Positions 1 to 64,000 of a stretch of DNA of 64,000 nucleotides are shown here, one piece after another. Below the pieces are notes generated by a model. It was not told the DNA's origin. It saw only the letters and a list, made by a program, of their open reading frames with translations, and ran no database searches. Source of the stretch: an uncultured Chloroflexia bacterium (GTDB taxonomy: Bacteria; Chloroflexota; Limnocylindria; Limnocylindrales; CSP1-4); assembly GCA_963703575.1 (NCBI GenBank), contig CAVPEU010000026.1, positions 65,850 through 129,849 on the forward strand. The letters are read 5' to 3'. The position numbers and the translations under genes are program-made. Within the stretch, counting starts at the first letter, position 1. Every line of letters starts with the position of its first letter.

Positions 1-354
1 CGTCGACGAGCGCCTGCGGGTTCGCGGTGTCGGCGGACAGGAACACGTCGATCGGCGCGCCCTGTTCGATCTGCGTCCGGAGGGCCGCCGAGGAGTCGGT
101 CGCGACCACGAAGGTCGTGCCCGGATGGGCGGCCGAGTACGCGTCCGCGAGGTCGGTGGCGGCCACCCGGAGGGATGCCGCGGCGGCGACGTGCAGCTCT
201 GTCCGGCCGGCGTCATTGCCGGTGGCGGCGGGCCCGCAGCCGCCCACCAGGACGGCGGCCAGGACGGCGGCCAGGACGGCGGCCGGGACGCCGATGGCCG
301 CGATCGACCTCCGCCGGGCAGGACGGCGCGCCGCGGCCGGGGCGCCCTCCCCGG
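1..354 (-). CDS. modA: Molybdate ABC transporter substrate-binding protein, 5' part; gene continues beyond the window start
   Basis: The minus-strand translation reads VSPARTGEGAPAAARRPARRRSIAAIGVPAAVLAAVLVGGCGPAATGNDAGRTELHVAAAASLRVAATDLADAYSAAHPGTTFVVATDSSAALRTQIEQGAPIDVFLSADTANPQALVD. This is a lipoprotein-type signal followed by a ModA-like N-terminus. It lies immediately downstream of the TOBE-domain regulator. Confidence 0.6.
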
Positions 355-366
355 TTCGGGCCGGAC

Positions 367-798
367 TCACGATCGCGCCTCGCGGCCCGCGGGGACCTCC
401 ACCACGACGTTCGTGGCCTTGACCATGCACACGGCCTCGTCGCCCACGCGGAGGCCCAGCTCGTCCACCGCCTCCGCCGTCATGAGGCTCACGACCCGGT
501 GCGGCCCCGCGAGCACCTCGACGACGGCGACGACGCGGTCCCGTTCGATCCGGGTGACGATGCCCGCGAACCGGTTGCGGGCGGACTGCGCGACGATCGG
601 CCGGTCCGCGACGGTTCGACGCCGCTCGGCGAGCAGCCGGGTCACCTCCGCCACGGGCACCAGGCGCTGGCCGCCGCGCGAACGGTCCACGCGCAGGCGA
701 CCCGCCGTCTCCCAGCGGCGCAGCGTCTCCACCGTGACGCCGAGCATCTCGGCAGCCTGCCCGACTCGAAGCTGATCCCTGGGGTTGGAGTGGTCCAT
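367..798 (-). CDS. MerR/excisionase-type HTH regulator fused to a TOBE (Mop, molybdopterin-binding) domain; putative molybdate-responsive regulator
   Basis: The N-terminus LRVGQAAEMLGVTVETLRRWETAGRL is an HTH. The C-terminus NRFAGIVTRIERDRVVAVVEVLAGPHRVVSLMTAEAVDELGLRVGDEAVCMVKATNVVV is a TOBE/Mop fold. It sits upstream of modA on the same strand. Confidence 0.75.
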   Translation of the reverse strand: MDHSNPRDQLRVGQAAEMLGVTVETLRRWETAGRLRVDRSRGGQRLVPVAEVTRLLAERRRTVADRPIVAQSARNRFAGIVTRIERDRVVAVVEVLAGPHRVVSLMTAEAVDELGLRVGDEAVCMVKATNVVVEVPAGREARS

Positions 799-862
799 CC
801 CCAGATATTAGCGACTGATCAGCATCCAGAACAGATGGATGGCCGACTTTGGCTCCTGGGCC

Positions 863-1566
863 CTACGTCCCGTCCGGCGCGCTCGTGGGCGAGGCCAGCG
901 CCGGGGTCATCTCGTGGCACAGCACGCAGGTCGAGTCCGCGCGCAACGCGTGGTTGATCGGGAGGGCGCCCACGTCCGCCGCCTGGTGGCAGGTCCGGCA
1001 GGTCAGGTCGGGCCGGTCCGGGTGCGGCTTCTGGGGTGGCGGCAGGGAGGCGGGCTTGTGGCACAGCCAGCAGTTGTCCTGGTTGCGCCCGACCATGCTC
1101 GATGGCAGGTGCGCGACCGATCCGTGGCACTCGAGGCACGGTCGGTTGAGGTTCGCGTGCGCCTGCGTGATCGCCGGGCCGTCCGGGGCCTCCTTGTGGC
1201 AGTTGAGGCATTCGCCCTGGGCGATGCCCTCGTGGCCCGGCGCCTTCCGCCCCAGCTCCTCGTTCGTGTGGCAGACGAGGCACGCCGTCCAGCCCGTCAG
1301 CGGGTGGCCGACGGCCGGGATCGTCTTGAGCCCGGCCGAGCCACCGGAGACATGGCACAGCAGGCAATCGGCGGAGGTCGGGATATGCGCCAGCCCCATC
1401 TCCATGGTCGGCACCGACGGTGACGCCGAGGCCGCGGGGCTCGCGTCGCCGGTCTGCGGCGGCAGGATCTCCAGCCAGTCCGCGATCATCGCGAAGGCGA
1501 GCAGGCCGACGACCAGGATGTTGGCGACGATCAGGGCCCGAAGGCCGAGGTCGACCTTGCTGTTCA
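863..1566 (-). CDS. Membrane-anchored heptaheme cytochrome c, last gene of the hydrogenase operon
   Basis: There are seven CxxCH motifs: CLLCH, CLVCH, CLNCH, CLECH, CWLCH, CRTCH, CVLCH. An N-terminal hydrophobic anchor reads LRALIVANILVVGLLAFAMIADWL. The ATG overlaps the hupD stop (ATGA). Confidence 0.8.
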
Positions 1567-2139
1567 TGCCGTCGCTCCTGTGGGCAGACCCGGTTGCGCG
1601 CGTCGAGCGGAGCCCGAGGCGGCGGCACGGGCATCGAGCGCCGCGAGCTCCCGGCGCGCCGCCGCCACCGCCCGCGGCATGGCGGCCGCCACGCGGGCGG
1701 ACAGCGCCGGGCCGGGCCCGATCTCCCCCACCCCGATCCCGACCACGGATACCGCGGCCGGCAGGACGCCCAGCATCGCCGCCACCGCCAGCAGCTCTTC
1801 GACCCCCCGGCCGCCGCCGCGCGCCGCGCGCCCGGCCCAGCCGCCGGTCGCGTGCGCGTCGCGCCGCGCGGTCACCGTCCCGGCGGGCGCGCCGAGGTCG
1901 GCGTCCACGATCAGCAGCCCCCGCGCGCCGTCGAGGTACCGGAGCAGGTCCAGGCCGAGCGTCCCGCCATCCACGAGGCGGGTCTCCGGCGGCAGGGCGT
2001 CCGGGTCCGCCTCGGCCGGTTCCCGCAGCGCCTCGGCCGGTTCCCGCAGCGCCTCGACCACGCGGACGCCGACCCCGTCGTCGCCGAGCAGGATGTTGCC
2101 GATCCCGATCGCGACCAGGGGCCCGTGCGTGGCGCTCAC
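1564..2139 (-). CDS. hupD: Hydrogenase maturation endopeptidase (HyaD/HupD/HybD family)
   Basis: LVAIGIGNILLGDDGVGVRVVEAL...LVDGGTLGLDLL is typical of the hydrogenase large-subunit C-terminal processing protease. It contains an in-frame 21-bp duplication (REPAEALREPAEA). It is translationally coupled to its neighbours. Confidence 0.8.
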   Translation of the reverse strand: MSATHGPLVAIGIGNILLGDDGVGVRVVEALREPAEALREPAEADPDALPPETRLVDGGTLGLDLLRYLDGARGLLIVDADLGAPAGTVTARRDAHATGGWAGRAARGGGRGVEELLAVAAMLGVLPAAVSVVGIGVGEIGPGPALSARVAAAMPRAVAAARRELAALDARAAASGSARRAQPGLPTGATA

Positions 2140-2927
2140 CCGATCCGCTCCAGGAGCTCGGGGCCGCCATCACGGGACTCCACGACCTCTTCCCGGGTCG
2201 GGAACTTGTAGCCCGCGATCATGCTCGACACCAGCCCGTTGTTCTCGATGTGGTCGACGAGGATGCAGCTGTACACGTGGAACACCGCGATCGCGAGGAT
2301 GGCCCACATCGCCAGGTGGTGCACCAGCCGCAGCAGCTGCGGCCCGAGCAGCTCGCGCAGCCAGCCGAACAGCGTCGCGCCGGGCTGGGCACCGGTGAGC
2401 CCGTCCAGCGCGAACCCGGTGACCACTTCGACGAGCAACAGCGCGAACAGCGCGAGGTACGCGGCCGCGGCCAGCTGGTTGTGCCCCAGGACCTTCGGGA
2501 TCTCCTTGCGGATGAACCCGTAGAAGCCGGCCTGCCGGAACAGCTCCATCGCCTGGTTGCGCGTCGTCGGGATGAACGCGGACCAGCGCGAGAACCGGTT
2601 GCCCGCCAGGAGCCAGTACGTGCGCACGAGGCCCGACAGGAGGAAGGCGAACGCGGTCAGGATGTGGACCGTCCTGATCGTGGACATCACGTTGCCGCCC
2701 GGGGGGATGAGGAACGGGTCGGCGATGTAGCCGCCGGTCAGGCTCAGGATCACGATGCAGGCCGCCGTCACCCAGTGCGTGACGCGGACGGGGATCTGCC
2801 ATACGTACAGGCGGACGCGCTCGTGCGGGCGATCGATGGCGTGGGCGGGCGCACCAACCGCAGTCGCGACGGGTTCGCCCACGCGGACGCGGCGCCGGAG
2901 CCGCAACCTGGACCGGATGGCGGTCAT
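2136..2927 (-). CDS. hupC: Ni/Fe-hydrogenase b-type cytochrome subunit
   Basis: The RLYVWQIPVRVTHWVTAACIVILSLTGGYIADPF motif is HyaC/HupC-like, and the protein has four TM helices. The start is the internal Met MTAIRS, whose ATG overlaps the large-subunit stop. Confidence 0.85.
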   Translation of the reverse strand: MTAIRSRLRLRRRVRVGEPVATAVGAPAHAIDRPHERVRLYVWQIPVRVTHWVTAACIVILSLTGGYIADPFLIPPGGNVMSTIRTVHILTAFAFLLSGLVRTYWLLAGNRFSRWSAFIPTTRNQAMELFRQAGFYGFIRKEIPKVLGHNQLAAAAYLALFALLLVEVVTGFALDGLTGAQPGATLFGWLRELLGPQLLRLVHHLAMWAILAIAVFHVYSCILVDHIENNGLVSSMIAGYKFPTREEVVESRDGGPELLERIG

Positions 2928-4690
2928 CGACGGGCCTCCCCGCCCAGCACGCGGACCTCGATCCCGCCGCTCGGGCGGTCGAGCGCGTGCACCGCGCACG
3001 CGGTGCACGGGTCGAACGAGTGGACGGTGCGCAGGATCTCGAGCGGCTGGGTCGCGTCCGCCACGGGCGTCCCGACCAGCGCCTCCTCCATCGGGCCCCG
3101 GGCGCCCGTCGCATCGCGCGGGGAGGCGTTCCACGTCGTCGCGTCCACCACCTGGTACCGCCGGACGACCCGGTCGCGGATGGTGACCCAGTGCCCGACC
3201 GCTCCCCGCGGGCCTTCGCCCAGCGACCACCCTTCGGCGGTGTCGGGCCAGGTCGACGGATCCCAGCGGCTCAGGTCGGCAACGGCGAGGTCCCCGGTCG
3301 ACAGGCTCGACTTGAGCTCCCGCAGCCAGCCGTCGGCTCGCCTGACGACGATGCTGGTCTCGACGGCCTTGGCCACGATCCGGCCCATCGTGCTCACCAG
3401 CCCGTCCGGCGACATGCCGACGGCGGTCATCGCGGTGCCGAGCGCCGACTGCGCATCGGTGTACCCGTCCGCGTAGGCCACCAGCAATCGCGCGAGCGGT
3501 CCCACCTCCATCGGCCGGCCGTCGTAGCGGGGCGCCTTGATCCAGCTGTACTGCGCCGATCCCTCCAGGGAGGTGACCGGCAGCGCCGGGCCCGAGTACA
3601 GGGGGCTGGTCTCGCCCGCGGCCGGGTGGCGGAGCGTCGCGATACCCTCCTGGTCCGTGTACCAGGCGTTGGCCACGGTCTCCGCCACGGCCTGCTGGTC
3701 CACGCTGTCCACGGCGGCCAGCCCCGGGGCCGCGACGCGGCCGCGCGGCAGGTAGAGCGAAGGCTTCGCACCGTCGCCCTCGGGGAACTCCCCGTAGGAG
3801 AGGAACCGCCCGACCCCGGCCCCGATGCCGGTCCAGTCCGGGTAGGCCTTCGCCAGCGCCAGCACGTCCGGCAGGAACAGCTGGTCAACGAAGGTCAGGG
3901 CGGCGTTCGTGAGGTCGTCCACGATCCTGAGGCCGGCCTCGCTCAGGGCCATGGGTGCGTCGTGCTCCGGCACGGGTGGGTGGGTACCCGGCCCGAGGGG
4001 ACCGCCCCATACCGGCGACAAGGTCATGCCGCCCACGAGATACGACTGCGGGTGCGGGTCCCGGCCGCCCAGCAGCGCATGGATCCGCATGTACCCGCGC
4101 TGCCAGTTCAGGGCCTCGAGCCCGTGCGCCAGGAGCAGCAGGTCCTGCTCCGGCGACAGCCGGTAGGCCGGGTGACCCCAGTAGCCGTTCGCGTACGGTC
4201 CGCCCTGCCCGGACGCCATCGCCGCCGAGAGGCGGTCGCGGATGCCGCTGAAGTAGTCCGGGCTGGACTGCGGCCAGCCGCCGAGCGAGCGAGCGAGCGT
4301 CGAGGTGGCCGCCGGGTCGGCGCCGAGCGCCGCCTCCGCATCGACCCAGTCGGGCAACTGGGCGAGGTAGAACTGGACGACGTGGTCGCGCACCAGCTGC
4401 GTGGCGGCCAGCAGGTTGCGGATGAGCCGGGCGTTGGTGGGGATCGTCACGCCCAGCGCACGCTCGACGGCGCGCACCGAGGCCAGCGCATGCACGCCGG
4501 TGCAGGTGCCGCAGATGCGCTCGGCCACCATCCAGGCATCCCGCGGATCGCGGTTCCGAAGGACGAGCTCGATGCCCCGGAACATCGTGCCGGAGCTCCA
4601 TGCGTCGGTGACCGTTCCGCCGGTGACCTCCGCCTCGACGCGCAGGTGGCCGCCGACACGCGTGACGGGATCGATCGCCATGCGCGCCAT
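2924..4690 (-). CDS. hupL: [NiFe] hydrogenase large subunit (group 1, membrane-bound uptake type)
   Basis: The N-terminal Ni-binding motif is RICGTCTGVH and the C-terminal motif is DPCTACAVH. The true start is MARMAIDPVTRVGGHLRVEAEV (ATG 4690..4688), 1 nt after the small-subunit stop. Confidence 0.9.
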   Translation of the reverse strand: MARMAIDPVTRVGGHLRVEAEVTGGTVTDAWSSGTMFRGIELVLRNRDPRDAWMVAERICGTCTGVHALASVRAVERALGVTIPTNARLIRNLLAATQLVRDHVVQFYLAQLPDWVDAEAALGADPAATSTLARSLGGWPQSSPDYFSGIRDRLSAAMASGQGGPYANGYWGHPAYRLSPEQDLLLLAHGLEALNWQRGYMRIHALLGGRDPHPQSYLVGGMTLSPVWGGPLGPGTHPPVPEHDAPMALSEAGLRIVDDLTNAALTFVDQLFLPDVLALAKAYPDWTGIGAGVGRFLSYGEFPEGDGAKPSLYLPRGRVAAPGLAAVDSVDQQAVAETVANAWYTDQEGIATLRHPAAGETSPLYSGPALPVTSLEGSAQYSWIKAPRYDGRPMEVGPLARLLVAYADGYTDAQSALGTAMTAVGMSPDGLVSTMGRIVAKAVETSIVVRRADGWLRELKSSLSTGDLAVADLSRWDPSTWPDTAEGWSLGEGPRGAVGHWVTIRDRVVRRYQVVDATTWNASPRDATGARGPMEEALVGTPVADATQPLEILRTVHSFDPCTACAVHALDRPSGGIEVRVLGGEARR

Positions 4691-4691
4691 G

Positions 4692-5927
4692 TCAGCGCAC
4701 CTCCGGGACAGCGGGCCCGGCAGGCTCCGGCTCGGGCGCCACGGCCTCGACCTCGGGCGCCACGGCCTCGGCGGGCGCCTCCGCCTCGGCGGGCGCCTCC
4801 GCCACGGCAGCCGCCCCCTCCGGCGCGCCGGCGAGCGCGACCGCAGCCCGTCGATCTGCCGCATCACGCCGTTTTCGGACGACGGTCATGCCCGCGCCAT
4901 GGAGCACCGCAAGACCGCCGACCCCGCCGACCAGCGCCGCGCCGACCAGGTCGGCCGTCAGGCCCGGGAACGCGGGCACCGGCGAAGGGAGCCGCAGGTA
5001 GAACGGGCTCATCGCGTCCCAGAAGCCGGGCATCGTGCAGCCGATGCAGCCGTGCCCGGCGCGCACGGGCCAGCTCGTGCCCTGCGCGAAGCGCTTCGAC
5101 GCGCAGTTGCCGAACGCCTCGGGGCCCTTGCACCCCATCTTGTACAGGCACCAGCCCTTCTGGGCGCCCTCGTCACCCCAGGACCGGACGAACTCGCCGA
5201 ACTCGAAGTGGGGCCGCCGTTCGCACTCGTTGTGGATCAGCATCCCGTACGCGAACAGCGGGCGACGCATCATGTCGGTCGCCGGCCACTCCTTGAACGC
5301 GAGGTAGTGGACGATCGTGGCGACCAGGTTCTCGACGTTCACCGGGCAGCCGGGAAGCGCGATCGTGGGCGTGTTCGAGACGACCTCGCGCAGGCTCGCG
5401 CTGCCGGTCACGCCACCCCCGGCGCCGGGCACGCCTCCGTCGAACGCGCACGCCCCGACCGCGATCGTCGCGAGGGCACCGTTGGCCACCTCGCGCACGA
5501 TGTCCACGAACGGCCGCCCGCCGACCAGGCAGAAGGCGCCGCCGGCCGCGGTCGGGATGCCGCCTTCCACCACGACGACGTACCCGTCCGGGTACCGCTC
5601 CATCGCGCTCGTCAGGGACAGGTCCGTCGCGGCGCCGGCCGGGGCCATCAGCGTCTCGTGGTACTCGAGCGAGAGGATGTCCAGCAGCAGCGAGGCGGTC
5701 GAGGGGTCCGGCGCCCGGAGGAAGGCCTCCGTCTCACCGCCGCAGTCCTGGCCGCGCAGCCAGATGACGGGCAGCCGCGGCGCCGTCTCCACCGCCTTCG
5801 CGATCCGCGGCGCGTACGCGGCCGGCAGGGCAAGGGCGGCCGTCATCGCGGTCGTGAACTGGAGGAATGCGCGGCGGGACATCCCGCGCCGAACCAGCGC
5901 GGCATAGATCCCGTCGTCTGCCATCAC
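4692..5927 (-). CDS. hupS: [NiFe] hydrogenase small subunit with Tat signal peptide
   Basis: SRRAFLQF is a twin-arginine motif. The Fe-S cluster cysteine pattern (GCxGC..., CIGCT) is present, followed by a C-terminal TM anchor and an Ala/Pro/Glu-rich repetitive tail. Confidence 0.9.
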   Translation of the reverse strand: MMADDGIYAALVRRGMSRRAFLQFTTAMTAALALPAAYAPRIAKAVETAPRLPVIWLRGQDCGGETEAFLRAPDPSTASLLLDILSLEYHETLMAPAGAATDLSLTSAMERYPDGYVVVVEGGIPTAAGGAFCLVGGRPFVDIVREVANGALATIAVGACAFDGGVPGAGGGVTGSASLREVVSNTPTIALPGCPVNVENLVATIVHYLAFKEWPATDMMRRPLFAYGMLIHNECERRPHFEFGEFVRSWGDEGAQKGWCLYKMGCKGPEAFGNCASKRFAQGTSWPVRAGHGCIGCTMPGFWDAMSPFYLRLPSPVPAFPGLTADLVGAALVGGVGGLAVLHGAGMTVVRKRRDAADRRAAVALAGAPEGAAAVAEAPAEAEAPAEAVAPEVEAVAPEPEPAGPAVPEVR

Positions 5928-6183
5928 GTCACGCTCGCACGCTCGCCGTGGCGGGCGGGTACCGGAGGCCCCACATCGGCCATGGCGCGATCAGGGGGAC
6001 GCCGGCACCGATGATGGCCGACGCGCGTGTTCCGGCCATGGGCCACAGGTCGCCCGCGGGGATGGCCCAGGGCATGGCCGGGGGGCCGGATGGCAAGGGG
6101 GACCCCGGGCCCCAACGGCACGGCCCACGACGCGACACGGCCCCTCCGCGACGGTCGGAGGGGCCCGTGGATGGGCGGACGGG

Positions 6184-6258
6184 TGGTGAGCCGGCAGGGA
6201 TTCGAACCCTGAACCTAGTGATTAAGAGTCACTTGCTCTACCGTTGAGCTACCGGCCC
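6184..6258 (-). tRNA. tRNA-Lys (anticodon CTT)
   Basis: The reverse complement folds as a cloverleaf: acceptor GGGCCGG/CCGGCTC, anticodon arm AGTGA-CTCTTAA-TCACT, T-arm GGTTCGAATCC, and an encoded CCA. Confidence 0.8.
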
Positions 6259-6315
6259 GAACCGGCGGAAGGATAGCGCACCTCGCGAGCGGCGGGCGCG
6301 ACCCCGTCCCCTCCG

Positions 6316-7825
6316 TCACCCCGGCTGGTTGTCGATCTGCGCCCGCTGCAGCCGGCCGCTGTAGTCCACGTACACGGCCTTCCACTCGGTGAACGTGTCC
6401 AGCGCGGCGTGGCCCGCCTCGCGGTGGCCGTTGCCGGTGTCCTTCCAGCCGCCGAACGGGAGGTGCGTCTCGGCCCCGGTCGTGCCGGCGTTGACGTAGA
6501 CGATGCCGGCCTCGAAGTCGCGCATCGCGCGGAAGGCGGTGTTCACGTCGCGGGTGAAGACGGACGCCGAGAGCCCGTACTTCACCTGGTTCGCGGCCGT
6601 CATCGCCTCCGCGTAGCCGTCGACCGGGACGACGGACAGCACGGGGCCGAAGATCTCCTCCTGGGCGATGGTGGCCATCGGCGCCACGCCCGTGAAGATC
6701 GTCGGGCGGTAGAAATGGCCGTGCTCGAGCCCGGCTCCGGTCGCGCGCTCGCCGCCCGTCACCAGCTCGCCCTCGCGGCGGCCGATGCCGACGTACCGCT
6801 CGACCTTGTCCACCGCCGGGGCGTTGACGAGCGGCCCGACGTCGGTGGCCTCGTCCAGGCCCGGGCCGAGGCGGAGGACCTTCGTGCGCGCCTCCAGCCG
6901 CGCGACCAGGTCGTCGGCCACGGGACCGGTCCACGATCACCCGCGAGCACGCCGTGCAGCGCTGGCCGGCCGTCCCGAACGCCGACCACAGGATCCCGTC
7001 CACGGCGAGGTCCAGGTCCGCGTCCCGGAGCACGACCACCGCGTTCTTGCCGCCGAGCTCCAGGCTCAGGCGCTTGAGCCGGCGTCCGGCGCGCTCCGCG
7101 ATCCCCCGCCCCGTCGCGGACGAGCCCGTGAACGAGATCACGCGCACGTCCGGGCTCTCGACGATCGCGTGCCCCACCTCCGCGCCGGCGCCGGTCACCA
7201 GGTTGACGACGCCGGGCGGGACGCCTGCCTCGTCCATGAGCTCCACCAGGAGGGTGGCGCAGTGCGGCGCGTCGGAGGCGGGCTTGAACACCACCGTGTT
7301 GCCGGTCACCAGCGCGGGCATCAGCTTCCAGCACGGGATCGCCACCGGGAAGTTCCAGGGCGTCACGATTCCGGCCACGCCGATCGGCTGGCGGATGCTC
7401 ATCGCCCACTTGTCCGGGAGCTCGGACGGGACCGTGTCGCCGAACATCCGCCGGCCCTCGCCGGCCATCAGGAACGCGATGTCGATCCCTTCCTGGACGT
7501 CGCCGCGGGCCTCGGTGAGGACCTTGCCCATCTCGCGGGTCATCGCGCGGGCAAGGCGCTCCTTGTGCTCCGCCATGAGCGCGCCGAAGCGATACAGGAT
7601 CTCGCCGCGCCTGGGGGCCGGTGTCGCCTTCCAGGCCGGCAGCGCCTCCTCGGCGGCGTGGATCGCCATGGCGGTGTCCGCGGCGGACCCGGCCTGGAAG
7701 CGGCCCACGATGTCCCGCGTGTCGGCGGGGTTGACGCTGTCGAAGGTCTCGCCGGAGACGCCGTCCACCCAGCGGCCGGCGATGAACAGGCGGAACACGG
7801 GAGCCTCGACGGCGGCCTCGGACAT
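6316..7825 (-). pseudogene. Aldehyde dehydrogenase (NAD(P)+) disrupted by a single-base frameshift near 6925
   Basis: The N-terminal part reads to ...ELGGKNAVVVLRDADLDLAVDGILWSAFGTAGQRCTACSRVIVDRS in one frame. The C-terminal part (V)ADDLVARLEARTKVLRLGPGLDEATDVGPLV... continues in the +1 frame from 6921. The junction gaccggtcccgtggccgac has an extra C in a CCC run. Confidence 0.7.
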
Positions 7826-8009
7826 CGGACAACCTCGCGTGACGGATGGGTCGACGTGCGGGTCGATCGTCCGGCGCACGGGGCACCCGCGTCAAACGCC
7901 GGGGGCCGTCGTCTCCCCGGCACCCGAGCCGATGAAGGCGTCACGCCCGTGGAGGCGTCAGACCGGTGGACGCGTCAGACCCGCTCGAAGGCCATCGCGA
8001 CGGGCCGCG

Positions 8010-9246
8010 TCAGGCCCGCTCGAAGGCCATCGCGACGGACCCACCGCCCCCCAGGCACAGGGTGGCCATGCCGTACCGGCCCTCGCGGCGGCGCAGCTCG
8101 TGGAGCAGCGTCGCGACGATGCGCGCGCCGCTGGCCCCGATCGGGTGCCCCAGCGCGATCGCCCCGCCGTTCACGTTCACCTTCGACCAGTCGAAGCCGA
8201 GCTCGCGCCCGTCCGCCAGGACCTGGGCGGCGAATGCCTCGTTGATCTCGATCAGGTCGAACGCGTCCGGCCCGAGGCCGGTCCGCGCCTCGAGCCCGCG
8301 GACGCCGTCGACCGGCGCCAGGAACAGCCACCTGGGCGTGACCTCGGCCTGCGCGTACCCGACGATCCGGGCGAGCGGCTTGAGGCCGTACCGCTCGACC
8401 GCCCGCTCCGAGGCGACGACCGTGGCCGCCCCGCCGTCGGTGATGCCCGGCGCGTTGCCCGCGGTGACCGTGCCGGTCGTGGCGGTGCCCCGGTCCTCGC
8501 CGGTCGGGAGGTCGAACACGGGCGCGAGCCGGGCCAGCGCCTCCGGGGTGGTGTCGCGGCGGGGGCTCTCGTCGGTGCTGATGACGGTCTCGCGGCCCTT
8601 CGCGTCGCGGATGGTCACCGGCGCCATCTCGTCGTCGAAGCGGCCGGCGTCCTGGGCCGCGATCGCATTCCGGTGGCTCGCCAGCGCCAGCGCGTCCTGG
8701 TCCTCGCGGCTCACCCCGGCCTTGATCGCCACGCGCTCGGCGTGGGTGCCCATGTGGCAGTCCTCGATCGAGCACCACAGGCCATCGAGCACGGTCGAAA
8801 TCCTCCAGTGTCCCGTTGCCCAGCCGGTAGCCGAAGCGGGCCTTGCGCAGGAGGAACGGCGCCTGGTTCATCGACTCCATGCCGCCCGCGACGTACAGGT
8901 CGCCGTCGCCGGCCTTCACCGAGGCTGCCGCGAACATGATCGCCTTGAGCCCGGAGCCGCAGACGCGGTTGATCGTGGTGGCGGGCGTCGTGTCCGCGAG
9001 GCCGGCCCGCAGGAGCGCCTGGCGTGCCGGGGCCTGGCCCGCGCCGGCCTGCAGCACCTGGCCCATGATCACCTCGTCGATCGGCGCCTCCGCCGGCAGC
9101 CCGGACCGGGTCACCGCCGCGCGGATGGCGGTCGCGCCGAGCTCCACCGCGGGCACGCCCGCCAGCGCGCCCCCGAACTTGCCGATCGGCGTGCGCGCCG
9201 CGCTGACGAGATAGACATGGCCGCTGGGGCCGCTCGTGAGGTCCAT
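8010..9246 (-). pseudogene. Acetyl-CoA acetyltransferase (thiolase) disrupted by a frameshift near 8795
   Basis: The N-frame [26 protein letters not shown]...[11 protein letters not shown]...[10 protein letters not shown] then loses the thiolase sequence. The C-frame (8792 downward) continues [25 protein letters not shown]...[25 protein letters not shown]...[15 protein letters not shown]. Confidence 0.7.
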
Positions 9247-9302
9247 CGGGGCAATCTACGCCGACTCGACCGGCGCCGCGCGGCACGGGTGCCGCGAGCG
9301 CG

Positions 9303-9441
9303 CACCCTGCCGGGTGCCCACCCACCGTGCCGGGTGCCACGCACCCTGCCGGGTGCCCACCCACCGTGCCGCGTGCCACGCACCCTGCCTCGTGCCCACC
9401 CACCCTGCCTGGTGCCCGCAGACCCTGCCTCGTGCCCACCC
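9303..9441. repeat. Intergenic tandem repeat, about 7 copies of a 19-20 bp unit (acccTGCCgGGTGCCCACCc)
   Basis: The copies are directly abutting and degenerate, at 9303-9441, in the non-coding region upstream of the thiolase gene. Confidence 0.8.
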
Positions 9442-9633
9442 AGTGGACACTCGCCAACGGCGGGGTCGACTCCCGACCCCGTTCCGCCCCGGCGTTCGGC
9501 CCAGTCGTTGCTGACGCCCACCGGACCGGGCATTTGACACGGACGTCGAGGTTCCAGGGCAGGCTGGCCCGGCGAGCGCCCACCACATGGGCGTCCGTCA
9601 GGCGAACAGGGCCCGGGGCCGAAGCACCAGGCC

Positions 9634-9713
9634 CCCGCCCCCTGCCCGGTCGCCTGGCCCCCGCCCGGTCGCCTGGCCCCCGCCCGGTCGCCTGGCCCCT
9701 GCCCTAAACGCCG
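9634..9713. repeat. Intergenic tandem repeat, 3-4 copies of a 19 bp unit (CCCGCCCGGTCGCCTGGCC)
   Basis: The copies are perfect and lie between the thiolase and the XRE regulator. Confidence 0.8.
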
Positions 9714-9848
9714 GAGCCGAAGACGCCAGGCCCGGCGCCCGCACGCCGAGCCGCGTGGGCCGGGGCCCACGCGGACGGCGCACACGCGTGACGCGTGCGG
9801 CAAACGCGGCGTAAGGCCGCGATGAGTGACGCCGGCCACACTGGCCCC

Positions 9849-10547
9849 ATGTCGGATGTCCATGTCGGCCGAGTGTTCCGCGCGGTGCGCATCCACCTCG
9901 GCAGGCGCCAGCAGGACGTGGCGGACGAGTCGGGCGTCTCGAGGCAGGTCGTGTCGCGGATCGAGTGCGGCCGGCTCGACGACGTCTCCGTTTCGGCGCT
10001 ACGCAAGGTCGCCGACAAGCTGCAGATCCGCCTGGACACTACCGCCCGCTGGCGGGGCGGTGAGCTGGATCGCCTGCTCAATCGGCGCCACGCCGCCCTT
10101 CACGAGGCCGCGCTCGGGATGTTCGCCCAATTGCCTGGCTGGCAGGTCGTGTCCGAGCTGTCGTTCAACGTCTGGGGCGAACGCGGTGTGATCGACCTCG
10201 CGGCGTGGAATCCGGAGCGTCGCGCGCTCGCGCTCGACGAGCTGAAGAGCGAGTTCGTCGACCCCGGTGAGCTCGTCGGGACCATGGACCGGCGACGGCG
10301 CCTGGCCGCCGAGATCGCCAGGTCACGCGGATGGGACCCGGCCATCGTCGGCATGTGGGTCATCGCCGCCGACACGCGCACGAACCGGCGCCACCTGGCA
10401 GCGTCGAGGCGCCTGCTGCGCGGAGCCTTTCCCGCCGATGGCCATGCGATGGCGAAATGGCTGCGGAACCCCGTCGGGCCGATCGCCGGGCTCGCGTTCC
10501 TCCCCGTTCCACGGGTGACCGGCGAGGGCCGGCGCGTCCGCCGGTGA
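9849..10547 (+). CDS. XRE-family (Cro/CI-type HTH) transcriptional regulator with an uncharacterised C-terminal domain
   Basis: RIHLGRRQQDVADESGVSRQVVSRIECGR is an HTH_3 motif. The start is uncertain: Met codons lie at 9795, 9822 and 9849. Confidence 0.55.
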   Translation: MSDVHVGRVFRAVRIHLGRRQQDVADESGVSRQVVSRIECGRLDDVSVSALRKVADKLQIRLDTTARWRGGELDRLLNRRHAALHEAALGMFAQLPGWQVVSELSFNVWGERGVIDLAAWNPERRALALDELKSEFVDPGELVGTMDRRRRLAAEIARSRGWDPAIVGMWVIAADTRTNRRHLAASRRLLRGAFPADGHAMAKWLRNPVGPIAGLAFLPVPRVTGEGRRVRR

Positions 10548-10859
10548 GCCGGCCTTTCGAGGGAGCCACCGGGCGCGGCCGGCCGATAGCGGCGCGGACG
10601 ACGCGGCCGCCCGGGTCGCGGGGGTGCATGACATTCGCTCATCAGGCGGGCACTCGCTGCCGGGACCACCGACCGGTGCCCGGTTCGTGCTGGTCGTGAC
10701 GCTCGAGATGCCCGATACGCCCATGTCAGGGGCAAATGGCAGGCGGCTCCATCGCGACGATCCCCCACCGGTGGCGAGTGCCCTGCGGGCGGGCATGTGG
10801 CAGGAAGGTCCGGGCTCGCGGGCTCGCGGGCTCGGTTGCCCGGCCTGGAGGCCGCGTGA

Positions 10860-10985
10860 CGGCCGGTGGCGGCCGCGCGGACCGGCGGCCGCGTGACGGC
10901 CGGTGCCGTGGTGCGGACCGGCGGCCGCGCGAGATGCGGGTCAGCGCGGAGATGCGGGTCAGCGCGGAGATCCCGGTCAGCGCGG
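10860..10985. repeat. Tandem repeats 3' of hbd: an approximately 36 bp unit x2, then an 18 bp unit (GATGCGGGTCAGCGCGGA) x3
   Basis: Read directly from the sequence. The last copy overlaps the hbd stop codon. Confidence 0.75.
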
Positions 10986-11837
10986 GTAGGTGTGGAACCC
11001 GCGGCCCGTCTTCTGGCCGAGATGGCCGGCCGCGACCAGGTCCTCCAGCACGCGCGGTGGCCGGAAGTGTTCCTGGCCGAACCCCTCGTGCAGCACGCGC
11101 ATCACCCCGAGGCAGACGTCCAGGCCGATGAAGTCCGCCAGCTCCAGCGGGCCCATCGGGTGGTTGAGCCCGACCTTCGCCCCGGTGTCGATGTCCTCGG
11201 CCGTGCCCAGGCCCTCCTCGTAGGCCCGCATCGCCTCCGCCAGGAACGGCATCAGGATCCGGTTGACGATGAACCCCGGCCGGTCCGCGGACGCGATGAC
11301 CTGCTTGCCCAGCTCCGCGGCAAGCGCCCGGACCGCGGCCTCCGTCTCGTCGCTGGTGGCGGAACCGCGGATGAGCTCGATCAGCGGCATCACCGGCACG
11401 GGGCTGAAGAAGTGCATCCCGACGAAGCGGGCTCGCCGCTCCTCGGACACCGCCGCCGCCAGCCGGTCGATCGAGATCGAAGACGTGTTGGAGGCAAAGA
11501 TCGCGCCCGCCGGGGCGATCCCGTCGAGCGCCGCCCACAGGCCGGTCTTCACGTCGACATCCTCGAACACGGCCTCGACCACGAGGTCCGCATCGCCGGC
11601 GGCCGCGAGGTCCGAGGTCGCCGCCAGGCGGGCCAGCGTCGCCTCCCGGGCCTCGGGCGACAGCTTCCCCTTCGCGACCGCCCGGTCGAGGTTGCCGGCG
11701 ATCCGGTCTCGCCCGGCCTGCGCCCGCGCGGGATCCGGCTCGTAGATCGTGACGGCCTTGCCGGTCGCGGCATGGACCTGGGCGATCCCGTGCCCCATCA
11801 GGCCGGCACCGGCGACGAACACGCGCTCCATCGTCAT
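10977..11837 (-). CDS. hbd: 3-hydroxybutyryl-CoA dehydrogenase
   Basis: MTMERVFVAGAGLMGHGIAQV is the NAD-binding GxGxxG motif. Hbd/FadB C-terminal domain signatures include NTSSISI and FFSPVPVMPLIELIRG. An AGGAG ribosome-binding site precedes the ATG. Confidence 0.85.
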   Translation of the reverse strand: MTMERVFVAGAGLMGHGIAQVHAATGKAVTIYEPDPARAQAGRDRIAGNLDRAVAKGKLSPEAREATLARLAATSDLAAAGDADLVVEAVFEDVDVKTGLWAALDGIAPAGAIFASNTSSISIDRLAAAVSEERRARFVGMHFFSPVPVMPLIELIRGSATSDETEAAVRALAAELGKQVIASADRPGFIVNRILMPFLAEAMRAYEEGLGTAEDIDTGAKVGLNHPMGPLELADFIGLDVCLGVMRVLHEGFGQEHFRPPRVLEDLVAAGHLGQKTGRGFHTYPR

Positions 11838-12826
11838 CGTGGCTCCTCGCTGCTCAGGGCGGCCAGCAGGCGGTCCGCCGCCGCATACGGATCCAGGTCG
11901 TGGGTGGCGACCGCCGTGATCGCCGCGTCCGTGGCGGGGGCCATGGGCGCGGCCTCCAGGCGCTCCCACAGCCGCTCGACGACCACCGCCCGCACCTGCG
12001 CCGCCGCACGGGCTCGCCGCGCTGCGGCGGTCGCCCCGTCGCCACCGATGGCGCGATGCCGGTCCAGCGCCACCAGCAGCTCCGGGATCCCCTCGCCGGT
12101 GACCGCGGTCGTGACCAGGACCTCCGGCCGCTTGGGCGCCGGTCGGGCCGGGTCCGCGTCACGCGCGGCCGCCGGGACCAGCATCGCGCGCAGCTGGGCC
12201 GCCGTCCGCTGCGCGCCCGGCCGGTCGCCCTTGTTGACCACGACGATGTCCGCGACCTCGAGCAACCCGGCCTTGATCGCCTGGACCTCGTCGCCCATCT
12301 CGGGTGCCTCGAGGACCACCGTCGTGTCGGCGGCCGCCGCGACCTCGACCTCGCTCTGCCCGGTCCCGACCGTCTCGAGCAGCACGACGTCGAACCCGGC
12401 CGCCGCGAGGACGGCGGCTGCGGCCGTGGAGGTCGCCGCAAGCCCCCCGGCGTGCCCTCGCGAAGCCATCGACCGGATGAACACGCCGTCGTCCGCGGCA
12501 TAGGCCTGCATCCGGACGCGGTCTCCCAGCAGCGCGCCGCCGGTGATCGGCGAGCTCGGGTCCACGGCCACGACGGCGACGGTCCGGCCGGCGCGGCGCA
12601 GCTCCGCGATGAGCGCGGCGACCAGCGTGGACTTGCCGGCGCCCGGCGGACCCGTGATCCCGACCAGGTGCGCGGCACCGGCGAACGGGTACAGCCGGCG
12701 CAGGGCGAACTCGGCCAGCGACGTCCGGTTCTCGACGGCGGTCAGGAGCCGCGCAAGCGCGCGCCGATCCCCGCCGCGCGCGGCGTCGGCAAGGGTCGCG
12801 GCGCGCTCCGCCGACGCGTCCGCCAC
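11834..12826 (-). CDS. meaB: Methylmalonyl-CoA mutase-associated G-protein chaperone (MeaB/ArgK family)
   Basis: GITGPPGAGKST is a P-loop. The MeaB-like layout includes VVNKGD. The probable GTG start at 12826 overlaps the hbd start by 4 nt. Confidence 0.8.
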   Translation of the reverse strand: MADASAERAATLADAARGGDRRALARLLTAVENRTSLAEFALRRLYPFAGAAHLVGITGPPGAGKSTLVAALIAELRRAGRTVAVVAVDPSSPITGGALLGDRVRMQAYAADDGVFIRSMASRGHAGGLAATSTAAAAVLAAAGFDVVLLETVGTGQSEVEVAAAADTTVVLEAPEMGDEVQAIKAGLLEVADIVVVNKGDRPGAQRTAAQLRAMLVPAAARDADPARPAPKRPEVLVTTAVTGEGIPELLVALDRHRAIGGDGATAAARRARAAAQVRAVVVERLWERLEAAPMAPATDAAITAVATHDLDPYAAADRLLAALSSEEPR

Positions 12827-12836
12827 GTTACGCGCG

Positions 12837-13241
12837 CTACTCGCGCGGCTTCGCGTTCGCCCGGATGAACTCGGCGACCTCGCGGATCGTCGTTCCCGGC
12901 CCGAACACCCCCGCCACGCCCGCAGCCTTGAGCGGCTCGACGTCATCGTCCGGGATGATCCCGCCGACGGTCACCAGGACGTCGTTCAGGCCTCGCTCGC
13001 GTAGCTGCGCGCACACCCGGGGCACGAGCGTCATGTGGGCGCCCGACAGGATCGACAGGCCCACCACGTCGACGTCCTCCTGGAGCGCCGCGGTCACGAT
13101 CATCTCGGGTGTCTGGCGAAGGCCCGTGTACACGACCTCGAAGCCCTCGTCGCGGAGGCCGCGCGCGAGCACCTTGGCGCCGCGATCGTGGCCGTCGAGG
13201 CCGGGCTTCGCGATCAGGACCTTGAGCGGTCGATCGGTCAT
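12837..13241 (-). CDS. B12-binding small subunit of a split acyl-CoA mutase (IcmB/HcmB/MCM C-terminal-domain-like)
   Basis: [49 protein letters not shown] carries the DxHxxG cobalamin-binding motif. Confidence 0.8.
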
Positions 13242-13326
13242 GCGCCGATCGTACATCGAGCCCGGGGTCGTGGAGACCCCGGGCTCGAAGGGTTGCGCGT
13301 TCACCCGGCCGATGCCGGGCGCTGAC

Positions 13327-14442
13327 CTACCAGGCGATCCGGAGCACCTGGCCCTGGTGCGGGAAGACGCCGAAGTTCGAGACGTACGCGGCACCGTCGG
13401 GACCGACCGCGACGCCGCCGGGCGCGACCAGGCCGTCCGTCAGCAGCGTGTGCTGCGTCCCGTCCTCCGCGACGCGGACCAGGCGGCCGGTCGGGTCACC
13501 CGACAGCAGGCTGTTGGCCGCGATCTCCAGCACCAGAAGGCTGCCGTCCCGCGCGAAGGCGAGGTCGATGATGTTCGTGAACCCTGTCGCGAACACCTCG
13601 GGCGCATGCCCGGGGACGACCCGGAACACCTTCGCGGCACCCACCGGGAACGGAAACCCCGTCAGCTCGCCCACGTACCAGGCGCCGTCGGGACCCCGGA
13701 CGACCGAGTTCGGGACGGCCTGCATCGGGATCATCGTCCCGGCCGGCAGCCCGAGGAACGCGGGGGCGTCCACCATCGTGTCGGGGAAGACCGCCAGCGT
13801 GGACACGTGCCGGTTGGGCGTCACCCACAGCAGCGCGTTCGCGCCCGCATCGGCGACGGCCACGCCCTGCGGCGAGCCGGCCGCCGAGTAGGGGTTGGTA
13901 TCGTAGGCGCCGCCGTCCGGGTTTGCCAGGCGCTCGTACGCCGACACGTCTGCCCAGCGCGCCCACGCACCGGTGCGCAGGTTCGCGCGGACCAGCCACC
14001 CGGCCGCCTGCACCTCGGCGGGCAGTCCCGCCCGGACGTCAGGATCCGCGCCGAGGTTGATCGGCACGTAGGCGTTGCCGAGGCCACGGAACGTGACATC
14101 GCTGGGCCCGCCGGCCGAGAAGCCGGCGGGGTCGGCCGCGGACGGCAACCCGGTGACGACCCGGCGCTGCGATCCGGCACTGATGCGGGTGATCGCACCA
14201 CTCAGGCCGAAGCATTGCTGGCCTTCGGGGCCCTGCCGGCACGCGAGGTCGCCCCCGACCCCCGCCTCCGCGACATACAGGGCACCGTCCGGACCGAACG
14301 CCAGGCCGCGCGGGTTGTCGAGGCCGCTGGCAACAACCTGGACCGATGGTCCGGCCGCGCTGACTGGTACGGCCGCGATCGCCAGTGCCATGAGGGCGCT
14401 GGCAAGCGCGGCGAAAGCTGGATGCCTGGGACGCAGCGGCAC
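13327..14442 (-). CDS. Secreted ScyD/ScyE-like beta-propeller protein
   Basis: A signal peptide ([26 protein letters not shown]) is followed by [21 protein letters not shown] repeats. The GTG start at 14442 has an AGGAGG site 5 nt upstream. Confidence 0.55.
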
Positions 14443-14646
14443 CGTGTTCCTCCTGAGCTCCGGGACGGGCGGGGCTCGCCATTGGCTCGACGCGACCCGA
14501 GCGATCCGGGTTGTGGGTCGCGCGTCAACGCCTCCCGTCGGGGAACGCGGCGGAGTATGCGGGATCGGGTGATGCTGCGCCCACGCAGACCACGTGGTGC
14601 AACGGAGTCCGGTGCGCGGACGCACCGATCGCCGGCTGCGCCCGCG

Positions 14647-15330
14647 TCAGGCGCCCGGCGCCGGCCGCCCGATGTGCGCGAAGAACTCCGCGCGGGTCTT
14701 GTCGTTGCGCCGGAACAGCCCCAGCACCGCGGCGGTCGTCATCACCGTGCCCGGCTTGCGGACCCCGCGCATCGCCGCGCACAGGTGCGTCGCCTCGAGC
14801 ACGACGCCGACCCCCTTGGGCGCCAGGCGCTCCATCAGGAAGACCGCCACCTGCTGGGTCATCCGCTCCTGCACCTGGAGCCGCCGCGCGTACATCTCCA
14901 CGATCCGCGGGATCTTGGACAGCCCGATCACCCGCCCGTCCGGCACGTAGGCGACGTGGGCGTTGCCGAAGAACGGGAGCATGTGGTGCTCGCACAGCGA
15001 GTAGAACGGGATGTCCTTGACGACCACCATCTCCGAGTAGTTCACGTCGAACACGGCGTGATTGATCAGGCGGTCGGGGTCCACGTGGTACCCGGCCGTC
15101 AGCTCCTGGTACATCCGGTGCATCCGGTCCGGTGTCGCACGCAGCCCGTCCCGGCTCGGGTCCTCGCCGATCTCGACCAGGATCTGGCGCACGGCCGTCT
15201 CGATCCTGCCGTTCGTGCCGGCGCGGGGCGGCGACGGGACGGTCTCCTCGTCGCCGATCTCGTTCTCGATCTCCTCGACGATGAGGCGCACGTGATCGGG
15301 GAGGTCGCGGTTCTCGGGTCGATCGGTCAT
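14647..15330 (-). CDS. folE: GTP cyclohydrolase I
   Basis: [43 protein letters not shown] and CEHHM are FolE active-site signatures. Confidence 0.9.
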
Positions 15331-15369
15331 CGTCGGGCGATGGTAGCGCGGGCGCGGGCGTGAGGTCCC

Positions 15370-15575
15370 GACGTGAGGCGCCGGGCGCGAGGCGCGGGCG
15401 ACTGGCTGCCGCCGGACGTGAGGCGCCGGGCGCGAGGCGCGGGCGACTGGCTGCCGCCGGACGTGAGGCGCCGGGCGCGAGGCGCGGGCGACTGGCTGCC
15501 GCCGACACGCTGCCCCGACACGCTGCGCCGACACGCTGCCGCCGACGCGCTGCCGCTGCCGACACGCTGCCAACA
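15370..15575. repeat. Perfect 45 bp x3 tandem repeat (15370-15504), then about 5 copies of a degenerate 12-13 bp unit (ACACGCTGCCGCCG)
   Basis: The block begins 40 bp upstream of the folE ATG. The 45-mers are identical and in frame with folE, encoding [15 protein letters not shown] x3. Confidence 0.85.
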
Positions 15576-15813
15576 CCTTCATGCCATGCGCTCCCCGGAC
15601 GGGCACTCGCCAGCGATTCCGGGGTGCCCCGCGCTGTGGGCCTGACGTTCGTCCACGAGGCGGGCATTACACGACGTTCAAGTCCGGTCCGGATGCCTGG
15701 CGAGGCGCAAGCCGACCTCGACGGTGGCGAGTGCCCGCGTGGCGAGCACATGGCACGCGCACACCGCACGATCGGCGATCCCGTCCTGCCCCGGCTCGTG
15801 CGGCCCCGCACCG

Positions 15814-16785
15814 TCAGGGGCCGGCCGGCTCCAGGATCGCGGCGGCCACCTCGGCGGGGCGGTAGCGCATGAGGTTGTGGGCATCGAACGGGAAGCCGGC
15901 CGCGCGGAGCGGCGGGCGGCCTGCCGTCCCGCGCGCCGCCGCCGTCCGTCGAAGCTCGTCCATTCGAGCCTCCGCATCACCGGCCCCGAGCGCGACCAGG
16001 GCCGTCACCGGGGCCGCCACCGCCGCCACGACGACCGACGGCTGGTACGCGAACATCGTCCGGACCATCTGCTCCACCACGAACGGCCGCACCGCGCGCA
16101 CGACGTGCCCGGCGGCGGTCTCGACCACCGAATCCCGCGCGGACCGCTCCTGGTCCGCGTCCCAGGTGGTCGGATCGAAGTCGCGGCGGTCGGCGAGGTA
16201 GGCCGCCATCGAGCGCATCACCTCCGGTGGCTCGTCGAGGCCGCGCAGGAACTCGCCCACGTCCTGGTCGGTCGTGACCTCGAGCCGCTCCCAGCCTCCG
16301 TCCACGAGGACCAGGCCCGCGCACCGGGAGCCCAGCCGCGCGGCCGCTGCCGCGGCGACGGTCCCCCCGAACCCGTGGCCGGCCACCGTGACCGGAGCGC
16401 CCTGCTCGACGAGCAGCCCCGACCCCTCGGCCACGGCGATCACATCGGCCGCCAGGGTGTCGAGGTCGTAGCCATCCATGGGCGCGTCCGACAGGCCCTG
16501 GCCGCGCAGGTCGGCGACGACCGTCCGCCGGGCGTGGACCAGCCGGCGCGCCACCGGTGTCCAGCTGCTCGCCGGCTGGAGCAGCCCCGGCACGAGGAGC
16601 ACGCCGCCGCTGCCGGGGCCGGCCGCCGGATCGCTCCAGTCGAGGAAGTGGAGCCGCACGTCCGCGTCGGCGACGACCATGAAGCCCTGGGGCACGGCTC
16701 CCGGATCCGGAACCGGGGCGGCGGACGGGTCCGGCGACCACGGGCGGACGATCTCGCCCGGATCGACGCCAGGAGGCACGGTCAT
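15814..16785 (-). CDS. Alpha/beta-fold hydrolase
   Basis: A GHGFGG nucleophile elbow sits in a typical hydrolase context. The start is MTVPPGVDPG. Confidence 0.7.
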   Translation of the reverse strand: MTVPPGVDPGEIVRPWSPDPSAAPVPDPGAVPQGFMVVADADVRLHFLDWSDPAAGPGSGGVLLVPGLLQPASSWTPVARRLVHARRTVVADLRGQGLSDAPMDGYDLDTLAADVIAVAEGSGLLVEQGAPVTVAGHGFGGTVAAAAAARLGSRCAGLVLVDGGWERLEVTTDQDVGEFLRGLDEPPEVMRSMAAYLADRRDFDPTTWDADQERSARDSVVETAAGHVVRAVRPFVVEQMVRTMFAYQPSVVVAAVAAPVTALVALGAGDAEARMDELRRTAAARGTAGRPPLRAAGFPFDAHNLMRYRPAEVAAAILEPAGP

Positions 16786-16806
16786 CGCCGCTAGGATACG
16801 GGCGCC

Positions 16807-17226
16807 ATGACCAAGCGCCGCCGTGGGTCCAGGTTCGCCGACCGACGGCCCCGCGCCGCCCGACACGAGCGCTTCGACCGCCTCGTGGATCGCGCGGTCG
16901 CGGGCATTCCCTCCCCGTTCCGGGCGGCGCTCGACGAGATCGCGCTGGTCATCGCGGACGAGCCGACTCGCGAGCAGCGCCGCGAGAACGGCCTCGGCCC
17001 CGACGAGATGCTGTACGGCCTGTACGAGGGGATCCCGCGGACCGAGTGGGGTGCGGACTGGGTCCCGATCCCGACCCGCATCGTCATCTTCCGGTTGCCG
17101 CTGGAGGAGGACTTCCCGGATCCCGACGACCTCGCCGACGAGGTCCGGATCACCATCCTCCACGAGCTCGCGCACCACCTGGGCATCGACGACGAGGGCC
17201 ACCTGGCGGACCTCGGGATCGATTGA
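16807..17226 (+). CDS. Zinc metallopeptidase family protein (zincin-like small protein)
   Basis: It contains a C-terminal HELAHHLGIDDE (HExxH) motif. It is divergently transcribed from the hydrolase. Confidence 0.7.
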   Translation: MTKRRRGSRFADRRPRAARHERFDRLVDRAVAGIPSPFRAALDEIALVIADEPTREQRRENGLGPDEMLYGLYEGIPRTEWGADWVPIPTRIVIFRLPLEEDFPDPDDLADEVRITILHELAHHLGIDDEGHLADLGID

Positions 17227-17349
17227 ACCGGTGCGGCTCCGGTAAACCCGCGCGGCGCCGGCGAGCGGCGCCCGGGGCCTGACGGGCGGCCACGCGCATC
17301 GCGCCCGGGCAAGCGGCGCCCGGGCCGGGCGAGCGGCGCCCGGGCCTGC

Positions 17350-18564
17350 CTACGCCTGGACCGGCAGCGAGAGGATCCCGCCCACCAGCGCGAGCAGCGC
17401 GATCGCCGCCCCGATCGCGAGCCCCGGCGTGACGAACGGATCCCACGCCCGGCGCACGGGAAGTGGCTCTCGGCGACCCAGCTCCAGGCCGCGCGTGTAG
17501 TGCGTCAGGGCCGCGAACGCGTAGACGGCGGGTGCCGCCGCGATCGCCTCCACCAGGAACGTGAGCGTGCCCAGCGCGAACACGAGCGCGGCGCCAACCG
17601 GCACCGCGAGCGCTGGCGGGACACCATGCTGCAGGCCGGCCCCGATCGCCACCCGGAACACGGTATCCAGCCCGACGCTGAGCCCGAGGACCACGATGAG
17701 CTGCGACAGCACCCCGAACAGCATCACCAGCACCGCCAGCGGGGGACGCGCCCCCACCAGGCGCAACGAGCGGCGGATGGCGTCCACGATCCCCACCTCG
17801 CCGATGACGATCCCGGCCGTCACGTACACGAAGGGCGCCCCCGCGAGAAGCCCGACGGCCAGCGAGATCCCGAAATCCACGGCCGCCACCGGCCCGATCA
17901 GGGCGTCCGCGACGGAGCTGGCCGCCAGCGTCGCGGACGAGGTGACGGTGCCGACCACCAGCTGGGCGCCGAGCACGCGCCAGAACCGTCGCCTCACGAC
18001 GGCGATCGACTCGCGGAGCCGGAGCGGCCGGCCCTCGGCGCGTCCACCGATGACCGCCGTGGCGAGCACGCGTGCATCCACGCTTGCCGCCAGGTAGCCC
18101 GGCACCGCGGGGAGCACCGCGAGCCCCAGCCAGCCCGCCCAGGCGCCGGGCTCCACGTTCGCCGCGAGCGCATCGTCGCCCACCGTCAGCAGGACCAGCC
18201 CGAACAGGATCGCGAGCGGACCGACCGTCAGCAGCATCACGAAGCCGATGTAGAAGGAGGCGGAACGCAGCCCGGCGTCGGTCCGGGTCAGCAGGTCCAG
18301 GGCGGTCGCGACCAGCCGGCGCGTGCCCAGCGGAATCGACAGGACAGCCTCGCTCACGATGGGCGCCGCGGTCGCGGCGGCACCCGACGACACGGGCGAC
18401 GAAGGAGGCAGCAACGGGCCCACGAACGTGCCGTCGAACACGCTTCGCACGGGCACGACCGGCGGCGCAGGCTGCGGAGGCTGCGACAACGGGACCGCGG
18501 GAGCCTCCGCGGCTGCCTCCGCGGCGGCCTCCGCGCGAGCCTCCGCCACATGCTCCCCGCTCAT
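17350..18564 (-). CDS. Polytopic membrane protein of unknown function
   Basis: About 8 predicted hydrophobic helices. The N-terminus is AEA-rich (AEARAEAAAEAAAEAPA). It overlaps the upstream threonine dehydratase gene by 4 nt. Confidence 0.5.
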   Translation of the reverse strand: MSGEHVAEARAEAAAEAAAEAPAVPLSQPPQPAPPVVPVRSVFDGTFVGPLLPPSSPVSSGAAATAAPIVSEAVLSIPLGTRRLVATALDLLTRTDAGLRSASFYIGFVMLLTVGPLAILFGLVLLTVGDDALAANVEPGAWAGWLGLAVLPAVPGYLAASVDARVLATAVIGGRAEGRPLRLRESIAVVRRRFWRVLGAQLVVGTVTSSATLAASSVADALIGPVAAVDFGISLAVGLLAGAPFVYVTAGIVIGEVGIVDAIRRSLRLVGARPPLAVLVMLFGVLSQLIVVLGLSVGLDTVFRVAIGAGLQHGVPPALAVPVGAALVFALGTLTFLVEAIAAAPAVYAFAALTHYTRGLELGRREPLPVRRAWDPFVTPGLAIGAAIALLALVGGILSLPVQA

Positions 18565-19577
18565 CGGTCCGCGGCAAGCGGCCCGGCGGCGGCGACCAGG
18601 TCCGCCAGCCGGTCGATCGCGACGTTCCCGCCGGACAGGATCACGCACACCCGGTCACCGCCCCTGAGCGGGATCGCGCCCGACAGCACGGCGGCAAGCG
18701 CGGCCGCGCCGGCCGGCTCGACCACCTGCTTGAGCCGCTCCAGGGCGAACCGGAGCCCGGCCAGGATCGTCGCGTCATCGACCAGGACGACGTCGTCGAC
18801 GTACCGCCGCGCGATGTCGATCGCGAGCACGCCGGCCTCGGCCGCACCCAGGCCGTCCGCGACGCTGTGCGGCGTGATCCGTACCGGCTCACCGGCATCG
18901 ATCCCCCTGCGCAGGGCGTCCGAGTTCACGGGCTCCACGCCGTACATGCGCACCGACGGACGGCTCTCCTTGAGCGCCACGGCCAGCCCGCCGATCAGCC
19001 CCCCACCGCCGACGGCCACGACGACGACGTCCACGTCCGGCAGGTCCTCCAGGATCTCCAGGCCGCACGACCCGTTCCCGATCAGCACTTCGGGATCGTC
19101 GTAGGGGTGGACCAGGGTGAGGCCGCGCTCCGCGCGCAGCTGCTCGACGTAGGCGGCTGACTCCCCCACGTGGGCGCCGTGGAGCACGACGTCGGCGCCG
19201 TACTCCAGGCAGGCGGCCACCTTGGACGCGACGGCGCCCTCCGGCATCACCACCGTGACCGGGACGCCGGCCTCACGTCCGGCCCACGCGTAGGCCTGGC
19301 CGGCATTCCCGGCCGAGATCGTGACCGCGCCCCGCCGGCGCTCTTCCGGCGTGAGCGTGGACATCCGCGCGAGGGCCGCCCGCGGCTTGAACGAACCCGT
19401 CTTCTGGAGGTGCTCCGCCTTGAGATACAGCCGCCCGTCGCCGAGCGACGTGCCCGAGGCAGCGCCGGCCACGCGGGCCGCCGTCGCCGATGACAGCATC
19501 GGGGTGTGGTGGACGCGGCCGCGCAACAGCACCCGCATCTCGCGGATCGCGGCCAGGTCCACGCGCAGATCGGTCAT
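18561..19577 (-). CDS. Threonine dehydratase / threonine ammonia-lyase (PLP-dependent)
   Basis: KAEHLQKTGSFKPRAA contains the PLP-lysine motif. GGGGLIGG is a glycine-rich loop. Confidence 0.85.
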   Translation of the reverse strand: MTDLRVDLAAIREMRVLLRGRVHHTPMLSSATAARVAGAASGTSLGDGRLYLKAEHLQKTGSFKPRAALARMSTLTPEERRRGAVTISAGNAGQAYAWAGREAGVPVTVVMPEGAVASKVAACLEYGADVVLHGAHVGESAAYVEQLRAERGLTLVHPYDDPEVLIGNGSCGLEILEDLPDVDVVVVAVGGGGLIGGLAVALKESRPSVRMYGVEPVNSDALRRGIDAGEPVRITPHSVADGLGAAEAGVLAIDIARRYVDDVVLVDDATILAGLRFALERLKQVVEPAGAAALAAVLSGAIPLRGGDRVCVILSGGNVAIDRLADLVAAAGPLAADR

Positions 19578-19678
19578 GGCCGCGAGTATGCGACGGCCCC
19601 CGGCCGTTCACACGGGCTCGATTCACGCGGCCCCACAGACCACTTGCGTTGTTGCGCAATTAGTGACAGACTGGCGTC

Positions 19679-19975
19679 GTGATCGACACCTATCCGAGGT
19701 CCGAGGCCGAGCGCCAGCGGTCAGCCGCCGTCGCGCGTGCCCTCGGCGACCCGAAGCGCCTGTGCGTCCTCGAGTCCCTCGCCGGCGGCGAGGCGTCCGT
19801 GGGCGAGCTCGCGGCGCGGGTGAGCTGCCACGTGCCGAACATGAGCCAGCACCTCGCGGTGCTGCGCTCGGCCGGTCTCGTCACCGCCCGCCGGGATGGG
19901 AACACGGTCTACTACCGCCTCGCGGACCCCCGGGTCCTGGAGGCATACCAGCTACTTCAGACCATCGCCCGCTGA
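19679..19975 (+). CDS. ArsR/SmtB-family transcriptional regulator
   Basis: LADPKRLCVLESLAGGEASVGELAARVSCHVPNMSQHLAVLRSAGLV is a winged helix. Confidence 0.85.
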   Translation: MIDTYPRSEAERQRSAAVARALGDPKRLCVLESLAGGEASVGELAARVSCHVPNMSQHLAVLRSAGLVTARRDGNTVYYRLADPRVLEAYQLLQTIAR

Positions 19976-20022
19976 TCGGGCCTGGGACGTCCCGCCGCCG
20001 AGCGGGAGAAAGGAGCCGCCTC

Positions 20023-20364
20023 GTGGCGGAGATCAAGCACGCGACCGACAGCACGTTCGAGGCGCTCGTGCTCAAGAACGACAAGCCGGTGGTCGTCGAC
20101 TTCTGGGCCACCTGGTGCGGGCCCTGCAAGCTGGTCGCTCCCGAGATGGAGAAGATCGCGGCCAAGTACAACGGCGTGGTCGACGTCGTCAAGGTCGACG
20201 TGGACGCGAACCCGGGTCTGTCGCAGGCGTTCGGGATCATGAGCATCCCGACCATCGCGTTCTTCAAGCCCGGCGCACAGCCGCAGGGCGTGGTCGGCTT
20301 CCGGCCGATGGAGCAGCTCGAGGAGGCGTTCGGCCTGTCGGGTCTCGCGGTTCCGGAGGCGTAG
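20023..20364 (+). CDS. trxA: Thioredoxin
   Basis: The WCGPC active site is present. The GTG start is preceded by a GAAAGGAG site. Confidence 0.85.
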   Translation: MAEIKHATDSTFEALVLKNDKPVVVDFWATWCGPCKLVAPEMEKIAAKYNGVVDVVKVDVDANPGLSQAFGIMSIPTIAFFKPGAQPQGVVGFRPMEQLEEAFGLSGLAVPEA

Positions 20365-20444
20365 CCCCCTCCAGACCAGCACGGCCCCGGTCACCGACCG
20401 GGGCCTTTCGAATTCCAGCCCGCCCCCGGGACCCACGGACGCCG

Positions 20445-20873
20445 TCAGTGGCTTCGATCCCCGCCGGCGGCACGCCGATGCGCGAACCGCACCCAGGCCT
20501 CGGCCCGATCCAGCGCGAACCGGTCCGTCACGGCGGGGCTGAACGTGACCCAGCCGGCACCACGCGACGAGGGCCGCGTGTCCGGGGTGGCGAGGGCCGC
20601 CCTGGCCACGGAGCCTTCGAGCGCGACGTCCAGCGTCTCATCACCCAGGATCGCGAACACGCGACCACCGACGCCGAGCATCTCCCGGCCGCCGTCCCGC
20701 GTCCGCGCGACGCCCTCCAGCTCCTCGATCACCGCGCCGACGCGCTCGTCCAGCGACTCGTCGGCCGCCGCCGCGGCGGCTGCGGCACCGGCGGCCGCCT
20801 CGATCTCCTCCAGCGGCAAGTCGTCGTCCTCGTCCTCCGGCTCGAGCCCGTGTCCGTTGCGCTCGTCCGTCAT
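20445..20873 (-). CDS. Hypothetical protein with an acidic N-terminus and a TfoX-N-like C-terminal domain
   Basis: The N-terminus reads EPEDEDDDLPLEEIEAAAG followed by A10. The C-terminus reads GGRVFAILGDETLDVAL...GWVTFSP. Confidence 0.4.
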   Translation of the reverse strand: MTDERNGHGLEPEDEDDDLPLEEIEAAAGAAAAAAAADESLDERVGAVIEELEGVARTRDGGREMLGVGGRVFAILGDETLDVALEGSVARAALATPDTRPSSRGAGWVTFSPAVTDRFALDRAEAWVRFAHRRAAGGDRSH

Positions 20874-21355
20874 CGACCGGCGGCCTCGAGGATCGCGCGC
20901 AGCTCCTTGAGGTGCTCCTCGTAGTGCTCGGTCGTCTCCCCGAAGAACCACTCCTGGTGCTTCGCGTGCTTGATCCAGCGGGCCTCGGGCACGGCGGTCA
21001 GGTAGCCGCGGAGCTCGCCGGCCGTCTCCCGGAACCGGCGCCGGACCTCGGGCAGCGGCATCGCGCGGAAGCGATCCATCGCCTCCGCGTTCATCCGGTC
21101 ACCGGCCCCCGGGACCTCCCACTCGGCGTCGAGCCGCTCGAAGGTCGGGCTCGCCTCCCCCAGCGCGAGCTCCTTCGCCGTGGCCAGCGCGGCCTCCTGC
21201 CACGCGACCATGTGGCCCATGAGATCCCGGCCGGACCAGCCGTTGGCGGCCTCCACCGGCCTGTCCAGCTGCTCGTCCGTCAGGGCGTCGAGGGCCTCGT
21301 AGGCGCGAAACATGTCGCGCTCGTCTTCCAGGAAGGAGAGGGCGTCGAGGTACAT
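20870..21355 (-). CDS. ClbS/DfsB (DinB-like four-helix-bundle) family protein
   Basis: About 160 aa with conserved GWSGRDLMGHMVAWQE and WIKHAKHQEWFFGETTEHYEEHL blocks. It overlaps the downstream gene by 4 nt. Confidence 0.5.
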   Translation of the reverse strand: MYLDALSFLEDERDMFRAYEALDALTDEQLDRPVEAANGWSGRDLMGHMVAWQEAALATAKELALGEASPTFERLDAEWEVPGAGDRMNAEAMDRFRAMPLPEVRRRFRETAGELRGYLTAVPEARWIKHAKHQEWFFGETTEHYEEHLKELRAILEAAGR

Positions 21356-21380
21356 GCCCGCATCGTAGACCCGGGGACCG

Positions 21381-23174
<1,794 letters not shown>

Positions 23175-23314
23175 GGCCACGACTCTAGCACGCGGTCCGC
23201 TCCGGTCTCCGGGGCCGGGGTGCGGCCTCATCCTCGGCCCACCGGTCGCGGCAGGCGAGTGGCGCGCCACGCCTCCGGCGGCGAGCGGCGGCGCGCCGCG
23301 CCTCCGGCGGCGGC

Positions 23315-23935
23315 CTACCTCGAGGCGAACGTCTCCAGCGCCGCGAGCACCTTCGCGTCGCCGAGGTCGGCGGCCAGCAGCACGTTCACGGTCCCCGGCT
23401 CCGTGGACGGCCACGCGACGATCGTCTGGCCGGTGCCGTCCGTCTGGAGCACGTCCAGGCGGCTCGCAGCCCTCCCGCCGACGGTGGATTCGGCGATCTG
23501 CGCCTTCTCGGTCTTGCTGTTGGCGCGTGCGCCGGCGGCATAGAAGGCGATCATCGCCGAGGGCGTGAGGCCCTCGGCCTGGAACACGGCGACAGTCAGC
23601 GCCGTCGTCCCGCCAAGATCCCAGGTGGCGCCCGCGAACCGCAGCTCCGCGACCCCGGTCGAAGCCAGCGTCCCGAGCGCGCTCGTCGTGCAGCTGCGCC
23701 CGGAGTCCACGTTGACCGGTGCCTGGCCCTCGTACGTCCTGGGCAAGGTCGCCTCCAGGTCCGGGTAGGCGCCCGGCTGGCGGCCGTCGGTCGTGCACGC
23801 GCTGGCCGGGTCGAAGCTGGTCACCGGGATGGATGGGCCGCAGGCGGCGATGACGAGGCTGAAGACGACGGCCACCAGGCCGACCGGACGGACGACTGTG
23901 GGCGTGACGGGGCGTGACGGGGCGTGACGGGGCAT
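23315..23935 (-). CDS. Putative lipoprotein
   Basis: [16 protein letters not shown] is a signal plus lipobox. The 5' end carries a 10 bp x3 tandem repeat (GGGCGTGACG) encoding [11 protein letters not shown]. Confidence 0.5.
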
Positions 23936-24446
23936 GCGATGAGCGTACCGGCGGCGCCCGGAACCTGCCGCGACGTGGCTCGCGCGCGGGCGGACGTGAC
24001 GCGGCCGACGGCTCGGAGATCTGCCGGCCGCGCGGCCCATTGACCTGTTGACCCATGACCCATGACCCCATCGTCCCGGCGGTGCCAGCATGCGCCTGAC
24101 CATCGCACGGCACCGACCCCGGACCTGCCGCCCATTGCCTCCGGTCCGGCGCAGTCGTACGGTGACGCCGCGTTCGACACGCGCCGACCCCACGACGAAC
24201 CGGGGGATACCTGGGGCGTCGGTCACGGGTCCGGGGCTGGACGACCCGGCCGTCGGGGACGCTCGACGGCCCGGGGGTTCCTCGTCCCGGATCACGAGCC
24301 GAGTAACCAAGGACGGACCGGCCAGCAGGCCCGGACGTGGGGCGGCAGCACTCATCGCACATCATCCGCGCCCCCGGCGAGTTTCCGCCGAGGGCGCGAT
24401 CATTGCGTGCCTCCGCACGGTGGCGTGCCGGCTCGGCGCGGTGGCC

Positions 24447-25247
24447 CTACCCGAACGGGCTCGAACGCCAGCCCGGGCGCGGGTCCCGGTGCATCCGGCG
24501 GATCCCGCGCCGGTCCAGCTCGTCGCAGATCACGCGCGCGGCCATCGCGAGGTCAGGCTCCCGGGTCACGGTGCACGCGAGCCAGTCGATGTATGAGGGC
24601 TCGAAGGCCGCGATCTCGCCCAGCGTGTGGCCATGGAACTTGCCGAAACCGACCTCCGCGTCGAGCGCCTCGTCGAGCGTCGGGGGCTCCGGCTTCAGGT
24701 GGCCGGCGAGCCTCCCGCGGCCGACCGGCCCGGACGGCTGGGAGGCGCGAAGCTCCGACGCGGACCGGGCGCGACGCAGCGGCGGCTGGCCGGCCAACGG
24801 GAGCCGGGTCCCGGGCGGCGTGGTCGTCTGGTTGCGGGGACGGAACGTTCCCGAGAGGTCCAGGCGCCCGGTCACGGGTCGAGTCGCTCGCGGTGGCGGA
24901 GGCCCGGCTGGACGGCCGTTCGCGCCTGGGGCCCCGGCTCCGGACGCGGCACCGGGCGCGGCGGCACCGGCAGCGCGCACGCCGGCTCGCGCCCTGGTGG
25001 GCGGTCGGCTCTCCGTGGTCTCGCCGGCTCGCGTGAGCGCGGCATAGGCGGCGTTGATCTCGGCCATCCGGCGTGTCGCGCCGCGGGCCGTCTCGGGGTC
25101 GTCGCCGATCAGGTCCGGGTGGTTCTCGCGGGCGAGCGCTCGCCAGGCGGCCTTGATGGCGCCGGGGGAGGCGCCGGGCTGGACACCGAGCACGACGTGG
25201 GGTTCCTTCGGGGACACGCCCAGAGTGTAGCCCGGCGCTTGCCTCAT
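24447..25247 (-). CDS. J-domain (DnaJ-like) protein with Gly/Pro/Ala-rich linker and conserved C-terminal domain
   Basis: GASPGAIKAAWRALARENHPDL contains the HPD motif. The C-terminus reads FGKFHGHTLGEIAAFEPSYIDWLA. Confidence 0.6.
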   Translation of the reverse strand: MRQAPGYTLGVSPKEPHVVLGVQPGASPGAIKAAWRALARENHPDLIGDDPETARGATRRMAEINAAYAALTRAGETTESRPPTRARAGVRAAGAAAPGAASGAGAPGANGRPAGPPPPRATRPVTGRLDLSGTFRPRNQTTTPPGTRLPLAGQPPLRRARSASELRASQPSGPVGRGRLAGHLKPEPPTLDEALDAEVGFGKFHGHTLGEIAAFEPSYIDWLACTVTREPDLAMAARVICDELDRRGIRRMHRDPRPGWRSSPFG

Positions 25248-25407
25248 CCCGGCGCCGGTCCGTGATCCCGGCGCCGGTCCGTGATCCCGTCGCCGGTCCG
25301 GGCACGCGAACGCCCCGTCGCTTGACAGCCGGCGTCGCTCGCAGTCCCCTTGCCACGACCCACGCCGATGCCCATGCCGGCCGCATGCCGGCGGAGGACC
25401 CCGCCCG

Positions 25408-25980
25408 ATGACCACCTGGGACGCCGTGCACGGCAAGCGAGCCGTCCGCGAGTTCGCCGATCGCCCGCTCGACCCCGCCCACCTCGACCGGATCCTGGAG
25501 GCCGGCCGCCGCGCCCACAGCTCCAAGAACCTGCAGCGCTGGGCGTTCATCGTCGTCCGGGATCGCGACCGGCTCCGGGAGCTGTCCACGCTCGGCCCGT
25601 GGGCCGGACACATCGCGGGGGCGGCGGCCGCCGTGGCGCTCGTCATGCCGGACCCGCGCACGGCGGACTCGCCCCTGAGCGTGACCTGGGACCTGGGCGG
25701 TGCCGCGGCCCAGATGATGCTGGTCGCGTGGGAGCTCGGCATCGGCAGCTGTCCCGCGACGGTCTACGAGCACGACCGCGCCCGCGAGATCCTCGGCTAC
25801 CCGCCGGAGATGTACTGCGAGTACATCCTCTCGTTCGGCTACCCGAAGGACCCCTCGGTGATGACCCGCCCCAACCGGCCCGGCGGAAGGCGCCCGGAGG
25901 ATGAGATCGTCCACGAGGAGCGCTGGGGCGGGTCGCCGGACATCGACCAGCTCGAGGCCGGGTCGCCGGACCGCGCCTAG
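25408..25980 (+). CDS. Nitroreductase-family protein
   Basis: RAHSSKNLQRWAFIVV and GAAAQMMLVAWELGIGSC fit the nitroreductase fold. Confidence 0.8.
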   Translation: MTTWDAVHGKRAVREFADRPLDPAHLDRILEAGRRAHSSKNLQRWAFIVVRDRDRLRELSTLGPWAGHIAGAAAAVALVMPDPRTADSPLSVTWDLGGAAAQMMLVAWELGIGSCPATVYEHDRAREILGYPPEMYCEYILSFGYPKDPSVMTRPNRPGGRRPEDEIVHEERWGGSPDIDQLEAGSPDRA

Positions 25981-25987
25981 CCGCCGC

Positions 25988-27274
25988 CTAGCCGGACCGC
26001 GCCTGGTTCGGGGGCCCCTCGTACTCGCCTCCGTCGACCTCCACGTCCAGCGTCGCGAGGGCCGCGTCCAGCGCCGAGTCCGGCCGTTCCGGCGCCGGGG
26101 CACCCTCGGCGAGGTAGGACTCGATGGCGGTCTCCAGGCCGACATCCAGGCCCGCGTGCTCGGACAGCAGCCACTTGTGCTCCAGCACGTCGCAGTAGGC
26201 CTGGACGAGGTCCCGGTCCGGACCGACCGCCCGCGCGATCCGCGCCTGCGTCGGCCGGTAGACCTCCCGCAGCCAACGCTCCGCCGCCTCCTCCGGGGTG
26301 ACCGTGCGCCGCTCGTGGTACTCGAGCCACGTGGCGTACTCGGTGAGGTCGTTGAGCAGGATCCGTGCCTGCCCCTCGAGGGTCCGGAGGCGCGTCCGGC
26401 GCTCCAGCTCGTTCGCGTGGTAGCGGCGGGTCGTCACCGACGTCCGCAGCCGCACCGCCCCCCTCGAGACCGGGTCCACCTCCAGGTCAACGGAGAAGCC
26501 CAGCTCGTTGAGGCGCCGCAGCCGGGCCCGGATCGTCTGCCGGTCGCCCGCGACCAGCTCGGGCTGGTCGTGGAGCTCCGCCCACACGGCCCCATACCTC
26601 GCCCGCACGGATTCGGCGGCGTCGATGGCGGCGTCGGCATCGTCGGGCCGGCCCTGGTAGAGGGCAAGATCGGCGAGGCCGAAGGCGACGTTCTCGACGA
26701 GGATGTCGAGATCGAACCGGCGCTGGCCGTCGGACAGCGAGGGATGGACCTCGGCCGTCTCCGCGTCCACGAGGTAGGCCTGGATCCGGTCGCCGTCACG
26801 CCGGAACAGCGTGTTCGCGAGCGAGCAGTCGCCCCAGTAGACGCCGCCGCGGTGGAGGTCCACGAGCAGCAGCGACATCGCGTCCAGGAGCCGGTCAAGG
26901 TATGGCGTCGCGCTCGCTCCCAGCCGCATCAGCAGGCGCCGGTACTGCATCGAGTGGCGGAGGTACTCCGTCACGAGGATCGCCTCGCCATCCTCCGGCC
27001 GCTGCGCCAGCCCGACCGCGCGAACGGCCGGCAGCCCGGCATCCTCGAGGCGGCGAAGGGCGGAGAACTCGCGCTCCGCGACCTCGGCCGGGAGCTCCTT
27101 GAGCGCGTACACGATGCCGCCGGAGACCAGGAACCGCACGAGATGGCGCGACGGGCCCACGGACAGCTCGCGGAAGCGGAGCACGCTGTCGTCCCAGGCC
27201 ACGAGCGGGCGCTCCCAGGGCAGGTCGAGCAGGGCGGTGACCTCGTCCCGCAGGCGCAGGCGCGGGAAGGTCAT
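25988..27274 (-). CDS. DUF4032-like protein with an N-terminal Kdo/protein-kinase-like fold
   Basis: About 430 aa. It contains a GGVYWGDCSLANTLF (kinase catalytic-loop-like) region and LVDAETAEVH. Confidence 0.5.
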   Translation of the reverse strand: MTFPRLRLRDEVTALLDLPWERPLVAWDDSVLRFRELSVGPSRHLVRFLVSGGIVYALKELPAEVAEREFSALRRLEDAGLPAVRAVGLAQRPEDGEAILVTEYLRHSMQYRRLLMRLGASATPYLDRLLDAMSLLLVDLHRGGVYWGDCSLANTLFRRDGDRIQAYLVDAETAEVHPSLSDGQRRFDLDILVENVAFGLADLALYQGRPDDADAAIDAAESVRARYGAVWAELHDQPELVAGDRQTIRARLRRLNELGFSVDLEVDPVSRGAVRLRTSVTTRRYHANELERRTRLRTLEGQARILLNDLTEYATWLEYHERRTVTPEEAAERWLREVYRPTQARIARAVGPDRDLVQAYCDVLEHKWLLSEHAGLDVGLETAIESYLAEGAPAPERPDSALDAALATLDVEVDGGEYEGPPNQARSG

Positions 27275-27329
27275 CGAGAGGACACCCCGGTCTTGGGCGG
27301 GAAGCGAAGGGCGCCGGGCGGAGGCCGGT

Positions 27330-27770
27330 TCAGGGCCGCTTGCGGAGGTAGGCAGTCACCCCCGCCTCGTACCCGAGCGACTCGTACAGCTGCCGCGCTT
27401 CCGGCCGGTGATGGCCGGCGGTGATCTCGATGAACGCGGCGCCCTCCTCGTTCGCGACGCGCTCCGCCTCTGCCATCAGCAACCGCCCGATACCCCGCTC
27501 CCGGCCGCCGGGATCCACGACCAGGGCGACGATCCGGACGAAATGGTCGCCGGTCGCGAACCGGGGCATGACGTGGAAGGCGACGAACCCGATGACCTCT
27601 CCGCCCGCCTCCGCGACGACGACCCGCGACTCCGGCGAGGAGAAGCGCGCGATGCGCAGCGCGAGGTCGCTGGCACCGGCCGGGTAGCCCTCGTCGGTGA
27701 GCATGGTGGCGAGGCGTTCGGCGTCCCCCGCCGTGGCGTTCCGGAGCGTGACCTGGCCGGCGTCGTTCAT
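27330..27770 (-). CDS. GNAT-family N-acetyltransferase
   Basis: VVDPGGRERGIGRLLMAEAERVANEEGAAFIE contains the acetyl-CoA-binding Q/RxxGxG/A motif. The start is the internal Met MNDAGQ. Confidence 0.7.
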   Translation of the reverse strand: MNDAGQVTLRNATAGDAERLATMLTDEGYPAGASDLALRIARFSSPESRVVVAEAGGEVIGFVAFHVMPRFATGDHFVRIVALVVDPGGRERGIGRLLMAEAERVANEEGAAFIEITAGHHRPEARQLYESLGYEAGVTAYLRKRP

Positions 27771-28483
27771 GGCGCGATGGTACCCGGCGAGGCGTCCCCG
27801 GACGAGGGGCGCGGGGCATCGACCAGCAGGAGGTGCGGCCCGGCGACGGGCGTACCGCGGACCAGGACCGAGCGCCCGAAGGGCCCCCGGCGGACCGCCG
27901 ACACCGCCGCGTGGCGGGCGCGAGCCCCGGCGATCCAGGCGTCGAGCCCGCCGGCGGGCCGCAGGTACAGCCCGCACGGCCCCTCGTCGTCCCGCGCGAG
28001 CGAGGCGGCCAGGCGGCCCTCGGTCACCGGCTCCGACAGGACGAGCACCTCGCCGGGCAGCCCGGGTGCGCCACGGACGCGGCTCCGCGCCCCGAGGTGA
28101 GGGTCCGTGCCGTCGGCGGGCCGGCCGCTCGCCGGAGCGGGCTCGAGCCACGGCGCCAGGTCCGCCTCCGCCCGCTCGATGTCGACCGTGCACCACGCCA
28201 CGCCGACCAGGGTGAGGGCGAGCGACGGGGACGGGTCGGGCAACGCATCCGGGGCGGCGTTCCCGGCAGGCTCGAACACGAGGCGGCCGCCGGCCGCCGG
28301 GTCGTCGGCCGGGCTCTCGCGCCGCCAGGGCACGACCTCGAGGTCCGCCGTCCCGAGCGAGAGGAGGAACGCGCCCGTGACGGCTGGGTGCGCCGCGAAT
28401 GCCGCGCCCAGCCGCCGCCCGAGATCCGCGGCCAGCGCCGCCGGGTCCGCTGCCTGCCAGTTGAGGCGCGCCCAGCGGATCAA
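27767..28483 (-). CDS. Hypothetical protein (glyoxalase/VOC-like fragment similarity)
   Basis: LTLVGVAWCTVDIERAEADLAPW is present. It overlaps the GNAT start by 4 nt. Confidence 0.4.
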   Translation of the reverse strand: MIRWARLNWQAADPAALAADLGRRLGAAFAAHPAVTGAFLLSLGTADLEVVPWRRESPADDPAAGGRLVFEPAGNAAPDALPDPSPSLALTLVGVAWCTVDIERAEADLAPWLEPAPASGRPADGTDPHLGARSRVRGAPGLPGEVLVLSEPVTEGRLAASLARDDEGPCGLYLRPAGGLDAWIAGARARHAAVSAVRRGPFGRSVLVRGTPVAGPHLLLVDAPRPSSGDASPGTIAP

Positions 28484-28493
28484 GGACGAACCG

Positions 28494-29324
28494 TCACTCG
28501 AGCATCATGTCCGGCGCCTCGCCGATCGAGGCGAACCCGAGCCGCTGGTAGAGGTGCCGTGCGGTCACGTTGCCGCTGAACACGCCGAGGTAGGTGAACC
28601 TGGAGCCGCGGCTCCGGCCGGTCGCGACCGCCGCCCGGGTCACGAGCCCGGCCAGCCCGCGGCCCCGGAACATCGGCCGGGTGCCGATGGACGAAAGGTA
28701 GGTGCAACCGTCGAACGTGGTGGCCTTGGCGACGGCGGCCGGCACGCCGTCCACGCGCGCGAGGACGAGCGCAACACGCGGGTCATCCAGCGTCTGGCGC
28801 AGGTCCCCGGCGAGCTCCGGCGCACGTGGTGGCGGGGCGCCGAACGCCTCCGCGAGCACGCCTGCCGCGCCGTCCACGTCACCCTCGCCGGCATCCCGGG
28901 CACGGGCGATCGTCCGGACGGACACGCCCGGCTCGACCTCGCCGGCCGACACGGGCGGGCACGCGGCCGGGTCCTGGAGCAGCATGACGTGCCCGCCGCC
29001 CACGTCGCGGAAGCCGTTCGCCTCCAGCCGGGCCGCGAGGTCCCCGGGCTCGCCGTGCTGGGGCGAAGGCCAGATGTGGGGCCGTCGGGCGAGCAGGCCG
29101 AACAGCGCCAGCGCCTGCGTGAGCCGGCGGTCGAACGCGTCCGGGTCCGCGGGCCAGCGGACGCTCACCATCCGGTTCCAGAACGGATCGGCGTCAACCG
29201 GGTCGTACAGCACGAGCGCGTCGCCGAGGTCCCGCACCTCGCGGCGCGGGATGGCATGGGCGTCCGACTCGTGCCGTTCCAGGCGGCGGATCGTTGCGTC
29301 ATCGAGCCTGAGCGAAGGTGTCAC
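28494..29324 (-). CDS. GNAT-family acetyltransferase (two-lobed)
   Basis: FRGRGLAGLVTRAAV and HLYQRLGF are GNAT motifs. Confidence 0.65.
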   Translation of the reverse strand: MTPSLRLDDATIRRLERHESDAHAIPRREVRDLGDALVLYDPVDADPFWNRMVSVRWPADPDAFDRRLTQALALFGLLARRPHIWPSPQHGEPGDLAARLEANGFRDVGGGHVMLLQDPAACPPVSAGEVEPGVSVRTIARARDAGEGDVDGAAGVLAEAFGAPPPRAPELAGDLRQTLDDPRVALVLARVDGVPAAVAKATTFDGCTYLSSIGTRPMFRGRGLAGLVTRAAVATGRSRGSRFTYLGVFSGNVTARHLYQRLGFASIGEAPDMMLE

Positions 29325-29403
29325 ACCATCACAATAGCCAAGGGGTGGGCGCGCGCCCCACCACGTGCAACCGGCCCGGCCGACGCCCGGCCGGCGCGGG
29401 CGG

Positions 29404-30414
29404 TCAGCGGCGCTGCGCGACGATCGCGGAGGCGCCCGATGGCAGGTCGATCAGCTCTGGCGCCGGCACGTCCGCGGCCGCGAACCAGCCCAGGGCCTCG
29501 GATCGGGTGACCAGCCGGGTTCCCTGGAGCAGCTCGTCCAGCTGCATGCCCGCGATCAGCTCCGCGTGACGCGTTCGCAGCTCGTCGGGGTCCGACGGCA
29601 GGTACCAGTCCAGCGCCACCAGCCAGCCCCCCGGCCGCACGGCCGCCCAGGCGGAGCGGATCGCCGCCGCCGGGTCCGGGAGCTGGTGGAGCGCGTACTG
29701 GAAGTAGGCGAGCTGGACCTCGCCCTCGTGGCCGACGGCATCGACATCGCCCTGCTCGATCGTGATCCGGCCGGCCAGCCCGGCCGCCTCGACGTTGGCG
29801 CGCGCCCGGGTCACGGAGTCCGGCTCGAACTCCACGCCGGTCAGCACGACCTCCGGGAAGCGGCGCGCCATCGCCAGCAGCCACCGACCACCACCGCAGT
29901 GGACATCCAGCACCCGCTCGCCCGGACGCAGGTCCGCGACCAGCTGGGGCAGCGCCGCGAGGACCTCCTGGAAGAACACCGCGATGTCCTGGACCGTGAG
30001 CCGCTCGATCGCCGCGCGATACCGGTCCGGGCGCCCGGTGACCGGCCGGCCGGTCCGGAACACGTCCACCAGGCTGCCGTAGTCCAGGCTGCCCGTGGCC
30101 GCGTGGAGGTACTGGCCTCCGAGGTACTCGGCGCGATCGGCGTCCAGGAGCACCGCGGCGACGTCCTCGGGCATGTGGAGCCGGCCCTCGCCGATCTCCA
30201 GGAGGTCGTGCGCGTCGGCGCCCCAGGCCCAGCTGTCGACCAGCCGGGCCTCGGTGCCGGTCGCCGCGGCCAGCTCCTCGACCGTCAGGCCGGTACGCCC
30301 GGCGGCTCGCAGCCGCTCGAACAGCCCGAGCTCCAGGCCGACGTACACCAGCCACGTCCGGTAGAAGCCTCCCAGGCTGGCGACCAGGTCATCGAAGCGG
30401 TCGTCGAGGCTCAT
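29404..30414 (-). CDS. Class I SAM-dependent (O-)methyltransferase with N-terminal winged-helix dimerisation domain
   Basis: VLDVHCGGGRWLLAMA is motif I. A plant-OMT-like N-terminal HTH is present. Confidence 0.7.
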   Translation of the reverse strand: MSLDDRFDDLVASLGGFYRTWLVYVGLELGLFERLRAAGRTGLTVEELAAATGTEARLVDSWAWGADAHDLLEIGEGRLHMPEDVAAVLLDADRAEYLGGQYLHAATGSLDYGSLVDVFRTGRPVTGRPDRYRAAIERLTVQDIAVFFQEVLAALPQLVADLRPGERVLDVHCGGGRWLLAMARRFPEVVLTGVEFEPDSVTRARANVEAAGLAGRITIEQGDVDAVGHEGEVQLAYFQYALHQLPDPAAAIRSAWAAVRPGGWLVALDWYLPSDPDELRTRHAELIAGMQLDELLQGTRLVTRSEALGWFAAADVPAPELIDLPSGASAIVAQRR

Positions 30415-30538
30415 GCCCCGATTGTGACATGCGCGTGAGCCGCAAGGAACATGCTAGCGGCAAGTAACACGTAGTGGCTCGGAGGTGCTACGATCCGGCC
30501 AGCTTCCCCTCCGCCTATCGCCCGGAGCCAACCTCGCA

Positions 30539-32608
30539 ATGCAGATGCTCGCCCGCCCCATCGGTCTCGGTCTCGCCGCCCGCGGCGACGTGGATGAGGT
30601 CACCGGCTGGGCGAAGCAGGCCCGTGACGGCGGCCTCGACTCCGTCTGGGTCCACGACAGCTACTTCGAGCGCGACGGCGTCAGCTTCACGACGGCCATC
30701 GCGCAGGCCATCGCTGCCGAGGACGACGGTGACGAGGCGGGCTTCCGGGTCGCCCTGGGGGCCGTGAACCCGTTCACGCGCCATCCGGTCGTGCTGGCGA
30801 TGACCGGCTCCGCCCTGGACGAGATCCTGCCCGGGCGCATCGTGATGGGGATCGGCACCGGCCTGCCCCTCCGCCTCAGGCAGATGGGGATCCCGTACGA
30901 CCCCGACACCGCCATCGAGGTCGTGTCCGGGGCGATGGACCAGATGCGCGCCCTGTGGGCCGGCGAGCGGCTCCCGTCCGCGACCCCGGGACTGCCGCCC
31001 ATCCAGCCGATGTTCCCGCCCACCCACCGGATCCCGCTCGTGATCGCGGCCTATCGCAAGGCGTTCGTGGAGCTGGCCGGCCGCAAGGCCGACGGCTACC
31101 TCGCCCGACCGGCGGAGTCGATCCCCTCCCTGGGCGGGATCATCGAGCGGCTCCGGGCATCCGCCGAGGCCGCCGGGCGCGATCCCCTGTCGATCGAGAC
31201 CGCGGGCTACCTCCTGTCGCTCGTGGACAAGACGCGGCGCGAGGCACTGAACCGGGCGAAGCGCGAGCCGTTCGTGATCTACATGATGGCCATCCTGTCG
31301 GATGTGTCCCTCCAGCGCGCGGGCTTCGACGCGGAGCTGCGCGACCGGATCGCCGCGGCCTGGCGGGTCGAGGACTACACGACGGCGGGCAACCTCATCC
31401 CGGACGAGCTGCTGGACGCGTTCATGCTGTGCGGCACCCGCGAGGACGTCGCCGCGGGCGCGATGGCGTTCCACGCGCGGGCGGGCCTCCAGCTGCCGTT
31501 GCTCCAGCCGGTGCTCCAGGAGGACCGGCAGATCGAGGAGCTGATCGCCGCCGCCGCGGTCTACGCGCAGGTCGCGCAGGCTGCCCCCGCCCGCGAGCCG
31601 GGCGTGGCGGCGACCGTGTCCGCCTCCGGCGCGCCGGAGGCCGGGAGCGGCGCCCTAGCCCCCTCCCTCGCGGACGATCGGACCCTCGGGTCCGGCGAGC
31701 GCCTCCGGCGGCGAGCGGGCGCGCTGTGGGAGATCCTGCGGCCGTTCGCGTTCACGGCCTCGATCGTCCCCGTCCTCGCCGGCAGCGCCCTGGCCTGGGC
31801 GGATGGCCTGTGGAGCTGGCCACCGTTCGTCGCCGCCCTCGTCGCCGGGGTGCTCCTGCACTCCGGGACCAACATCGTCAACGAGGTGTACGACGTCCGG
31901 AAGGGCATCGACACGATCACCAGCCCACGCGCCAGCCACGCCATCGTGGAGGGACGCATGAGCGAGCGAAACGCGCTGGTCGCCGCGGCGGTCGCGTTCG
32001 CGCTGGCCACCGCCGTGGGCGTGTACCTCGCCTGGCTGCGGGGCCCCGCCATCGTTGCCCTGGGGCTCCTCGGGCTCGTCGCCGGCTGGGGATACACGGC
32101 GCCGCCGCTCGAGTACAAGAACCGCGCCCTGGGCCTGCCGCTGGTGTTCCTGCTCATGGGCCCGCTGATGACCGTGGGCGGCTACTTCGCCGTCAGCGGC
32201 GCGTGGTCCGGGACCGCGCTCGTGCTCTCGGTCCCGGTGGGACTGCTGGTGGCGGCGATCCTCCACGGCAACGAGTGGCGCGATATCCGCGAGGACACCC
32301 GGGCCGGGATCTCGACGCTGTCCGCCCGGGTCGGGCGGCAGTGGGCGCACTACGGCTACGTGGGCCTGGTCCTGGGCGCCTACATGGTGCTCGCCCTGTC
32401 CGTGATCGCGCGCATCCTGCCGCCGGCGACCATGCTGGCCGTCCTGTCGCTGCCGTTCCTGGCCCAGGTCATCCGCTCGGCGGAGCTGGGGGCCACCGGC
32501 CAAGCGCGCGCGATCGCGATGATCGACCTCCAGACCGCTCGGCTGCACATGACCTTCGGCCTGCTCCTGGTGCTGGGCCTGGTGCTGTCGAGGGTGATGG
32601 GTGGCTAG
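30539..32608 (+). CDS. In-frame fusion of an LLM-class (F420/flavin-dependent luciferase-like) oxidoreductase to a UbiA/MenA-family aromatic prenyltransferase
   Basis: Residues 1-340 carry the LLM TIM-barrel (GLDSVWVHDSY..., GIGTG). A roughly 45 aa Ala/Pro/Gly linker follows. Residues 390-690 have 8-9 TM helices with NIVNEVYDVRKGID (NDxxDxxxD-type) and a second Asp-rich region. No stop separates the two parts. Confidence 0.6.
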   Translation: MQMLARPIGLGLAARGDVDEVTGWAKQARDGGLDSVWVHDSYFERDGVSFTTAIAQAIAAEDDGDEAGFRVALGAVNPFTRHPVVLAMTGSALDEILPGRIVMGIGTGLPLRLRQMGIPYDPDTAIEVVSGAMDQMRALWAGERLPSATPGLPPIQPMFPPTHRIPLVIAAYRKAFVELAGRKADGYLARPAESIPSLGGIIERLRASAEAAGRDPLSIETAGYLLSLVDKTRREALNRAKREPFVIYMMAILSDVSLQRAGFDAELRDRIAAAWRVEDYTTAGNLIPDELLDAFMLCGTREDVAAGAMAFHARAGLQLPLLQPVLQEDRQIEELIAAAAVYAQVAQAAPAREPGVAATVSASGAPEAGSGALAPSLADDRTLGSGERLRRRAGALWEILRPFAFTASIVPVLAGSALAWADGLWSWPPFVAALVAGVLLHSGTNIVNEVYDVRKGIDTITSPRASHAIVEGRMSERNALVAAAVAFALATAVGVYLAWLRGPAIVALGLLGLVAGWGYTAPPLEYKNRALGLPLVFLLMGPLMTVGGYFAVSGAWSGTALVLSVPVGLLVAAILHGNEWRDIREDTRAGISTLSARVGRQWAHYGYVGLVLGAYMVLALSVIARILPPATMLAVLSLPFLAQVIRSAELGATGQARAIAMIDLQTARLHMTFGLLLVLGLVLSRVMGG

Positions 32609-33299
32609 CGGCGACGATGGCCCCGATCTGCCCGGGGTGACTCGCCGCGTGGCGCCCGGGGCGCTCGCGGTCGGGCTCGTCGCGGCGCAGGCGGCGTTCG
32701 CGGCGACGTTCCGCGGCCCGCGCGAGCGGTTCTGGACGCGGATGACGTACACCGGGCTCGGGCTGGGCTCGCTCGCGCTCGCCGCCAGCCCGCCGGCACG
32801 CCGGCTGCGGATCGGGCCGAAGGAGGTCGGGCTCGGCCTCGTCTCGGCCGGGACCCTGTACCTCACGTTCAAGGCCGGCGACGTCTTCGCCCGCCGGTTC
32901 GTCCCGCGCGGCGACGCCCAGATCCGGGACATCTACACGCTGCGCACGCTCCGCCCGAAGGAGGAGGTCGCCGCCCGGCTGGCGACGGTCATCGGGCCGG
33001 CCGAGGAGGTGTTCTGGCGCGGCCTCGTCCAGGAGGCGCTGATGGCCCGCTACGGGCGCTGGCCGGGTGCCGCGCTGGCGGCCATGGCGTACGGCGGGGT
33101 CCACATCGTCACCGGCAACTTCACGCTGTTCGGCGCGGCGGGGATCGCGGGCGCGCACTGGTGCACGCTGTACGCGGCGGGGGTCCCGCTGGGTGCGCTG
33201 GTCGTGAGCCACGTGGCCTGGGACGTGTGGATCTTCCTCGTCCAGCCCACGGGCGAGATCACGCCGCTGGCTCCCCTCGACGCGACCACGACCGCCTGA
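32601..33299 (+). CDS. CPBP-family intramembrane glutamic endopeptidase (CAAX protease-like)
   Basis: EEVFWRGLVQ is the EExxxR motif, and conserved His residues lie in FGAAGIAGAHW/SHVAWD. The GTG start overlaps the upstream gene by 8 nt. Confidence 0.7.
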   Translation: MASGDDGPDLPGVTRRVAPGALAVGLVAAQAAFAATFRGPRERFWTRMTYTGLGLGSLALAASPPARRLRIGPKEVGLGLVSAGTLYLTFKAGDVFARRFVPRGDAQIRDIYTLRTLRPKEEVAARLATVIGPAEEVFWRGLVQEALMARYGRWPGAALAAMAYGGVHIVTGNFTLFGAAGIAGAHWCTLYAAGVPLGALVVSHVAWDVWIFLVQPTGEITPLAPLDATTTA

Positions 33300-33330
33300 C
33301 GGGGCCCATGCAACCGGCGGGCCGCCGGGC

Positions 33331-33924
33331 GTGTTGTGGATGGTGATGGACGACGCCGAGCTCACCGAACACCTCGCACGCGACCTCGACGGCTCGTTCG
33401 AGATCCTCGTCCGCGCCCACGTGGATCGCTGCCACGGGATCGCGCTGCGCGTCCTGGGAAACCCGCACGATGCCGAGGAGGTCACGCAGGACGCGCTGGT
33501 CAGGGCCTACCGGGCGCTCGAGGGCTGGCCCCCCGGGCGGATCCGGGAGCTCCGCCTGCGGCCCTGGCTCGCGACGATCGTCGTGAACCTGTGCCGGAAC
33601 CGCGCCCGGCGCCACGCGCCGCCGACGACGCCGCTGGCGCCGCTGGTCGAGGCCGGCGCCGAGCCGGCCGCGGATGCGGCCGGGGACCCGGACCGCCAGG
33701 CGGCGCGCGCGGCCGAGCGCGAGCAGCTGGCGTCGCTCCTCGCCGGGCTGCCGGACCGCTACCGCGTGCCGGTCGTCCTGCGCCACGTGGACGGCCTCTC
33801 GTATGCCGAGCTGGCCGAGGCCCTCGGCCGGCCCGAGGGAACGCTCAAGGCCCAGGTCCACCGGGGTCTCGCGCTCCTGCGGGAGGCCGCTGCCGGGACC
33901 GAGCTCGAGGAGCTGATCGCATGA
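33331..33924 (+). CDS. ECF (sigma-70 family) RNA polymerase sigma factor
   Basis: The sigma-2 region reads AEEVTQDALVRAYRAL. The sigma-4 region reads VLRHVDGLSYAELAEALGRPEGTLKAQVHRGL. Confidence 0.8.
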   Translation: MLWMVMDDAELTEHLARDLDGSFEILVRAHVDRCHGIALRVLGNPHDAEEVTQDALVRAYRALEGWPPGRIRELRLRPWLATIVVNLCRNRARRHAPPTTPLAPLVEAGAEPAADAAGDPDRQAARAAEREQLASLLAGLPDRYRVPVVLRHVDGLSYAELAEALGRPEGTLKAQVHRGLALLREAAAGTELEELIA

Positions 33925-34727
33925 CTCGAAACGCCTGCCTTGCCGACGACGCCGCCGGGGGCCTCTCGTCGCTGGCCGTCCCCGCGCCCGCCCACGTCGC
34001 CGAGGACGTGCTGGCCGAGGTGGGCCTGGCCGACCGCATGGCGCCGATCGAATCGCCGCTCGGGACGGTGTGGGTGGCCTGGAACGGCCGCGGCGTATCC
34101 GAGGTCGTGCTGGCCGAGGACGGCCCGTCCGCCGCGGCCCGCCACGAGACGCGGGTCGGGCGCCGGACGTCGCCGGCGGCGTCCCTGCCCCCGACCCTGG
34201 CCGACGCCGTCTCGCGGCGCCTCGCCGGGGAGCGGCGCGTGCGCATCCCGCTGGACCTGCGCGGCCGGTCCGGGTTCGAGGTCGTCGTGTGGACCAAGGC
34301 GCTGGACATCCCGCGCGGCGAGGTCCGGCCATACGGCTGGATCGCGGCGGAGATCGGGCGGCCGAAGGCGGTCCGGGCCGTGGGCACGGCGCTCGGACGC
34401 AATCCGGTGCCGCTCGTCGTCCCGTGCCACCGCGTCGTGCGCACGGACGGGTCGATCGGCCAATACAGCCTGGGCGGTCCCGGCAACAAGCGGGCCATGC
34501 TGGCGGCCGAGGGGCTGGACCCCGACGCGCTCGAGGGCGCCGCGCGGCGCGGGGAGCGGCTGCTCGCGTCCGCGACCACCGGGATCGTGTGCTGGCCGAC
34601 GTGCCGCAACGCGAAGCGCATCGAGGCTCGCAACCGGGTGCCGTTCCGCACGCTTCGCGAGGCGACCGCCGCCGGCTACCGTGCCTGCCGGGTCTGCCGC
34701 CCGACGGCGATCTCGGTCGCGGCCTGA
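33921..34727 (+). CDS. Methylated-DNA-[protein]-cysteine S-methyltransferase (Ogt/MGMT) with a C-terminal Ada-type Cys4 zinc domain
   Basis: The PCHRVV active site is present. The C-terminal domain VCWPTCRNAKRIEARNRVPFRTLREATAAGYRACRVCRP resembles the Ada methylphosphotriester-repair Zn domain. Its ATG overlaps the sigma-factor stop (ATGA). Confidence 0.75.
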   Translation: MTRNACLADDAAGGLSSLAVPAPAHVAEDVLAEVGLADRMAPIESPLGTVWVAWNGRGVSEVVLAEDGPSAAARHETRVGRRTSPAASLPPTLADAVSRRLAGERRVRIPLDLRGRSGFEVVVWTKALDIPRGEVRPYGWIAAEIGRPKAVRAVGTALGRNPVPLVVPCHRVVRTDGSIGQYSLGGPGNKRAMLAAEGLDPDALEGAARRGERLLASATTGIVCWPTCRNAKRIEARNRVPFRTLREATAAGYRACRVCRPTAISVAA

Positions 34728-34740
34728 GGCGGTCCCGCGA

Positions 34741-35946
34741 TCAGCCGGGGCGCTGGAACCCCTGTGCCGGCCATGGCTCGCAGCGCAGGGGCCGGTCCTC
34801 GCGGTATCCCAGCGCATAGTCCGCCTGGATCAGCGTGTGCAGCTGGCTCGTGCCCTCGTAGATCACGGCCGCCTTCGCGTTCCGCAGGTAGCGCTCCACG
34901 GGGAACTCGTTGCTGTACCCGTTGGCGCCGTGGATCTGGATCGCGTCCAGCGCCGCCTGCACCGAGTGCTCCGTGGCATGCCACTTGGCGAGCGAGGTCT
35001 GGCGCGTGTTGCGCAGGCCCTGGTTCTTGAGCCAGCCCGCCTGGAACACCAGCAGCCGCCCGATCTCGACCCCCTTGGCCATGTTCGCGATCATCTGCTT
35101 GACCAGCTGGTGCCGGCCGATCTCCTGGCCGAACGTCCGGCGCTCGTGGGCGTACCGCAGGGACGCGTCGAGGCACGCCTGGCCGAGGCCCACGGCCCCG
35201 GCGGCGACCGTGTAGCGCCCCTGGTCGATCGCGCTCATCGCGACCAGGAAGCCCTCGCCCTCCTCGCCGATCCGGTTCTCGACCGGCACCCGCACGTCCT
35301 CGAAGTTGACGAGGCCGGTGTTCCCGGCCCGGATCCCGAGCTTGCCGTGGAGCGTGCCGGTGGTGAGGCCCGGCATCCCGCGCTCGACCATGAACGCGGT
35401 GATGCCCTTGTGCCGCTTCTCGCGATCCAGCGTGGCGAACACGAGGAAGTGGTCCGCGATGTCCGCCAGCGAGATCCAGATCTTGCCGCCGTTGAGGACG
35501 TAGGAGTCCCCGTCCCGGCGCGCCGTCGTCGCCAGGTTCGAGGCGTCCGTGCCGACGCCCGGCTCGGTCAGCGCGAAGGTCCCCAGCTTGTCGCCCTTCG
35601 CCTGGGGCACGAGCCAGCGCTGCCGCTGCTCCTCCGTCCCCCACTGGAGCAGCGTGAGCGAGTTCAGCCCCACGTGCACGCTCTGGACGACCCGGAACGC
35701 GGTGTCGGCACGCTCCAGCTCCTCGCACAGCAGCGCGAAGCTGATGTAGTCCATACCGGACCCGCCGTACCGCTCCGGGATCGGCGCGCCCAGGAACCCC
35801 AGCTCGGCCATCCTCGCGAACACCTCGCGGTGGACCTCGCCGCGCTCGTCCCACTCGCGGATGTAGGGCAGGATCTCCGCCTCCGCGAAGGCGCGGGCGG
35901 CGTCGCGCACGAGGCGGTTCTCGTCGCTCAGGCTGAAATCGATCAC
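34741..35946 (-). CDS. Acyl-CoA dehydrogenase
   Basis: LTEPGVGTDASNL, YEGTSQLHTLIQA and a catalytic Glu near the C-terminus are typical ACAD motifs. Confidence 0.85.
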   Translation of the reverse strand: MIDFSLSDENRLVRDAARAFAEAEILPYIREWDERGEVHREVFARMAELGFLGAPIPERYGGSGMDYISFALLCEELERADTAFRVVQSVHVGLNSLTLLQWGTEEQRQRWLVPQAKGDKLGTFALTEPGVGTDASNLATTARRDGDSYVLNGGKIWISLADIADHFLVFATLDREKRHKGITAFMVERGMPGLTTGTLHGKLGIRAGNTGLVNFEDVRVPVENRIGEEGEGFLVAMSAIDQGRYTVAAGAVGLGQACLDASLRYAHERRTFGQEIGRHQLVKQMIANMAKGVEIGRLLVFQAGWLKNQGLRNTRQTSLAKWHATEHSVQAALDAIQIHGANGYSNEFPVERYLRNAKAAVIYEGTSQLHTLIQADYALGYREDRPLRCEPWPAQGFQRPG

Positions 35947-36080
35947 GGCGATCTGGGGACCTCGGTCGGGGGGGTCACGGACGCGCCGCCATCCTACCGC
36001 CCGGCCATGCTGCCCGGCCCGTCACCGCGGAGCCGGGTGGCACGCGGCGAGCGGCCCCCGGCCCTCCCTATACTCGGTCC

Positions 36081-37385
36081 GTGGACACCATCGACCCCTC
36101 CCCCGACGCCCTCGACCTCGCCGCGCTCGCGGAGCCCAACATGTCGCCGGTCCTCGGCCGATACATGGATCGCAGCTGGTCCCACGGGATCGGCCACCGC
36201 CTGTACGACACCGCCGGCCGCGAGTACCTGGACTTCGCCAACGGCATCGCCGTGACGGCCCTCGGGCACACCCATCCGCGGGTGACCGCGGCGATCCATG
36301 CCCAGGTGGACCGGCTGATCGGGCCGGTGCACGCGATCGGATTCGCGGAGTCCACCGTGACGCTCGGGCGGATGCTGGCCGAGACGTTCCCCGACCCGCT
36401 CGACACGGTGCTGTTCCTGAACTCCGGGTCGGAGGCCATCGATGGCGCGATCAAGCTCGCCCGCCGCGTCACCGGACGGCCGGCGATCATCGCGTTCCGG
36501 GGCGCCTTCCACGGACGGACCATCGGCGCGACCAGCGTGACCAGCTCGAACCTCAACTACCGTGCCGGGTACGAGCCGCTGCTGCCGGGCGTCTACCACC
36601 TGCCCTACCCGGCCGCGTACCGCGACTTCGGCGGGAACGAGGAAGCGGCGACGCACGCCTGCCTCGAGGCCATCCGGGACCTGCTCCACACCGTCGTGTC
36701 CCCGTCGGAGGTGGCGGCCGTGCTCATCGAGGCGGTCCAGGGCGAGGGTGGCTACTACCCCGCGCCCGCCCCGTTCCTGCGCTCGCTCCGGGAGCTGTGC
36801 GACGAGCACGGCATCCTGCTGGTCGCGGACGAGGTCCAGTCCGGCTTCGGACGGACCGGCGAGATGTGGGCCTTCGAGCACGCCGGGATCGTGCCGGACG
36901 TGGTGTGCGTCGCCAAGGCCATCGCCAACGGGCTTCCCCTGTCCGCGATCGTGACGCGACGCGAGCTCCAGGAGCGCTGGGGCCGCGGCGCCCACGGGAC
37001 GACGTACGGCGGGAACCCCGTCGCCTGCGCGGCCGGGGTCGCGGTCCTGGAGACCATCCGGGACGAGGGCCTGGTGGCCAACGCGCGTGCCCGGGGCGCG
37101 GAGCTGTCCGGCGGCCTGCGGGAGCTGATGGCGGAGTTCCCCGGCATCGGGGACGTGCGCGGACCCGGCCTGATGATCGGGGTGGAGTTCGTGAAGGACC
37201 GCGTGACCCGGGAGCCGGACGGGGCGACGTCCGAGGCCGTCGCGGCCCGGGCAGGCGACGCCGGCCTGCTGCTCCTCAACTGCGGCATCCACCACGAGGT
37301 CATCCGGTGGATCCCGCCGCTGGACGTGACGGTGCCCGAGATCGAGGAGGCCCTGCGGGTGTTCGAGGGAGCCCTGCGGGGCTGA
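36081..37385 (+). CDS. Class III (omega-) aminotransferase, GabT/ArgD-like
   Basis: LLVADEVQSGFGRTG and a PLP-Lys within TYGGNP are present. Confidence 0.85.
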   Translation: MDTIDPSPDALDLAALAEPNMSPVLGRYMDRSWSHGIGHRLYDTAGREYLDFANGIAVTALGHTHPRVTAAIHAQVDRLIGPVHAIGFAESTVTLGRMLAETFPDPLDTVLFLNSGSEAIDGAIKLARRVTGRPAIIAFRGAFHGRTIGATSVTSSNLNYRAGYEPLLPGVYHLPYPAAYRDFGGNEEAATHACLEAIRDLLHTVVSPSEVAAVLIEAVQGEGGYYPAPAPFLRSLRELCDEHGILLVADEVQSGFGRTGEMWAFEHAGIVPDVVCVAKAIANGLPLSAIVTRRELQERWGRGAHGTTYGGNPVACAAGVAVLETIRDEGLVANARARGAELSGGLRELMAEFPGIGDVRGPGLMIGVEFVKDRVTREPDGATSEAVAARAGDAGLLLLNCGIHHEVIRWIPPLDVTVPEIEEALRVFEGALRG

Positions 37386-37488
37386 TTCGCGGCGTGCCGG
37401 GAGGCCCGGGGATCGGGTCGCGGCCAGGTGACGGACGGGCCGGGTACGCAGGCCCTGGGCGACGCCGGACGCGATCAGCGGTACGGGA

Positions 37489-37686
37489 TCAGCGGTTGCG
37501 GGCCAGGAAGTTCAGCACGTCCTCGAGGCGAAAGCGACGGTCGCCGCGCTTGCACACGCGGTAGAACGGGAGCTCGCCGCGGTCACCGAGACGCTTCACG
37601 GTGTTGACGTGGAGGTGGAGCATCTCGGCCACCTCGCTCGCGGTGAGCATCGGTCCGAGATCGTTGATCGCCATTGACGCCATCTG
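37489..37686 (-). CDS. Excisionase-family helix-turn-helix DNA-binding protein
   Basis: MLTASEVAEMLHLHVNTVKRLGDRGELPF. The start is uncertain (alternative Met at 37734). Confidence 0.5.
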   Translation of the reverse strand, partial: QMASMAINDLGPMLTASEVAEMLHLHVNTVKRLGDRGELPFYRVCKRGDRRFRLEDVLNFLARNR

Positions 37687-38199
37687 GGGCTTGCCTCTTC
37701 TGACACTGGGAGCTGCCCTGTCCGGGATGGTCACTGCGGTGCGGTCCGGCTGGCTGCTGGGTAGAGTGTCCCGGTGAGGGGCGCGCGAAACAAGCCGTAC
37801 TCTCGTCCAGCCGGTGGTACCAAACCGCCCGTCAGCACCGGGTCATCAGCACCGGGTCATCCGGCCCGCATGCCGGCCCTTGACCAAATCTTGAGCAAGG
37901 CTTGCCTCTTCCCGCGTCGGCTGGCGGGTACATTTCGTCGAACATCCTCAAGTCAGCCGAACCGCTCCAGGAGCATGCGTCCCGATGCCCACGAACGAGT
38001 CCGCCGACCAGGGCCGTGCACGTCGACACGCCCGCCGGCATCCACGACCGCGAACGCCAACCCGACCTTGATCATGGTGGGACCCGGCAGGCGTCGACCC
38101 GGACACGCCGCGACTCGACGCTTCCACGCCCCGCGCGCGACGGCCGGGTCACGGCCGCGCCCCATCGTCACCCCACCCATCCCCTGATCGGAGGGCACC

Positions 38200-38667
38200 A
38201 TGCGTCTCGCTCGACTCGCCCCGCTCGCCATCGTCGCCGCCCTTGCCGCCGCCTGCTCCGGCGGCGGCGGAACCCCTGCCCCGGCAACCAGCGCTCCATC
38301 CGCCTCGGCCGAAGCGTCGGCAGCCACCACCCGCATCGAGGTCAGGCTCACCGACGCGCTGAAGATCGAGCCGGCGGCCATGACCGTGCCCGCAGGGCAG
38401 CCCATCACGTTCGTCGTCACCAACGCCGGCACGGGTCTTCACGAGTTCGTGCTCGGCGACGAGGCCGCCCAGGCCGATCACGAGCAGGAGATGGCGTCGG
38501 CGGGCGGGATGAGCATGCCGAACGACGAGGCGATGGCCATCGGCGTCGAGCCTGGCACGACCAGGGAGTTGACCGTCACGTTCGACGAGCCGGGCACGAT
38601 CCTCGCCGGCTGCCACGTCGCCGGGCATTACCCGGCCGGCATGAAGGCGACCATCGAGATCGAGTGA
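38200..38667 (+). CDS. Cupredoxin (type-1 blue copper) lipoprotein
   Basis: The lipobox is LAIVAALAAACSGG. The ligand set is H(LHEF)...C-x4-H-x4-M (GCHVAGHYPAGM). Confidence 0.7.
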   Translation: MRLARLAPLAIVAALAAACSGGGGTPAPATSAPSASAEASAATTRIEVRLTDALKIEPAAMTVPAGQPITFVVTNAGTGLHEFVLGDEAAQADHEQEMASAGGMSMPNDEAMAIGVEPGTTRELTVTFDEPGTILAGCHVAGHYPAGMKATIEIE

Positions 38668-39827
38668 CCAGGCTCCCCGGAATCCTTCCAGGCCTGGTTG
38701 GCCAGCCCGTGACGACCCTGCCGCCGGTACTCGGCGAACCCGTCGCCGTCCGCGTCGCCGTAGGTCAGCGCCCAGTCGAGGCAGCGCTCGACGGCGGGCA
38801 CCAGCCGTTCGACGGCATCGGGCGCCGTTCCCCAGCGATGGACCTCGGCCACGAGCGTGACGAACAACAGCGTGGCATCGATCGTGCCGTAATAGGCCCG
38901 ACCGAGGAACCCGCGCCGGACGGCGAGCGGCCCGGCTCGCAGCTCGTGGAGGATCTTGCCCGGCTCCTCGGCGCTGGCGCGGTCAACCCGGCTGCCCTGA
39001 TAGGCGGCCAGCACCTCGAGGCTGTCGGCGGCGAGCTCCGGCGCGAACGGCAGGGCCATGTACGCGGTGATCAGGGAGTCGCGTCCGAACAGCGCCATGA
39101 ACCACGGGATCCCGGCTGCCACGACAATCCGACTGGACCCGTCCGGGCTGGCCACCCGGAGCGCGCCCAGATCGGCGAGTGACCGCCGGTAGAGATGGCC
39201 GAGGGCGTCGTCGTTCGTGTCCATGGTCGGGAAGCCCGCCTGCCAGCGGCGTGACCGCTCGGCCATCGGGTTCTCGAGGAACCCGAATGCGTCACACCGG
39301 CAACGCGGTTCGTATGCGACGTCGTCGTGGACCGGGACGATGTCGATGCAGGTCCGCCACGTCTGGCGGATCGCCGCGCCGACCCTCCGGCGCGGTCCTC
39401 ACGCGACCAGCCGCTTGACCTCGAACAGATCGGCGAAGTCGGCGTTCAGCAGCACCCGAAGGTCCACCGCTGCCGGGTCGGAGCCGTGGTTCTCGACGAC
39501 GAGGTCCTCGTGGACGCCGTCGCCGATGAAGCGGCGTCGCTCGATGACGATCGGCGCCGCGTCCCCGTCCCCGCCCGCCGGTCGCAGGTAGATCCGCGCG
39601 GAGAACGCGTCGACCGTCCCGCCGGCGAGCAGGTCCGGCGGGCGCCCGTTGACCTCCAGCCGGAACCCGCTCAGGAACCGCGTGTCGCGGTAGAACAGCC
39701 CGTCGCCCGTGCCCGGTCGGACGTCGCCGAGCGGGTCGGCGATCATGAACGCGTCGCCCTCGACCACGGTGATCCCGGGCAAGCCCGGCAGGCGAGGCAC
39801 GTTGCCCCACGGATCGACCTGCGTCAT
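38628..39827 (-). pseudogene. Amylo-alpha-1,6-glucosidase (glycogen-debranching enzyme family) remnant: frameshifted and 3'-truncated
   Basis: The N-terminal-domain fragment 39399-39827 (GITVVEGDAFMIADPLGDV...) ends in a stop. The middle fragment 38628-39266 is in another frame and stops after the GLANQAWKDSGE motif, with about 250 expected C-terminal residues missing. The 3' end overlaps the convergent cupredoxin gene. Confidence 0.6.
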
Positions 39828-39837
39828 CGCAGCTCGA

Positions 39838-40620
39838 TCACGGGCGTCCGAGCGGCGGCCGGCCGGGCTTCGAAGAACGATCGGGCCGCGAAACGTCGTC
39901 ACGGCGCGATGTCGTCACGGCGCGACGCCGGCCCACCGTCGCGACGCCGTCCACCGTCGCCACGATCTCGCGCCAGACTCCCTCGCGGCGGACCGCGCTC
40001 AACGCCAGTCCGGCGGCCGTGACGTTCGCCTCGGTCCGCCGGTTCAGCTCGGGTCCCGCCAGACGTCGGGTCAGGGGGCTCACCAGGTCGGCCAGCCAGC
40101 CGCCCAGCCGATGGCTGGGCCGGACATGCTCGAGGAGCAGGACCTGGCCATCACGCTTGACCACCCGCCGCACCTCGGCGAGGGCGCGGACCGGATCGGC
40201 CACCGAGCAGAAGACGCACGCGGCCGCGACCGTATCGAACGTCTCGTCGGCGTACGGCAGCGCGTGGACGTCGGCGCGTTCGAGGCGGACGAGGAGGCCG
40301 AGCCGCGCGGCGCGCCGGCCGGCTCGCTCGAGCATGCGCCCGGACACGTCGATCCCGGTCAGGTTGACCCCCGGCGGGTAGTGCTCGAGGTTGCGCCCGG
40401 TGCCGATCCCCACCTCGAGGACCTCGCCGCGCGCCTGCGACAGGAGCCGGTGCCGGCGCTGGGCGCCACCAGCCCGCTCCATCGGGGCGTCGTACAGATC
40501 GTAGACGGCCGCGAGGCGCTCGTAGCGGCGGGTCACCCGGTCCTGCTCTGCGCTCCACGGACCGATCGCACGCGATCCGGTCCGCTGGTCTCCTGCGAGT
40601 GGAGCCTCAGGGTCGGGCAT
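39838..40620 (-). CDS. Class I SAM-dependent methyltransferase (UbiE/COQ5-like)
   Basis: VLEVGIGTGRNL is motif I. The post-I motif reads LPYADETFDTV. Confidence 0.7.
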   Translation of the reverse strand: MPDPEAPLAGDQRTGSRAIGPWSAEQDRVTRRYERLAAVYDLYDAPMERAGGAQRRHRLLSQARGEVLEVGIGTGRNLEHYPPGVNLTGIDVSGRMLERAGRRAARLGLLVRLERADVHALPYADETFDTVAAACVFCSVADPVRALAEVRRVVKRDGQVLLLEHVRPSHRLGGWLADLVSPLTRRLAGPELNRRTEANVTAAGLALSAVRREGVWREIVATVDGVATVGRRRAVTTSRRDDVSRPDRSSKPGRPPLGRP

Positions 40621-40801
40621 TTGTGACCGGATCCGGGAGGCGCGCAAAGAACGGACGGTCCTCGGCGAACTGCTCGTGGCAGGCGACGCTGCAGAAGGAG
40701 AACGTGCGTCCCTCGTAGTCCTCGGTGACAGCCACGTCCTCGGGCCGAATCCGCATCCCGCAGACCACGTCGACGATCAAGCCGGCCTTCCCACGGTTCA
40801 T
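40607..40801 (-). CDS. YHS/TRASH-domain metal-binding protein
   Basis: VVCGMRIRPEDVAVTEDYEGRTFSFCSVACHEQF. It lies downstream of the ATPase on the same strand. Confidence 0.6.
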   Translation of the reverse strand: MNRGKAGLIVDVVCGMRIRPEDVAVTEDYEGRTFSFCSVACHEQFAEDRPFFARLPDPVTNARP

Positions 40802-40964
40802 GTTGGTGTCCTCGTGCATCAGGTGGACGACGGGGAGCATCCGGGCCGGGGCTGAGTCACGGCTGAGGGCAGGCTGAGAATGGGAACCGGGCAGGCTGAG
40901 GAGCTCACGCTGCTGCACCTCGTCCTGCCCGAAGGCCACAGGCGCGCCCAGGCGAACGGGTCGC

Positions 40965-43148
40965 TCACTGCGGTCGCACCGCCGCCGTCTGCGGTCTCCG
41001 CTCGCCTGCGGGCTGCTCGGACGGGGCCCGGCGCAGGAGCCGCAGCCCGTTGGCGATGATGAGGATGGCGGTCCCCTCGTTGAGCAGGAGCCCCTCGGTG
41101 AGCGACAGCCAGCCCGCCAACGCGCCGGCGACCAGGAGGACGACCGTCGCGAGCGAGAGGGCGATGTTCTGGCGGATGTTGGCGAGCGTGCGGCGGGCGA
41201 GCCGGACCGCGGCCGGAAGCGCGGCAAGGTTGTCCGCCATGAGCGCCACATCGGCCGTTTCGAGTGCGACATCGGTGCCGGCGGCGCCCATCGCCACGCC
41301 GACGTCGGCGAGCGCCATCGACGGGGCGTCGTTCACGCCGTCTCCGACCATCGCGATCGTGCCGTGCTGGCGGCGGAGGGCCTCGACTGCGGCCGCCTTG
41401 TTCTCCGGCAGCAGCCCCGACCGCCACTCGGTGATGCCGACCGCCCGGGCGATCGCCTCGGCCGTCCGCTCGTTGTCGCCAGTCAGCATGACCAGCCGCT
41501 CGACGCCGAGCGAGCGCAGCTCGGCGATCACGTCTCCGGCTCCGTCGCGGAGCGCATCGGCGACCGCCAACAGGCCGATCGGTCCGTCCTCGGCGGCGAG
41601 GAGGACGGCCGTCTTGCCCTCCGCCTCGAGTCGGGCCAGCTCCTCCTGGACGCCATCGGGCAGGCTCGCGGCCCGCTCGCCAACCGGCCGCCCGACGAAC
41701 AGGCGCCGGCCGCCGAGGCTGGCCTCGACCCCGACGCCGGGGGTCGCCCGCAGCTCGGAGCCGGCCTCCAGCGGCAGCCCGCGCTGGCGGGCGGCGTCCA
41801 TGATCGCCGCCGCCAGGGGATGCTCGCTCGCAGCCTCGACCCCGGCCGCCAGGCGGAGGATCTCGTCGGGTGATCGGCCGTCGAGCGGCACGATGTCGGT
41901 GAGCGCTGGCTGCCCACGGGTGAGCGTGCCGGTCTTGTCGAAGGCCACGGCCCGCACGGCGGCGAGCCGCTCGAGGTAGACGCCGCCCTTGACGAGGATC
42001 CCGTCGCGCGCCGCCCGCGAGATCGCCGCCACGACCGAGACCGGAACCGAGATGACGAGCGCGCACGAGCACGACACGGTGAGGACCACGAGGCCGCGAT
42101 ACAGCCATTCGCGCAGGTCGGCGCCAAGCAGCGGCGGCACGACCGCGACGACCGCGGCGAGCACGAACATGGCCGGGGTGTAGACGGCGCCGAAGCGATC
42201 GGCGAACCGCTCGGCGCGACCCTTGGCCGCCTGGGCCTCCTCGACCTGGCGGATGATGCGGACGAGGGTCGTGTCCGCCCACTCCCTGGTCACTTCGATC
42301 TCGAGGGCGCCCGCGCCGTTGACGGTGCCGCCGAAGACGGCCGTCCCGGGCGCCACTTCGACCGGGATCGACTCGCCGGTGATCGGGCTCTGGTCGACCG
42401 AGGAAGTCCCCGACACGACCCGCCCGTCGGTCGGCAGGCGCTCACCCGGGCGCACGACGACGAGATCAGCCGGGACGAGCGTCTCGACCGGGACGAGCGT
42501 CGGCAGCGACCCCGGCGGGCCCTTGAGCAGGGCGACCGGCGGGGCGAGCGCCATCAGGGCGCGGATCGAGCCCCGGGCCCGGTCACTGACGTAGTCTTCG
42601 AGGACCTCGCCGAGCGAGAAGACGACGATGAGCGTCGCCGCCTCGCCGATGACCCCCAGGCCCACCGCCCCGAGCGTGGCCACGACCAGGAGGGTGGTGA
42701 TCGTCAGTCGCCGATCGCGGAGCGCCTGGAGCGCGCTCCGGAGCGGGTGGACGCCGGCCACCACGATCGTGGCCGTATACGGGACCAGGGCGACCTGCGG
42801 CAGGCCGAGCAGGTACTCGAATGCGAGCCCGACGAGGAGCAGCAGCGCTCCGGCGGCCAGGGCGAGGGACTTGGGCTGGCGCCACCAGGCCGGTTCGCCC
42901 TCCGCCGGCCGGCGGGCATCGGCCGGGGCGAGGCCAAGGCCGATCCGCCGGGCGGCTCGCTCGATCTGCTGGTCGGTGACCTGGCCGTCGTGCTCGACGC
43001 CGACGATCCCGGCGGCCTCGAAGACCTCGACCGACCGAACACCCGGGACCCGCAAGAGCGTCCCGGCCACGTCGCCCGCGCAGTCGAGGCACGAGCCGTC
43101 GACGACGCGATAGCGCCGGCGGGCGAGCGTAGACACCGGGGCACTCAT
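40965..43148 (-). CDS. Heavy-metal translocating P1B-type ATPase with atypical transmembrane metal-binding motifs
   Basis: An N-terminal CxxC domain (SCLDCAG), DKTGTLT, SEHPL and GDGVNDAP are present. TM6 reads SCSCAL in place of CPC, and TM8 reads NEGT in place of HEG. Confidence 0.9.
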
Positions 43149-43456
43149 GCCGCAGCGACCTTGCCGATGACCTCGGAGAGGTCGATCTCGTCGACGATCG
43201 CGGTCAGCTCGTCGCAGTAGTCGCACAGGCCCGGGCAGGCCTGGACGCGAGCCGTGAGCTCGCGCGTCAGCTGCTCGCGGGCGCTCTCCTCCAGGGCAAG
43301 CCGCAGCGCCCGGTCGGTCCCGGCGCGCATCGCCCGGAGCTGGATGACGACGTCCACGCTCGACGATCCGGTGTCGAGCATCCGCCCGAGGCCCTCCGCC
43401 TGCCCGCGGAGGTAGTTGACCTGGTTGCGCAGTTTGCGAGGCGGTTGCTGGGCCAT
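43145..43456 (-). CDS. CsoR/RcnR-family (DUF156) metal-sensing repressor-like protein, atypical
   Basis: [43 protein letters not shown] fits the CsoR helical scaffold. The stop overlaps the ATPase start (ATGA). The canonical Cys/His sensing positions appear replaced, and the C-terminus reads [11 protein letters not shown]. Confidence 0.75.
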
Positions 43457-43508
43457 GGGTGAGGCTCCGTTTCTCCTGTTTCGACACCCCCTGGGGGTGT
43501 CTACGTGA

Positions 43509-43883
43509 AGCGTACCAGACGAGCCCCACTCGCGGAACCGACCGCAACCCGCGCCGATCTCGATCTTCGCGGGCTTCCTCGGCGTGGGTCCCGGTTTCCT
43601 CCTGATGCCGACCCTCACCCTGATCGGGTACAGCGCCCGCCTCGCCGCCGCGACGAACTCGGTGGCGGTCACGCTGCCGTCGTTCTCCGCCTTCATCAGC
43701 CACCTGCCGACGGCCACCTTCGACTGGCCGCTCGTGATCGTGACGTCGATCGCGGCGGTCATCGGCTCCTGGTTCGGCGCCCGCTTCACGGCCGGTCGGG
43801 TCAAGTCTGCCGCCCTGTCGCGCATCTTCGCGATCGCGCTCGTCGCGCTCGCCGTGCAGCGCGCCTGGATCCTCGTCTCATGA
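43509..43883 (+). CDS. TauE/SafE (DUF81)-family membrane protein, half-size or 5'-truncated
   Basis: [18 protein letters not shown] is the GxGGG repeat motif. Only about 125 aa lie in frame after a stop at 43506, and the first possible start is GTG 43584. It is divergent from the CsoR-like gene. Confidence 0.4.
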
Positions 43884-43917
43884 CGACCGTCCGCCCGAAG
43901 TACGCCGCCGCACCGCC

Positions 43918-44262
43918 ATGAGGAGACCTTCCATGCGAACTGAGCTTCCGGTCCTCCAGGACCTGCGGATGAGCCTCCCCGCCCCCGACGTGAACGACGC
44001 GACAGCGACCGCTTCGCTCCTGGCCGACCCGATCCGGGCCAGCATCGTGCGGATGCTCCGCGACGGCCCCGTCTGCGTGTGCGAGATGGCCGCCGCCCTC
44101 GGCGCGCGCGAAAACAACGTCAGCAACCATCTCGCCCGGCTCCGCGACGCGGGCCTCGTGCGCGCGAGCCGGTACGGCGCGGACTCACGGCGCGCCTACT
44201 ACGAGCGCGACGATGCGGCATGTCGCCGGGCGCTCGAAGCGCTGGGAGACTTGCTCGGATAG
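43918..44262 (+). CDS. ArsR/SmtB-family metalloregulator
   Basis: LADPIRASIVRMLRDGPVCVCEMAAALGARENNVSNHLARLRDAGLV. Confidence 0.8.
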   Translation: MRRPSMRTELPVLQDLRMSLPAPDVNDATATASLLADPIRASIVRMLRDGPVCVCEMAAALGARENNVSNHLARLRDAGLVRASRYGADSRRAYYERDDAACRRALEALGDLLG

Positions 44263-44319
44263 CGACGCCTGCACCCCGCGTCCCTGCAGGTTCATCGCCG
44301 CCCAACACGAGGAGAGCGC

Positions 44320-44556
44320 ATGAAGAAGATCGAGGTCCTGGGGCCAGGCTGCCACAACTGCCATCTCCTGGAGGAGGCCGCGAGGGAGGCCGTTGCGATG
44401 GCGGGGGTCGAGGCAGAGATCCTGCACGTCACCGATGTCGCCCGCATCGCGAGCTATGGCGTGATGCGCACGCCCGGCCTGGTCATCGACGGCAAGGTGG
44501 TCAGCGCGGGGCGCATCCCCTCCGCAGGCGACATCGTGGTCTGGCTGACCGAGTAG
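44320..44556 (+). CDS. Small thioredoxin-fold protein (redox-active disulfide protein 2-like)
   Basis: GPGCHNCH is a CxxC motif, in a roughly 78 aa Trx-like fold. Confidence 0.7.
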   Translation: MKKIEVLGPGCHNCHLLEEAAREAVAMAGVEAEILHVTDVARIASYGVMRTPGLVIDGKVVSAGRIPSAGDIVVWLTE

Positions 44557-44631
44557 CACGGGAGGTTCGGGCCGGACGCCGTACAGCTGCCTCAGGTCCA
44601 TCAGTGATCGCCCGATTCGCGGCCGTCACCG

Positions 44632-44707
44632 TAGGAGGTGTGGCGCCCCCGACAGGAATCGAACCTGTGACCTACCGCTTAGAAGGCGGCTGCTCTATCC
44701 GCTGAGC
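44632..44707 (-). tRNA. tRNA-Arg (anticodon TCT)
   Basis: The reverse complement GCCCCCGTAGCTCAGCGGATAGAGCAGCCGCCTTCTAAGCGGTAGGTCACAGGTTCGATTCCTGTCGGGGGCGCCA forms a cloverleaf with complementary acceptor stems and T-arm GGTTCGATTCC. Confidence 0.8.
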
Positions 44708-44831
44708 TACGGGGGCGTCGGTTACCGGCTCAGTCTACGCAGGCGCCCGGGTATCTGACCGCCGGCCGGTTCGATCCCGGCTCTCGACCAATCCGCGACG
44801 GGCGACCGGATTCGCCACCCATCCCGGGCAG

Positions 44832-45101
44832 CTAATGCCGAATCGAGCTGCTCGGTGCTCCGCCCTGCGTGCTGGCGGCCAGCATCTGGGCCAGGCCCTC
44901 CGCCAGCTTCTGCGCAAGCTCGCGGCTGAACCGCAGCCGTGCGATGGTCGCGCTCGGATCTTCGTGCGGTCCGGGCTCGCCGGTCGGCTGACTCAGCGCG
45001 AGGGTCACGGTCACGCCGAAGGGCCCAGCGGTGATGCTGAAGCCATCGGCATAGATGTCAGGATGATCGGACACGGCACATCTCCTGTCGGGCAGGTCCA
45101 T
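44832..45101 (-). CDS. DUF3467-like small protein
   Basis: IYADGFSITAGPFGVTVTL...ATIARLRFSRELAQKLAEGLAQMLAA. Confidence 0.5.
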   Translation of the reverse strand: MDLPDRRCAVSDHPDIYADGFSITAGPFGVTVTLALSQPTGEPGPHEDPSATIARLRFSRELAQKLAEGLAQMLAASTQGGAPSSSIRH

Positions 45102-45278
45102 CCGCGAGTGTGAGCGCCTGGCGGATCAGCGGTGGACACGGTGCACCCCCGCATTCTCCGCCCGCCGAGGACGACCGAATGGGGCATTCGACCCACTCCC
45201 CCGTCCCGTGGGGCGCGTGATACGCTTCGCGCCCTTCGTGCGGTGCGCCCAGTCCCGCACGTGACGTCGAGCCCGGGA

Positions 45279-46673
45279 ATGCCCGACCAGACCAGACGAC
45301 CGAATCCGGGGCAGCTCGCCCTCGAGCTGCCGAGCACGCTTCCCAGCCTCGGGATGGAGCTGGAGTGGAAGGCGCAGGCCCGCCTGTGGGGCCCGAGCCT
45401 CCACCCGATGTGCTCCTACCTCGCGAGCTTCCCCGCCGCGCTCGCGCATGCTTTCATCGCCCGCTACAGCCGATCGGGCGACGTGGTCCTGGACCCGTTC
45501 TCCGGCCGCGGCACGACGCCGCTCCAGGCCGTCGCGGAGGGCCGCATCGGCGTCGGCAACGACCTCAACCCGTTCGCCCACCTCCTCACGGCGGCCAAGG
45601 TCCAGCCGGCCACGCCCGCGGAGACGCGCACCCGGCTCGCCGCGCTCCGCCTCGCCTGGGCCGCCGACGCCGCCGCCTGGCTCGCCCTCGGCGAGCGCGT
45701 GGTCGCGCGCCCGCGTCACCCGTCGGCACGCGTGCCCGCGCCCGGCAGCGGCGACGGCCCGGACGCCCGCACCGAGACGGTCCCGGACGAGGTGGCCCTC
45801 GCGTTCCACCCGCGGACCCTGGGCCAGCTGCTGTTCGTGCGGTCCCGGCTGCGGCTGGACGATCGCACGGACCGGTTCCTGGCCGGGGCGGTGGCCGGGA
45901 TCCTGCACGGGAAGACGCCGTCCTACCTGTCCACCGTGATGCCCAACACGTTCAGCATGGCCCCACGCTACGTCCGGGATTTCGTGGCCCGGACCGGCTT
46001 CGAGTCCCCGGAGCGCGACGTGTTCGACGCCCTGTCCGCCAAGTTGGACCGGCTCTACCGCCAGGCTCTGCCCGCGACGGGCGGGCTCGCGCTCCTGGGC
46101 GACGCGCGGACGGCCGGACGCCGGGCGCGCACGGCCCTGCGGGCGCGCGGCCTCCCCGACCGCGCCCGGCTCATCGTCACCTCACCGCCGTACCTGCGCG
46201 TGCTCAAGTACGGCTATTACAACTGGCTGCGGACATGGTTCCTGGGCTTCGACGCGCAGGCCATCGATACCGCCCTCGACGACGCGCACCAGCGCGAGCC
46301 CTACCTCGTGTTCCTGCGCGAGGTCCTGGCCGACCTCCGGCCGGCGCTCACGGACGACGGGATCGCGGTGCTCGTGATCGGCGATGTCGAGACCGACCGG
46401 GGCAAGCCGTCGGACATCGGCCTCGACCTGGCCGAGCGCGTGTGGGAGGAGGCCGCCTACCCCGCCGGGTACCGGCTGGCGGGCCTGGTGCGTGACGAGA
46501 TCGCCGCCAACCGCAAGATGACCCGCCTGTGGGGCGAGCAGGCCGGGCGGGCGACCAAGACCGATCGCATCCTGGTGCTGGGCGCGACCGAGGCCGGGCG
46601 CCGGCGGGCGCTTGCCGCCGCCGACCTGCCGATCGACTGGTCGTGGCCGCCGACGAGGCTTCGCGCGATCTGA
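45279..46673 (+). CDS. DNA (N4-cytosine/N6-adenine) methyltransferase, no cognate restriction gene apparent
   Basis: The AdoMet motif I block SGDVVLDPFSGRGTTPLQAVAEGRIGVGNDLNPFAHL lies near the N-terminus. The catalytic motif IV LIVTSPPY lies about 250 aa downstream, so the motif order is permuted relative to typical PF01555 beta-class enzymes. The start is uncertain (Met at 45132/45279/45354). Confidence 0.7.
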   Translation: MPDQTRRPNPGQLALELPSTLPSLGMELEWKAQARLWGPSLHPMCSYLASFPAALAHAFIARYSRSGDVVLDPFSGRGTTPLQAVAEGRIGVGNDLNPFAHLLTAAKVQPATPAETRTRLAALRLAWAADAAAWLALGERVVARPRHPSARVPAPGSGDGPDARTETVPDEVALAFHPRTLGQLLFVRSRLRLDDRTDRFLAGAVAGILHGKTPSYLSTVMPNTFSMAPRYVRDFVARTGFESPERDVFDALSAKLDRLYRQALPATGGLALLGDARTAGRRARTALRARGLPDRARLIVTSPPYLRVLKYGYYNWLRTWFLGFDAQAIDTALDDAHQREPYLVFLREVLADLRPALTDDGIAVLVIGDVETDRGKPSDIGLDLAERVWEEAAYPAGYRLAGLVRDEIAANRKMTRLWGEQAGRATKTDRILVLGATEAGRRRALAAADLPIDWSWPPTRLRAI

Positions 46674-46752
46674 GCCTGCGCGGCGGCTCCGCCCGTTGCC
46701 CCGTCCCCGGCCCGGGGCGTCCCCGGCCCGGGGTAGGATTCGGGCGAAGCCG

Positions 46753-49017
46753 ATGACCCATCCGGAGGCGTCGCAGGTGGGGATCCCGTCACACCACGAG
46801 CCTGATCGCGTCCGGCGCACGATCGTGGGCGCCCTGACCGGGCTGACGACCGCCGCCCTGACCGGGCTGGCGACCGCCGCCCTGGTGCTGGCCGCGCTTG
46901 CGCCGGCGGCGGCCCTCGCCCAGGGTGAGCCGCGGCTCCGGACGGCGATCACCGACGAGGCCGGCGTCCTGTCCGCCGCCGACGAGACGCACATCGGGGA
47001 CGCGCTCCGGGCGTTGCGCGACCAGCGGAACGTCCAGCTGTTCGTCGCCTTCGTCACCACGACGGGAAGCGCGACGGTCACGGAGTTCGCGCAGTCGACG
47101 GCCGTCGCGAACTCGCTGGGCAACAACGACGCGCTGCTGCTGGTCGCGATCGAGGACCGATCGGACGCGCTCTGGGTGGGACCCTCACTGACGGGCGTCA
47201 CGGACACCGAGATCGACGGCATCCTGGTTAACGCCGTGGAGCCGCAGCTCGCCGCCGGCAACTTCGCGGACGCCGTGATCGACGGGGCGGGCGCGCTCAG
47301 CGACGCGCTCGTCGCCGACATCCCGGCGACCGTTCCGCCGGCCACCGCGGCCCCGGCCACACCGGCAACAGGCGAGACCGGCGGCGAGACCGGGGGCGGC
47401 ACCGGATCGTCTCGCGGGCTCGATCTCCGGCCGGTGCTGGCGGTGCTCCTCGTGGCCGGCGGCCTGTTCCTCGTCGGCCGCACCCTGTTCCTGCGCCGTG
47501 CCGCCTCGAAGCTGGATGCCGCCGAGCGCGACAGGCTCTCCCGGGAGGCGAACGCCGCGCTCCTCGCCACGGACGAGGCGGTGCGGGATGCGGACGAGGA
47601 GGTCGGATACGCGGAGGCGCAGTGGGGCGAGGCCGAGGCGGCGCCCTACCGGGAGGCGCTCGCCAGGGCCCGCGACGAGCTGCGCGCCGCGTTCGCGGTC
47701 CGCCAGCAGCTGGACGACGCGGTGCCCGACACGCCGGAGCAGCGCCGCGCGATGCTCCGGGAGATCATCAGCCGCACGACCGCGGCCAACCAGCTGCTGG
47801 CCGCACAGGCGGACCGGCTCGCGCAGCTGCGCGACCTGGAGCGGACCGCCCCCCAGGGGCTGGCCGCCCTGCCCCCCGCCATCGATGCGCTGCAGGCGCG
47901 CCGTGCGGCCGCCGCCGCGACCCTGGAGCGGCTCACGGCCACGTACGCCCCTTCGGCGGTCGCGTCGGTCGGCGGCAACCTCGTCGAGGCCGGCAAGGCC
48001 CTGGCCTCCGCCACCTCGGAGACCGAGCGCGGCCGTGCGCTGCCGGACGCCAGGCGCTCCGAGATGGTCGTGGCGCTCCGGCGCGCCCAGGCGGGCACGG
48101 CCTCCGCAACGCATCTCGTCGAGGCGGTGGAACGCCTTGCCGCCGGCCTGGACGACGCCGCCGCCCGGCTGCCGCAGGAGCTGTCCGCGGCCGCCGCGGA
48201 CATCGAGACCGCGAGGGCCGGCGTCGCACGCTCCTCGGCCGTGCCGCCGCTGCCGCCGGTTCCGGCATCGCCCGGATCGCCCGCAGCGCCGCCCGCGCCC
48301 GATTCCGCGGCCGCCCTGGCCGCCGCCGAGCGAACGCTGGCGGAGGCCCGTCGCGCGGCCGCGGCGAGGCCGCTCGACCCCCTGGCGGCCCTCGAGGTGA
48401 CCACCTCGGCCAACCAGGCCGCGGATGCGATCATCGCCGGCCTCCAGGCCGCCGAGATCCAGCGCCAGCGCCGGTTCCAGGTCGCGGCGGCGGCCGTCGC
48501 CGCGGCGCGCGGGCGGGTGGACCGCGCCGTGGACTACATCAAGACCCGACGCCACGGCGTCGGGCAGCAGGCACGAACGCGCGCGGCGGAGGCGGAGGCC
48601 CGCCTGGCAGACGCCCAGCGGCTGGCCGCCACGGACCCGGAGGCGGCCGTCGCCGCGGCGCAACGGGCGGTCGGGCTCGCGGACGAGGCCTATCGCCTGG
48701 CCGCGAGCGAGTTCGACGCCTGGGACGCGGGCAACGGCCCGGTGGCGGGCCCGTACACCCGGACCGGCCGCGCGGGCTCCCCCGGCGCCGACATCGCCGG
48801 CGCGATCCTGGGCGGGATCATCGGCGGGATCCTGTCCGGCGGCGGCCGGGGCAGCGGCTGGGGCGGCTCGTCCTGGGGCGGTTCCGGTGGCGGTCGCTCC
48901 GGGGGCGGTGGCTTCGGCCCCCCGAGCGGGCCGTTCGGCGGCGGGGGCCGCGTCGGGGGTGGCGGGTTCGGTGGGGGTGGCGGGGGTGGAGGTCGCGCCC
49001 GCGGAGGCCGCTGGTAG
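46753..49017 (+). CDS. TPM-domain (TLP18.3/Psb32/MOLO-1) protein with signal peptide, one TM helix, long cytoplasmic coiled-coil region and Gly-rich C-terminal tail
   Basis: ITDEAGVLSAADETHIGDALRALRDQRNVQLFVAFV...NDALLLVAIEDRSDALWVG is the TPM fold. The TM helix is LRPVLAVLLVAGGLFLVG. About 450 aa of heptad-like Ala/Arg/Glu/Leu-rich sequence follow, and the C-terminus is GGGGFGGGGGGGG. Confidence 0.7.
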   Translation: MTHPEASQVGIPSHHEPDRVRRTIVGALTGLTTAALTGLATAALVLAALAPAAALAQGEPRLRTAITDEAGVLSAADETHIGDALRALRDQRNVQLFVAFVTTTGSATVTEFAQSTAVANSLGNNDALLLVAIEDRSDALWVGPSLTGVTDTEIDGILVNAVEPQLAAGNFADAVIDGAGALSDALVADIPATVPPATAAPATPATGETGGETGGGTGSSRGLDLRPVLAVLLVAGGLFLVGRTLFLRRAASKLDAAERDRLSREANAALLATDEAVRDADEEVGYAEAQWGEAEAAPYREALARARDELRAAFAVRQQLDDAVPDTPEQRRAMLREIISRTTAANQLLAAQADRLAQLRDLERTAPQGLAALPPAIDALQARRAAAAATLERLTATYAPSAVASVGGNLVEAGKALASATSETERGRALPDARRSEMVVALRRAQAGTASATHLVEAVERLAAGLDDAAARLPQELSAAAADIETARAGVARSSAVPPLPPVPASPGSPAAPPAPDSAAALAAAERTLAEARRAAAARPLDPLAALEVTTSANQAADAIIAGLQAAEIQRQRRFQVAAAAVAAARGRVDRAVDYIKTRRHGVGQQARTRAAEAEARLADAQRLAATDPEAAVAAAQRAVGLADEAYRLAASEFDAWDAGNGPVAGPYTRTGRAGSPGADIAGAILGGIIGGILSGGGRGSGWGGSSWGGSGGGRSGGGGFGPPSGPFGGGGRVGGGGFGGGGGGGGRARGGRW

Positions 49018-49101
49018 CGGGACGGAACGACACGCGGGGGTCGACGGCGCCGCCGGACGGCCCGACAATCGATGGACCACAGGGGAACCGGAGGCGACGA
49101 C

Positions 49102-49851
49102 ATGGCACAGACCACGATCCTCGGCCGCATCGGCCAGCTCATGCGCGCGAACGTCAACTCGATCCTGGACCAGGCCGAGGACCCGGAGAAGATGCTCGAC
49201 CAGCTGATCCGGGACTTCACCAGCAACATCGCCGAGGCGGAGGAGGCGGTGGCCCAGACCGTGGGCAACCTCCGCCTGCTCGAGGACGACGAGAGGGAGG
49301 CACGCGAGGCCTCCACCGAGTGGCTGACCAAGGCGAAGGCCGCCTCTGAGCGCGCCGACGCGCTCCGCGCCCTGGGCAACACGGCCGAGGCCGACCGCTT
49401 CGACAGCCTGGCCAGGATCGCGCTCAGCCGCCAGCTGTCGTTCGAGAACCAGGTCGCCACCTTCGGCCCGCAGATCGCGCAGCAGCAGGTGTTCACGGAC
49501 CAGCTCAAGGATGGGCTCAACCGGCTCCGCGTGAAGCGGGAGGAGCTGGTCCAGAAGCGCGACGAGCTGGTCTCCCGGGCGAAGATGGCCCAGGCGCAGC
49601 TGCAGGTGACGCAGAGCCTGAAGGAGGTCTCGGTCCTCGACCCCACCTCCGAGCTCAGCCGGTTCGAGGAGCGGATCCGGCGCCAGGAGGCGCAGGCCCG
49701 CGGCATGGCCGAGGTCGCCGCCTCGTCGCTCGACGACCAGTTCGCGGAGCTGCGGAGCGGCGAGGAGGAGGCCGAGGTCGAGGCGCGCCTGACCGAGCTC
49801 AAGGGCAAGACCCTCACGAGCGGCGCACCCTCGCTCGGATCCGGCAGCTAG
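49102..49851 (+). CDS. pspA: PspA/IM30 (phage-shock protein A/Vipp1) family protein
   Basis: MAQTTILGRIGQLMRANVNSILDQAEDPEKMLDQLIRD is the conserved PspA N-terminal amphipathic helix, in a coiled-coil body. Confidence 0.85.
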   Translation: MAQTTILGRIGQLMRANVNSILDQAEDPEKMLDQLIRDFTSNIAEAEEAVAQTVGNLRLLEDDEREAREASTEWLTKAKAASERADALRALGNTAEADRFDSLARIALSRQLSFENQVATFGPQIAQQQVFTDQLKDGLNRLRVKREELVQKRDELVSRAKMAQAQLQVTQSLKEVSVLDPTSELSRFEERIRRQEAQARGMAEVAASSLDDQFAELRSGEEEAEVEARLTELKGKTLTSGAPSLGSGS

Positions 49852-49943
49852 GACGAGGGTCGGCGCTCACGATCGGACGTGCCCGGGGGCGACGGCGGCA
49901 GGAGCCGCCGTCGCCCCCGACGTTGGGCTAGCATGGGGCCTCG

Positions 49944-50171
49944 ATGAACGAGATGTATCCCCCGTCCGACCTCGCCTCGATGGATCCGCTGGTCCTCATG
50001 AAGAACCTGGACCACGTGCGGATGACCAGCCGGCGGCTGTCGTACATCCTCCAGCAGCAGGTCCACCTCTACACGCCCGAGGCGAACCAGCTCCGGGAGC
50101 AGATCGACCGGTACGTGGAGGCGGAGCGCCAGATCGAGGGCGAAATGGCCCGGCGGCGCATCCGCGCCTGA
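49944..50171 (+). CDS. Small hypothetical protein downstream of pspA
   Basis: A 75 aa ORF with strong GC3 codon bias and a proper ATG, charged and helical; no recognisable motif. Confidence 0.35.
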   Translation: MNEMYPPSDLASMDPLVLMKNLDHVRMTSRRLSYILQQQVHLYTPEANQLREQIDRYVEAERQIEGEMARRRIRA

Positions 50172-50228
50172 CGCGGAAGGGCGGATGACGTGCGCCGCGG
50201 GTCGCGGGAGCGCGGCCCCGGAGCGTCC

Positions 50229-50567
50229 CTACGCGGCTCCCGCCGTCGTGACCAGCGACAGGCGCTCCTCCTCGGTCGCCCTCGCCGCCTCGAGGGCCGC
50301 CGCCCGCGCCGCCCGACGCGCCGCCTGCTCCTCCATCACGATCCGGGTGACGAGCTGCGCCAGCCTAGGCGTCTCGAACAGGCTGAAGCCGATGCCGATC
50401 TCGGCCAGCGCGTCGTGGTCCATGCCCCGGAACAGGCCGCGCGTGGCCACCGCGCACATCTCGTCATACAGCTCCGGCCAGCCCACGCTTCGACGCTGGT
50501 AGCAGAACCGGACGAACGCCTCCGCCTCGGGCGTCGGTGACCAGGCAGTAAGGCCGGCGGGCAGCAT
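50229..50567 (-). CDS. Hypothetical protein
   Basis: The ORF has coding-like codon bias (FVRFCYQRRSVGWPELYDEMCAVATRGLF). The start is uncertain (alternative at 50693). Confidence 0.3.
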   Translation of the reverse strand: MLPAGLTAWSPTPEAEAFVRFCYQRRSVGWPELYDEMCAVATRGLFRGMDHDALAEIGIGFSLFETPRLAQLVTRIVMEEQAARRAARAAALEAARATEEERLSLVTTAGAA

Positions 50568-50907
50568 CGATGCAGGTCCTCCTCTCCCCTCGGAACGCGC
50601 CGGGTCATGGCCGACGGACGGGCGGGTCGTGCCCGGCCATCGGCGGGTGACAAGGCTGTGAGCTCCCGGCGCGCCTCCCTCCAGGCTCCTCACTCGCGCC
50701 GGCGATCCGATGATGCTACGTCCTCCGGCCGGGCTGCCGGAAGGGGATTCTCCACCATGTTACTCACCGACTTGTCCACACCCCGACGAGGTCGGTGGAC
50801 AGGCCCGCCGGCGGCCCCGGAGGCTGTGGATCCGGTCGCCGCCGGATGCGCTACCCGCGGCTTGCGGCGTGCCCGGGGGCGATGGCGCAGCGCGTCCGAA
50901 ACCCCGG

Positions 50908-51984
50908 TCAGGCCCGCCGGACCAGCCCCAGGCCCGGCGCGTCGGGGAGGCGCCAGCGCTTGTCGGGCCCGATCTCGAGACCCGCGATCGGGTCCTCCGC
51001 CAGCAGCAGGCAGCCGTCGAGGTCGACCCAGTCGGCGAGAGGCGACACGACGGCTGACGCGGCGATCGCGATCGACGTCTCCTCCATGCACCCGAGAAAG
51101 GTGCGGAAGCCGAGCGCCCGCGCACGCTCGAGCATCCGCTTCGCCGGACCCATGCCACCACATTTCGCCAGCTTGACGTTCACGCCCGCCACCACGCCCA
51201 CGAGCGCGTCCAGGTCCTCGCTGAACACGGCACTCTCGTCTGCGACCAGCGGCAGCGGCGACCGCTCCTGCAACCACCGGAGCTGGTCCAGGCGACGCGC
51301 CGGGAACGGCTGCTCGATCAGCTCGACGCCCAGCCGCTGCAGCTCCGGGACCAGGGCGAGCGCACCGTCCGGCGTCCAGCCGGTGTTCGCATCCACGCGG
51401 ATGGGGCCCCCGAACACGGACCGGACCGCCTCCAGCGTCTCGACGTCCGCGGGTCCGCCGACCTTGACCTTGAGCGCGGGGAAGTCCGCCGCGCGCCGGG
51501 CTCGCTCGGCGACCACCGAGGGCACGTCGATGCCCAGCGTGAAGTCGGTCGGCGGAATCTCGCCCGGCACGTCGAGCAGGGCGCGCACCGGCAGCCCCAG
51601 GCGCTTGCCGACGAGGTCGTGGAGGGCGATGTCGATGGCGCACTTGGCGGCGCCGTGGTTGCGGATCGCCGCCGCCATCAGCGACTCGGAGGCCTCGAGC
51701 GCCGTCCGCGCCTCCGCCACGGCCCCCCGGAGGCCTGCCTCGATCGGCGCCAGGGCCTCGAGCAGGAGGGGCGCAACCGCCGCCATCGTCGCCGGCGTCT
51801 CGCCGTAGTAGGCGTCCGGGTAGCCCTCGCCCAGGCCCACCGGTCCGTCCGGCCCATCCGCCCCGTCCCGCAGCTCCGCCAGCACGGTGGTGATGACGCG
51901 GCCCTCGCCGTGCGAGGAGCGGGCGATCAGGAACGGGTCCCGCAGCGGCAGGACCAATGTCTCCAGGCGGATCGAGAGCGTCAT
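50908..51984 (-). CDS. Dipeptide (L-Ala-D/L-Glu) epimerase, enolase superfamily
   Basis: The KxK motif sits in LKVKVGG. Metal ligands are DANTGWT, ELIEQP and ADES. KCGG is also present. The start overlaps the DUF1611 gene by 4 nt. Confidence 0.8.
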   Translation of the reverse strand: MTLSIRLETLVLPLRDPFLIARSSHGEGRVITTVLAELRDGADGPDGPVGLGEGYPDAYYGETPATMAAVAPLLLEALAPIEAGLRGAVAEARTALEASESLMAAAIRNHGAAKCAIDIALHDLVGKRLGLPVRALLDVPGEIPPTDFTLGIDVPSVVAERARRAADFPALKVKVGGPADVETLEAVRSVFGGPIRVDANTGWTPDGALALVPELQRLGVELIEQPFPARRLDQLRWLQERSPLPLVADESAVFSEDLDALVGVVAGVNVKLAKCGGMGPAKRMLERARALGFRTFLGCMEETSIAIAASAVVSPLADWVDLDGCLLLAEDPIAGLEIGPDKRWRLPDAPGLGLVRRA

Positions 51985-53126
51985 CCGCCGGTCCCGTGCC
52001 GCTCGTCCGCGGCCGGCTCCGGCTCCTCCGGGAGGGTCACCCAGGGCAACCCGTCCACCGCCGACTCGATCTCCCGCCACAGCCCGCCGCCGCCGAACCG
52101 GACGGGGTCGTCGCACGGAAGCCCGGTCTCGGCCGCGGTCGCCGCGACGATCCGCCGTGCCTCGGCCTCATCGTGGATCAGCGACGTGTTGAGCGCCACG
52201 GCAACGACCTTCGACGGGGCGACCAGCCCCGCCACCTGCTCGTGCACGGCGATGAACCCGGGCAGCGAGGCGATCGGGAACCGCGCCTCCGGCAGGTGGT
52301 CGAAGTCGTGATCGGCCATGCCCGGCTTGTGCACCATGACCATCGCCTGCGGCGTCCCGCCATGGATCAGGCCCAGGGTCACGCTGCTGTACGCCGGGTG
52401 GTCGAGCGAGCCCTGGCCCTCGACCAGCACCCAGTCGCCGCGGCGTTCCCCCTCCTCGACCATCCACTCGATCGTGCCCTGGAGGAAGTCCGCGATCACC
52501 CGGTCCACGGCCACGCCCCAGCCCTCGATCATCATCCCGGTCTGCCCGGTCGGCACGAACGACGCCGAACGTCCCGCGGCCACCGCCGCCCGCCGCAGCT
52601 CGAGCGCCACGGACATCTTGCCGATGGCGCAGTCCGTGCCGACCGTGAGGATCACGCGCTTGCCCGGTCCGTGGCGCCGGCCGACGGCGGTCTCGGTCCG
52701 CTCGGGGGGCCGGCGATAGTCCACGATCCGCACGCCGAACGACCTGGCGGCTTCCGCGAACTCCGGGTCATCGCCCAGGAACGTGTGCAGGCCGGACAGG
52801 ATGTCGAGGCCGGACCGGATCGCCGACAGCACGACCTGGCGCCAGGCCTCGGGCAGCCTGCCACCCGTCGGCGCGATCCCGATCAGCAGCGCGTTGGCCC
52901 GCGGCAGGGACCCGAGCGCATCGTCGAGGGACGCCACGATCGGGATGTCGAACCGCCCGGAGTCGCCCAGCCACTCGCGGACGTTCCGTCCGGCCTGGGT
53001 CGAGTCGATGACGGCGACCACCCGCTCCGACCCGAAGCGGATCACGCCCATCGCGGTCTTGCCGTGGTGGAACCCGAAGTTCCCCTCGGCGAGGATCACG
53101 AGGCGGCGATCGGGCGTCGGCGACAT
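51981..53126 (-). CDS. DUF1611-domain protein (conserved partner of dipeptide epimerases)
   Basis: A P-loop-like ILTVGTDCAIGKMSVALEL is present. The conserved gene pair is translationally coupled. Confidence 0.7.
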   Translation of the reverse strand: MSPTPDRRLVILAEGNFGFHHGKTAMGVIRFGSERVVAVIDSTQAGRNVREWLGDSGRFDIPIVASLDDALGSLPRANALLIGIAPTGGRLPEAWRQVVLSAIRSGLDILSGLHTFLGDDPEFAEAARSFGVRIVDYRRPPERTETAVGRRHGPGKRVILTVGTDCAIGKMSVALELRRAAVAAGRSASFVPTGQTGMMIEGWGVAVDRVIADFLQGTIEWMVEEGERRGDWVLVEGQGSLDHPAYSSVTLGLIHGGTPQAMVMVHKPGMADHDFDHLPEARFPIASLPGFIAVHEQVAGLVAPSKVVAVALNTSLIHDEAEARRIVAATAAETGLPCDDPVRFGGGGLWREIESAVDGLPWVTLPEEPEPAADERHGTGG

Positions 53127-53264
53127 CGGCCATCCAGCGGCTGCGGCAGGGACGGCAGCGAGTCTAGGCGATCGCCCCCGGACCGTGCCGCCCGCCGACG
53201 TCAACGTCATCGGAACAAGGGGACGCCCCCGGGGCGCGGGCCGGGGGCGTCGGAGCGTTCAGGT

Positions 53265-53341
53265 TGGTACCGCATACCGGATTCGAACCGGTGGTCTCCG
53301 CCTTGAGAGGGCGGCGTCCTTGGCCTCTAGACGAATGCGGC
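53265..53341 (-). tRNA. tRNA-Glu (anticodon CTC)
   Basis: The reverse complement GCCGCATTCGTCTAGAGGCCAAGGACGCCGCCCTCTCAAGGCGGAGACCACCGGTTCGAATCCGGTATGCGGTACCA closely resembles canonical bacterial tRNA-Glu (TTCGTCTAGAGGCC D-arm). Confidence 0.8.
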
Positions 53342-53424
53342 GCAGTCCGGCCGGTATGCCCGACCGGTGGCGGAGGATACCTTGGGCCCGCCGGTTTCGG
53401 CAAACGCGAACCCGCCTCCGGGCG

Positions 53425-54306
53425 TCACAGCCGGTTGGCCTCCAGGAACCCGCGCAGCGTCTCCGCGACCTGCAGGTAGCTCCGCTCGCCGAGCACCAGG
53501 CCGAAGTGCGAGTGGGCGCCGAACGGCTCGTACGCGGCACCCAGCCACTCGGCCAGCCGCTCCACGTCCGCCTCCGGGACGTAGGCATCCAGGCCCGCAC
53601 CGATCACCAGGCGCGGCACGTCCGGCAGCGCCGCGTGGTCCACGGGCACGCCCTGGAGGACCTGGCGCCGGGCGCGACCGGACTCGAAGGGCTTCTGCCC
53701 CAGCATGTGCTGGATCCGGAGGACGTCCGCCAGTGTCAGGTCACGGTGCTCGCGGACGAGCTTCTCCGGCAGCGTCTCCCAGCCCAGCGCCGCGCGCCCG
53801 TACACGTCCGGGACATCACGCACGACGTGGGGCCGCACCGGATCGCGGAAATCCTTGGGCGGCTCCGGCGCGATCAGCACGTAGGCGGAGACCGGCGCCC
53901 GCTCGATCGCCTTGAGCACCAGCAGCCCGCCCAGGCCGTGGCTCACGGCGACGACACCGGGTCCCAGCCGGTCGATCGCGGCGACCACGTCCTCCGTGTA
54001 GGACTCGATGTCCAGCGTGGCGGGGTCCGCCGTCCGGGACCAGAAGTGGTTGCGCAGGTTGAGCGCGTGCCCCTCCCAGCCGCGAGCGGCGAAGTGGTGG
54101 AGGTAACGCTCCCAGATCCAGGAGCCGCCCAGCTCGCCGTGGACGAACAGGATCGGCTTGCGGCGGGAGCGGCGTTCCGGCAGCCAGGATTCGATGTACA
54201 GGCCGCGGTCGGCAAGCTCGATCTCATCCTTGCGGACGTGCCGCCCGTTCTGGGGCGGCGTGGCGCCATGGGCGAGGAAACCGTCGGGTGCGTCGAGGTT
54301 GGTCAT
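53425..54306 (-). CDS. Alpha/beta hydrolase (lysophospholipase-like)
   Basis: The nucleophile elbow is VSHGLGG. HG is present in ILFVHGELGG. Confidence 0.7.
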   Translation of the reverse strand: MTNLDAPDGFLAHGATPPQNGRHVRKDEIELADRGLYIESWLPERRSRRKPILFVHGELGGSWIWERYLHHFAARGWEGHALNLRNHFWSRTADPATLDIESYTEDVVAAIDRLGPGVVAVSHGLGGLLVLKAIERAPVSAYVLIAPEPPKDFRDPVRPHVVRDVPDVYGRAALGWETLPEKLVREHRDLTLADVLRIQHMLGQKPFESGRARRQVLQGVPVDHAALPDVPRLVIGAGLDAYVPEADVERLAEWLGAAYEPFGAHSHFGLVLGERSYLQVAETLRGFLEANRL

Positions 54307-54322
54307 GGGTCCTGTTGGCGGC

Positions 54323-55642
54323 CTACCACTCGAGGGGGTTGAACAGGAGCCCGGTCAGGGCCTTGGGATAGAAGTAGGTGGATTTCTGGGGCATCACGTC
54401 GCCGTCCCGCGCGACCGCGAGGATCGAGGCGACCGGCGTGGGCTCGAGCAGGAACGCGGCGTCGGAGCCCTCGGTGCCGGATGCCACCAGGTCGGCGGCC
54501 TCCGCTGCCGATTTCGTGTAGCCGATCCGCTCCCCGTCGGCGACCGCGGCCGGATCGATGCCCGCCAGTGCCCCGACGGCCGCGCCCAGCAGCGTCACGT
54601 CCAGCGACCGGAGCGCGCTCCCGCCCGCGCCCACCAGGTCGGCGAAGGCCGGCCGGTGAGCCACCAGCTCCCACGCACCCTCGCGCGTGATCAGGCCGAA
54701 CCGGCCGGCGCCGCCCGCCAGCTCCCCGGCCGCACCGAACTTCGCGACCAGCGCCTCGGCGCTGGCGGGCCTGACGGCGAACAGGCGATCGAGGCCCTCG
54801 CGCAGCCGGCGCGTGCCCGTCTCGCCCAGGTCGCGCAGCACGCGGTGGGTCGGCAACACCGTCAGCTCATCCGCGGCGTCCAGGAACAGCATCAGCAGGA
54901 AGTCGAACGGCGGGTCCGCCTCGCAGGAACGGGTCATCCGCCGCTCGTCCCGGTAGCGGAGGGCGGTCTCGTAGCGGTGGTGCCCGTCCGCGATGAACAC
55001 GGGCCCCGCGCCCGCCGCCGCGATCAGCGTCGAGACGTCACCGGACGGGAGCCCGTCGTCGGCGATCGCCCACAGGCGGTGCTGGACGCCGTCATCGTCG
55101 GTCACGACCGTCGCCGGGTCCGTAGCCGCGATGTCGGCCAGCCGCGCCGCGGCCGTACGCCCCGGGTCCTCGTACAGCCCGACGACCGGCGACGTGTTGG
55201 TGCCGGTCGCCCGCAGCAGGCGGTAGCGGTCCTCCCGGGGGCCGGACAGCGTGCGCTCGTGGGGCAGGACGCCGCTGCCCGGCCCGAACGGCTCGATCCG
55301 CAGCCGGGCGAAGAAGCCGCGCTGCGTCCGCTCCACGCTCGCGCCCGGTGCGCGATAGGTCTGCTCGTACACGTAGACGGACGGCTTCGGATCCTTGCGC
55401 AGCGTGCCGTCGGTGCGCCACGCCGCGAGGTACCGGGCCACCCGACGGTACCGCTCGTCGGGATCCTCGCCCGGCTCGCCGTGCGGGAGGTCGAGGCGCA
55501 CCGCGTTGCGCGGATGGCGCGCCAGCAGCGTCTCGCGGAACTGCGGGCCGACCACGTCGTACGGAGGCGCGACGATCGGCCCCAGGTCGCCGACCACCTC
55601 GGGGTCGTAGCGGAGCGCTCGGAAGGGTCGGAGGTCGGGCAC
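54323..55642 (-). CDS. DUF1015-family protein
   Basis: FRALRYDP...IADGHHRYETAL is the conserved DUF1015 core. The GTG start is assumed at 55642. Confidence 0.65.
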   Translation of the reverse strand: MPDLRPFRALRYDPEVVGDLGPIVAPPYDVVGPQFRETLLARHPRNAVRLDLPHGEPGEDPDERYRRVARYLAAWRTDGTLRKDPKPSVYVYEQTYRAPGASVERTQRGFFARLRIEPFGPGSGVLPHERTLSGPREDRYRLLRATGTNTSPVVGLYEDPGRTAAARLADIAATDPATVVTDDDGVQHRLWAIADDGLPSGDVSTLIAAAGAGPVFIADGHHRYETALRYRDERRMTRSCEADPPFDFLLMLFLDAADELTVLPTHRVLRDLGETGTRRLREGLDRLFAVRPASAEALVAKFGAAGELAGGAGRFGLITREGAWELVAHRPAFADLVGAGGSALRSLDVTLLGAAVGALAGIDPAAVADGERIGYTKSAAEAADLVASGTEGSDAAFLLEPTPVASILAVARDGDVMPQKSTYFYPKALTGLLFNPLEW

Positions 55643-55774
55643 TGGATCCTCTGGGGCAGGGGCACGCCGGGCACGGGGATACGCGTTCGGACCCGGGGTC
55701 AGTGCATCGTACGATAGGCGCGGTCGAACGGCCACCGGTTGCGCTGGCGACCGGGTGGCTGAAGGGGACGGAGC

Positions 55775-58288
55775 GTGCAACTTTTCCGGCGACCGGGGCG
55801 TCGATCCTCCGACCGTCACCCGTTCCGTGGTCGAGGATTGCGCGTGCCCCGTCACCTCCCGAGCCGCACCGGCCGCACCGCGCTGGGCGCCCTCGCGGCC
55901 GCCCTCATCCTGCTCGGCCTGCTGCCCGCCCTCCCCGTGGCGGCGACCGGGCTCACGATGGAGGCGCACGCGCTGGTCCAGGGACACGTGCGAGCCGGCG
56001 CCTGGTTCGCGGTGGCCGTGGACGTCGCCAACGGGGGGCCGACGGTGACGGGCGAGCTCCGGATCGCGGGTGGCTCGGACTCCCGGACGCGGTTCGGAAC
56101 CCCGGTGGAGCTGGCCACCGGCTCGCGCAAGGAGTACCTGCTCTACGCCCTGCCGCCCACCTTCGGCGGCAACATGACGGTCGAGCTGGTGACCGGCGAC
56201 ACGCAGGTCGCGAAGGCGACGGTGGCCATCGCGCTGCACGACCAGTCCCAGCTCGTGGTCGGGGTGGTGGCCGAGAACCCCGGCCGGATCGTCGGCCAGC
56301 TGGACCTCCTCCCGTCACAGAACGGCAGCCCGGCCACGATCGTGCCGCTGCTCCCGGCCGACCTCCCCGAGCGACTCCAGGCCTGGGCGGCGCTCGACCG
56401 CCTCGTGTGGCAGGACCAGGATGCCGCCGCGCTGACCCCCGGGCAGCTGACCGCGCTCCGCGGCTGGATCGCCGGCGGCGGGCGCCTCGTGATCGTCGGT
56501 GGCACCGCCGGCGCCGACGTCCTCACCGCGTTCCCGGACGACCTGCTCCCCTACCGGCCGACGACCGTCCTCGACGTCGATCCGTCGGTGCTGCGCCCGG
56601 TCCTGGGCGGGCTCCCCGCCTCCGCGACGACCCTGACCGCCCTGGCCGGCGAGCTCGCCCGCGGTCGTGCGCTGGCCACGTCCGGCGACCGGGTCATCGC
56701 CGCGGACATGACCTACGGCACCGGGTCGGTGACGATCCTCGGGTTCGATCCGGCGACCTCCTGGATCGCGGAGGGCGATGCCTGGGACGCGCCCCTGTGG
56801 CGCCGCCTGCTGCCCAACCGCGCCGGCGGCAACGTGTCGCTGACCGACGACCAGACGATCGTCGGCGCCGTCTCGAACCTGCCCAGCCTGGCGCTGCCGC
56901 CGATCGGCGGGCTCCTCGTCCTGCTGGTCGGGTACATCCTGCTCATCGGACCGGTGAACTACCTGCTGCTCCGCTGGCTGGACCGGCGGGAGTGGGCGTG
57001 GGTCACGGTCCCCGCGCTGATCGTGGTCTTCGCCGTGGGCGCGTTCGGGTTCGGGGCGCTGCTGCGCGGGTCCGACGTGATCGTGCACGAGGTCGCGATC
57101 GTCCGAGGCGCGGCGGGCACCGACCAGGCGGTCACGCAGTCCTACCTGGGCATCTTCAGCCCGTCGCGGGCCACCTTCCAGCTCAGGGTCGCCGGCAACG
57201 CCCTCCTCGCCGCGCCGATGAACGGCGAGATGTTCGGCACCCCGGCGTCTGGGCTGGACGTCATCGAGGGCGATCCGTCCCGGATCCGCGACCTGGCCGT
57301 GGGCTACGGCTCGCTGCGCACCGTCCGCGCCGAGGCGCAGACGACCGGCCCGACCGTGGACACGAGCCTGCGCCTCGAGAACGGACGCGTGGTCGGCACC
57401 ATCACCAACCGGTCCGAGCGGACGCTCGTCGCGCCCGCGCTCGCGTTCGGGGCATCGTCCGTGACGCTCGGCGACCTGGCGCCGGGGGCGACCGCGGACG
57501 TGAGCCTGGCCCTGGCGGCCAACCCGCTCAACCAGGGCTCACTGTCGGAGCGCATCGTGGGGCAGATCTCGTTCGGCGGCAGTGGCGGGACGAACGAGAC
57601 CGAGCAGCGCAGGCTCGTGCGCCGCGCCGTGCTGGACCAGCTGTCGATCGACCCGATGACCGGGCACCCGAGCGCGCTTGCCGCGGACACGCCGGTGCTG
57701 CTCGCCTGGGGGGACGATCCGGTGCTGGCGGTGGACATCGAGGGCGTGCCCGTGAGGCGCGTCGCGGACGTCCTGTACGAGATCCCGCTGCCGCTCGCGA
57801 TCAGCGGCGAGGTCACGTTCCGCAACGACCTGCTCCGGAGCAGTGTCCTGGAGATGGACACCAACTTCTTCTCCAAGGACCCGTTCACGATGAGCTTCGG
57901 GCCGGGCAGGATGCGCGTCGCCTACCGTCCGGTCCCCTTCGACGGCACGTTCGAGGCCCAGCAGGTCGTGATCGCGCTCTCGTTCGGTGGCGACACCACG
58001 CTTCCCGGCGGCGAGGCCCAGGCACTCGCGGAGACGACGCGTTGCGATCCGTCGGCCGCCGGCTGCACGGTGCCCCAGGACGGCCTGCCCGACGTCGAGG
58101 TCCTCGATGTCCGGGCCGGCACGTGGGTGCAGTTCGTCCACATGGTCCAGGGTCGCGCCTACCGGCTCGCCGACCCGGCGCGCTGGGTGGACCCGGCCAG
58201 CGGCGAGATCCAGGTCCGGTTCGTCAACGAGCGCCAGGACCAGATCGGGTTCCAGTTCCCGATCGCGATCACGGGTGTGGTCCGGTGA
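55775..58288 (+). CDS. Large exported/membrane protein (DUF4350/GldG-like?), first gene of the ABC-MoxR-DUF58 cluster
   Basis: A signal peptide/TM (ALGALAAALILLGLLPALPVAA) is followed by two central TM helices around aa 395-470. Its stop overlaps the ABC ATPase GTG (GTGA). Confidence 0.5.
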   Translation: MQLFRRPGRRSSDRHPFRGRGLRVPRHLPSRTGRTALGALAAALILLGLLPALPVAATGLTMEAHALVQGHVRAGAWFAVAVDVANGGPTVTGELRIAGGSDSRTRFGTPVELATGSRKEYLLYALPPTFGGNMTVELVTGDTQVAKATVAIALHDQSQLVVGVVAENPGRIVGQLDLLPSQNGSPATIVPLLPADLPERLQAWAALDRLVWQDQDAAALTPGQLTALRGWIAGGGRLVIVGGTAGADVLTAFPDDLLPYRPTTVLDVDPSVLRPVLGGLPASATTLTALAGELARGRALATSGDRVIAADMTYGTGSVTILGFDPATSWIAEGDAWDAPLWRRLLPNRAGGNVSLTDDQTIVGAVSNLPSLALPPIGGLLVLLVGYILLIGPVNYLLLRWLDRREWAWVTVPALIVVFAVGAFGFGALLRGSDVIVHEVAIVRGAAGTDQAVTQSYLGIFSPSRATFQLRVAGNALLAAPMNGEMFGTPASGLDVIEGDPSRIRDLAVGYGSLRTVRAEAQTTGPTVDTSLRLENGRVVGTITNRSERTLVAPALAFGASSVTLGDLAPGATADVSLALAANPLNQGSLSERIVGQISFGGSGGTNETEQRRLVRRAVLDQLSIDPMTGHPSALAADTPVLLAWGDDPVLAVDIEGVPVRRVADVLYEIPLPLAISGEVTFRNDLLRSSVLEMDTNFFSKDPFTMSFGPGRMRVAYRPVPFDGTFEAQQVVIALSFGGDTTLPGGEAQALAETTRCDPSAAGCTVPQDGLPDVEVLDVRAGTWVQFVHMVQGRAYRLADPARWVDPASGEIQVRFVNERQDQIGFQFPIAITGVVR

Positions 58289-59250
58289 GCGGGATCGTGG
58301 TCGCGCGCGGCCTCGTCAAGCGCTACGACCGTACCCTGGCGCTCGGCGGTCTCGACCTCGACGTGGCCCAGGGGGAGATCTTCGGCCTGGTCGGCCCCAA
58401 CGGTGCCGGCAAGACCACGGCGCTGCGGATCCTGGGCACGCTCCTCGTCCCCGATGCGGGGGACGCGGAGGTCGCCGGCGCCTCGGTCCGCCGCAATCCC
58501 AACGACGTGCGCCGCGCCCTCGGGTTCATGCCGGACGTGTTCGGCGTCTACGACGACATGAAGGTCTGGGAGTACCTCGACTTCTTCGCCCGCTGCTACG
58601 GCATCCCGGCCGATCGACGCCGGCGGATGATCGGCGACCTGCTGGATCTCGTGGACCTGGGCGCCAAGCGCGACACGTACGTCCAGGGCCTCTCGCGCGG
58701 GATGCAGCAGCGCCTCTGCCTCGCCCACACGCTGGTCCACGACCCGCAGGTCCTGCTGCTCGACGAGCCGGCATCGGGCCTCGACCCGCGCGCCCGCGTC
58801 GAGCTGCGGGAGCTGCTCCGCGAGCTCCGGGCGCTGGGCAAGACGATCCTCGTGTCCTCGCACATCCTCCCCGAGCTCGAGGAGCTGTGCACCTCGGTCG
58901 CGATCATCGACAACGGCCGGGTGCTGGCCCACGGCCGGGTCGCGGAGATCGAGCGCCGGCTGCGGGTGGGTGCCGTGTACCGCGCCCGGATCATCGCGGA
59001 GGGCGAGGCGCTGGAGGCGGGTCGCGCGTGGTTCGCGGCCCAGCCCGACGTGGTGACGGCCGACCTCCTGCCCGACGGCACGATCGAGATCGGGTTCCAC
59101 GGCGAGGACGAGGGCGCGGCCGGGCTGCTGGCGGCCGCGGTGGGCGGCGGCCTGCGCGTCGTGTCGTTCGCTCGAGCCGCGAGCGATCTCGAGGAGCTGT
59201 TCCTCCAGGTCACGGCACCGGACCCGGCGCCGTCGGAGGCCCGGGCATGA
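58285..59250 (+). CDS. ABC transporter ATP-binding protein
   Basis: GLVGPNGAGKTT is Walker A. LSRGMQQRL is the signature motif. LLLDEP is Walker B. Confidence 0.85.
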   Translation: MSGIVVARGLVKRYDRTLALGGLDLDVAQGEIFGLVGPNGAGKTTALRILGTLLVPDAGDAEVAGASVRRNPNDVRRALGFMPDVFGVYDDMKVWEYLDFFARCYGIPADRRRRMIGDLLDLVDLGAKRDTYVQGLSRGMQQRLCLAHTLVHDPQVLLLDEPASGLDPRARVELRELLRELRALGKTILVSSHILPELEELCTSVAIIDNGRVLAHGRVAEIERRLRVGAVYRARIIAEGEALEAGRAWFAAQPDVVTADLLPDGTIEIGFHGEDEGAAGLLAAAVGGGLRVVSFARAASDLEELFLQVTAPDPAPSEARA

Positions 59251-60292
59251 GCGCCGTCGTCGGGCGGCCGCCCCGGTTCCGGGCCCTGCGAGACGTGTTC
59301 GGCGGCATCGCCGCGATCGGCGCCAAGGAGCTGCGCGGGCGGATGCGCGGGCGCCGGGCATTCGTGATCCTGACGGTCAACCTGGTGCTCATCGCGGGCT
59401 TCGCCTGGATGATCGAGACGCTGATGGAGCGGTCGTACTCGGGCGGCTTCGGGAGCTCGTTCGGGGCATCGGCCGAGATCGGGCGAGCGCTGTTCGTCGC
59501 CCTGCTCATGCTGCTCACCCTCATCGTCCTCGTCCTGGCCCCGGCCTCGACCGCCGGTGCCATCAGCCTGGAGCGGGAGAAGCAGACCCTGGACCTGCTG
59601 GCCGCCACGCCGATCTCGTCGCTGGCGATCGTGCTGGGCAAGCTGCTCTCGGCCCTGAGCTGGATCCTGCTGCTGCTCCTGTCCTCGATCCCGGTGACGG
59701 CGCTGGTGTTCACGTTCGGCGGCGTGGGCCCCGAGGACATGATCCGGGGCTACGCGGTGCTCCTGGTGTCCGCGATCTTCTTCGGCTCGATCGGGCTGTT
59801 CATGTCGGCCCTCGTGAAGCGGACCCAGGCCGCGACCGTCCTCAACCTCGTGACCACGATCGTGCTGACGGCCGGGACCGCGTTCATCTTCGTGTTCTGG
59901 TCCGCGATGGTGGGCAGCGCCCTGGGCACCGATCCGGTCCGGGACACGGGCTTCGTCCAATCGATCACCCGGCGGCCGCCCGAGGCGCTGATGTGGTTCG
60001 ACCCGTTCGTGAGCCAGATCGATGTCGTGTGCGGGACCGAGACGGGCACCGGGGGGACGTGCGCGATCATCAGCAGCCTCACGAACCGGGACACCGTGGT
60101 CAACGACCAGGTCGGCGGCATCGACCCGCAGCTCGGCGTTCGGCGCGACAGCTACTGGCCGCGGTCGCTGGCGGCGATGGGCGTGGCGTCGCTGATCCTG
60201 GTCGTGCTGTCCGTGCAGCTCGTGTCTCCGACGCGGCGCTGGCACATCCGGCTGCCGCGGCGCGGCGGCTCGGACACGGGGGGCGGTGGCTG

Positions 60293-60293
<1 letters not shown>
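59247..60293 (+). CDS. ABC-2 type transporter permease
   Basis: Six TM helices. Translationally coupled on both sides (ATGA). Confidence 0.7.
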
Positions 60294-62296
<2,003 letters not shown>

Positions 62297-62342
62297 GCGT
62301 GGGACCCGGTCATACCGGACCCTCGCCCGCCCCGGAGGACTC

Positions 62343-63371
62343 ATGGACGCTGCCACCGCCCCCAACCCGACCGCCGCGGACGGCGCCACACGGCTTGCCC
62401 CGGAGGCCTTCGCAGAAAGGGCACACGCGATCGAGGCCGAGATCGGCACGGTCATCGTGGGCCAGCACGAGCTGGTGAGGCAGACGCTGGTCGGCCTCCT
62501 CGCCAACAGCCACGTGCTGCTCGAGGGCGTGCCGGGCCTGGGCAAGACGATGCTCATCCGGACGATCGGCGACGTCATCGACTGCACGTTCAACCGGATC
62601 CAGTTCACGCCCGACCTCATGCCGGCCGATATCACCGGCACGAACATCCTCGTCGAGGAGGGCGGCTCGCGGGTCTTCCGGTTCCAGCCCGGCCCGGTGT
62701 TCGCCAACCTCGTGCTCGCCGACGAGATCAACCGCGCCACCCCCAAGACGCAGTCCTCGCTGCTCGAGGCCATGCAGGAGCACCAGGTCACCGTCGCGCG
62801 CAACCGTTACCCGCTGGACCCGCCGTTCTTCGTGCTCGCGACGCAGAACCCGCTCGAGATGGAGGGCACGTATCCGCTCCCCGAGGCACAGCTTGACCGG
62901 TTCCTGCTCAAGGTGATGGTCCCGTTCCCGTCCGAGGAGGACCTCGTCTCGATCATCGACCGGACCACGGGCGCGGACGGCCCGGGCGCCAGGAAGATCG
63001 CCACCGCCGCCGAGATCGTCGACATGCAGCAGCTCGCGCGCGCGGTCCCGATCGCCCCGCACGTCACCGCCTACGCGGTCTCCGTGCTCGCGGCCACGCA
63101 CCCGGACAACCGGCGCGCCCCGAACATCGTGCGCCAGTACGTGCGCTACGGCGGCTCGCCTCGCGGCGCCCAGGCGCTGGTGTCCGCAGGCAAGATCATG
63201 GCCCTCATGGACGGCCGGTTCAACGTGTCGATGGACGATGTCCGGGCGGCCGCGCTGCCCGCGCTGCGTCATCGCGTGATCCTCAACTTCGAGGGCGAGG
63301 CCGAGGGGATCACCTCCGAGGCGGTCATCCGGTCGATCCTGGACGAGGTGGCCCCGCCCGCCGTCGAGTAG
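62343..63371 (+). CDS. MoxR-family AAA+ ATPase
   Basis: VLLEGVPGLGKT is Walker A. LLADEINRATPKTQSSLLEAMQE and VLATQNPLE are also present. Confidence 0.9.
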   Translation: MDAATAPNPTAADGATRLAPEAFAERAHAIEAEIGTVIVGQHELVRQTLVGLLANSHVLLEGVPGLGKTMLIRTIGDVIDCTFNRIQFTPDLMPADITGTNILVEEGGSRVFRFQPGPVFANLVLADEINRATPKTQSSLLEAMQEHQVTVARNRYPLDPPFFVLATQNPLEMEGTYPLPEAQLDRFLLKVMVPFPSEEDLVSIIDRTTGADGPGARKIATAAEIVDMQQLARAVPIAPHVTAYAVSVLAATHPDNRRAPNIVRQYVRYGGSPRGAQALVSAGKIMALMDGRFNVSMDDVRAAALPALRHRVILNFEGEAEGITSEAVIRSILDEVAPPAVE

Positions 63372-63385
63372 GCAGGGACACGGCG

Positions 63386-64000
63386 ACCCGCGACCATGAC
63401 GACCTCCCCCACTCCGGGCACCGAGCCGGGCGAGGAGCGCCCGGCCGGGCGGCCTGCCGGTGTCCGGGCGTTTCTGCCCAACGAGCTGGACCCGACCGTC
63501 TTCGACGAGGGGTTCCTGCGCCAGCTCGAGCGACTCGGCGTGCTCATGAAGCGGCCGGTCCGGGGCGGGCTCAAGGGGGGCCGCCGGAGCGTGAAGCGCG
63601 GCCAGTCCGTGGAGTTCGCCGACTACCGGGACTACACGCTGGGCGACGATCTCCGCCAGCTCGACTGGAACGTGTACGCGCGGCTCGAGAAGCTGTTCGT
63701 GAAGCTGTTCATCGAGGAGGAGGACGTCACGATCTCCTTCCTCATCGACGCCAGCTCGTCGATGGCCTTCGGCCGGCCGCAGAAGCTGCTGTTCGCGAAG
63801 CGGGCGGCGGCGGCGCTCGGGTACATCGGCCTGGCGTCCGAGGACCGGGTCGTGGTCACGGCCCTGTCCGGGCGCACGGCGCGGCGGCAGGGCGGGCTGC
63901 GCGGCTCCGGACGCGTCCTGCGCCTGCTGGCCAACCTGTCGTCCATCCGGCCCGTGGAGGGCGAGACCGACCTCGTCACGGCAGCCCGACATGCAGCCGC
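63386..64000 (+). CDS. DUF58-domain protein (MoxR partner), 5' part; continues beyond the window end
   Basis: GGRRSVKRGQSVEFADYRDYTLGDDLRQLDWNVYARLEKLFVKLFIEEED is the DUF58 signature. Confidence 0.75.

Follow-up and report, generated by a model that had tools for sequence, protein, structure and literature searches.

The 64,000-nucleotide stretch analysed here (the window) belongs to a Limnocylindria-like Chloroflexota with ~73% GC and contains a variable patch of 6.8 kb with metal-handling genes, two of which are broken. Domains and families were assigned with Pfam and NCBIfam and the tRNA with ARAGORN and Rfam, bearing out the gene succession from the HTH gene to tRNA-Arg given in the original prediction. 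Functions of the island genes are predicted from family membership.

37489–37734, minus strand: HTH_17/'excise' (excisionase-family, BldC-like) DNA-binding gene, core left flank (Pfam HTH_17 and TIGR01764, above cut-offs)
37735–37822: conserved block upstream of the HTH gene (blastn against relatives L001–L053)
37823–38199: unique non-coding DNA, left island edge (homology comparison)
38200–38667, plus strand: module 1, CopI-like cupredoxin lipoprotein (Pfam Cupredoxin_1, Copper-bind)
38673–39827, minus strand: pseudogene of a glycogen-debranching-type glycosidase (GDE; GDE_N_bis and MGH1-like GH; Pfam, tblastn)
39838–40620, minus strand: class I SAM-dependent methyltransferase (Pfam Methyltransf_11/25)
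40607–40801, minus strand: small YHS/TRASH metal-binding protein (Pfam YHS, above cut-off)
40965–43148, minus strand: P1B-type ATPase with CSC motif, P1B-7 (Pfam, NCBIfam TIGR01525, motif census, alignments, literature)
43145–43456, minus strand: CsoR-like repressor of the CsoR/RcnR family (Pfam)
~43557–43883, plus strand: 5'-truncated TauE/SafE permease remnant, C-terminal half (Pfam)
43918–44262, plus strand: ArsR/SmtB metalloregulator (Pfam, NCBIfam)
44320–44556, plus strand: MTH895/ArsE-family thioredoxin-like protein (Thioredoxin_3) with CHNC (NCBIfam)
44641–44716, minus strand: intact tRNA-Arg(TCT), right border (ARAGORN; Rfam 72.8 bits)
44742–45174: second small window-specific segment, 5' side of the tRNA (comparison with relatives)
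45132–46673, plus strand: N6/N4 DNA methyltransferase, core flank gene conserved in relatives, with TPM and PspA genes next

The second window-specific segment holds an 89-aa open reading frame (44832–45101, minus strand) without a family match.

The cupredoxin carries a lipobox cysteine (Cys19), a Met/His-rich stretch at residues 94–112 and the putative type-1 copper ligands His81/Cys138/His143/Met148. Its cupredoxin fold, ligand set, Met/His-rich stretch and extracytoplasmic location resemble those of CopI, the periplasmic copper-resistance cupredoxin, whereas the window protein is a lipoprotein and scores far under the cut-offs of the NCBIfam CopI equivalogs NF051440 (89.8 vs 280) and NF047895 (49.3 vs 200). 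No homology (E>1e-5) was detected to the cupredoxins beside other csoR-like–ATPase modules. As a CopI-like lipoprotein it would handle copper outside the membrane.

Comparison of the GDE remnant with an intact 723-aa homolog (P0244; homologs span ~670–723 aa) by tblastn placed both of its pieces in one frame, with an in-frame TGA at 39399–39401, an internal deletion of ~45 codons and loss of the 3' end beyond residue 430/723. The gene is thus 3'-truncated, as had been proposed, but not frameshifted. Its homology ends at 38673, 5 nt past the cupredoxin stop codon, and the overlap noted earlier between the two genes consists solely of a 14-codon read-through tail. Nor is it a housekeeping gene decaying in its native place, as a GDE is missing from this locus in all relatives. 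It lies directly downstream of the methyltransferase, YHS and ATPase genes in operon-like order inside the variable segment, and we infer that it arrived together with them.

The stop codon of the csoR-like gene overlaps the ATPase start codon (ATGA), indicating translational coupling. The ATPase shows an N-terminal CLDC, CSC in TM4 and NEGT in TM6; a motif census found the TM4 CSC conserved in 93/120 homologs. Aligned to ZntA (4umv) and sCoaT (7qbz), the protein resembles Zn/Cd/Co pumps more than CopA, and its TM4 motif rules out a typical copper pump. CSC in TM4 defines the P1B-7 subgroup (Smith, Smith & Rosenzweig 2014, cited in PMC13460109, PMC7558416, PMC4932525), for which no substrate and no characterised member are known. 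The CSC motif, P1B core and N-terminal CxxC domain of the window protein agree with this subgroup, and nothing contradictory was found. The arrangement recalls the M. tuberculosis cso operon (csoR-rv0968-ctpV) and other CsoR-CopA pairs, where a CsoR-family repressor lies directly upstream of a co-transcribed P1B ATPase and a small extra protein belongs to the operon. In contrast to these systems, the TM4 motif of the pump reads CSC, not CPC, and the repressor lacks the Cys/His/Cys Cu(I) ligands, with Ser/Ser/Gln at the Cys36/His61/Cys65 positions and an invariant C-terminal Cx3Cx2C cluster instead. The 'copper' label originally attached to pump and repressor is therefore doubtful; both belong to poorly studied families.

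By analogy with their families, a CsoR-like tetramer would keep the operon repressed; binding of a thiophilic metal to the Cys74/Cys78/Cys81 cluster would lift the repression, and the CSC-motif ATPase would then expel this metal from the cytoplasm. The YHS/TRASH protein, with Cys14 and Cys37-x3-Cys41, may act as a chaperone. The methyltransferase is the last intact gene of this efflux operon and has homologs of 52–67% identity downstream of other P1B ATPases (L095, L100, L102, L104). The csoR-like–ATPase pair, ATGA overlap included, is found again at 74–83% identity in three unrelated contexts (L082, L083, L085), one of them with a Replic_Relax gene, and ATPase homologs are found on actinobacterial plasmids, adjoining IS481 and IS3. 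A donor locus with the whole block was not found. On the other side of the repressor gene, the TauE/SafE remnant matches only positions 136–236 of the 237 in the profile, with a GTG at 43584 as its first possible start codon, and its junction is also present in contigs L092 and L176. The ArsR/SmtB protein has a CVC motif (Cys53, Cys55) and, together with the thioredoxin-like protein, possibly forms a separate, thiol- or metalloid-responsive remnant.

Nucleotide homology to relatives stops at 37822 (junction 37822/37823; blastn matches to L001–L053 end at 37820–37831 in most relatives) and begins again precisely at the 3' end of the tRNA (44640/44641), corroborating the predicted tRNA border. 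The left island edge contains a 14-nt tandem duplication (CAGCACCGGGTCAT x2, 37833–37860) and is missing a conserved 70-nt hairpin element carried here by relatives. As the source contig is metagenome-assembled, we considered a chimera, with 6.8 kb of foreign DNA wrongly joined into it. The Logan contig L175 indeed stops exactly at the cupredoxin|GDE junction (38674) and L092 starts at 40910, so that the internal joint at 38673 and the stretch 38675–40909 are covered only by the window's own contig. However, L175 (100% identical to 37597–38674) spans the left junction, L176 (99.9% identical to 42586–45581) spans the right junction, the tRNA and the methyltransferase start, and L092, a third contig from another assembly (98.7% identical to 40910–44512), spans the junction between the CsoR-like gene and the TauE remnant. 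With both flanks also in correct syntenic order and orientation, a chimera has next to no probability.

The composition of the patch is almost that of its host. GC and GC skew show no shift, and a difference in GC3 disappeared once gene starts were corrected, the corrected value barely differing from the backbone. Only tetranucleotide usage is mildly atypical, with the highest distance in the window (0.0157, vs a mean of 0.0118, sd 0.0014). Composition alone would hence not flag the segment, and the anticipated shift in skew and codon usage did not materialise. Neither an att-like repeat of tRNA-Arg, for which a search had been suggested, nor terminal inverted repeats were found in the window. 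An integrase is likewise absent from the patch and ~7 kb on either side, in line with the earlier reading.

We compared the locus with relatives L001–L053, 25 of which carry both flanks. The left flank (sigma70, ACAD, aminotransferase, HTH) and the right flank (DNA methyltransferase, TPM, PspA) are kept at 75–97% nucleotide identity in all relatives, with the tRNA-Arg(TCT) on the same strand, while the interior is entirely different. The interval from the HTH gene to the tRNA 3' end measures between ~320 bp (empty) and 9 kb in these 25: 320–500 bp in L003, L004, L014, L016, L022, L033 and L051, and 0.6–9 kb elsewhere. A Hox-type hydrogenase operon fills it in nine loci; other contents include an IS481 transposase, xanthine dehydrogenase (XDH), GH3, a two-component system and further genes. 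None of the nine cargo genes of the window, nor a remnant of any, occurs at the locus in the 25 both-flank relatives, and no remnants of the relatives' cargo are present in the window locus. The gene order is thus not shared, consistent with the island originally proposed.

The HTH gene at the left border is neither an island marker nor cargo, because it is a core gene that adjoins the aminotransferase in ~45 of the 53 relatives (76–97% identity). An intact, mobilisable island served by this excisionase-family protein and an integrase encoded elsewhere would account for the 'excise' domain at one border and the tRNA 3' end at the other. It is nevertheless very improbable: the HTH gene is conserved regardless of cargo, empty sites included, direct repeats that could recombine are lacking, no integrase lies nearby and the pseudogenes indicate long residence.

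Vertical inheritance, with metal genes present in an ancestor and lost or replaced in every sampled relative, would suit the nearly host-like composition, the visible decay of the region and the distance of the sampled relatives (only 85–90% amino-acid identity in housekeeping proteins). We regard it as unlikely, since no relative keeps any cargo gene, the sister lineages L003 and L004, the closest relatives, have an essentially empty site, the hydrogenase operon common to nine relatives is a better candidate for an older state, and the csoR-like–ATPase module sits in unrelated neighbourhoods elsewhere. In an ACAD plus aminotransferase tree, the nearest relatives likewise have an empty site or other cargo.

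A possible, though less favoured, route is that the conserved flanks (aminotransferase/HTH and tRNA-Arg/DNA methyltransferase) recombined homologously with DNA taken up from a related strain and the cargo was thereby replaced, giving a 'replacement flexible genomic island' in which an integrase was never involved. Conserved flanks around a fully different interior, the lack of an integrase in the 3'-side cargo of any relative, the missing att repeat and a composition compatible with a closely related donor all speak for it. Yet this cargo was found between these flanks in no other genome, leaving no known donor state, and the two gene scars and the lost hairpin block need extra illegitimate events. 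The homology break exactly at the tRNA 3' end points to site-specific events, as do signatures in relatives: a tyrosine recombinase adjoins the same tRNA in L004, L013 has a 1.36-kb insert between direct repeats of a tRNA half, and in L001 the tRNA is reduced to a 48-nt 3' fragment.

That the patch was acquired horizontally, into a hotspot linked to the tRNA, is supported by the absence of the cargo from 25 relatives, the empty sites of L003 and L004 and the start of the variable segment exactly at the tRNA 3' end. Since every related soil Chloroflexota examined has other genes, or no genes, in the slot next to tRNA-Arg, we interpret the patch as an acquired, decayed island. With a probability of roughly three in four, 37823–44640 is a lineage-specific, horizontally acquired and now immobile mosaic in a hypervariable slot 3' of tRNA-Arg(TCT), its donors probably being other high-GC soil bacteria. 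Of the island first predicted, the unshared gene order and acquisition at a tRNA hotspot thus hold; the HTH gene is no island marker, and neither an att repeat nor a GC or skew shift was found.

Acquisition would have proceeded in at least three pieces, the cupredoxin (M1), the csoR-like, P1B-7 ATPase, YHS, methyltransferase and GDE genes (M2) and the TauE remnant, arsR and thioredoxin-like genes (M3). Deletions would later have joined and trimmed these pieces, leaving the two pseudogenes and taking away the 70-nt element beside the left flank. Most likely, the cargo would have entered by site-specific integration at the tRNA, as in relatives, and would later have lost both integrase and distal att site; that some integrase-type events in relatives lie 5' of the tRNA instead counts against this.

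The mosaic resembles integrase-mediated, tRNA-linked genomic islands in abutting an intact tRNA 3' end, in its absence from close relatives, in its accessory metal-handling cargo and pseudogenes, and in the integrase and att-type repeats that relatives show at the same tRNA. It differs from them in its nearly host-like composition, in the lack of an integrase and of flanking direct repeats, and in the 'excisionase', which belongs to the core genes. Genome comparisons among marine and soil bacteria have given rise to the concept of flexible genomic islands, or hypervariable hotspots between core genes. Like these, the locus has one slot between syntenic flanks that holds unrelated gene sets in each lineage (Hox-type hydrogenase, XDH, IS481, two-component system, or nothing); unlike them, the slot in the window is linked to one end of a tRNA and bears deletion scars rather than a clean allelic replacement.

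The segment at 37823–44640 is cargo specific to its lineage, held in a hypervariable slot beside a tRNA gene; it is a mosaic that bears deletion scars, and its core is a conserved regulator–pump operon. Gene calling with Pfam, NCBIfam, ARAGORN and Rfam confirmed the gene list and order of the original prediction, yielding the following features.

37489–37734, minus strand, HTH_17/'excise'-domain gene
38200–38667, plus strand, cupredoxin lipoprotein
38673–39827, minus strand, glycogen-debranching-type remnant (GDE′)
39838–40620, minus strand, SAM methyltransferase
40607–40801, minus strand, YHS/TRASH protein
40965–43148, minus strand, P1B ATPase
43145–43456, minus strand, CsoR-family protein
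about 43557–43883, plus strand, TauE permease, C-terminal half (TauE′)
43918–44262, plus strand, ArsR
44320–44556, plus strand, MTH895/ArsE-type thioredoxin-like protein
44641–44716, minus strand, tRNA-Arg(TCT), the sole Rfam match in the window

Using the aminotransferase of the left flank (36081–37385) as query, we retrieved 80 loci from the genome collection, the closest of which belong to uncultured Chloroflexota, some labelled Limnocylindria, with 85–89% identity. Mapping of the window genes on the relatives' loci by tblastn revealed a conserved backbone comprising sigma70, acyl-CoA dehydrogenase, aminotransferase and the HTH_17 gene on the left side and DNA methyltransferase, TPM and PspA on the right side, with tRNA-Arg(TCT) conserved on the same strand. 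Two intervals are variable, interval A from the HTH gene to the tRNA 3′ end and interval B from the tRNA 5′ end to the methyltransferase, the former with the contents listed here.

Contents of interval A in related loci (L numbers)
Empty, 320–500 bp: L003, L004, L014, L016, L022, L033, L051
HoxEFUYH-like NiFe hydrogenase operon with HypA (9 loci): L002, L007, L008, L009, L010, L012, L013, L015, L053
IS481 transposase: L005, L002
Xanthine-dehydrogenase-type enzyme: L011
Luciferase-like monooxygenase, GH3, two-component system and others: remaining loci

Both flanks were present in 25 relatives, and the cargo of the window in 0 of these 25. None of its nine genes occurs in interval A of any relative, nor did we find remnants of the relatives' cargo in the window. 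A neighbour-joining tree of the acyl-CoA dehydrogenase and aminotransferase groups the window with L003 and L004, both with an empty site, and with L011, carrying a different cargo. The acquired island proposed originally therefore passed the test set for it, as the gene order is not shared by relatives with the same flanks. Of the two observations that together were to speak against an island, a conserved order and the lack of a compositional shift, the order differs, in favour of acquisition, whereas the composition is barely shifted.

The GC content is about 73% throughout the window, and neither GC nor GC skew shifts across the patch. Codon usage, assessed as GC3, barely set the cargo apart, with about 0.90 (range 0.83–0.94) after correction compared to 0.92 for the backbone; an initially lower GC3 of the cargo (p = 0.017) was an artefact of over-extended ORF starts and disappeared upon start correction. 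The tetranucleotide distance of 37823–44640 to the rest of the window was 0.0157, the largest of all 6.8-kb windows (mean 0.0118, s.d. 0.0014; about 2.8 s.d., with overlapping windows), representing a modest signal. The contigs carrying the nearest homologs have 67–71% GC, and the donors were probably compositionally similar.

Nucleotide homology to the relatives stops at 37820–37831 and restarts at 44640/44641, the exact 3′ end of the tRNA, so that the predicted tRNA border indeed forms the right edge of the variable segment. This placement on the 3′ side of a tRNA gene fits an integrase-type, tRNA-linked island. Searching the tRNA with ±40 nt of flanks against the whole window (blastn-short) for the proposed att-like repeats returned chance matches only, with no direct repeat duplicating part of the tRNA and a best match elsewhere of ≤13 nt, and scans of the region for direct and inverted repeats gave nothing bounding the segment. 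The reported absence of an integrase was borne out by Pfam scans of all ORFs in 32.6–49.9 kb, in which no tyrosine or serine recombinase is encoded. Among the relatives, L004 harbors a tyrosine recombinase (12154–13059) directly beside tRNA-Arg, and over 9 kb of unique DNA follows it. In L013, a direct repeat of the 5′ half of the tRNA (18402–18479 and 19836–19898) brackets an insert of 1.36 kb, and in L001 a 48-nt 3′ fragment (20558–20605) is all there is of the tRNA. These loci provide evidence of site-specific integration in the relatives, and tRNA-Arg is thus a recombination target within the lineage. Just past the end of homology to the relatives, we observed a perfect 14-nt tandem duplication of CAGCACCGGGTCAT (two copies, 37833–37860), possibly a scar left at the junction, or else an operator.

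The excisionase-family gene, named at one end of the patch in the original prediction, scores 47.6 bits (cut-off 27) and 38.9 bits (cut-off 28.8) for HTH_17 and TIGR01764 'excise', respectively. It adjoins the aminotransferase in about 45 relatives with 76–97% identity (tblastn), loci with an empty site included, identifying it as a core gene kept even where the cargo is absent. A role as Xis of a mobile element would fit the domain, yet the gene stays where the element is absent; its product is perhaps a BldC-like regulator. In at least 23 relatives, a conserved GC-rich hairpin element of about 70 nt is located 100–200 nt upstream of this gene, as in the following examples.

L004:11794–11868, minus strand, hairpin element
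L009:11738–11809, hairpin element
L011:11717–11801, hairpin element

Its invariant core consists of GACGCATGG-TGTGCCCCCA-GCG and its outer stem of GGGCCGGCG/CGCCGGCCC; according to RNAalifold, it folds with 21 pairs, compensatory changes being seen in 5, and a search of the relatives' element against Rfam gave no match. It may act as RNA, either as a leader or as an sRNA, or serve as a binding site for a protein. On the HTH side, the variable interval is usually bounded by this element, beyond which the relatives' cargo lies. The element is absent from the window, where it would be expected near 37850–37950, indicating that the event that made the left junction also deleted host DNA.

Most likely, the segment arrived by site-specific integration at the tRNA and subsequently lost its integrase and distal att site, the nearby hairpin of the host being lost as well. 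Replacement via recombination of the conserved flanks has to be taken seriously as an alternative; the exact tRNA border and the recombinase beside this tRNA in L004 speak for integration, the lack of a recombinase and of bounding repeats in the window against it. The patch is a decayed tRNA-hotspot island with metal-homeostasis cargo, which is a known kind and ordinary as an island. Among the Limnocylindria-like Chloroflexota, which are uncultured yet abundant in soil and freshwater, it adds one well-bounded case of genes coming and going at a tRNA hotspot.

The cargo comprises three modules.

M1, 37823–38672: unique non-coding DNA and the CopI-like cupredoxin lipoprotein
M2, 38673 to about 43500, all on the minus strand: csoR-like, ATPase, yhs, methyltransferase and GDE′, in this order
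M3, about 43557–44640: TauE′, arsR and trx, in this order

The cupredoxin exhibits a lipobox Cys19, the putative ligands His81/Cys138/His143/Met148 and a Met/His-rich stretch. The GDE remnant had been described as frameshifted, which we reject, as P0244, an intact homolog of 723 aa, can be aligned within one reading frame from 39827 to 38673. Its damage comprises an in-frame TGA at 39399–39401, an internal deletion of about 45 codons and an end after residue 430 of 723 relative to P0244, rendering it incomplete compared with the about 670–720 aa expected for an intact ORF (GDE_N_bis plus MGH1-like GH). The suggested overlap of its 3′ end with the cupredoxin gene holds for the read-through tail, whereas GDE homology itself stops 5 nt beyond the cupredoxin stop codon. 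The TauE/SafE ORF covers only profile positions 136–236 out of about 237 (Pfam), and the match extends upstream past its first start codon, indicating a 5′-truncated remnant. Downstream of it, the arsR product contains a CVC motif and the trx product CHNC. A scan for promoters and terminators was uninformative given the GC content. The nearest GDE homologs (L086–L090, 79–83% identity), positioned behind LemA, are themselves split (e.g., L086:5896–6678 and 10001–11524) by a 3.4-kb insertion between the GDE_N_bis part and the catalytic part, which carries two small ORFs and a gene for a DUF4379-like protein of 631 aa; the same arrangement occurs in at least 5 contigs from different samples.

The csoR-like–ATPase pair of M2 recurs elsewhere with the same 4-nt overlap (ATGA stop/start) and 74–83% identity, next to differing neighbours (cupredoxin, SCO1, rhodanese, SHOCT, DUF302, Nramp and a Replic_Relax gene). 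ATPase homologs are also found on Micrococcus, Dietzia and Cellulosimicrobium plasmids, and on the Micrococcus luteus plasmid examined in detail the ATPase gene lies beside IS481 and IS3 transposases; the plasmid search matched the ATPase alone, with about 68% nucleotide identity. In four metagenome contigs, a homolog of the methyltransferase (52–67% identity) comes after another P1B ATPase. Together, these contexts indicate that M2 is made of modules moving between contexts, and neither the methyltransferase scan of metagenomes nor the contexts of the GDE homologs yielded an intact GDE–methyltransferase–YHS–ATPase–CsoR locus.

Independent contigs support the assembly. The Logan contig L175 (run ERR12036780) matches 37597–38674 with 100% identity, spanning the left junction, and L176 from the same run matches 42586–45581 with 99.9%, spanning the CsoR/TauE′ joint, the tRNA and the methyltransferase start, while L092 from another assembly (GCA_040961035.1) matches 40910–44512 with 98.7%. 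It is therefore very unlikely that the backbone junctions are chimeric; the internal cupredoxin/GDE′ joint at 38673 is crossed by none of the independent contigs. L175 ends exactly at this joint (38673/4), which may reflect a branch in the assembly graph due to strain heterogeneity or to co-occurring strains with an intact GDE gene.

The ATPase contains the P1B core, with E1–E2 ATPase and HAD domains (Pfam) and DKTGT at residue 403, and scores 588.9 for the heavy-metal subfamily TIGR01525 (cut-off 346). Its TM4 motif CSC, kept in 93 of 120 homologs together with an N-terminal CLDC, aligns with CPC of ZntA (4umv) and SPC of sCoaT (7qbz). Compared with ZntA, the protein has CSC instead of CPC, T instead of K693 and N instead of D714, and compared with the P1B-4 pump 7qbz, NEGTA instead of HEGST, placing NEGT where P1B-4 pumps have HEGS/T. 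A P1B-2 (ZntA-type Zn/Cd/Pb) pump was rejected, lacking CPC as well as the TM5 Lys and TM6 Asp and scoring 514.7 for the ZntA equivalog (cut-off 1240). Reviews (PMC13460109, PMC7558416, PMC4932525) give CSC as the signature of P1B-7 and describe the substrate of this class as unknown and its members as uncharacterised. CSC in TM4, by the definition of PMC13460109, together with the P1B core places the protein in this class.

The CsoR-like protein scores 37.7 for PF02583 (CsoR/RcnR, DUF156; cut-off 22.8), and its AlphaFold2 model (pLDDT 84) gave FrmR, InrS, CsoR and CstR as top Foldseek matches, at weak E-values. By Pfam and fold, it is a bona fide CsoR/RcnR-family member. Alignments to 2hh7 and 5fmn place Ser, Ser and Gln at the CsoR/InrS ligand positions, where M. 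tuberculosis CsoR has Cys36, His61 and Cys65. A Cu(I)-sensing CsoR proper was rejected, the x-Cys-His-Cys ligand set being missing. Instead, the protein carries an invariant Cx3Cx2C at residues 74–81, located in the AlphaFold model at the turn between helices 33–73 and 78–90. A profile search of 1.84 billion representatives yielded 116 relatives, 20 with Cx3Cx2C and others with CPGNC, indicating a small, uncharacterised subfamily.

The CSC pump and the absent Cu(I) ligands render the copper label originally given to pump and repressor doubtful. The sequence profiles of the ATPase lean to Zn/Cd/Co pump families (NCBIfam), and the recurrent cupredoxin and SCO1 neighbours provide a hint of copper. 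Of the original prediction as a whole, the acquired island survives, but the clues given for it fare rather poorly, with a core gene for its excisionase, an unshifted GDE frame and a doubtful copper label.

In the proposed mechanism, the CsoR-like protein would repress the operon until a thiophilic metal fills its three-Cys site, upon which the pump would export this metal. The YHS protein may serve as a chaperone in this process, and the cupredoxin would act outside the membrane. A bolder reading, which we regard as rather unlikely, is that the Cx3Cx2C CsoR and the translationally coupled CSC (P1B-7) ATPase form a dedicated sensor–pump pair with an effector unlike that of the CsoR/CopA, RcnR, InrS and ZntA systems, such as a soft metal on three thiolates or even an Fe–S/redox signal. 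If true, the recurrent partners (YHS/TRASH, methyltransferase, cupredoxin and SCO1) would offer a first handle on the P1B-7 substrate. The pair is conserved, translationally coupled and compact, and thus directly testable by heterologous expression. An even bolder, purely speculative reading would involve both the HTH_17 core protein and the 70-nt hairpin in the capture of cassettes at the hotspot.

Judged by its HoxE/F/U/Y/H-like domain composition plus HypA (e.g., L009:12118–17914), the operon found in the tRNA-Arg slot of relatives looks like an NAD-linked bidirectional NiFe hydrogenase. Hydrogen metabolism, with nine relatives carrying the operon in this slot, would therefore be a variable, hotspot-borne trait in the lineage, which bears on how metabolic traits vary in the group. 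At about 1564–5927, the window contains another NiFe hydrogenase cluster beside tRNA-Lys(CTT) (6184–6258), in which the sequence alone also suggests a maturation protease and a small subunit bearing a Tat-like signal. Its large subunit is about 33% identical to the relatives' Hox large subunit (tblastn), so that this genome seems to carry a hydrogenase unlike that of the relatives' Arg slot.

The spacer between the aminotransferase and the HTH_17 gene, otherwise short, is expanded by 1.4–7 kb in L001, L006, L018, L020, L030, L042, L047 and L051, with a GNAT/acyl-CoA-synthetase-like gene in that of L001 (11303–18537), indicating that the neighbourhood varies at more than one point. A second, small window-specific segment (44742–45174) is located 5′ of the tRNA and contains an 89-aa ORF (44832–45101, minus strand) of lowish GC3 (0.80) and without Pfam match; this segment is absent from all relatives and present in the independent contig L176.

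Follow-up and report, generated by a model that had tools for sequence, protein, structure and literature searches.

The window, the whole 64-kb stretch of DNA that was analysed, carries on its minus strand a regulator gene followed by a P1B ATPase gene, with a candidate operator in front and a small YHS/TRASH gene behind. The features of the locus are given below.

43484-43500, no strand assigned: candidate operator upstream of the regulator gene, perfect palindrome ACACCCC-N3-GGGGTGT
43456-43145, minus strand: CsoR/RcnR-family regulator gene, 103 aa
43214-43237, minus strand: C74-P-G-L-C78-D-Y-C81 of the regulator, proposed sensing site at the helix 2/helix 3 turn
43148-40965, minus strand: P1B ATPase gene of CSC (P1B-7) type, 727 aa
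42924-43115, minus strand: N-terminal HMA-like domain of the pump, residues ~12-75
42063-42074, minus strand: S359-C360-S361-C362, transmembrane metal-site motif of the pump
41070-41081, minus strand: N690-E691-G692-T693 in the last transmembrane helix of the pump, placed by alignment to ZntA and sCoaT
40607-40801, minus strand: YHS/TRASH-domain protein, 64 aa

The regulator stop codon and the pump start codon share 4 bp (an ATGA overlap). The first-pass annotation had described a pump overlapped by an upstream gene of CsoR fold, and its coordinates were right. The pair is kept with the same overlap in six related loci (L001, L002, L008, L090, L092 and L093), and the closest genome records carry the labels Anaerolinea sp. 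and Chloroflexi MAGs. The palindrome ends 27 nt upstream of the regulator ATG on the coding strand and is found once in the window, against 0.02 matches expected. With no or one mismatch it also lies upstream of the regulator start in the same six loci, and its distance to the start codon is 20-31 nt in 7/7 loci, the window included. One unrelated match, with two mismatches, was found in 777 kb of related-locus DNA. The S. mitis cst operator, ATATACCCTTATGGGGTATAT, which belongs to a CsoR-family system, has the same architecture as the window palindrome (PMC8643695). A promoter and terminator scan found no sigma-70-like promoter, a result that is uninformative at 73% GC. An autoregulated operon is favoured because of the ATGA overlap, the conservation of the pair, and an operator that is unique in the window and conserved in position.

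The YHS/TRASH gene lies 164 bp downstream of the pump gene on the same strand (Pfam YHS, 32.7 bits; cutoff 30.3). It is absent beside the pump in all related loci and was rejected as a conserved third gene; its predicted product is possibly a locus-specific accessory metal-binding protein. The window also contains a cupredoxin gene at 38200-38667 and a glutaredoxin or thioredoxin-like gene at 44320-44556. Loci of the close clade carry cupredoxin, SCO1/SenC and rhodanese genes. The accessory genes of the relatives (encoding a His-rich protein of 221-234 aa, rhodanese, cupredoxin, SCO1 and DUF1573) were rejected as parts of the system here, and their products gave no tblastn match in the window.

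The pump matches Pfam E1-E2_ATPase and Hydrolase, and the NCBIfam model TIGR01525 at 589 bits (cutoff 346). The DKTGT phosphorylation site, the TGES actuator loop, the GDGxNDxP hinge and the HP motif of the nucleotide domain are all present; ITGES, FD404 of the phosphorylation site and SEHPLA were read directly. Both the sequence and TIGR01525 confirm the earlier statement that every P-type catalytic motif is there. The HMA-like domain contains C20-L-D-C23 (codons 43091-43080) and matches Pfam HMA with an E-value of 3.8e-4 and 21.2 bits, below the gathering threshold of 24.8. The SCSC helix is TM4 in the numbering of the six-helix core and TM6 in the eight-helix numbering used in the first-pass annotation. 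In the six-helix numbering TM5 reads RQNIALSL, and TM6, the last helix, reads LNEGT. Among the 120 best pump homologues (57-100% identity), SCSC is kept in 120 and (L)NE(G/A)(S/T) in about 100; CxxC occurs within the first 80 residues in 109, in 74 of the 120 as CLDC. In the pump family alignment, conservation of N690-E691 and of Q660-N661 is 97% or higher. SCSC, NEGT and the N-terminal CxxC, all noted in the first pass, were confirmed in this way, and as judged from the homologues they are not chance features.

In the alignments to ZntA and sCoaT, C360-S-C362 stands opposite CPC and SPC, respectively. A CSC in the TM4 metal-site helix defines the P1B-7 subgroup (Smith, Smith and Rosenzweig 2014, as cited in PMC13460109, PMC7558416 and PMC4932525). 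By sequence, the pump is a member of P1B-7, a known class. The transmembrane motif had initially been read as lying outside the known subclasses, a view said to fall if the proteins fitted one of them. For the pump it does fall, since CSC is the published P1B-7 signature as the citing papers give it (PMC13460109). The pump and P1B-7 have in common the CSC motif in the TM4 helix and the full P-type catalytic core, and no difference was detected in a comparison made by CSC alone as described in those citing papers. P1B-7 has no biochemically examined member, and its substrate is given as unknown in reviews from 2016 to 2026 (PMC4932525, PMC7558416 Table 4, PMC13460109). The earlier description of an efflux module with an unassigned substrate is supported. 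In the literature searched on P1B-7 and on the CsoR family, we found no CsoR-type regulator as the partner of a P1B-7 pump.

Within the characterised classes the pump appears closest to the Zn/Cd/Pb class, as suggested by the order of its PDB profile matches (ZntA 437 bits, sCoaT 412, CopA 329), the TIGR models and the carboxylate of E691. It shares with ZntA/CadA (P1B-2, PDB 4UMV) the eight-helix topology, an N-terminal CxxC domain with an acidic residue, and a carboxylate in the last helix, E691 being at the position of ZntA Asp714. The pump differs from ZntA in having CSC for CPC, with loss of the near-universal Pro, Val in place of Lys693, and Glu691 in place of Asp714, preceded by Asn690; the CPC of TM4, the K693 Lys of TM5 and the D714 Asp of TM6 that mark P1B-2 are all missing. 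Its scores with the ZntA equivalog models are 574 and 514 bits, against cutoffs of 1005 and 1240. With sCoaT/CtpD (P1B-4, Co(II)/Zn(II), PDB 7QBZ) it shares an E-G-(S/T) core in which HEGS aligns with NEGT, but sCoaT has SPC and His where the pump has CSC and Asn, and the pump has the N-terminal CxxC domain. The SPC of TM4 and the HEGxT of TM6 that characterise P1B-4 are therefore not found.

The Cu(I) pumps of P1B-1, such as CopA, are marked by CPC (TM4), YN (TM5) and MxxSS (TM6). The pump has none of these, and the CopA equivalog model gives 331 bits against a cutoff of 1316. This bears on a different reading, in which the locus serves Cu(I)/Ag(I) efflux: the three-cysteine site of the regulator would bind Cu(I) in trigonal geometry, as canonical CsoR does at a different site, and the pump would export Cu(I). 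The operator candidate is of CsoR type, Cu(I) sensors of P1B ATPases predominate in the CsoR family (PMC8643695), and cupredoxin, SCO1/SenC and YHS genes occur near close-clade operons and in the window. These copper-related neighbours, however, are not conserved with the operon. With the Cu-type model TIGR01511 the pump reaches 374 bits and stays under the cutoff (397), whereas the Cd/Zn subfamily model TIGR01512 is above its own cutoff at 503 bits, and the conserved Glu at the ZntA Asp714 position also argues against copper. A copper operon seems to us unlikely.

The regulators of other CSC pumps are relevant to the substrate. The window-type regulator occurs only with pumps at about 75% identity or more. 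More distant CSC pumps are accompanied by regulators of the ArsR/SmtB or the CadR-like MerR type, or belong to CDF/RND clusters. An ArsR/SmtB regulator, in many cases Cys-rich, is nearby in 18 of the 30 non-redundant CSC loci with a 5' flank, and a MerR regulator in 2/30. The two MerR regulators are closest to CadR, MerR and PbrR and have Cys at the CadR Cys77 position. Low-GC CSC pumps are found among CDF, OEP, HlyD_D23 and UPF0060 genes. CadC-like regulators in L072, L076 and L077 were discarded as evidence because the pumps there carry CPC, not CSC. CmtR/CadC (ArsR/SmtB) and CadR/PbrR (MerR) control Zn/Cd/Pb-type P1B pumps through cysteine-only or cysteine-rich sites, and their families hold the equivalent position beside other CSC pumps. 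Their folds and DNA-binding modes are unrelated to those of the window regulator, and the resemblance is functional only. A divalent soft metal is favoured because of the ArsR/SmtB and CadR-like MerR regulators and the CDF/OEP/HlyD_D23/UPF0060 neighbours of CSC pumps. The substrate is probably a divalent, thiophilic cation such as Cd(II), Pb(II) or Zn(II). Pairing of pump relatives with CadR-like MerR proteins, which have the Cys typical of divalent-metal sensors and match CueR much more weakly, speaks further against Cu(I). Cu(I), Hg(II) or As(III) would fit a site of three thiolates as well. Among the CsoR proteins that have been characterised, the majority are Cu(I) sensors, and this counts against a Cd/Pb/Zn reading.

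The regulator matches PF02583 at 37.9 bits (cutoff 22.8), and its PDB profile matches are InrS, CsoR, CstR and FrmR. The AF2 model, which shows a single protomer and was made from a shallow, 33-sequence alignment, has a pLDDT of 84 and helices at residues 5-28, 33-73, 78-90 and 94-102. All of its top 20 Foldseek PDB matches are CsoR-family structures (20/20), and the regulator has the family membership and the all-helical protomer of CsoR/RcnR proteins. The R-x-x-G-Q motif of helix 1 is also kept. Ser33, Ser58 and Gln62 fall at the X, Y and Z ligand positions, both when the regulator is aligned by profile with InrS and M. tuberculosis CsoR and when it is placed in a multiple alignment of canonical family members. 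The first-pass annotation had put Ser, Glu and Gln at the positions of Cys36/His61/Cys65. Ser and Gln stand, but Glu was one residue off and Y is Ser58. Its broader claim of a CsoR fold without the Cys/His/Cys ligands agrees with PF02583 and with both kinds of alignment.

None of the known ligand patterns of the family is present. The x-C-H-C of Cu(I)-CsoR at W-X-Y-Z is missing. The H-C-H-H or H-C-H-C of RcnR/InrS is also missing, as the regulator lacks an N-terminal His and has neither Cys nor His at X, Y or Z (RcnR equivalog, 16.7 bits; cutoff 138). FrmR has Pro2 and an X-position Cys (P-C-H-x), but residue 2 of the regulator is Ala and X is Ser (FrmR equivalog, 19.2 bits; cutoff 133). The x-C-x-C dithiol of CstR at X and Z is replaced by Ser33 and Gln62. 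CsoR from M. tuberculosis, B. subtilis and S. lividans, a Cu(I) repressor of copA-type operons, resembles the window regulator in Pfam family, helical fold, the R-x-x-G-Q motif, a palindromic operator with C-tract and G-tract (a candidate in the window), and a gene directly upstream of a P1B ATPase. It differs in having Cys/His/Cys and not Ser/Ser/Gln at X-Y-Z, and its partner pump is of the Cu(I) class, unlike the pump in the window. Going by the helix limits of the AF2 model and by the Pfam alignment, helix 2 of the window regulator appears to be about 8 residues longer; it ends in CPGxCxxC, which is absent from the aligned canonical members.

This motif, CPGLCDYC, lies 12 residues past the canonical Z position, and its cysteines C74, C78 and C81 are invariant in 33 regulator relatives. 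A cysteine cluster had been noted before and does exist, but it is not C-terminal as then stated: it occupies residues 74-81 of 103, at the helix 2/3 turn of the AF2 model. The idea that it stands in for the usual site is supported by its conservation, and the cluster is likely a replacement sensor. A genome scan for the regulator with the strict CPGLCDYC pattern, which misses distant relatives, covered 185,579 species representatives and matched only 2. The CPGxC core was common to a wider regulator clade in a profile search of the full library, with the variants CPGxCxxC and CPGNC. The CPGNC variants carry two cysteines. Two members of the wider clade are fused to C-terminal MxCxxC HMA domains. 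The absence of X/Y/Z ligands, the three invariant cysteines and the HMA-fused CPGxC relatives favour a sensor with a shifted site. The CPGxC clade is apparently uncharacterised. The repressor is a new variant of the CsoR/RcnR family, and the pump belongs to a known class.

The cysteine motif might be used in other ways. In radical-SAM proteins the cysteines of the [4Fe-4S] motif are spaced C-x3-C-x2-C, and an aromatic residue precedes the last of them. CPGLCDYC has the same spacing and aromatic residue, and its three cysteines are invariant, so an iron-sulfur cluster could be imagined here whose destruction by thiophilic metals, oxygen or NO leads to derepression. This is hardly credible, as the wider clade does not conserve the aromatic residue and the third Cys, and neither a fourth ligand nor Fe-S assembly genes are evident. 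Alternatively, the regulator may respond to persulfides, electrophiles or oxidants in the manner of CstR or FrmR, forming di- or polysulfide links in place of binding metal. Both CstR and FrmR belong to the CsoR family, rhodanese genes lie downstream of the operon in L090, L092 and L093, and glutaredoxin or thioredoxin-like genes occur near the operon of L092 and the Hymenobacter locus L097, as in the window. On the other hand, the window lacks these rhodanese genes, the characteristic residues of CstR and FrmR are absent from the regulator, and the sole conserved regulated gene encodes a heavy-metal ATPase and is translationally coupled. A thiol-reactive regulator is very unlikely because of this target, the metal-sensing regulators and CDF/RND clusters of the pump relatives, and the HMA fusions of the wider clade, which point to metal binding. 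The first-pass annotation had allowed either metal or thiol-reactive specificity; the former is now favoured and the latter is disfavoured on the same grounds.

Our data suggest, with reasonable probability, that the locus is an autoregulated metal-efflux operon of two translationally coupled genes, with sensing by a cysteine cluster and export of a thiophilic divalent metal by a P1B-7 pump. The regulator, presumably a tetramer like its relatives, would bind ACACCCC-N3-GGGGTGT upstream of its own start codon and repress its own gene and the pump gene. The effector would be sensed through C74, C78 and C81, with Asp79 and Asp82 nearby, in the turn after the elongated helix 2, and metal at the three-cysteine site might release the regulator from DNA. 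The pump, which has an N-terminal CxDC domain, would then export the metal from the cytoplasm by way of a transmembrane site of Cys360, Cys362, Asn690 and Glu691. In the lineage of the window, the CsoR-type regulator may have replaced the ArsR/SmtB regulator that is usual for most other CSC pumps.

The W-X-Y-Z ligand model accounts for effector specificity in CsoR/RcnR proteins and is, in the words of a 2024 review, remarkably resilient (PMC11672702). We propose only tentatively, at somewhat less than even chances, that the CPGxC(xxC) proteins are a sensory clade of their own within the family, with the effector site moved to the helix 2/3 turn, that the window regulator is the first Cd/Pb/Zn-type sensor of the family, and that the operon gives a route to the P1B-7 substrate. 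The effector site would thereby have moved away from the inter-subunit X-Y-Z position. While the pump itself is otherwise conserved, the locus documents the exchange of its ArsR/SmtB regulator for one of CsoR type. If the proposal is true, the operon offers the first direct means of finding what P1B-7 pumps transport. Being compact, with a dedicated repressor and a clear candidate operator, it is the simplest system for finding the P1B-7 inducer and hence the substrate. A CPGxC clade without W-X-Y-Z ligands but with other invariant cysteines would extend the W-X-Y-Z model and would show a new sensing site evolving on the same DNA-binding scaffold.

The regulator and the pump are encoded by an overlapping gene pair on the minus strand, in a window with a G+C content of about 73% throughout. 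The TGA stop of the regulator gene falls inside the ATG of the pump gene, giving an ATGA overlap.

Gene layout of the operon and the gene downstream
43456-43145, minus strand: regulator gene, 103 aa, Trns_repr_metal (PF02583)
43148-40965, minus strand: pump gene, 727 aa, E1-E2_ATPase and HAD hydrolase domain
40801-40607, minus strand: YHS gene, 64 aa, Pfam YHS, 164 bp downstream of the pump

Next to the YHS gene, and overlapping its end with an annotated TTG start, comes a class I SAM methyltransferase gene (39838-40647, minus strand). Methyltransferases of a similar kind are found again close to the CSC pumps or CPGxC regulators of loci L004, L009, L092 and L094; that of L092 is 36% identical to the one in the window.

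Besides its two Pfam domains, the pump matches HMA at residues 14-58, though below the threshold. It exceeds the NCBIfam cutoffs for heavy-metal P-type ATPases (TIGR01525, 589 bits, cutoff 346) and for the Cd/Zn subfamily (TIGR01512, 503 bits, cutoff 313.5), and falls under those for the Cu subfamily (TIGR01511, 374 bits, cutoff 397) and for the ZntA equivalogs (574 and 514 bits, cutoffs 1005 and 1240). Residue-by-residue alignment with Shigella ZntA (4UMV, 437 bits) pairs its CPC with C360-S-C362 of the pump, its Asp714 with Glu691 of N690-E-G-T, and its Lys693 with a valine. In sCoaT (7QBZ, 412 bits), SPC corresponds to CSC and HEGS to NEGT. These two alignments show that the motif assignment of the first-pass annotation was in register. 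SCSC is present in every one of the 120 best homologues (57-100% identity) drawn from a large protein collection; (L)NE(G/A)(S/T) is present in about 100 of them, and CxxC, mostly CLDC, within the first 80 residues of 109. N690, E691, Q660 and N661 are conserved at 97% or more in the pump family alignment. The motifs are thus marks of a family and not peculiarities of one sequence. The same annotation had taken CSC to lie outside the listed subclass motifs; according to PMC13460109, however, this tripeptide in the metal-site helix is the published mark of the P1B-7 subgroup defined by Smith, Smith and Rosenzweig in 2014. The substrate of P1B-7 is given as unknown in Table 4 of PMC7558416, and according to PMC4932525 neither P1B-6 nor P1B-7 had any biochemically examined member, so that the pump falls, judged by its sequence, into a class that has a name but no characterised representative.

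The regulator matches Trns_repr_metal with 37.9 bits (cutoff 22.8), and the best 20 structures that Foldseek finds for it in the PDB all belong to the CsoR family. In the PDB, a profile built from 33 relatives (63-98% identity) also finds InrS, M. tuberculosis CsoR, CstR and FrmR. Both the profile alignments and a multiple alignment that includes canonical members place Ser33/Ser58/Gln62 in the X/Y/Z columns instead of the canonical Cys/His/Cys, which bears out the earlier reading of a repressor without canonical sensing residues; an N-terminal His is likewise missing from the regulator in the alignments with canonical members. The regulator retains the motif around G18-Q19 in helix 1, and C74-P-G-L-C78-D-Y-C81 is invariant in 33 of 33 relatives. 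The AlphaFold model (pLDDT 84) places helices at 5-28, 33-73, 78-90 and 94-102, so Cys74 is predicted to cap a lengthened helix 2, with Cys78 and Cys81 at the start of helix 3. With the strict CPGLCDYC pattern, the regulator is rare, being found in only 2 of 185,579 species-representative genomes, both labelled Chloroflexi-type MAGs, and in both its gene directly overlaps a CSC pump.

A candidate operator palindrome, ACACCCCCTGGGGGTGT, lies at 43484-43500 and ends 27 nt upstream of the regulator ATG. The window has this one match and no other (0.02 expected). The form ACACCCC-N3-GGGGTGT, with no or one mismatch, stands 20-31 nt before the regulator start in the related loci L001, L002, L008, L090, L092 and L093, and 777 kb of fetched DNA held only one unrelated match, with two mismatches. 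The Streptococcus mitis cst operator, ATATACCCTTATGGGGTATAT (PMC8643695), has the C-tract/G-tract form in common with it.

Pump homologues at about 75% identity or more have a CsoR-type gene upstream. Scanning metagenomes with an alignment specific for CSC pumps yielded 30 non-redundant CSC loci having a 5' flank, and a swap of the regulator type is seen among them.

Regulators at the 30 CSC loci
16 of 30: ArsR/SmtB immediately upstream, co-directional
2 of 30: ArsR/SmtB farther upstream
2 of 30: MerR downstream
2 of 30: CsoR-type upstream
8 of 30: no recognised regulator

The ArsR proteins are cysteine-rich (N-terminal Cys, LCVTDL, DPCVxxLLxLxxC). The MerR proteins match CadR, MerR and PbrR best and CueR far more weakly, and have a Cys that aligns with CadR Cys77. 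The eight loci with no recognised regulator are low-GC, and the neighbours of their pumps are a UPF0060 protein, a CusB/CzcB-type adaptor, an outer-membrane factor and a CDF transporter. Among cultured bacteria, plasmids of Micrococcus luteus, Dietzia and Cellulosimicrobium carry such a pump (58% identity) together with a divergent ArsR gene and IS elements, and integrase and relaxase genes border several loci.

Other genes recur at such loci. On the low-GC metagenome contigs L056, L064 and L067, CSC pumps (42-48% identity, motif VVSCSCGI) lie inside czc-like clusters with an outer-membrane factor, UPF0060/YnfA, a 200-aa lipoprotein without Pfam match, a His-rich CusB/CzcB-type adaptor and CDF. 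A DtxR-like regulator (Fe_dep_repr_C and FeoA) is directly upstream in L048; among the eight low-GC loci, one is preceded by a DtxR-like gene. Another recurring protein, about 391-396 aa long and combining MtrA with PterinBD-DUF4346, is found in L004 (1410-6247), L005 and L010, in the order ArsR, MtrA/DUF4346, 136-aa unknown, DsbD_TM, CSC pump, SAM methyltransferases, and in L094 (1365-2953) and L095 directly downstream of a low-GC CPGECDYC regulator (homologue P0156). This neighbourhood would link a corrinoid-type methyltransferase to thiophilic-metal export; the literature searched makes no mention of DUF4346. A membrane-anchored protein of 221-234 aa without Pfam match, with the conserved His motifs YHIHA and SPxHTHD, is encoded in L092 (3465-4169), L093 (3985-4689) and L090 (7217-7882), its start overlapping the pump stop in L092 and L093; the window has no copy of it.

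The regulator would repress at the palindrome, an effector would bind at its three cysteines, and the pump probably exports a thiophilic divalent metal. The divalent assignment is favoured because the pump is most similar to Zn/Cd/Pb pumps, has a conserved Glu at the Asp714 position and fails the Cu-class model, and because of the kinds of regulator and transporter that accompany other CSC pumps. Against it stand the copper bias of the CsoR family, the cupredoxin, SCO1/SenC and rhodanese genes beside close relatives, and the cupredoxin and YHS genes of the window; none of these genes is conserved alongside the operon.

Features around the operon
38200-38667, plus strand: secreted cupredoxin-like protein (Cupredoxin_1, Copper-bind), some 2 kb away from the pump gene
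38628-39266 and 39399-39902, minus strand: two ORFs in different frames
43584-43883, plus strand: 99-aa ORF, TauE/SafE
43918-44262, plus strand: ArsR/SmtB regulator with a CVC motif (GPVCVCEM)
44320-44556, plus strand: MTH895/ArsE-family thioredoxin-like protein with CHNC
45132-46673, plus strand: 513-aa ORF with an N6_N4_Mtase DNA-methylase domain

L008 and L090 likewise have cupredoxin genes close to the operon; tblastn of these against the window gave no match. The similarity of the 99-aa ORF to the TauE/SafE sulfite-exporter family is confined to that family's C-terminal part (profile positions 146-236 of 237). The missing 5' part of the ORF would fall where the regulator gene now sits, which suggests that the module landed in a TauE gene or took the place of part of one. 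Taken together, the two minus-strand ORFs have the look of a glycogen-debranching-type gene that has been disrupted: the ORF at 39399-39902 has a GDE_N_bis match, and the other resembles the next part of such enzymes by eye only. With this split gene and the TauE fragment, the 38-44.6 kb stretch looks like a patchwork of inserted metal-related genes. The ArsR/SmtB and thioredoxin-like pair is divergent from the operon and may be no more than a neighbour; in L002, too, an ArsR gene stands close upstream of the CsoR-type gene. The N6_N4_Mtase ORF is in keeping with surroundings that are mobile or related to defence.

Searched with the regulator profile, 1.84 billion representative proteins yielded 123 matches. 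The upper 45 or so mostly have the regulator-like architecture with a CPGxC core, and some of them miss the motif wholly; the lower matches are ordinary C...H...C proteins. Some clade members have the third Cys (CPGECDYC, CPGACDYC, CPGPCQRC, CVGQCEFC and others) and some do not (CPGNCG..., CPGDCQD...). The canonical columns of the clade are free of Cys and His, and a few members have such residues incidentally elsewhere. A copy on a Hymenobacter plasmid is followed by a glutaredoxin gene, with a CzcA-type pump nearby. Two homologues of the two-cysteine CPGNC branch, P0175 and P0222, have a C-terminal HMA domain with MxCxxC; we know of no reported CsoR-family/HMA fusion. Clusters 6-9 of the CsoR-family similarity network are uncharacterised (PMC8643695).

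Overall, the module described in the first-pass annotation stands with small corrections. Nothing in the operon is categorically new; on sequence grounds, the regulator adds a new variant to the CsoR/RcnR family, one in which the cysteine site is conserved but relocated. As an experimental system, the operon is a clean way to approach both the substrate of P1B-7 and sensing outside the W-X-Y-Z site.

Follow-up and report, generated by a model that had tools for sequence, protein, structure and literature searches.

A conserved TPM-PspA gene pair nested between a solitary DNA methyltransferase gene and a small ORF in a Limnocylindrales-like chromosome

The window, i.e., the whole stretch of 64,000 nucleotides analysed here, belongs to a Chloroflexota (Limnocylindrales-like) chromosome with a GC content of ~73%. 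Within it we studied a row of four same-strand genes beside a tRNA-Arg, which an initial annotation had interpreted as an envelope-stress or membrane-repair module, possibly carried on an island together with a DNA methyltransferase. All four genes and the tRNA-Arg are present, and the observation itself is confirmed; the genes and their neighbours are as follows.

44641 to 44716, minus strand: tRNA-Arg(TCT), from ARAGORN, Rfam and positions in related loci
44832 to 45101, minus strand: ORF of 89 aa, in the variable slot
45279 to 46673, plus strand: DNA methyltransferase of the N6_N4 family, 464 aa (PF01555)
46753 (ATG) to 49017, plus strand: TPM/helical-rod membrane protein, 754 aa (PF04536)
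49102 to 49851, plus strand: PspA/IM30, 249 aa (PF04012, E 6e-39)
49944 to 50171, plus strand: orf75, a helical-hairpin protein of 75 aa
50229 to 50693, minus strand: convergent conserved ORF, with a core of ~100 aa in relatives

The tRNA-Arg is a syntenic landmark among related loci, and the stretch leading from it through the methyltransferase and the downstream genes to a tRNA-Glu is syntenic in many genomes. The convergent ORF behind orf75 is part of the same synteny block and is followed by MR_MLE and DUF1611 genes. The sole variable part of the stretch is the slot between tRNA-Arg and methyltransferase, which ranges from ~0.19 to 7 kb among relatives and harbours the 89-aa ORF in the window. 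Of the two neighbours named in the initial annotation, the tRNA-Arg was recovered, while the DUF3467 label for this ORF was not supported, as it obtained zero Pfam or NCBIfam matches and did not match DUF3467 even at E <= 10. Likewise, the 89-aa ORF had no tblastn match in 88 related loci (L001-L088), comprising 80 TPM-anchored genomic loci and eight obtained by exact-protein look-up. GC content is uniform across the window (0.70-0.80), which, together with the synteny between the two tRNAs, speaks against the proposed island.

The second gene of the row encodes a protein composed of the following parts.

46948 to 47304, plus strand: extracytoplasmic TPM domain, aa 66-184 (PF04536, E 8e-22; Foldseek)
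47428 to 47502, plus strand: transmembrane helix, aa ~226-250 (hydropathy maximum 2.23; helix in the model)
47503 to 48735, plus strand: cytoplasmic all-helical Ala/Arg-rich rod, ~410 aa (AlphaFold2 model)
48736 to 49014, plus strand: glycine-rich tail, 49% Gly

According to AlphaFold2 (mean pLDDT 82), the protein has a hydrophobic signal/anchor at its N-terminus and then, in this order, the TPM fold, the transmembrane helix, long helices and the glycine tail. The TPM domain matched TLP18.3, BA41, cg2496 and Psb32 in Foldseek (E 4e-6 to 4e-4), and the sequence RRAASK directly after the transmembrane helix fits the positive-inside rule. Thus, TPM domain, transmembrane helix and glycine tail agree with the first description, whereas for the segment then called a coiled coil, an all-helical rod or bundle rich in Ala and Arg is the better description; its four helices span 56-70 residues each, and pLDDT is mostly >90. 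No significant relative of the rod was found by fold or sequence (no PDB fold match, no Pfam match), and it resembles neither PspA (hhalign probability 0.1%) nor, detectably, the tail of Bacillus subtilis YdjH. The glycine-rich tail carries a conserved hydrophobic GAxLGGIIGGILSGG and an invariant C-terminal GGRW. The reading as a single-helix protein is qualified by a third, glycine-zipper-like hydrophobic stretch at aa ~682-699 (Kyte-Doolittle 1.49), which affects the number of membrane passes, and the protein is therefore given as bitopic or polytopic. By orthology, it belongs to the Rv2345/Cg2496 type.

PspA shows 54-83% identity across related loci and has an amphipathic N-terminal helix with a hydrophobic moment of about 0.5. 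Its gene indeed lies closely downstream of the TPM gene, starting 84 nt past the stop codon in the window; across loci this gap measures 37-177 nt (median 75), and 0 out of 58 of these intergenic regions reach a folding z < -2. Around the two genes and in front of orf75, four short elements were located.

46734 to 46739, plus strand: -10-like hexamer TAGGAT, 13 nt 5' of the TPM start codon
49090 to 49094, plus strand: Shine-Dalgarno sequence GGAGG of pspA
49884 to 49919, plus strand: GC hairpin with a perfect 16-bp stem, a 4-nt loop and no U-tract
49929 to 49934, plus strand: -10-like TAGCAT in GCTAGCATG, 9 nt 5' of the orf75 ATG

A TA(C/G)(G/C)AT motif recurs 8-16 nt 5' of the TPM start in relatives with an evident gene start, suggesting that the TPM-pspA unit has a putative promoter of its own, and a purine-rich GGAG-type site occupies the same position before pspA in nearly all related loci. 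The hairpin (z -4.7, with 0 out of 200 shuffles folding equally well) likely acts as a terminator at the end of the TPM-pspA transcript; stable hairpins 3' of pspA also occur in relatives, with z < -2 in 26% of loci. Considering a TAnnnT-like hexamer 35-45 nt 5' of pspA in many loci, and the sigma-E site located 262 nt upstream of pspA in S. coelicolor, pspA may also be transcribed alone.

Outside the Mycobacteriales, pspA was found directly 3' of the TPM gene and on the same strand in 64 out of 64 related loci with enough downstream sequence, covering Chloroflexota and Actinomycetota (Limnocylindria, other Chloroflexota, Streptomyces, Sanguibacter and Salinibacterium). Counting all TPM-carrying loci, 65 out of 81 have pspA directly downstream, the 16 exceptions being nine contig ends and seven Mycobacteriales loci. 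In different lineages the pair sits in unrelated contexts with opposite-strand genes on its flanks and therefore behaves as one unit. TPM and PspA form a real two-gene unit with strong co-conservation, which supports the earlier proposal of an envelope-stress or membrane-repair pairing and fits published work on YdjH and PspA. The pairing is not new, as TPM proteins were already catalogued among PspA partners (Ravi et al. 2024, PMC11237479). Two database "fusion" proteins (P0060, P0074) were rejected as Rosetta-stone evidence, since frameshift read-through in the poly-G tail most likely explains them.

The Mycobacteriales orthologue (Rv2345 type) is located away from pspA, and the TPM protein can therefore function without an adjacent pspA. 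Alternatively, the TPM/helical-rod protein could act independently of PspA, e.g., as an extracytoplasmic phosphatase/nucleotidase or as a cytoskeletal/divisome tether, with adjacency reflecting shared envelope-stress regulation only. Acid phosphatase activity was reported for the TPM domain of Rv2345, and a ZipA-like nature has been proposed for the protein, both in keeping with such a role, as is a possible separate pspA promoter. Nevertheless, we consider this explanation unlikely, because fixed order and short gap are kept across two phyla, also after relocation, an adjacency stronger than co-regulation usually produces, and because one TPM protein has been experimentally shown to anchor PspA. 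By analogy, the TPM protein is likely the membrane partner of PspA. With its TPM domain outside the cell and the ~410-residue helical rod facing the cytoplasm, it would serve as the resident membrane anchor, and possibly also as an envelope sensor, which binds PspA, the soluble effector, and so brings it to the cytoplasmic side of the membrane. There, PspA would polymerise via the amphipathic helix at its N-terminus, so that damaged bilayer is stabilised or repaired. The proposed anchor role is the one shown by experiment for the short TPM protein YdjH.

The methyltransferase matches PF01555 with E 8e-17 and a score of 62 (cut-off 26.7). Its motif I (DPFSGRGTT, aa 72-80) precedes motif IV (TSPPY, aa 301-305), and in PDB and HMM alignments motif I falls on the C-terminal and motif IV on the N-terminal part of beta-class enzymes; the permutation noticed initially is therefore real, and the enzyme is circularly permuted. 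An SPPY motif IV is typical of N4-cytosine enzymes, and the protein is probably an N4-cytosine methyltransferase producing m4C. Consistent with its description as an orphan, neither the window nor any of the relatives has a nuclease-like gene beside it. Identity amounts to 67-84% in those related genomic loci that have the gene and to 75-90% in homologues, conservation is on par with neighbouring housekeeping genes, and the enzyme has no viral relatives and is absent from viral contigs. Together, this describes a solitary, chromosomal, syntenic, lineage-wide core enzyme, not island cargo. It could still be the modifying partner in a restriction or defence system with an unrecognised nuclease (e.g., orf75 or a distal gene), given that PADLOC Type II methyltransferase profiles match it (PDLC03325 at E 7e-36) and that its distant plasmid relatives (28-30% identity) adjoin DUF87/HerA-like ATPases and NurA. 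However, restriction-modification systems are patchy, whereas this gene shows core-like conservation and synteny and no neighbouring nuclease, and orf75 is a helical hairpin devoid of nuclease features, so that we regard this possibility as very unlikely.

The 75-aa ORF following pspA is a real conserved gene, as initially called, with 475 homologues. It is restricted to this lineage and 84-99% identical among relatives, and neither a fold relative nor a function was found for it. Its assignment to the TPM-PspA module did not hold: orf75 directly follows the methyltransferase, without TPM-PspA in between, in 49 out of 71 informative orf75-anchored metagenome loci and in seven further loci (L082-L088), while the pair lies between both genes in 21 out of 71. 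The boundary between pspA and orf75 is marked by the strong hairpin and by orf75's own -10-like element, which is kept whether the upstream neighbour is the methyltransferase or pspA; this conserved motif implies that orf75 is transcribed independently from a putative promoter, the leader being very short or missing. In summary, orf75 goes along with the methyltransferase and the synteny block around it rather than with pspA.

One might go further and regard methyltransferase and orf75 as a functional pair, e.g., an epigenetic regulator present throughout the lineage and its small cofactor or regulator, between which TPM-PspA was merely inserted in some genomes. Direct adjacency in most of the 49 loci, where 13-137 nt separate the two genes, the high conservation of both (61-88% and 84-99% identity, respectively) and a linkage persisting despite 3.2 kb of inserted sequence would agree with this. 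Yet the whole block including MR_MLE and DUF1611 is syntenic, and the adjacency may therefore be inherited gene order; in addition, the separate -10-like element of orf75 and its lack of a recognisable function or fold make functional pairing rather doubtful, even though it is compatible with the interpretation we prefer.

That interpretation, which we hold with reasonable though not high confidence, is that the row consists of two independent conserved pairs, TPM-PspA being nested between methyltransferase and orf75. The first pair (46753-49851) would form a self-contained two-gene membrane-stress operon; the second joins the methyltransferase (45279-46673) and the 75-aa protein (49944-50171), neither of which has a demonstrable link to PspA. 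A single envelope-stress or membrane-repair module of all four genes, the methyltransferase being carried along on an island linked to the tRNA, draws on the common strand, the short gaps, the nearby tRNA-Arg and the four-gene order in ~19 close relatives, but this recurrence is block synteny inside one clade. Moreover, the methyltransferase is missing from ~45 TPM-PspA loci, the 49 + 7 loci join it to orf75 without TPM-PspA, promoter-like elements and hairpins set the units apart, and variable DNA is found 5' of the methyltransferase instead of surrounding it; with the uniform GC and core-like conservation, the one-module model is largely refuted and extremely improbable. The co-occurrence analysis suggested initially gave a divided answer, in that TPM and PspA are co-conserved, but methyltransferase and orf75 are not co-conserved with them. 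Among the links between the four genes only TPM-PspA survives testing, and the first interpretation is partly supported. Being two unrelated conserved pairs, the locus is not a stress-plus-methylase island.

Compared with known systems, the methyltransferase shares catalytic motifs and PF01555 with beta-class N6/N4 enzymes (M.PvuII, M.RsrI, CcrM, TTHA0409), but is permuted, with motif I, ~220 residues and then motif IV, the latter reading SPPY and not DPPY/NPPY. Like CcrM and Dam, it is chromosomal, without a nuclease partner and conserved lineage-wide. The TPM protein has the identical full-length architecture as M. tuberculosis Rv2345 and C. glutamicum Cg2496 (32-34% identity over >80% of the length), and the fold of the Cg2496 TPM domain (PDB 2kpt) matches the window model. 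The Mycobacterium locus of the orthologue adjoins dnaG and glyS, just like Rv2345 itself; pspA of Mycobacteriales resides in the clgR-pspA-pspM-pspN operon away from the TPM gene, whereas in the window and most other lineages it comes immediately after it. YdjH is about 250 aa long; the window protein is far longer (754 aa) and adds the ~410-residue rod between transmembrane helix and glycine-rich tail. Both are membrane proteins in which an extracytoplasmic TPM domain and a transmembrane helix are combined with a glycine-rich tail of low complexity whose last residue is aromatic, and both are encoded on the same strand beside pspA as its conserved partner. The gene order of B. subtilis pspA-ydjGHI is reversed in the window, where the TPM gene comes first, and the window-type pair occurs in Chloroflexota and Actinomycetota instead of Firmicutes. 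Membrane anchoring of PspA by YdjH in B. subtilis was demonstrated by Scholz et al. 2021 (PMC8581546): YdjH interacts with PspA in a two-hybrid assay, and upon ydjH deletion the PspA membrane foci are lost. YdjG and the Band-7 protein YdjI are needed in B. subtilis as well, whereas the conserved neighbourhood contains counterparts of neither. With regard to E. coli Psp (PspA, membrane partners PspB/PspC, activator PspF) and LiaIH, no PspB, PspC, PspF, LiaI or LiaF homologue adjoins the window pspA and the membrane partner stems from an unrelated family, but the logic is shared, namely a soluble PspA/IM30 effector combined with a dedicated integral-membrane partner.

The four same-strand genes described in the initial annotation were confirmed, and its interpretation was borne out in part: a TPM-PspA module is supported, and the links of this module to the DNA methyltransferase, to a genomic island and to the small downstream ORF are not. 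The names of homologues indicate Candidatus Limnocylindrales (Chloroflexota). The region is laid out as follows.

Features of the region around the four-gene row (window positions)
44641-44716, minus strand: tRNA-Arg(TCT), found by ARAGORN and Rfam
44832-45101, minus strand: 89-aa ORF in the slot between tRNA-Arg and the methyltransferase gene
45279-46673, plus strand: DNA methyltransferase, 464 aa (PF01555, E 8e-17)
46734-46739: GGTA(C/G)GAT element before the TPM gene
46753-49017, plus strand: TPM protein, 754 aa (PF04536, E 8e-22)
49102-49851, plus strand: PspA (PF04012, E 5.7e-39)
49944-50171, plus strand: orf75, a conserved ORF of 75 aa
50229-50693, minus strand: convergent conserved ORF, about 100 aa in relatives
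53265-53341: tRNA-Glu(CTC), end of the downstream convergent block

The exception among the gene assignments is the 89-aa ORF, for which the label DUF3467 is unsupported because Pfam gave no such match even at E <= 10, the sole match being DUF5811 at E 0.13; moreover, this ORF had no counterpart in any of the 88 related loci tested (L001-L088). The downstream convergent block (50908-53210, minus strand) encodes MR_MLE (an enolase-superfamily epimerase or racemase), DUF1611, an alpha/beta hydrolase and DUF1015, and from MR_MLE to tRNA-Glu it is syntenic across the clade (L082-L088). Upstream of tRNA-Arg, genes were observed for an ArsR-family regulator (43918-44262) and for a small protein of thioredoxin_3 type (44320-44556), together with a divergent, putative heavy-metal P-type ATPase of about 900 aa (40965-43703, minus strand), the last read from its translation alone; 40965-44556 is probably a metal-resistance cluster. 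Furthermore, the window contains a c-di-GMP-II-GCG riboswitch aptamer at 14459-14544 on the minus strand (RF03170, 67.3 bits with a gathering score of 47.9, E 3e-10), which has no relation to the four-gene row.

The proposed pairing of the TPM gene with pspA stands. A TPM-alignment scan of 185,579 species genomes yielded 529 confirmed loci, the best 80 of which were used together with one further locus from a separate look-up (L081), and pspA was sought in them by tblastn with the window proteins. In 65 of these 81 loci the gene directly downstream of the TPM gene, in the same orientation, is pspA. In nine of the 16 loci without an adjacent pspA the contig breaks off no more than about 700 nt from the TPM match; the other seven belong to Mycobacteriales (Rhodococcus, Nocardia and Mycobacterium), in which the TPM protein is kept apart from pspA. 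The neighbours of the TPM gene in the Mycobacterium locus are dnaG and glyS, the Rv2345-type position. The pair is present in all non-Mycobacteriales loci with enough downstream sequence, in lineages including Limnocylindria, other Chloroflexota, about 19 Streptomyces, Sanguibacter and Salinibacterium, and no third gene was found co-conserved with it across lineages. The distance from the TPM stop to the pspA start is 37-177 nt (median 75), and the gap is unstructured (none of 58 intergenic regions reaching z < -2) and carries a purine-rich, GGAG-type ribosome-binding site ahead of pspA in nearly all cases. A stable hairpin often follows pspA in relatives, that of the window (49884-49919) having a perfect 16-bp stem at z -4.7, with none of 200 shuffles folding as well, and the genes that flank the pair are on the opposite strand in several genomes.

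Two database proteins annotated as TPM+PspA fusions, P0060 (the protein of L006) and P0074 (L081 8001-10988), were rejected as Rosetta-stone evidence. Their junctions are translated intergenic DNA after an out-of-frame poly-G tail, frameshifted stretches occur in the PspA portion of P0074, and read-through of the poly-G tail into pspA occurs in 5 of the 65 loci; both are probably homopolymer sequencing or frameshift artefacts in MAGs and not true fusions.

Only about 19 close Limnocylindrales loci have the methyltransferase gene ahead of the TPM gene, and within 10 kb of the roughly 45 other TPM-PspA pairs there is none. In seven loci fetched by exact-protein look-up (L082-L088), the methyltransferase gene is followed directly by orf75 at gaps of 18-92 nt, with neither TPM gene nor pspA between them. 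A metagenome-contig scan anchored on orf75 gave 80 loci, of which nine were too short upstream; among the 71 informative ones, the upstream neighbour was the methyltransferase, directly, in 49, PspA or TPM, with the pair in between, in 21, and the upstream side was rearranged in one. The direct arrangement includes methyltransferases 83-88% identical to that of the window, and the downstream genes (the convergent ORF of about 100 aa, MR_MLE, DUF1611, alpha/beta hydrolase and DUF1015) are alike in both arrangements. From these neighbour counts it follows that the window holds a TPM-PspA operon inside a methyltransferase-orf75 neighbourhood, and neither the methyltransferase nor orf75, of which it is the usual upstream neighbour, belongs to the TPM-PspA module.

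The small protein itself is highly conserved, with 475 homologues, all unnamed, identity of at least 84% among the best 120 and 48 of 75 columns invariant in an alignment of 21 sequences. Its AlphaFold2 model (pLDDT 89) shows a short helix followed by a helical hairpin, for which the fold search returned non-significant matches only (E > 0.5, generic uL29-like hairpins), and no match was obtained in Pfam, NCBIfam or PADLOC.

The suggestion of a tRNA-linked island is contradicted by uniform composition (GC 0.70-0.80 per kb throughout the window, without a local drop at the four-gene row) and by synteny of the block from tRNA-Arg to tRNA-Glu in many genomes, in which both tRNA genes are themselves syntenic. 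Neither an integrase near the row nor close relatives of the methyltransferase in viral contigs were found. Comparing the same genome pairs, identity was 67-84% for the methyltransferase, 66-83% for PspA, 71-87% for the DUF1611 gene and 38-61% for the TPM protein; with an identity similar to that of PspA and DUF1611, the methyltransferase therefore behaves as a core gene. The only variable part is the slot that separates tRNA-Arg from the methyltransferase (44717-45278 in the window; about 0.19-7 kb in L001-L046), a pattern typical of integration hot spots next to tRNA genes.

Consensus scans of the window for sigma-70 promoters and U-tract terminators found nothing, such consensus sequences being poorly matched to an organism of 73% GC, and comparative alignment and folding were used in their place. 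The alignments revealed a conserved GCTAGCATG (or TAGGAT) about 9 nt 5' of the orf75 ATG (49929-49934 in the window; relatives L093-L117), kept whether the methyltransferase gene or pspA is upstream, and a conserved GGTA(C/G)GAT 8-16 nt 5' of the TPM start in relatives with an evident gene start (L001-L046). We infer that both are -10 elements of short-leader or leaderless transcripts, and the element before the TPM gene suggests a promoter separating the TPM-pspA unit from the methyltransferase; separate transcription is supported because these -10-like elements are conserved in the intergenic alignment. Additionally, TAnnnT-like hexamers (e.g., GACAAT, GAGAAT, TAGGCT, TACCGT) recur in Limnocylindria at a constant spacing, about 35-45 nt 5' of pspA, inside the TPM-pspA gap (49064-49069 in the window), and may represent an additional, pspA-specific stress promoter. 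They are reminiscent of the sigma-E site found 262 nt upstream of sco2168, the pspA gene of S. coelicolor (PMC6767563).

Investigating the methyltransferase, we confirmed the motifs and their order given in the initial annotation, with DPFSGRGTT at aa 72-80 and TSPPY at aa 301-305, in a protein scoring 62.4 bits with PF01555 (cut-off 26.7). The order of class-beta enzymes, i.e., motif IV, target-recognition domain, motif I, is not that found here, as motif I comes first (aa 72) and motif IV after it (aa 302). In HMM and PDB alignments the N-terminus of the query aligns with the C-terminal part of beta-class enzymes, which holds motif I, and its SPPY region with their N-terminus; the permutation is therefore real. 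DPF(S/C)G(R/K)GT and (T/S)SPPY are nearly invariant in the family alignment down to 29% identity, and at E <= 1e-30 the family comprises 196 representatives of 50%-identity clusters. In N4-cytosine enzymes motif IV usually reads SPP(Y/F), and m4C would accordingly be the predicted product.

The absence of a nuclease partner was likewise corroborated, no nuclease-like gene being found beside the methyltransferase in the window or in at least 56 relatives. Distant relatives with 28-30% identity and the same linear order adjoin DUF87/HerA-like ATPases on two unrelated plasmids, Deferribacter pDF308 (L089 3950-6581), where a NurA nuclease gene is also present at the locus, and a haloarchaeal Halorarius plasmid (L090 445-5221), an arrangement that may constitute a methyltransferase-HerA defence-type module. 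PADLOC profiles of Type II methyltransferases also match, one of them sharing the permuted order; given these matches and the plasmid HerA neighbours, the family has defence-linked members, and the copy of this lineage is solitary. A phage or plasmid origin was considered and rejected, as close relatives were absent from viral contigs and the plasmid and Mycoplasma-phage relatives are distant only (23-30% identity).

The TPM protein was modelled with AlphaFold2 using 28 homologues (mean pLDDT 82). Residue numbers of the model, translated from nt 46750, equal the true protein numbering plus one.

Segments of the TPM protein (model numbering)
24-61: N-terminal hydrophobic signal or anchor
67-188: TPM alpha-beta-alpha domain
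about 191-225: disordered Pro/Thr/Gly linker
227-251: TM helix, followed by RRAASK
about 252-662: ten helices, four of them of 56-70 residues, pLDDT mostly above 90
663-755: tail, 49% glycine

The TPM domain scored 78 bits with PF04536 (cut-off 22.1) and was the only part matched in the Foldseek search of the PDB, as an alpha-beta-alpha sandwich (TLP18.3, BA41, Cg2496 and Psb32; 3ptj, 5anp, 2kpt and 7tbr at E 4e-6 to 4e-4, target-normalised TM-scores 0.72-0.84). The helical rod that follows the TM helix has neither a significant fold relative in the PDB nor a Pfam match and is not similar to PspA (hhalign probability 0.1%), and the exact-sequence look-up of the whole protein returned no identical record. 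Within the glycine tail we observed a conserved glycine-zipper stretch, GAxLGGIIGGILSGG (Kyte-Doolittle 1.49, aa ~682-699), and a terminal GGRW invariant among the homologues. AlphaFold2 places a six-residue beta-strand at the C-terminal ARGGRW (model residues 749-754, window ~48994-49011), where the last five-residue block averages a pLDDT of 95 and the preceding block 57. In the model, the zipper stretch and this strand raise the possibility of a second membrane pass, and because the only other multi-residue strands sit in the TPM domain, the GGRW strand might complete the extracytoplasmic TPM sheet and thereby couple envelope state to PspA recruitment.

The PspA of the window is complete over the helical domain (134.4 bits with PF04012, cut-off 33.9; profile positions 2-216 of 220), and residues 4-26, with a hydrophobic moment of 0.46-0.50 comparable to that of helix alpha-0 of E. 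coli PspA, form a predicted membrane-binding amphipathic helix. In the proposed mechanism, the TPM/helical-rod protein would be the resident membrane partner and anchor of PspA, its extracytoplasmic TPM domain possibly the sensor, and PspA the effector that would bind and stabilise the stressed membrane. That the TPM protein is a PspA partner is the best-supported reading, because it combines the gene co-conservation shown here with the modelled topology and the precedent of B. subtilis. In that organism a two-hybrid assay shows interaction between PspA and the TPM protein YdjH, whose deletion abolishes PspA foci; physical interaction with PspA, and a requirement for the partner in bringing PspA to the membrane, are known only for YdjH (PMC8581546). 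Caveats to this reading are the separation of the TPM gene from pspA in Mycobacteriales, the phosphatase report and ZipA-like proposal for Rv2345, and the possible promoter of pspA itself. TPM proteins are among the PspA partners catalogued by Ravi et al. 2024 (PMC11237479). As the link between TPM proteins and PspA is already in the literature, specialists will not be surprised by it; the more novel leads are the class-wide solitary SPPY methyltransferase with orf75, and possible C-terminal strand docking in the TPM protein.

Overall, these results remove the tempting but wrong reading of a methylase plus stress island and show that the long TPM/helical-rod protein and PspA together make up the smallest conserved Psp unit of Chloroflexota and most Actinomycetota. 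A candidate membrane receptor of PspA thereby becomes testable in tractable Streptomyces, which also bears on the unexplained mycobacterial orthologue Rv2345, whose TPM domain was reported as a phosphatase and which was proposed to be ZipA-like; on whether TPM domains have phosphatase or nucleotidase activity, or bind metal, the literature is divided. For Limnocylindria, an abundant, uncultured class of soil and freshwater, the core solitary methyltransferase, probably N4-cytosine specific, and the highly conserved orf75 are further leads. The permuted enzyme could be an essential, class-wide epigenetic regulator with orf75 as co-worker, similar to CcrM or Dam but writing N4-methylcytosine, and, independently of this, the long TPM protein could be a two-pass 'hairpin' sensor; jointly, we consider these two proposals a long shot. 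The TPM protein of the window has the features of a YdjH-type partner, i.e., a TPM domain with a TM helix, encoded beside pspA and co-conserved with it. Compared with pspA-ydjGHI of B. subtilis, the unit has no counterpart of YdjG or YdjI (Band-7/SPFH), no Band_7 profile match being obtained among the window neighbours, the gene order is reversed, and, in contrast to YdjH, the TPM protein carries a rod of about 410 residues.
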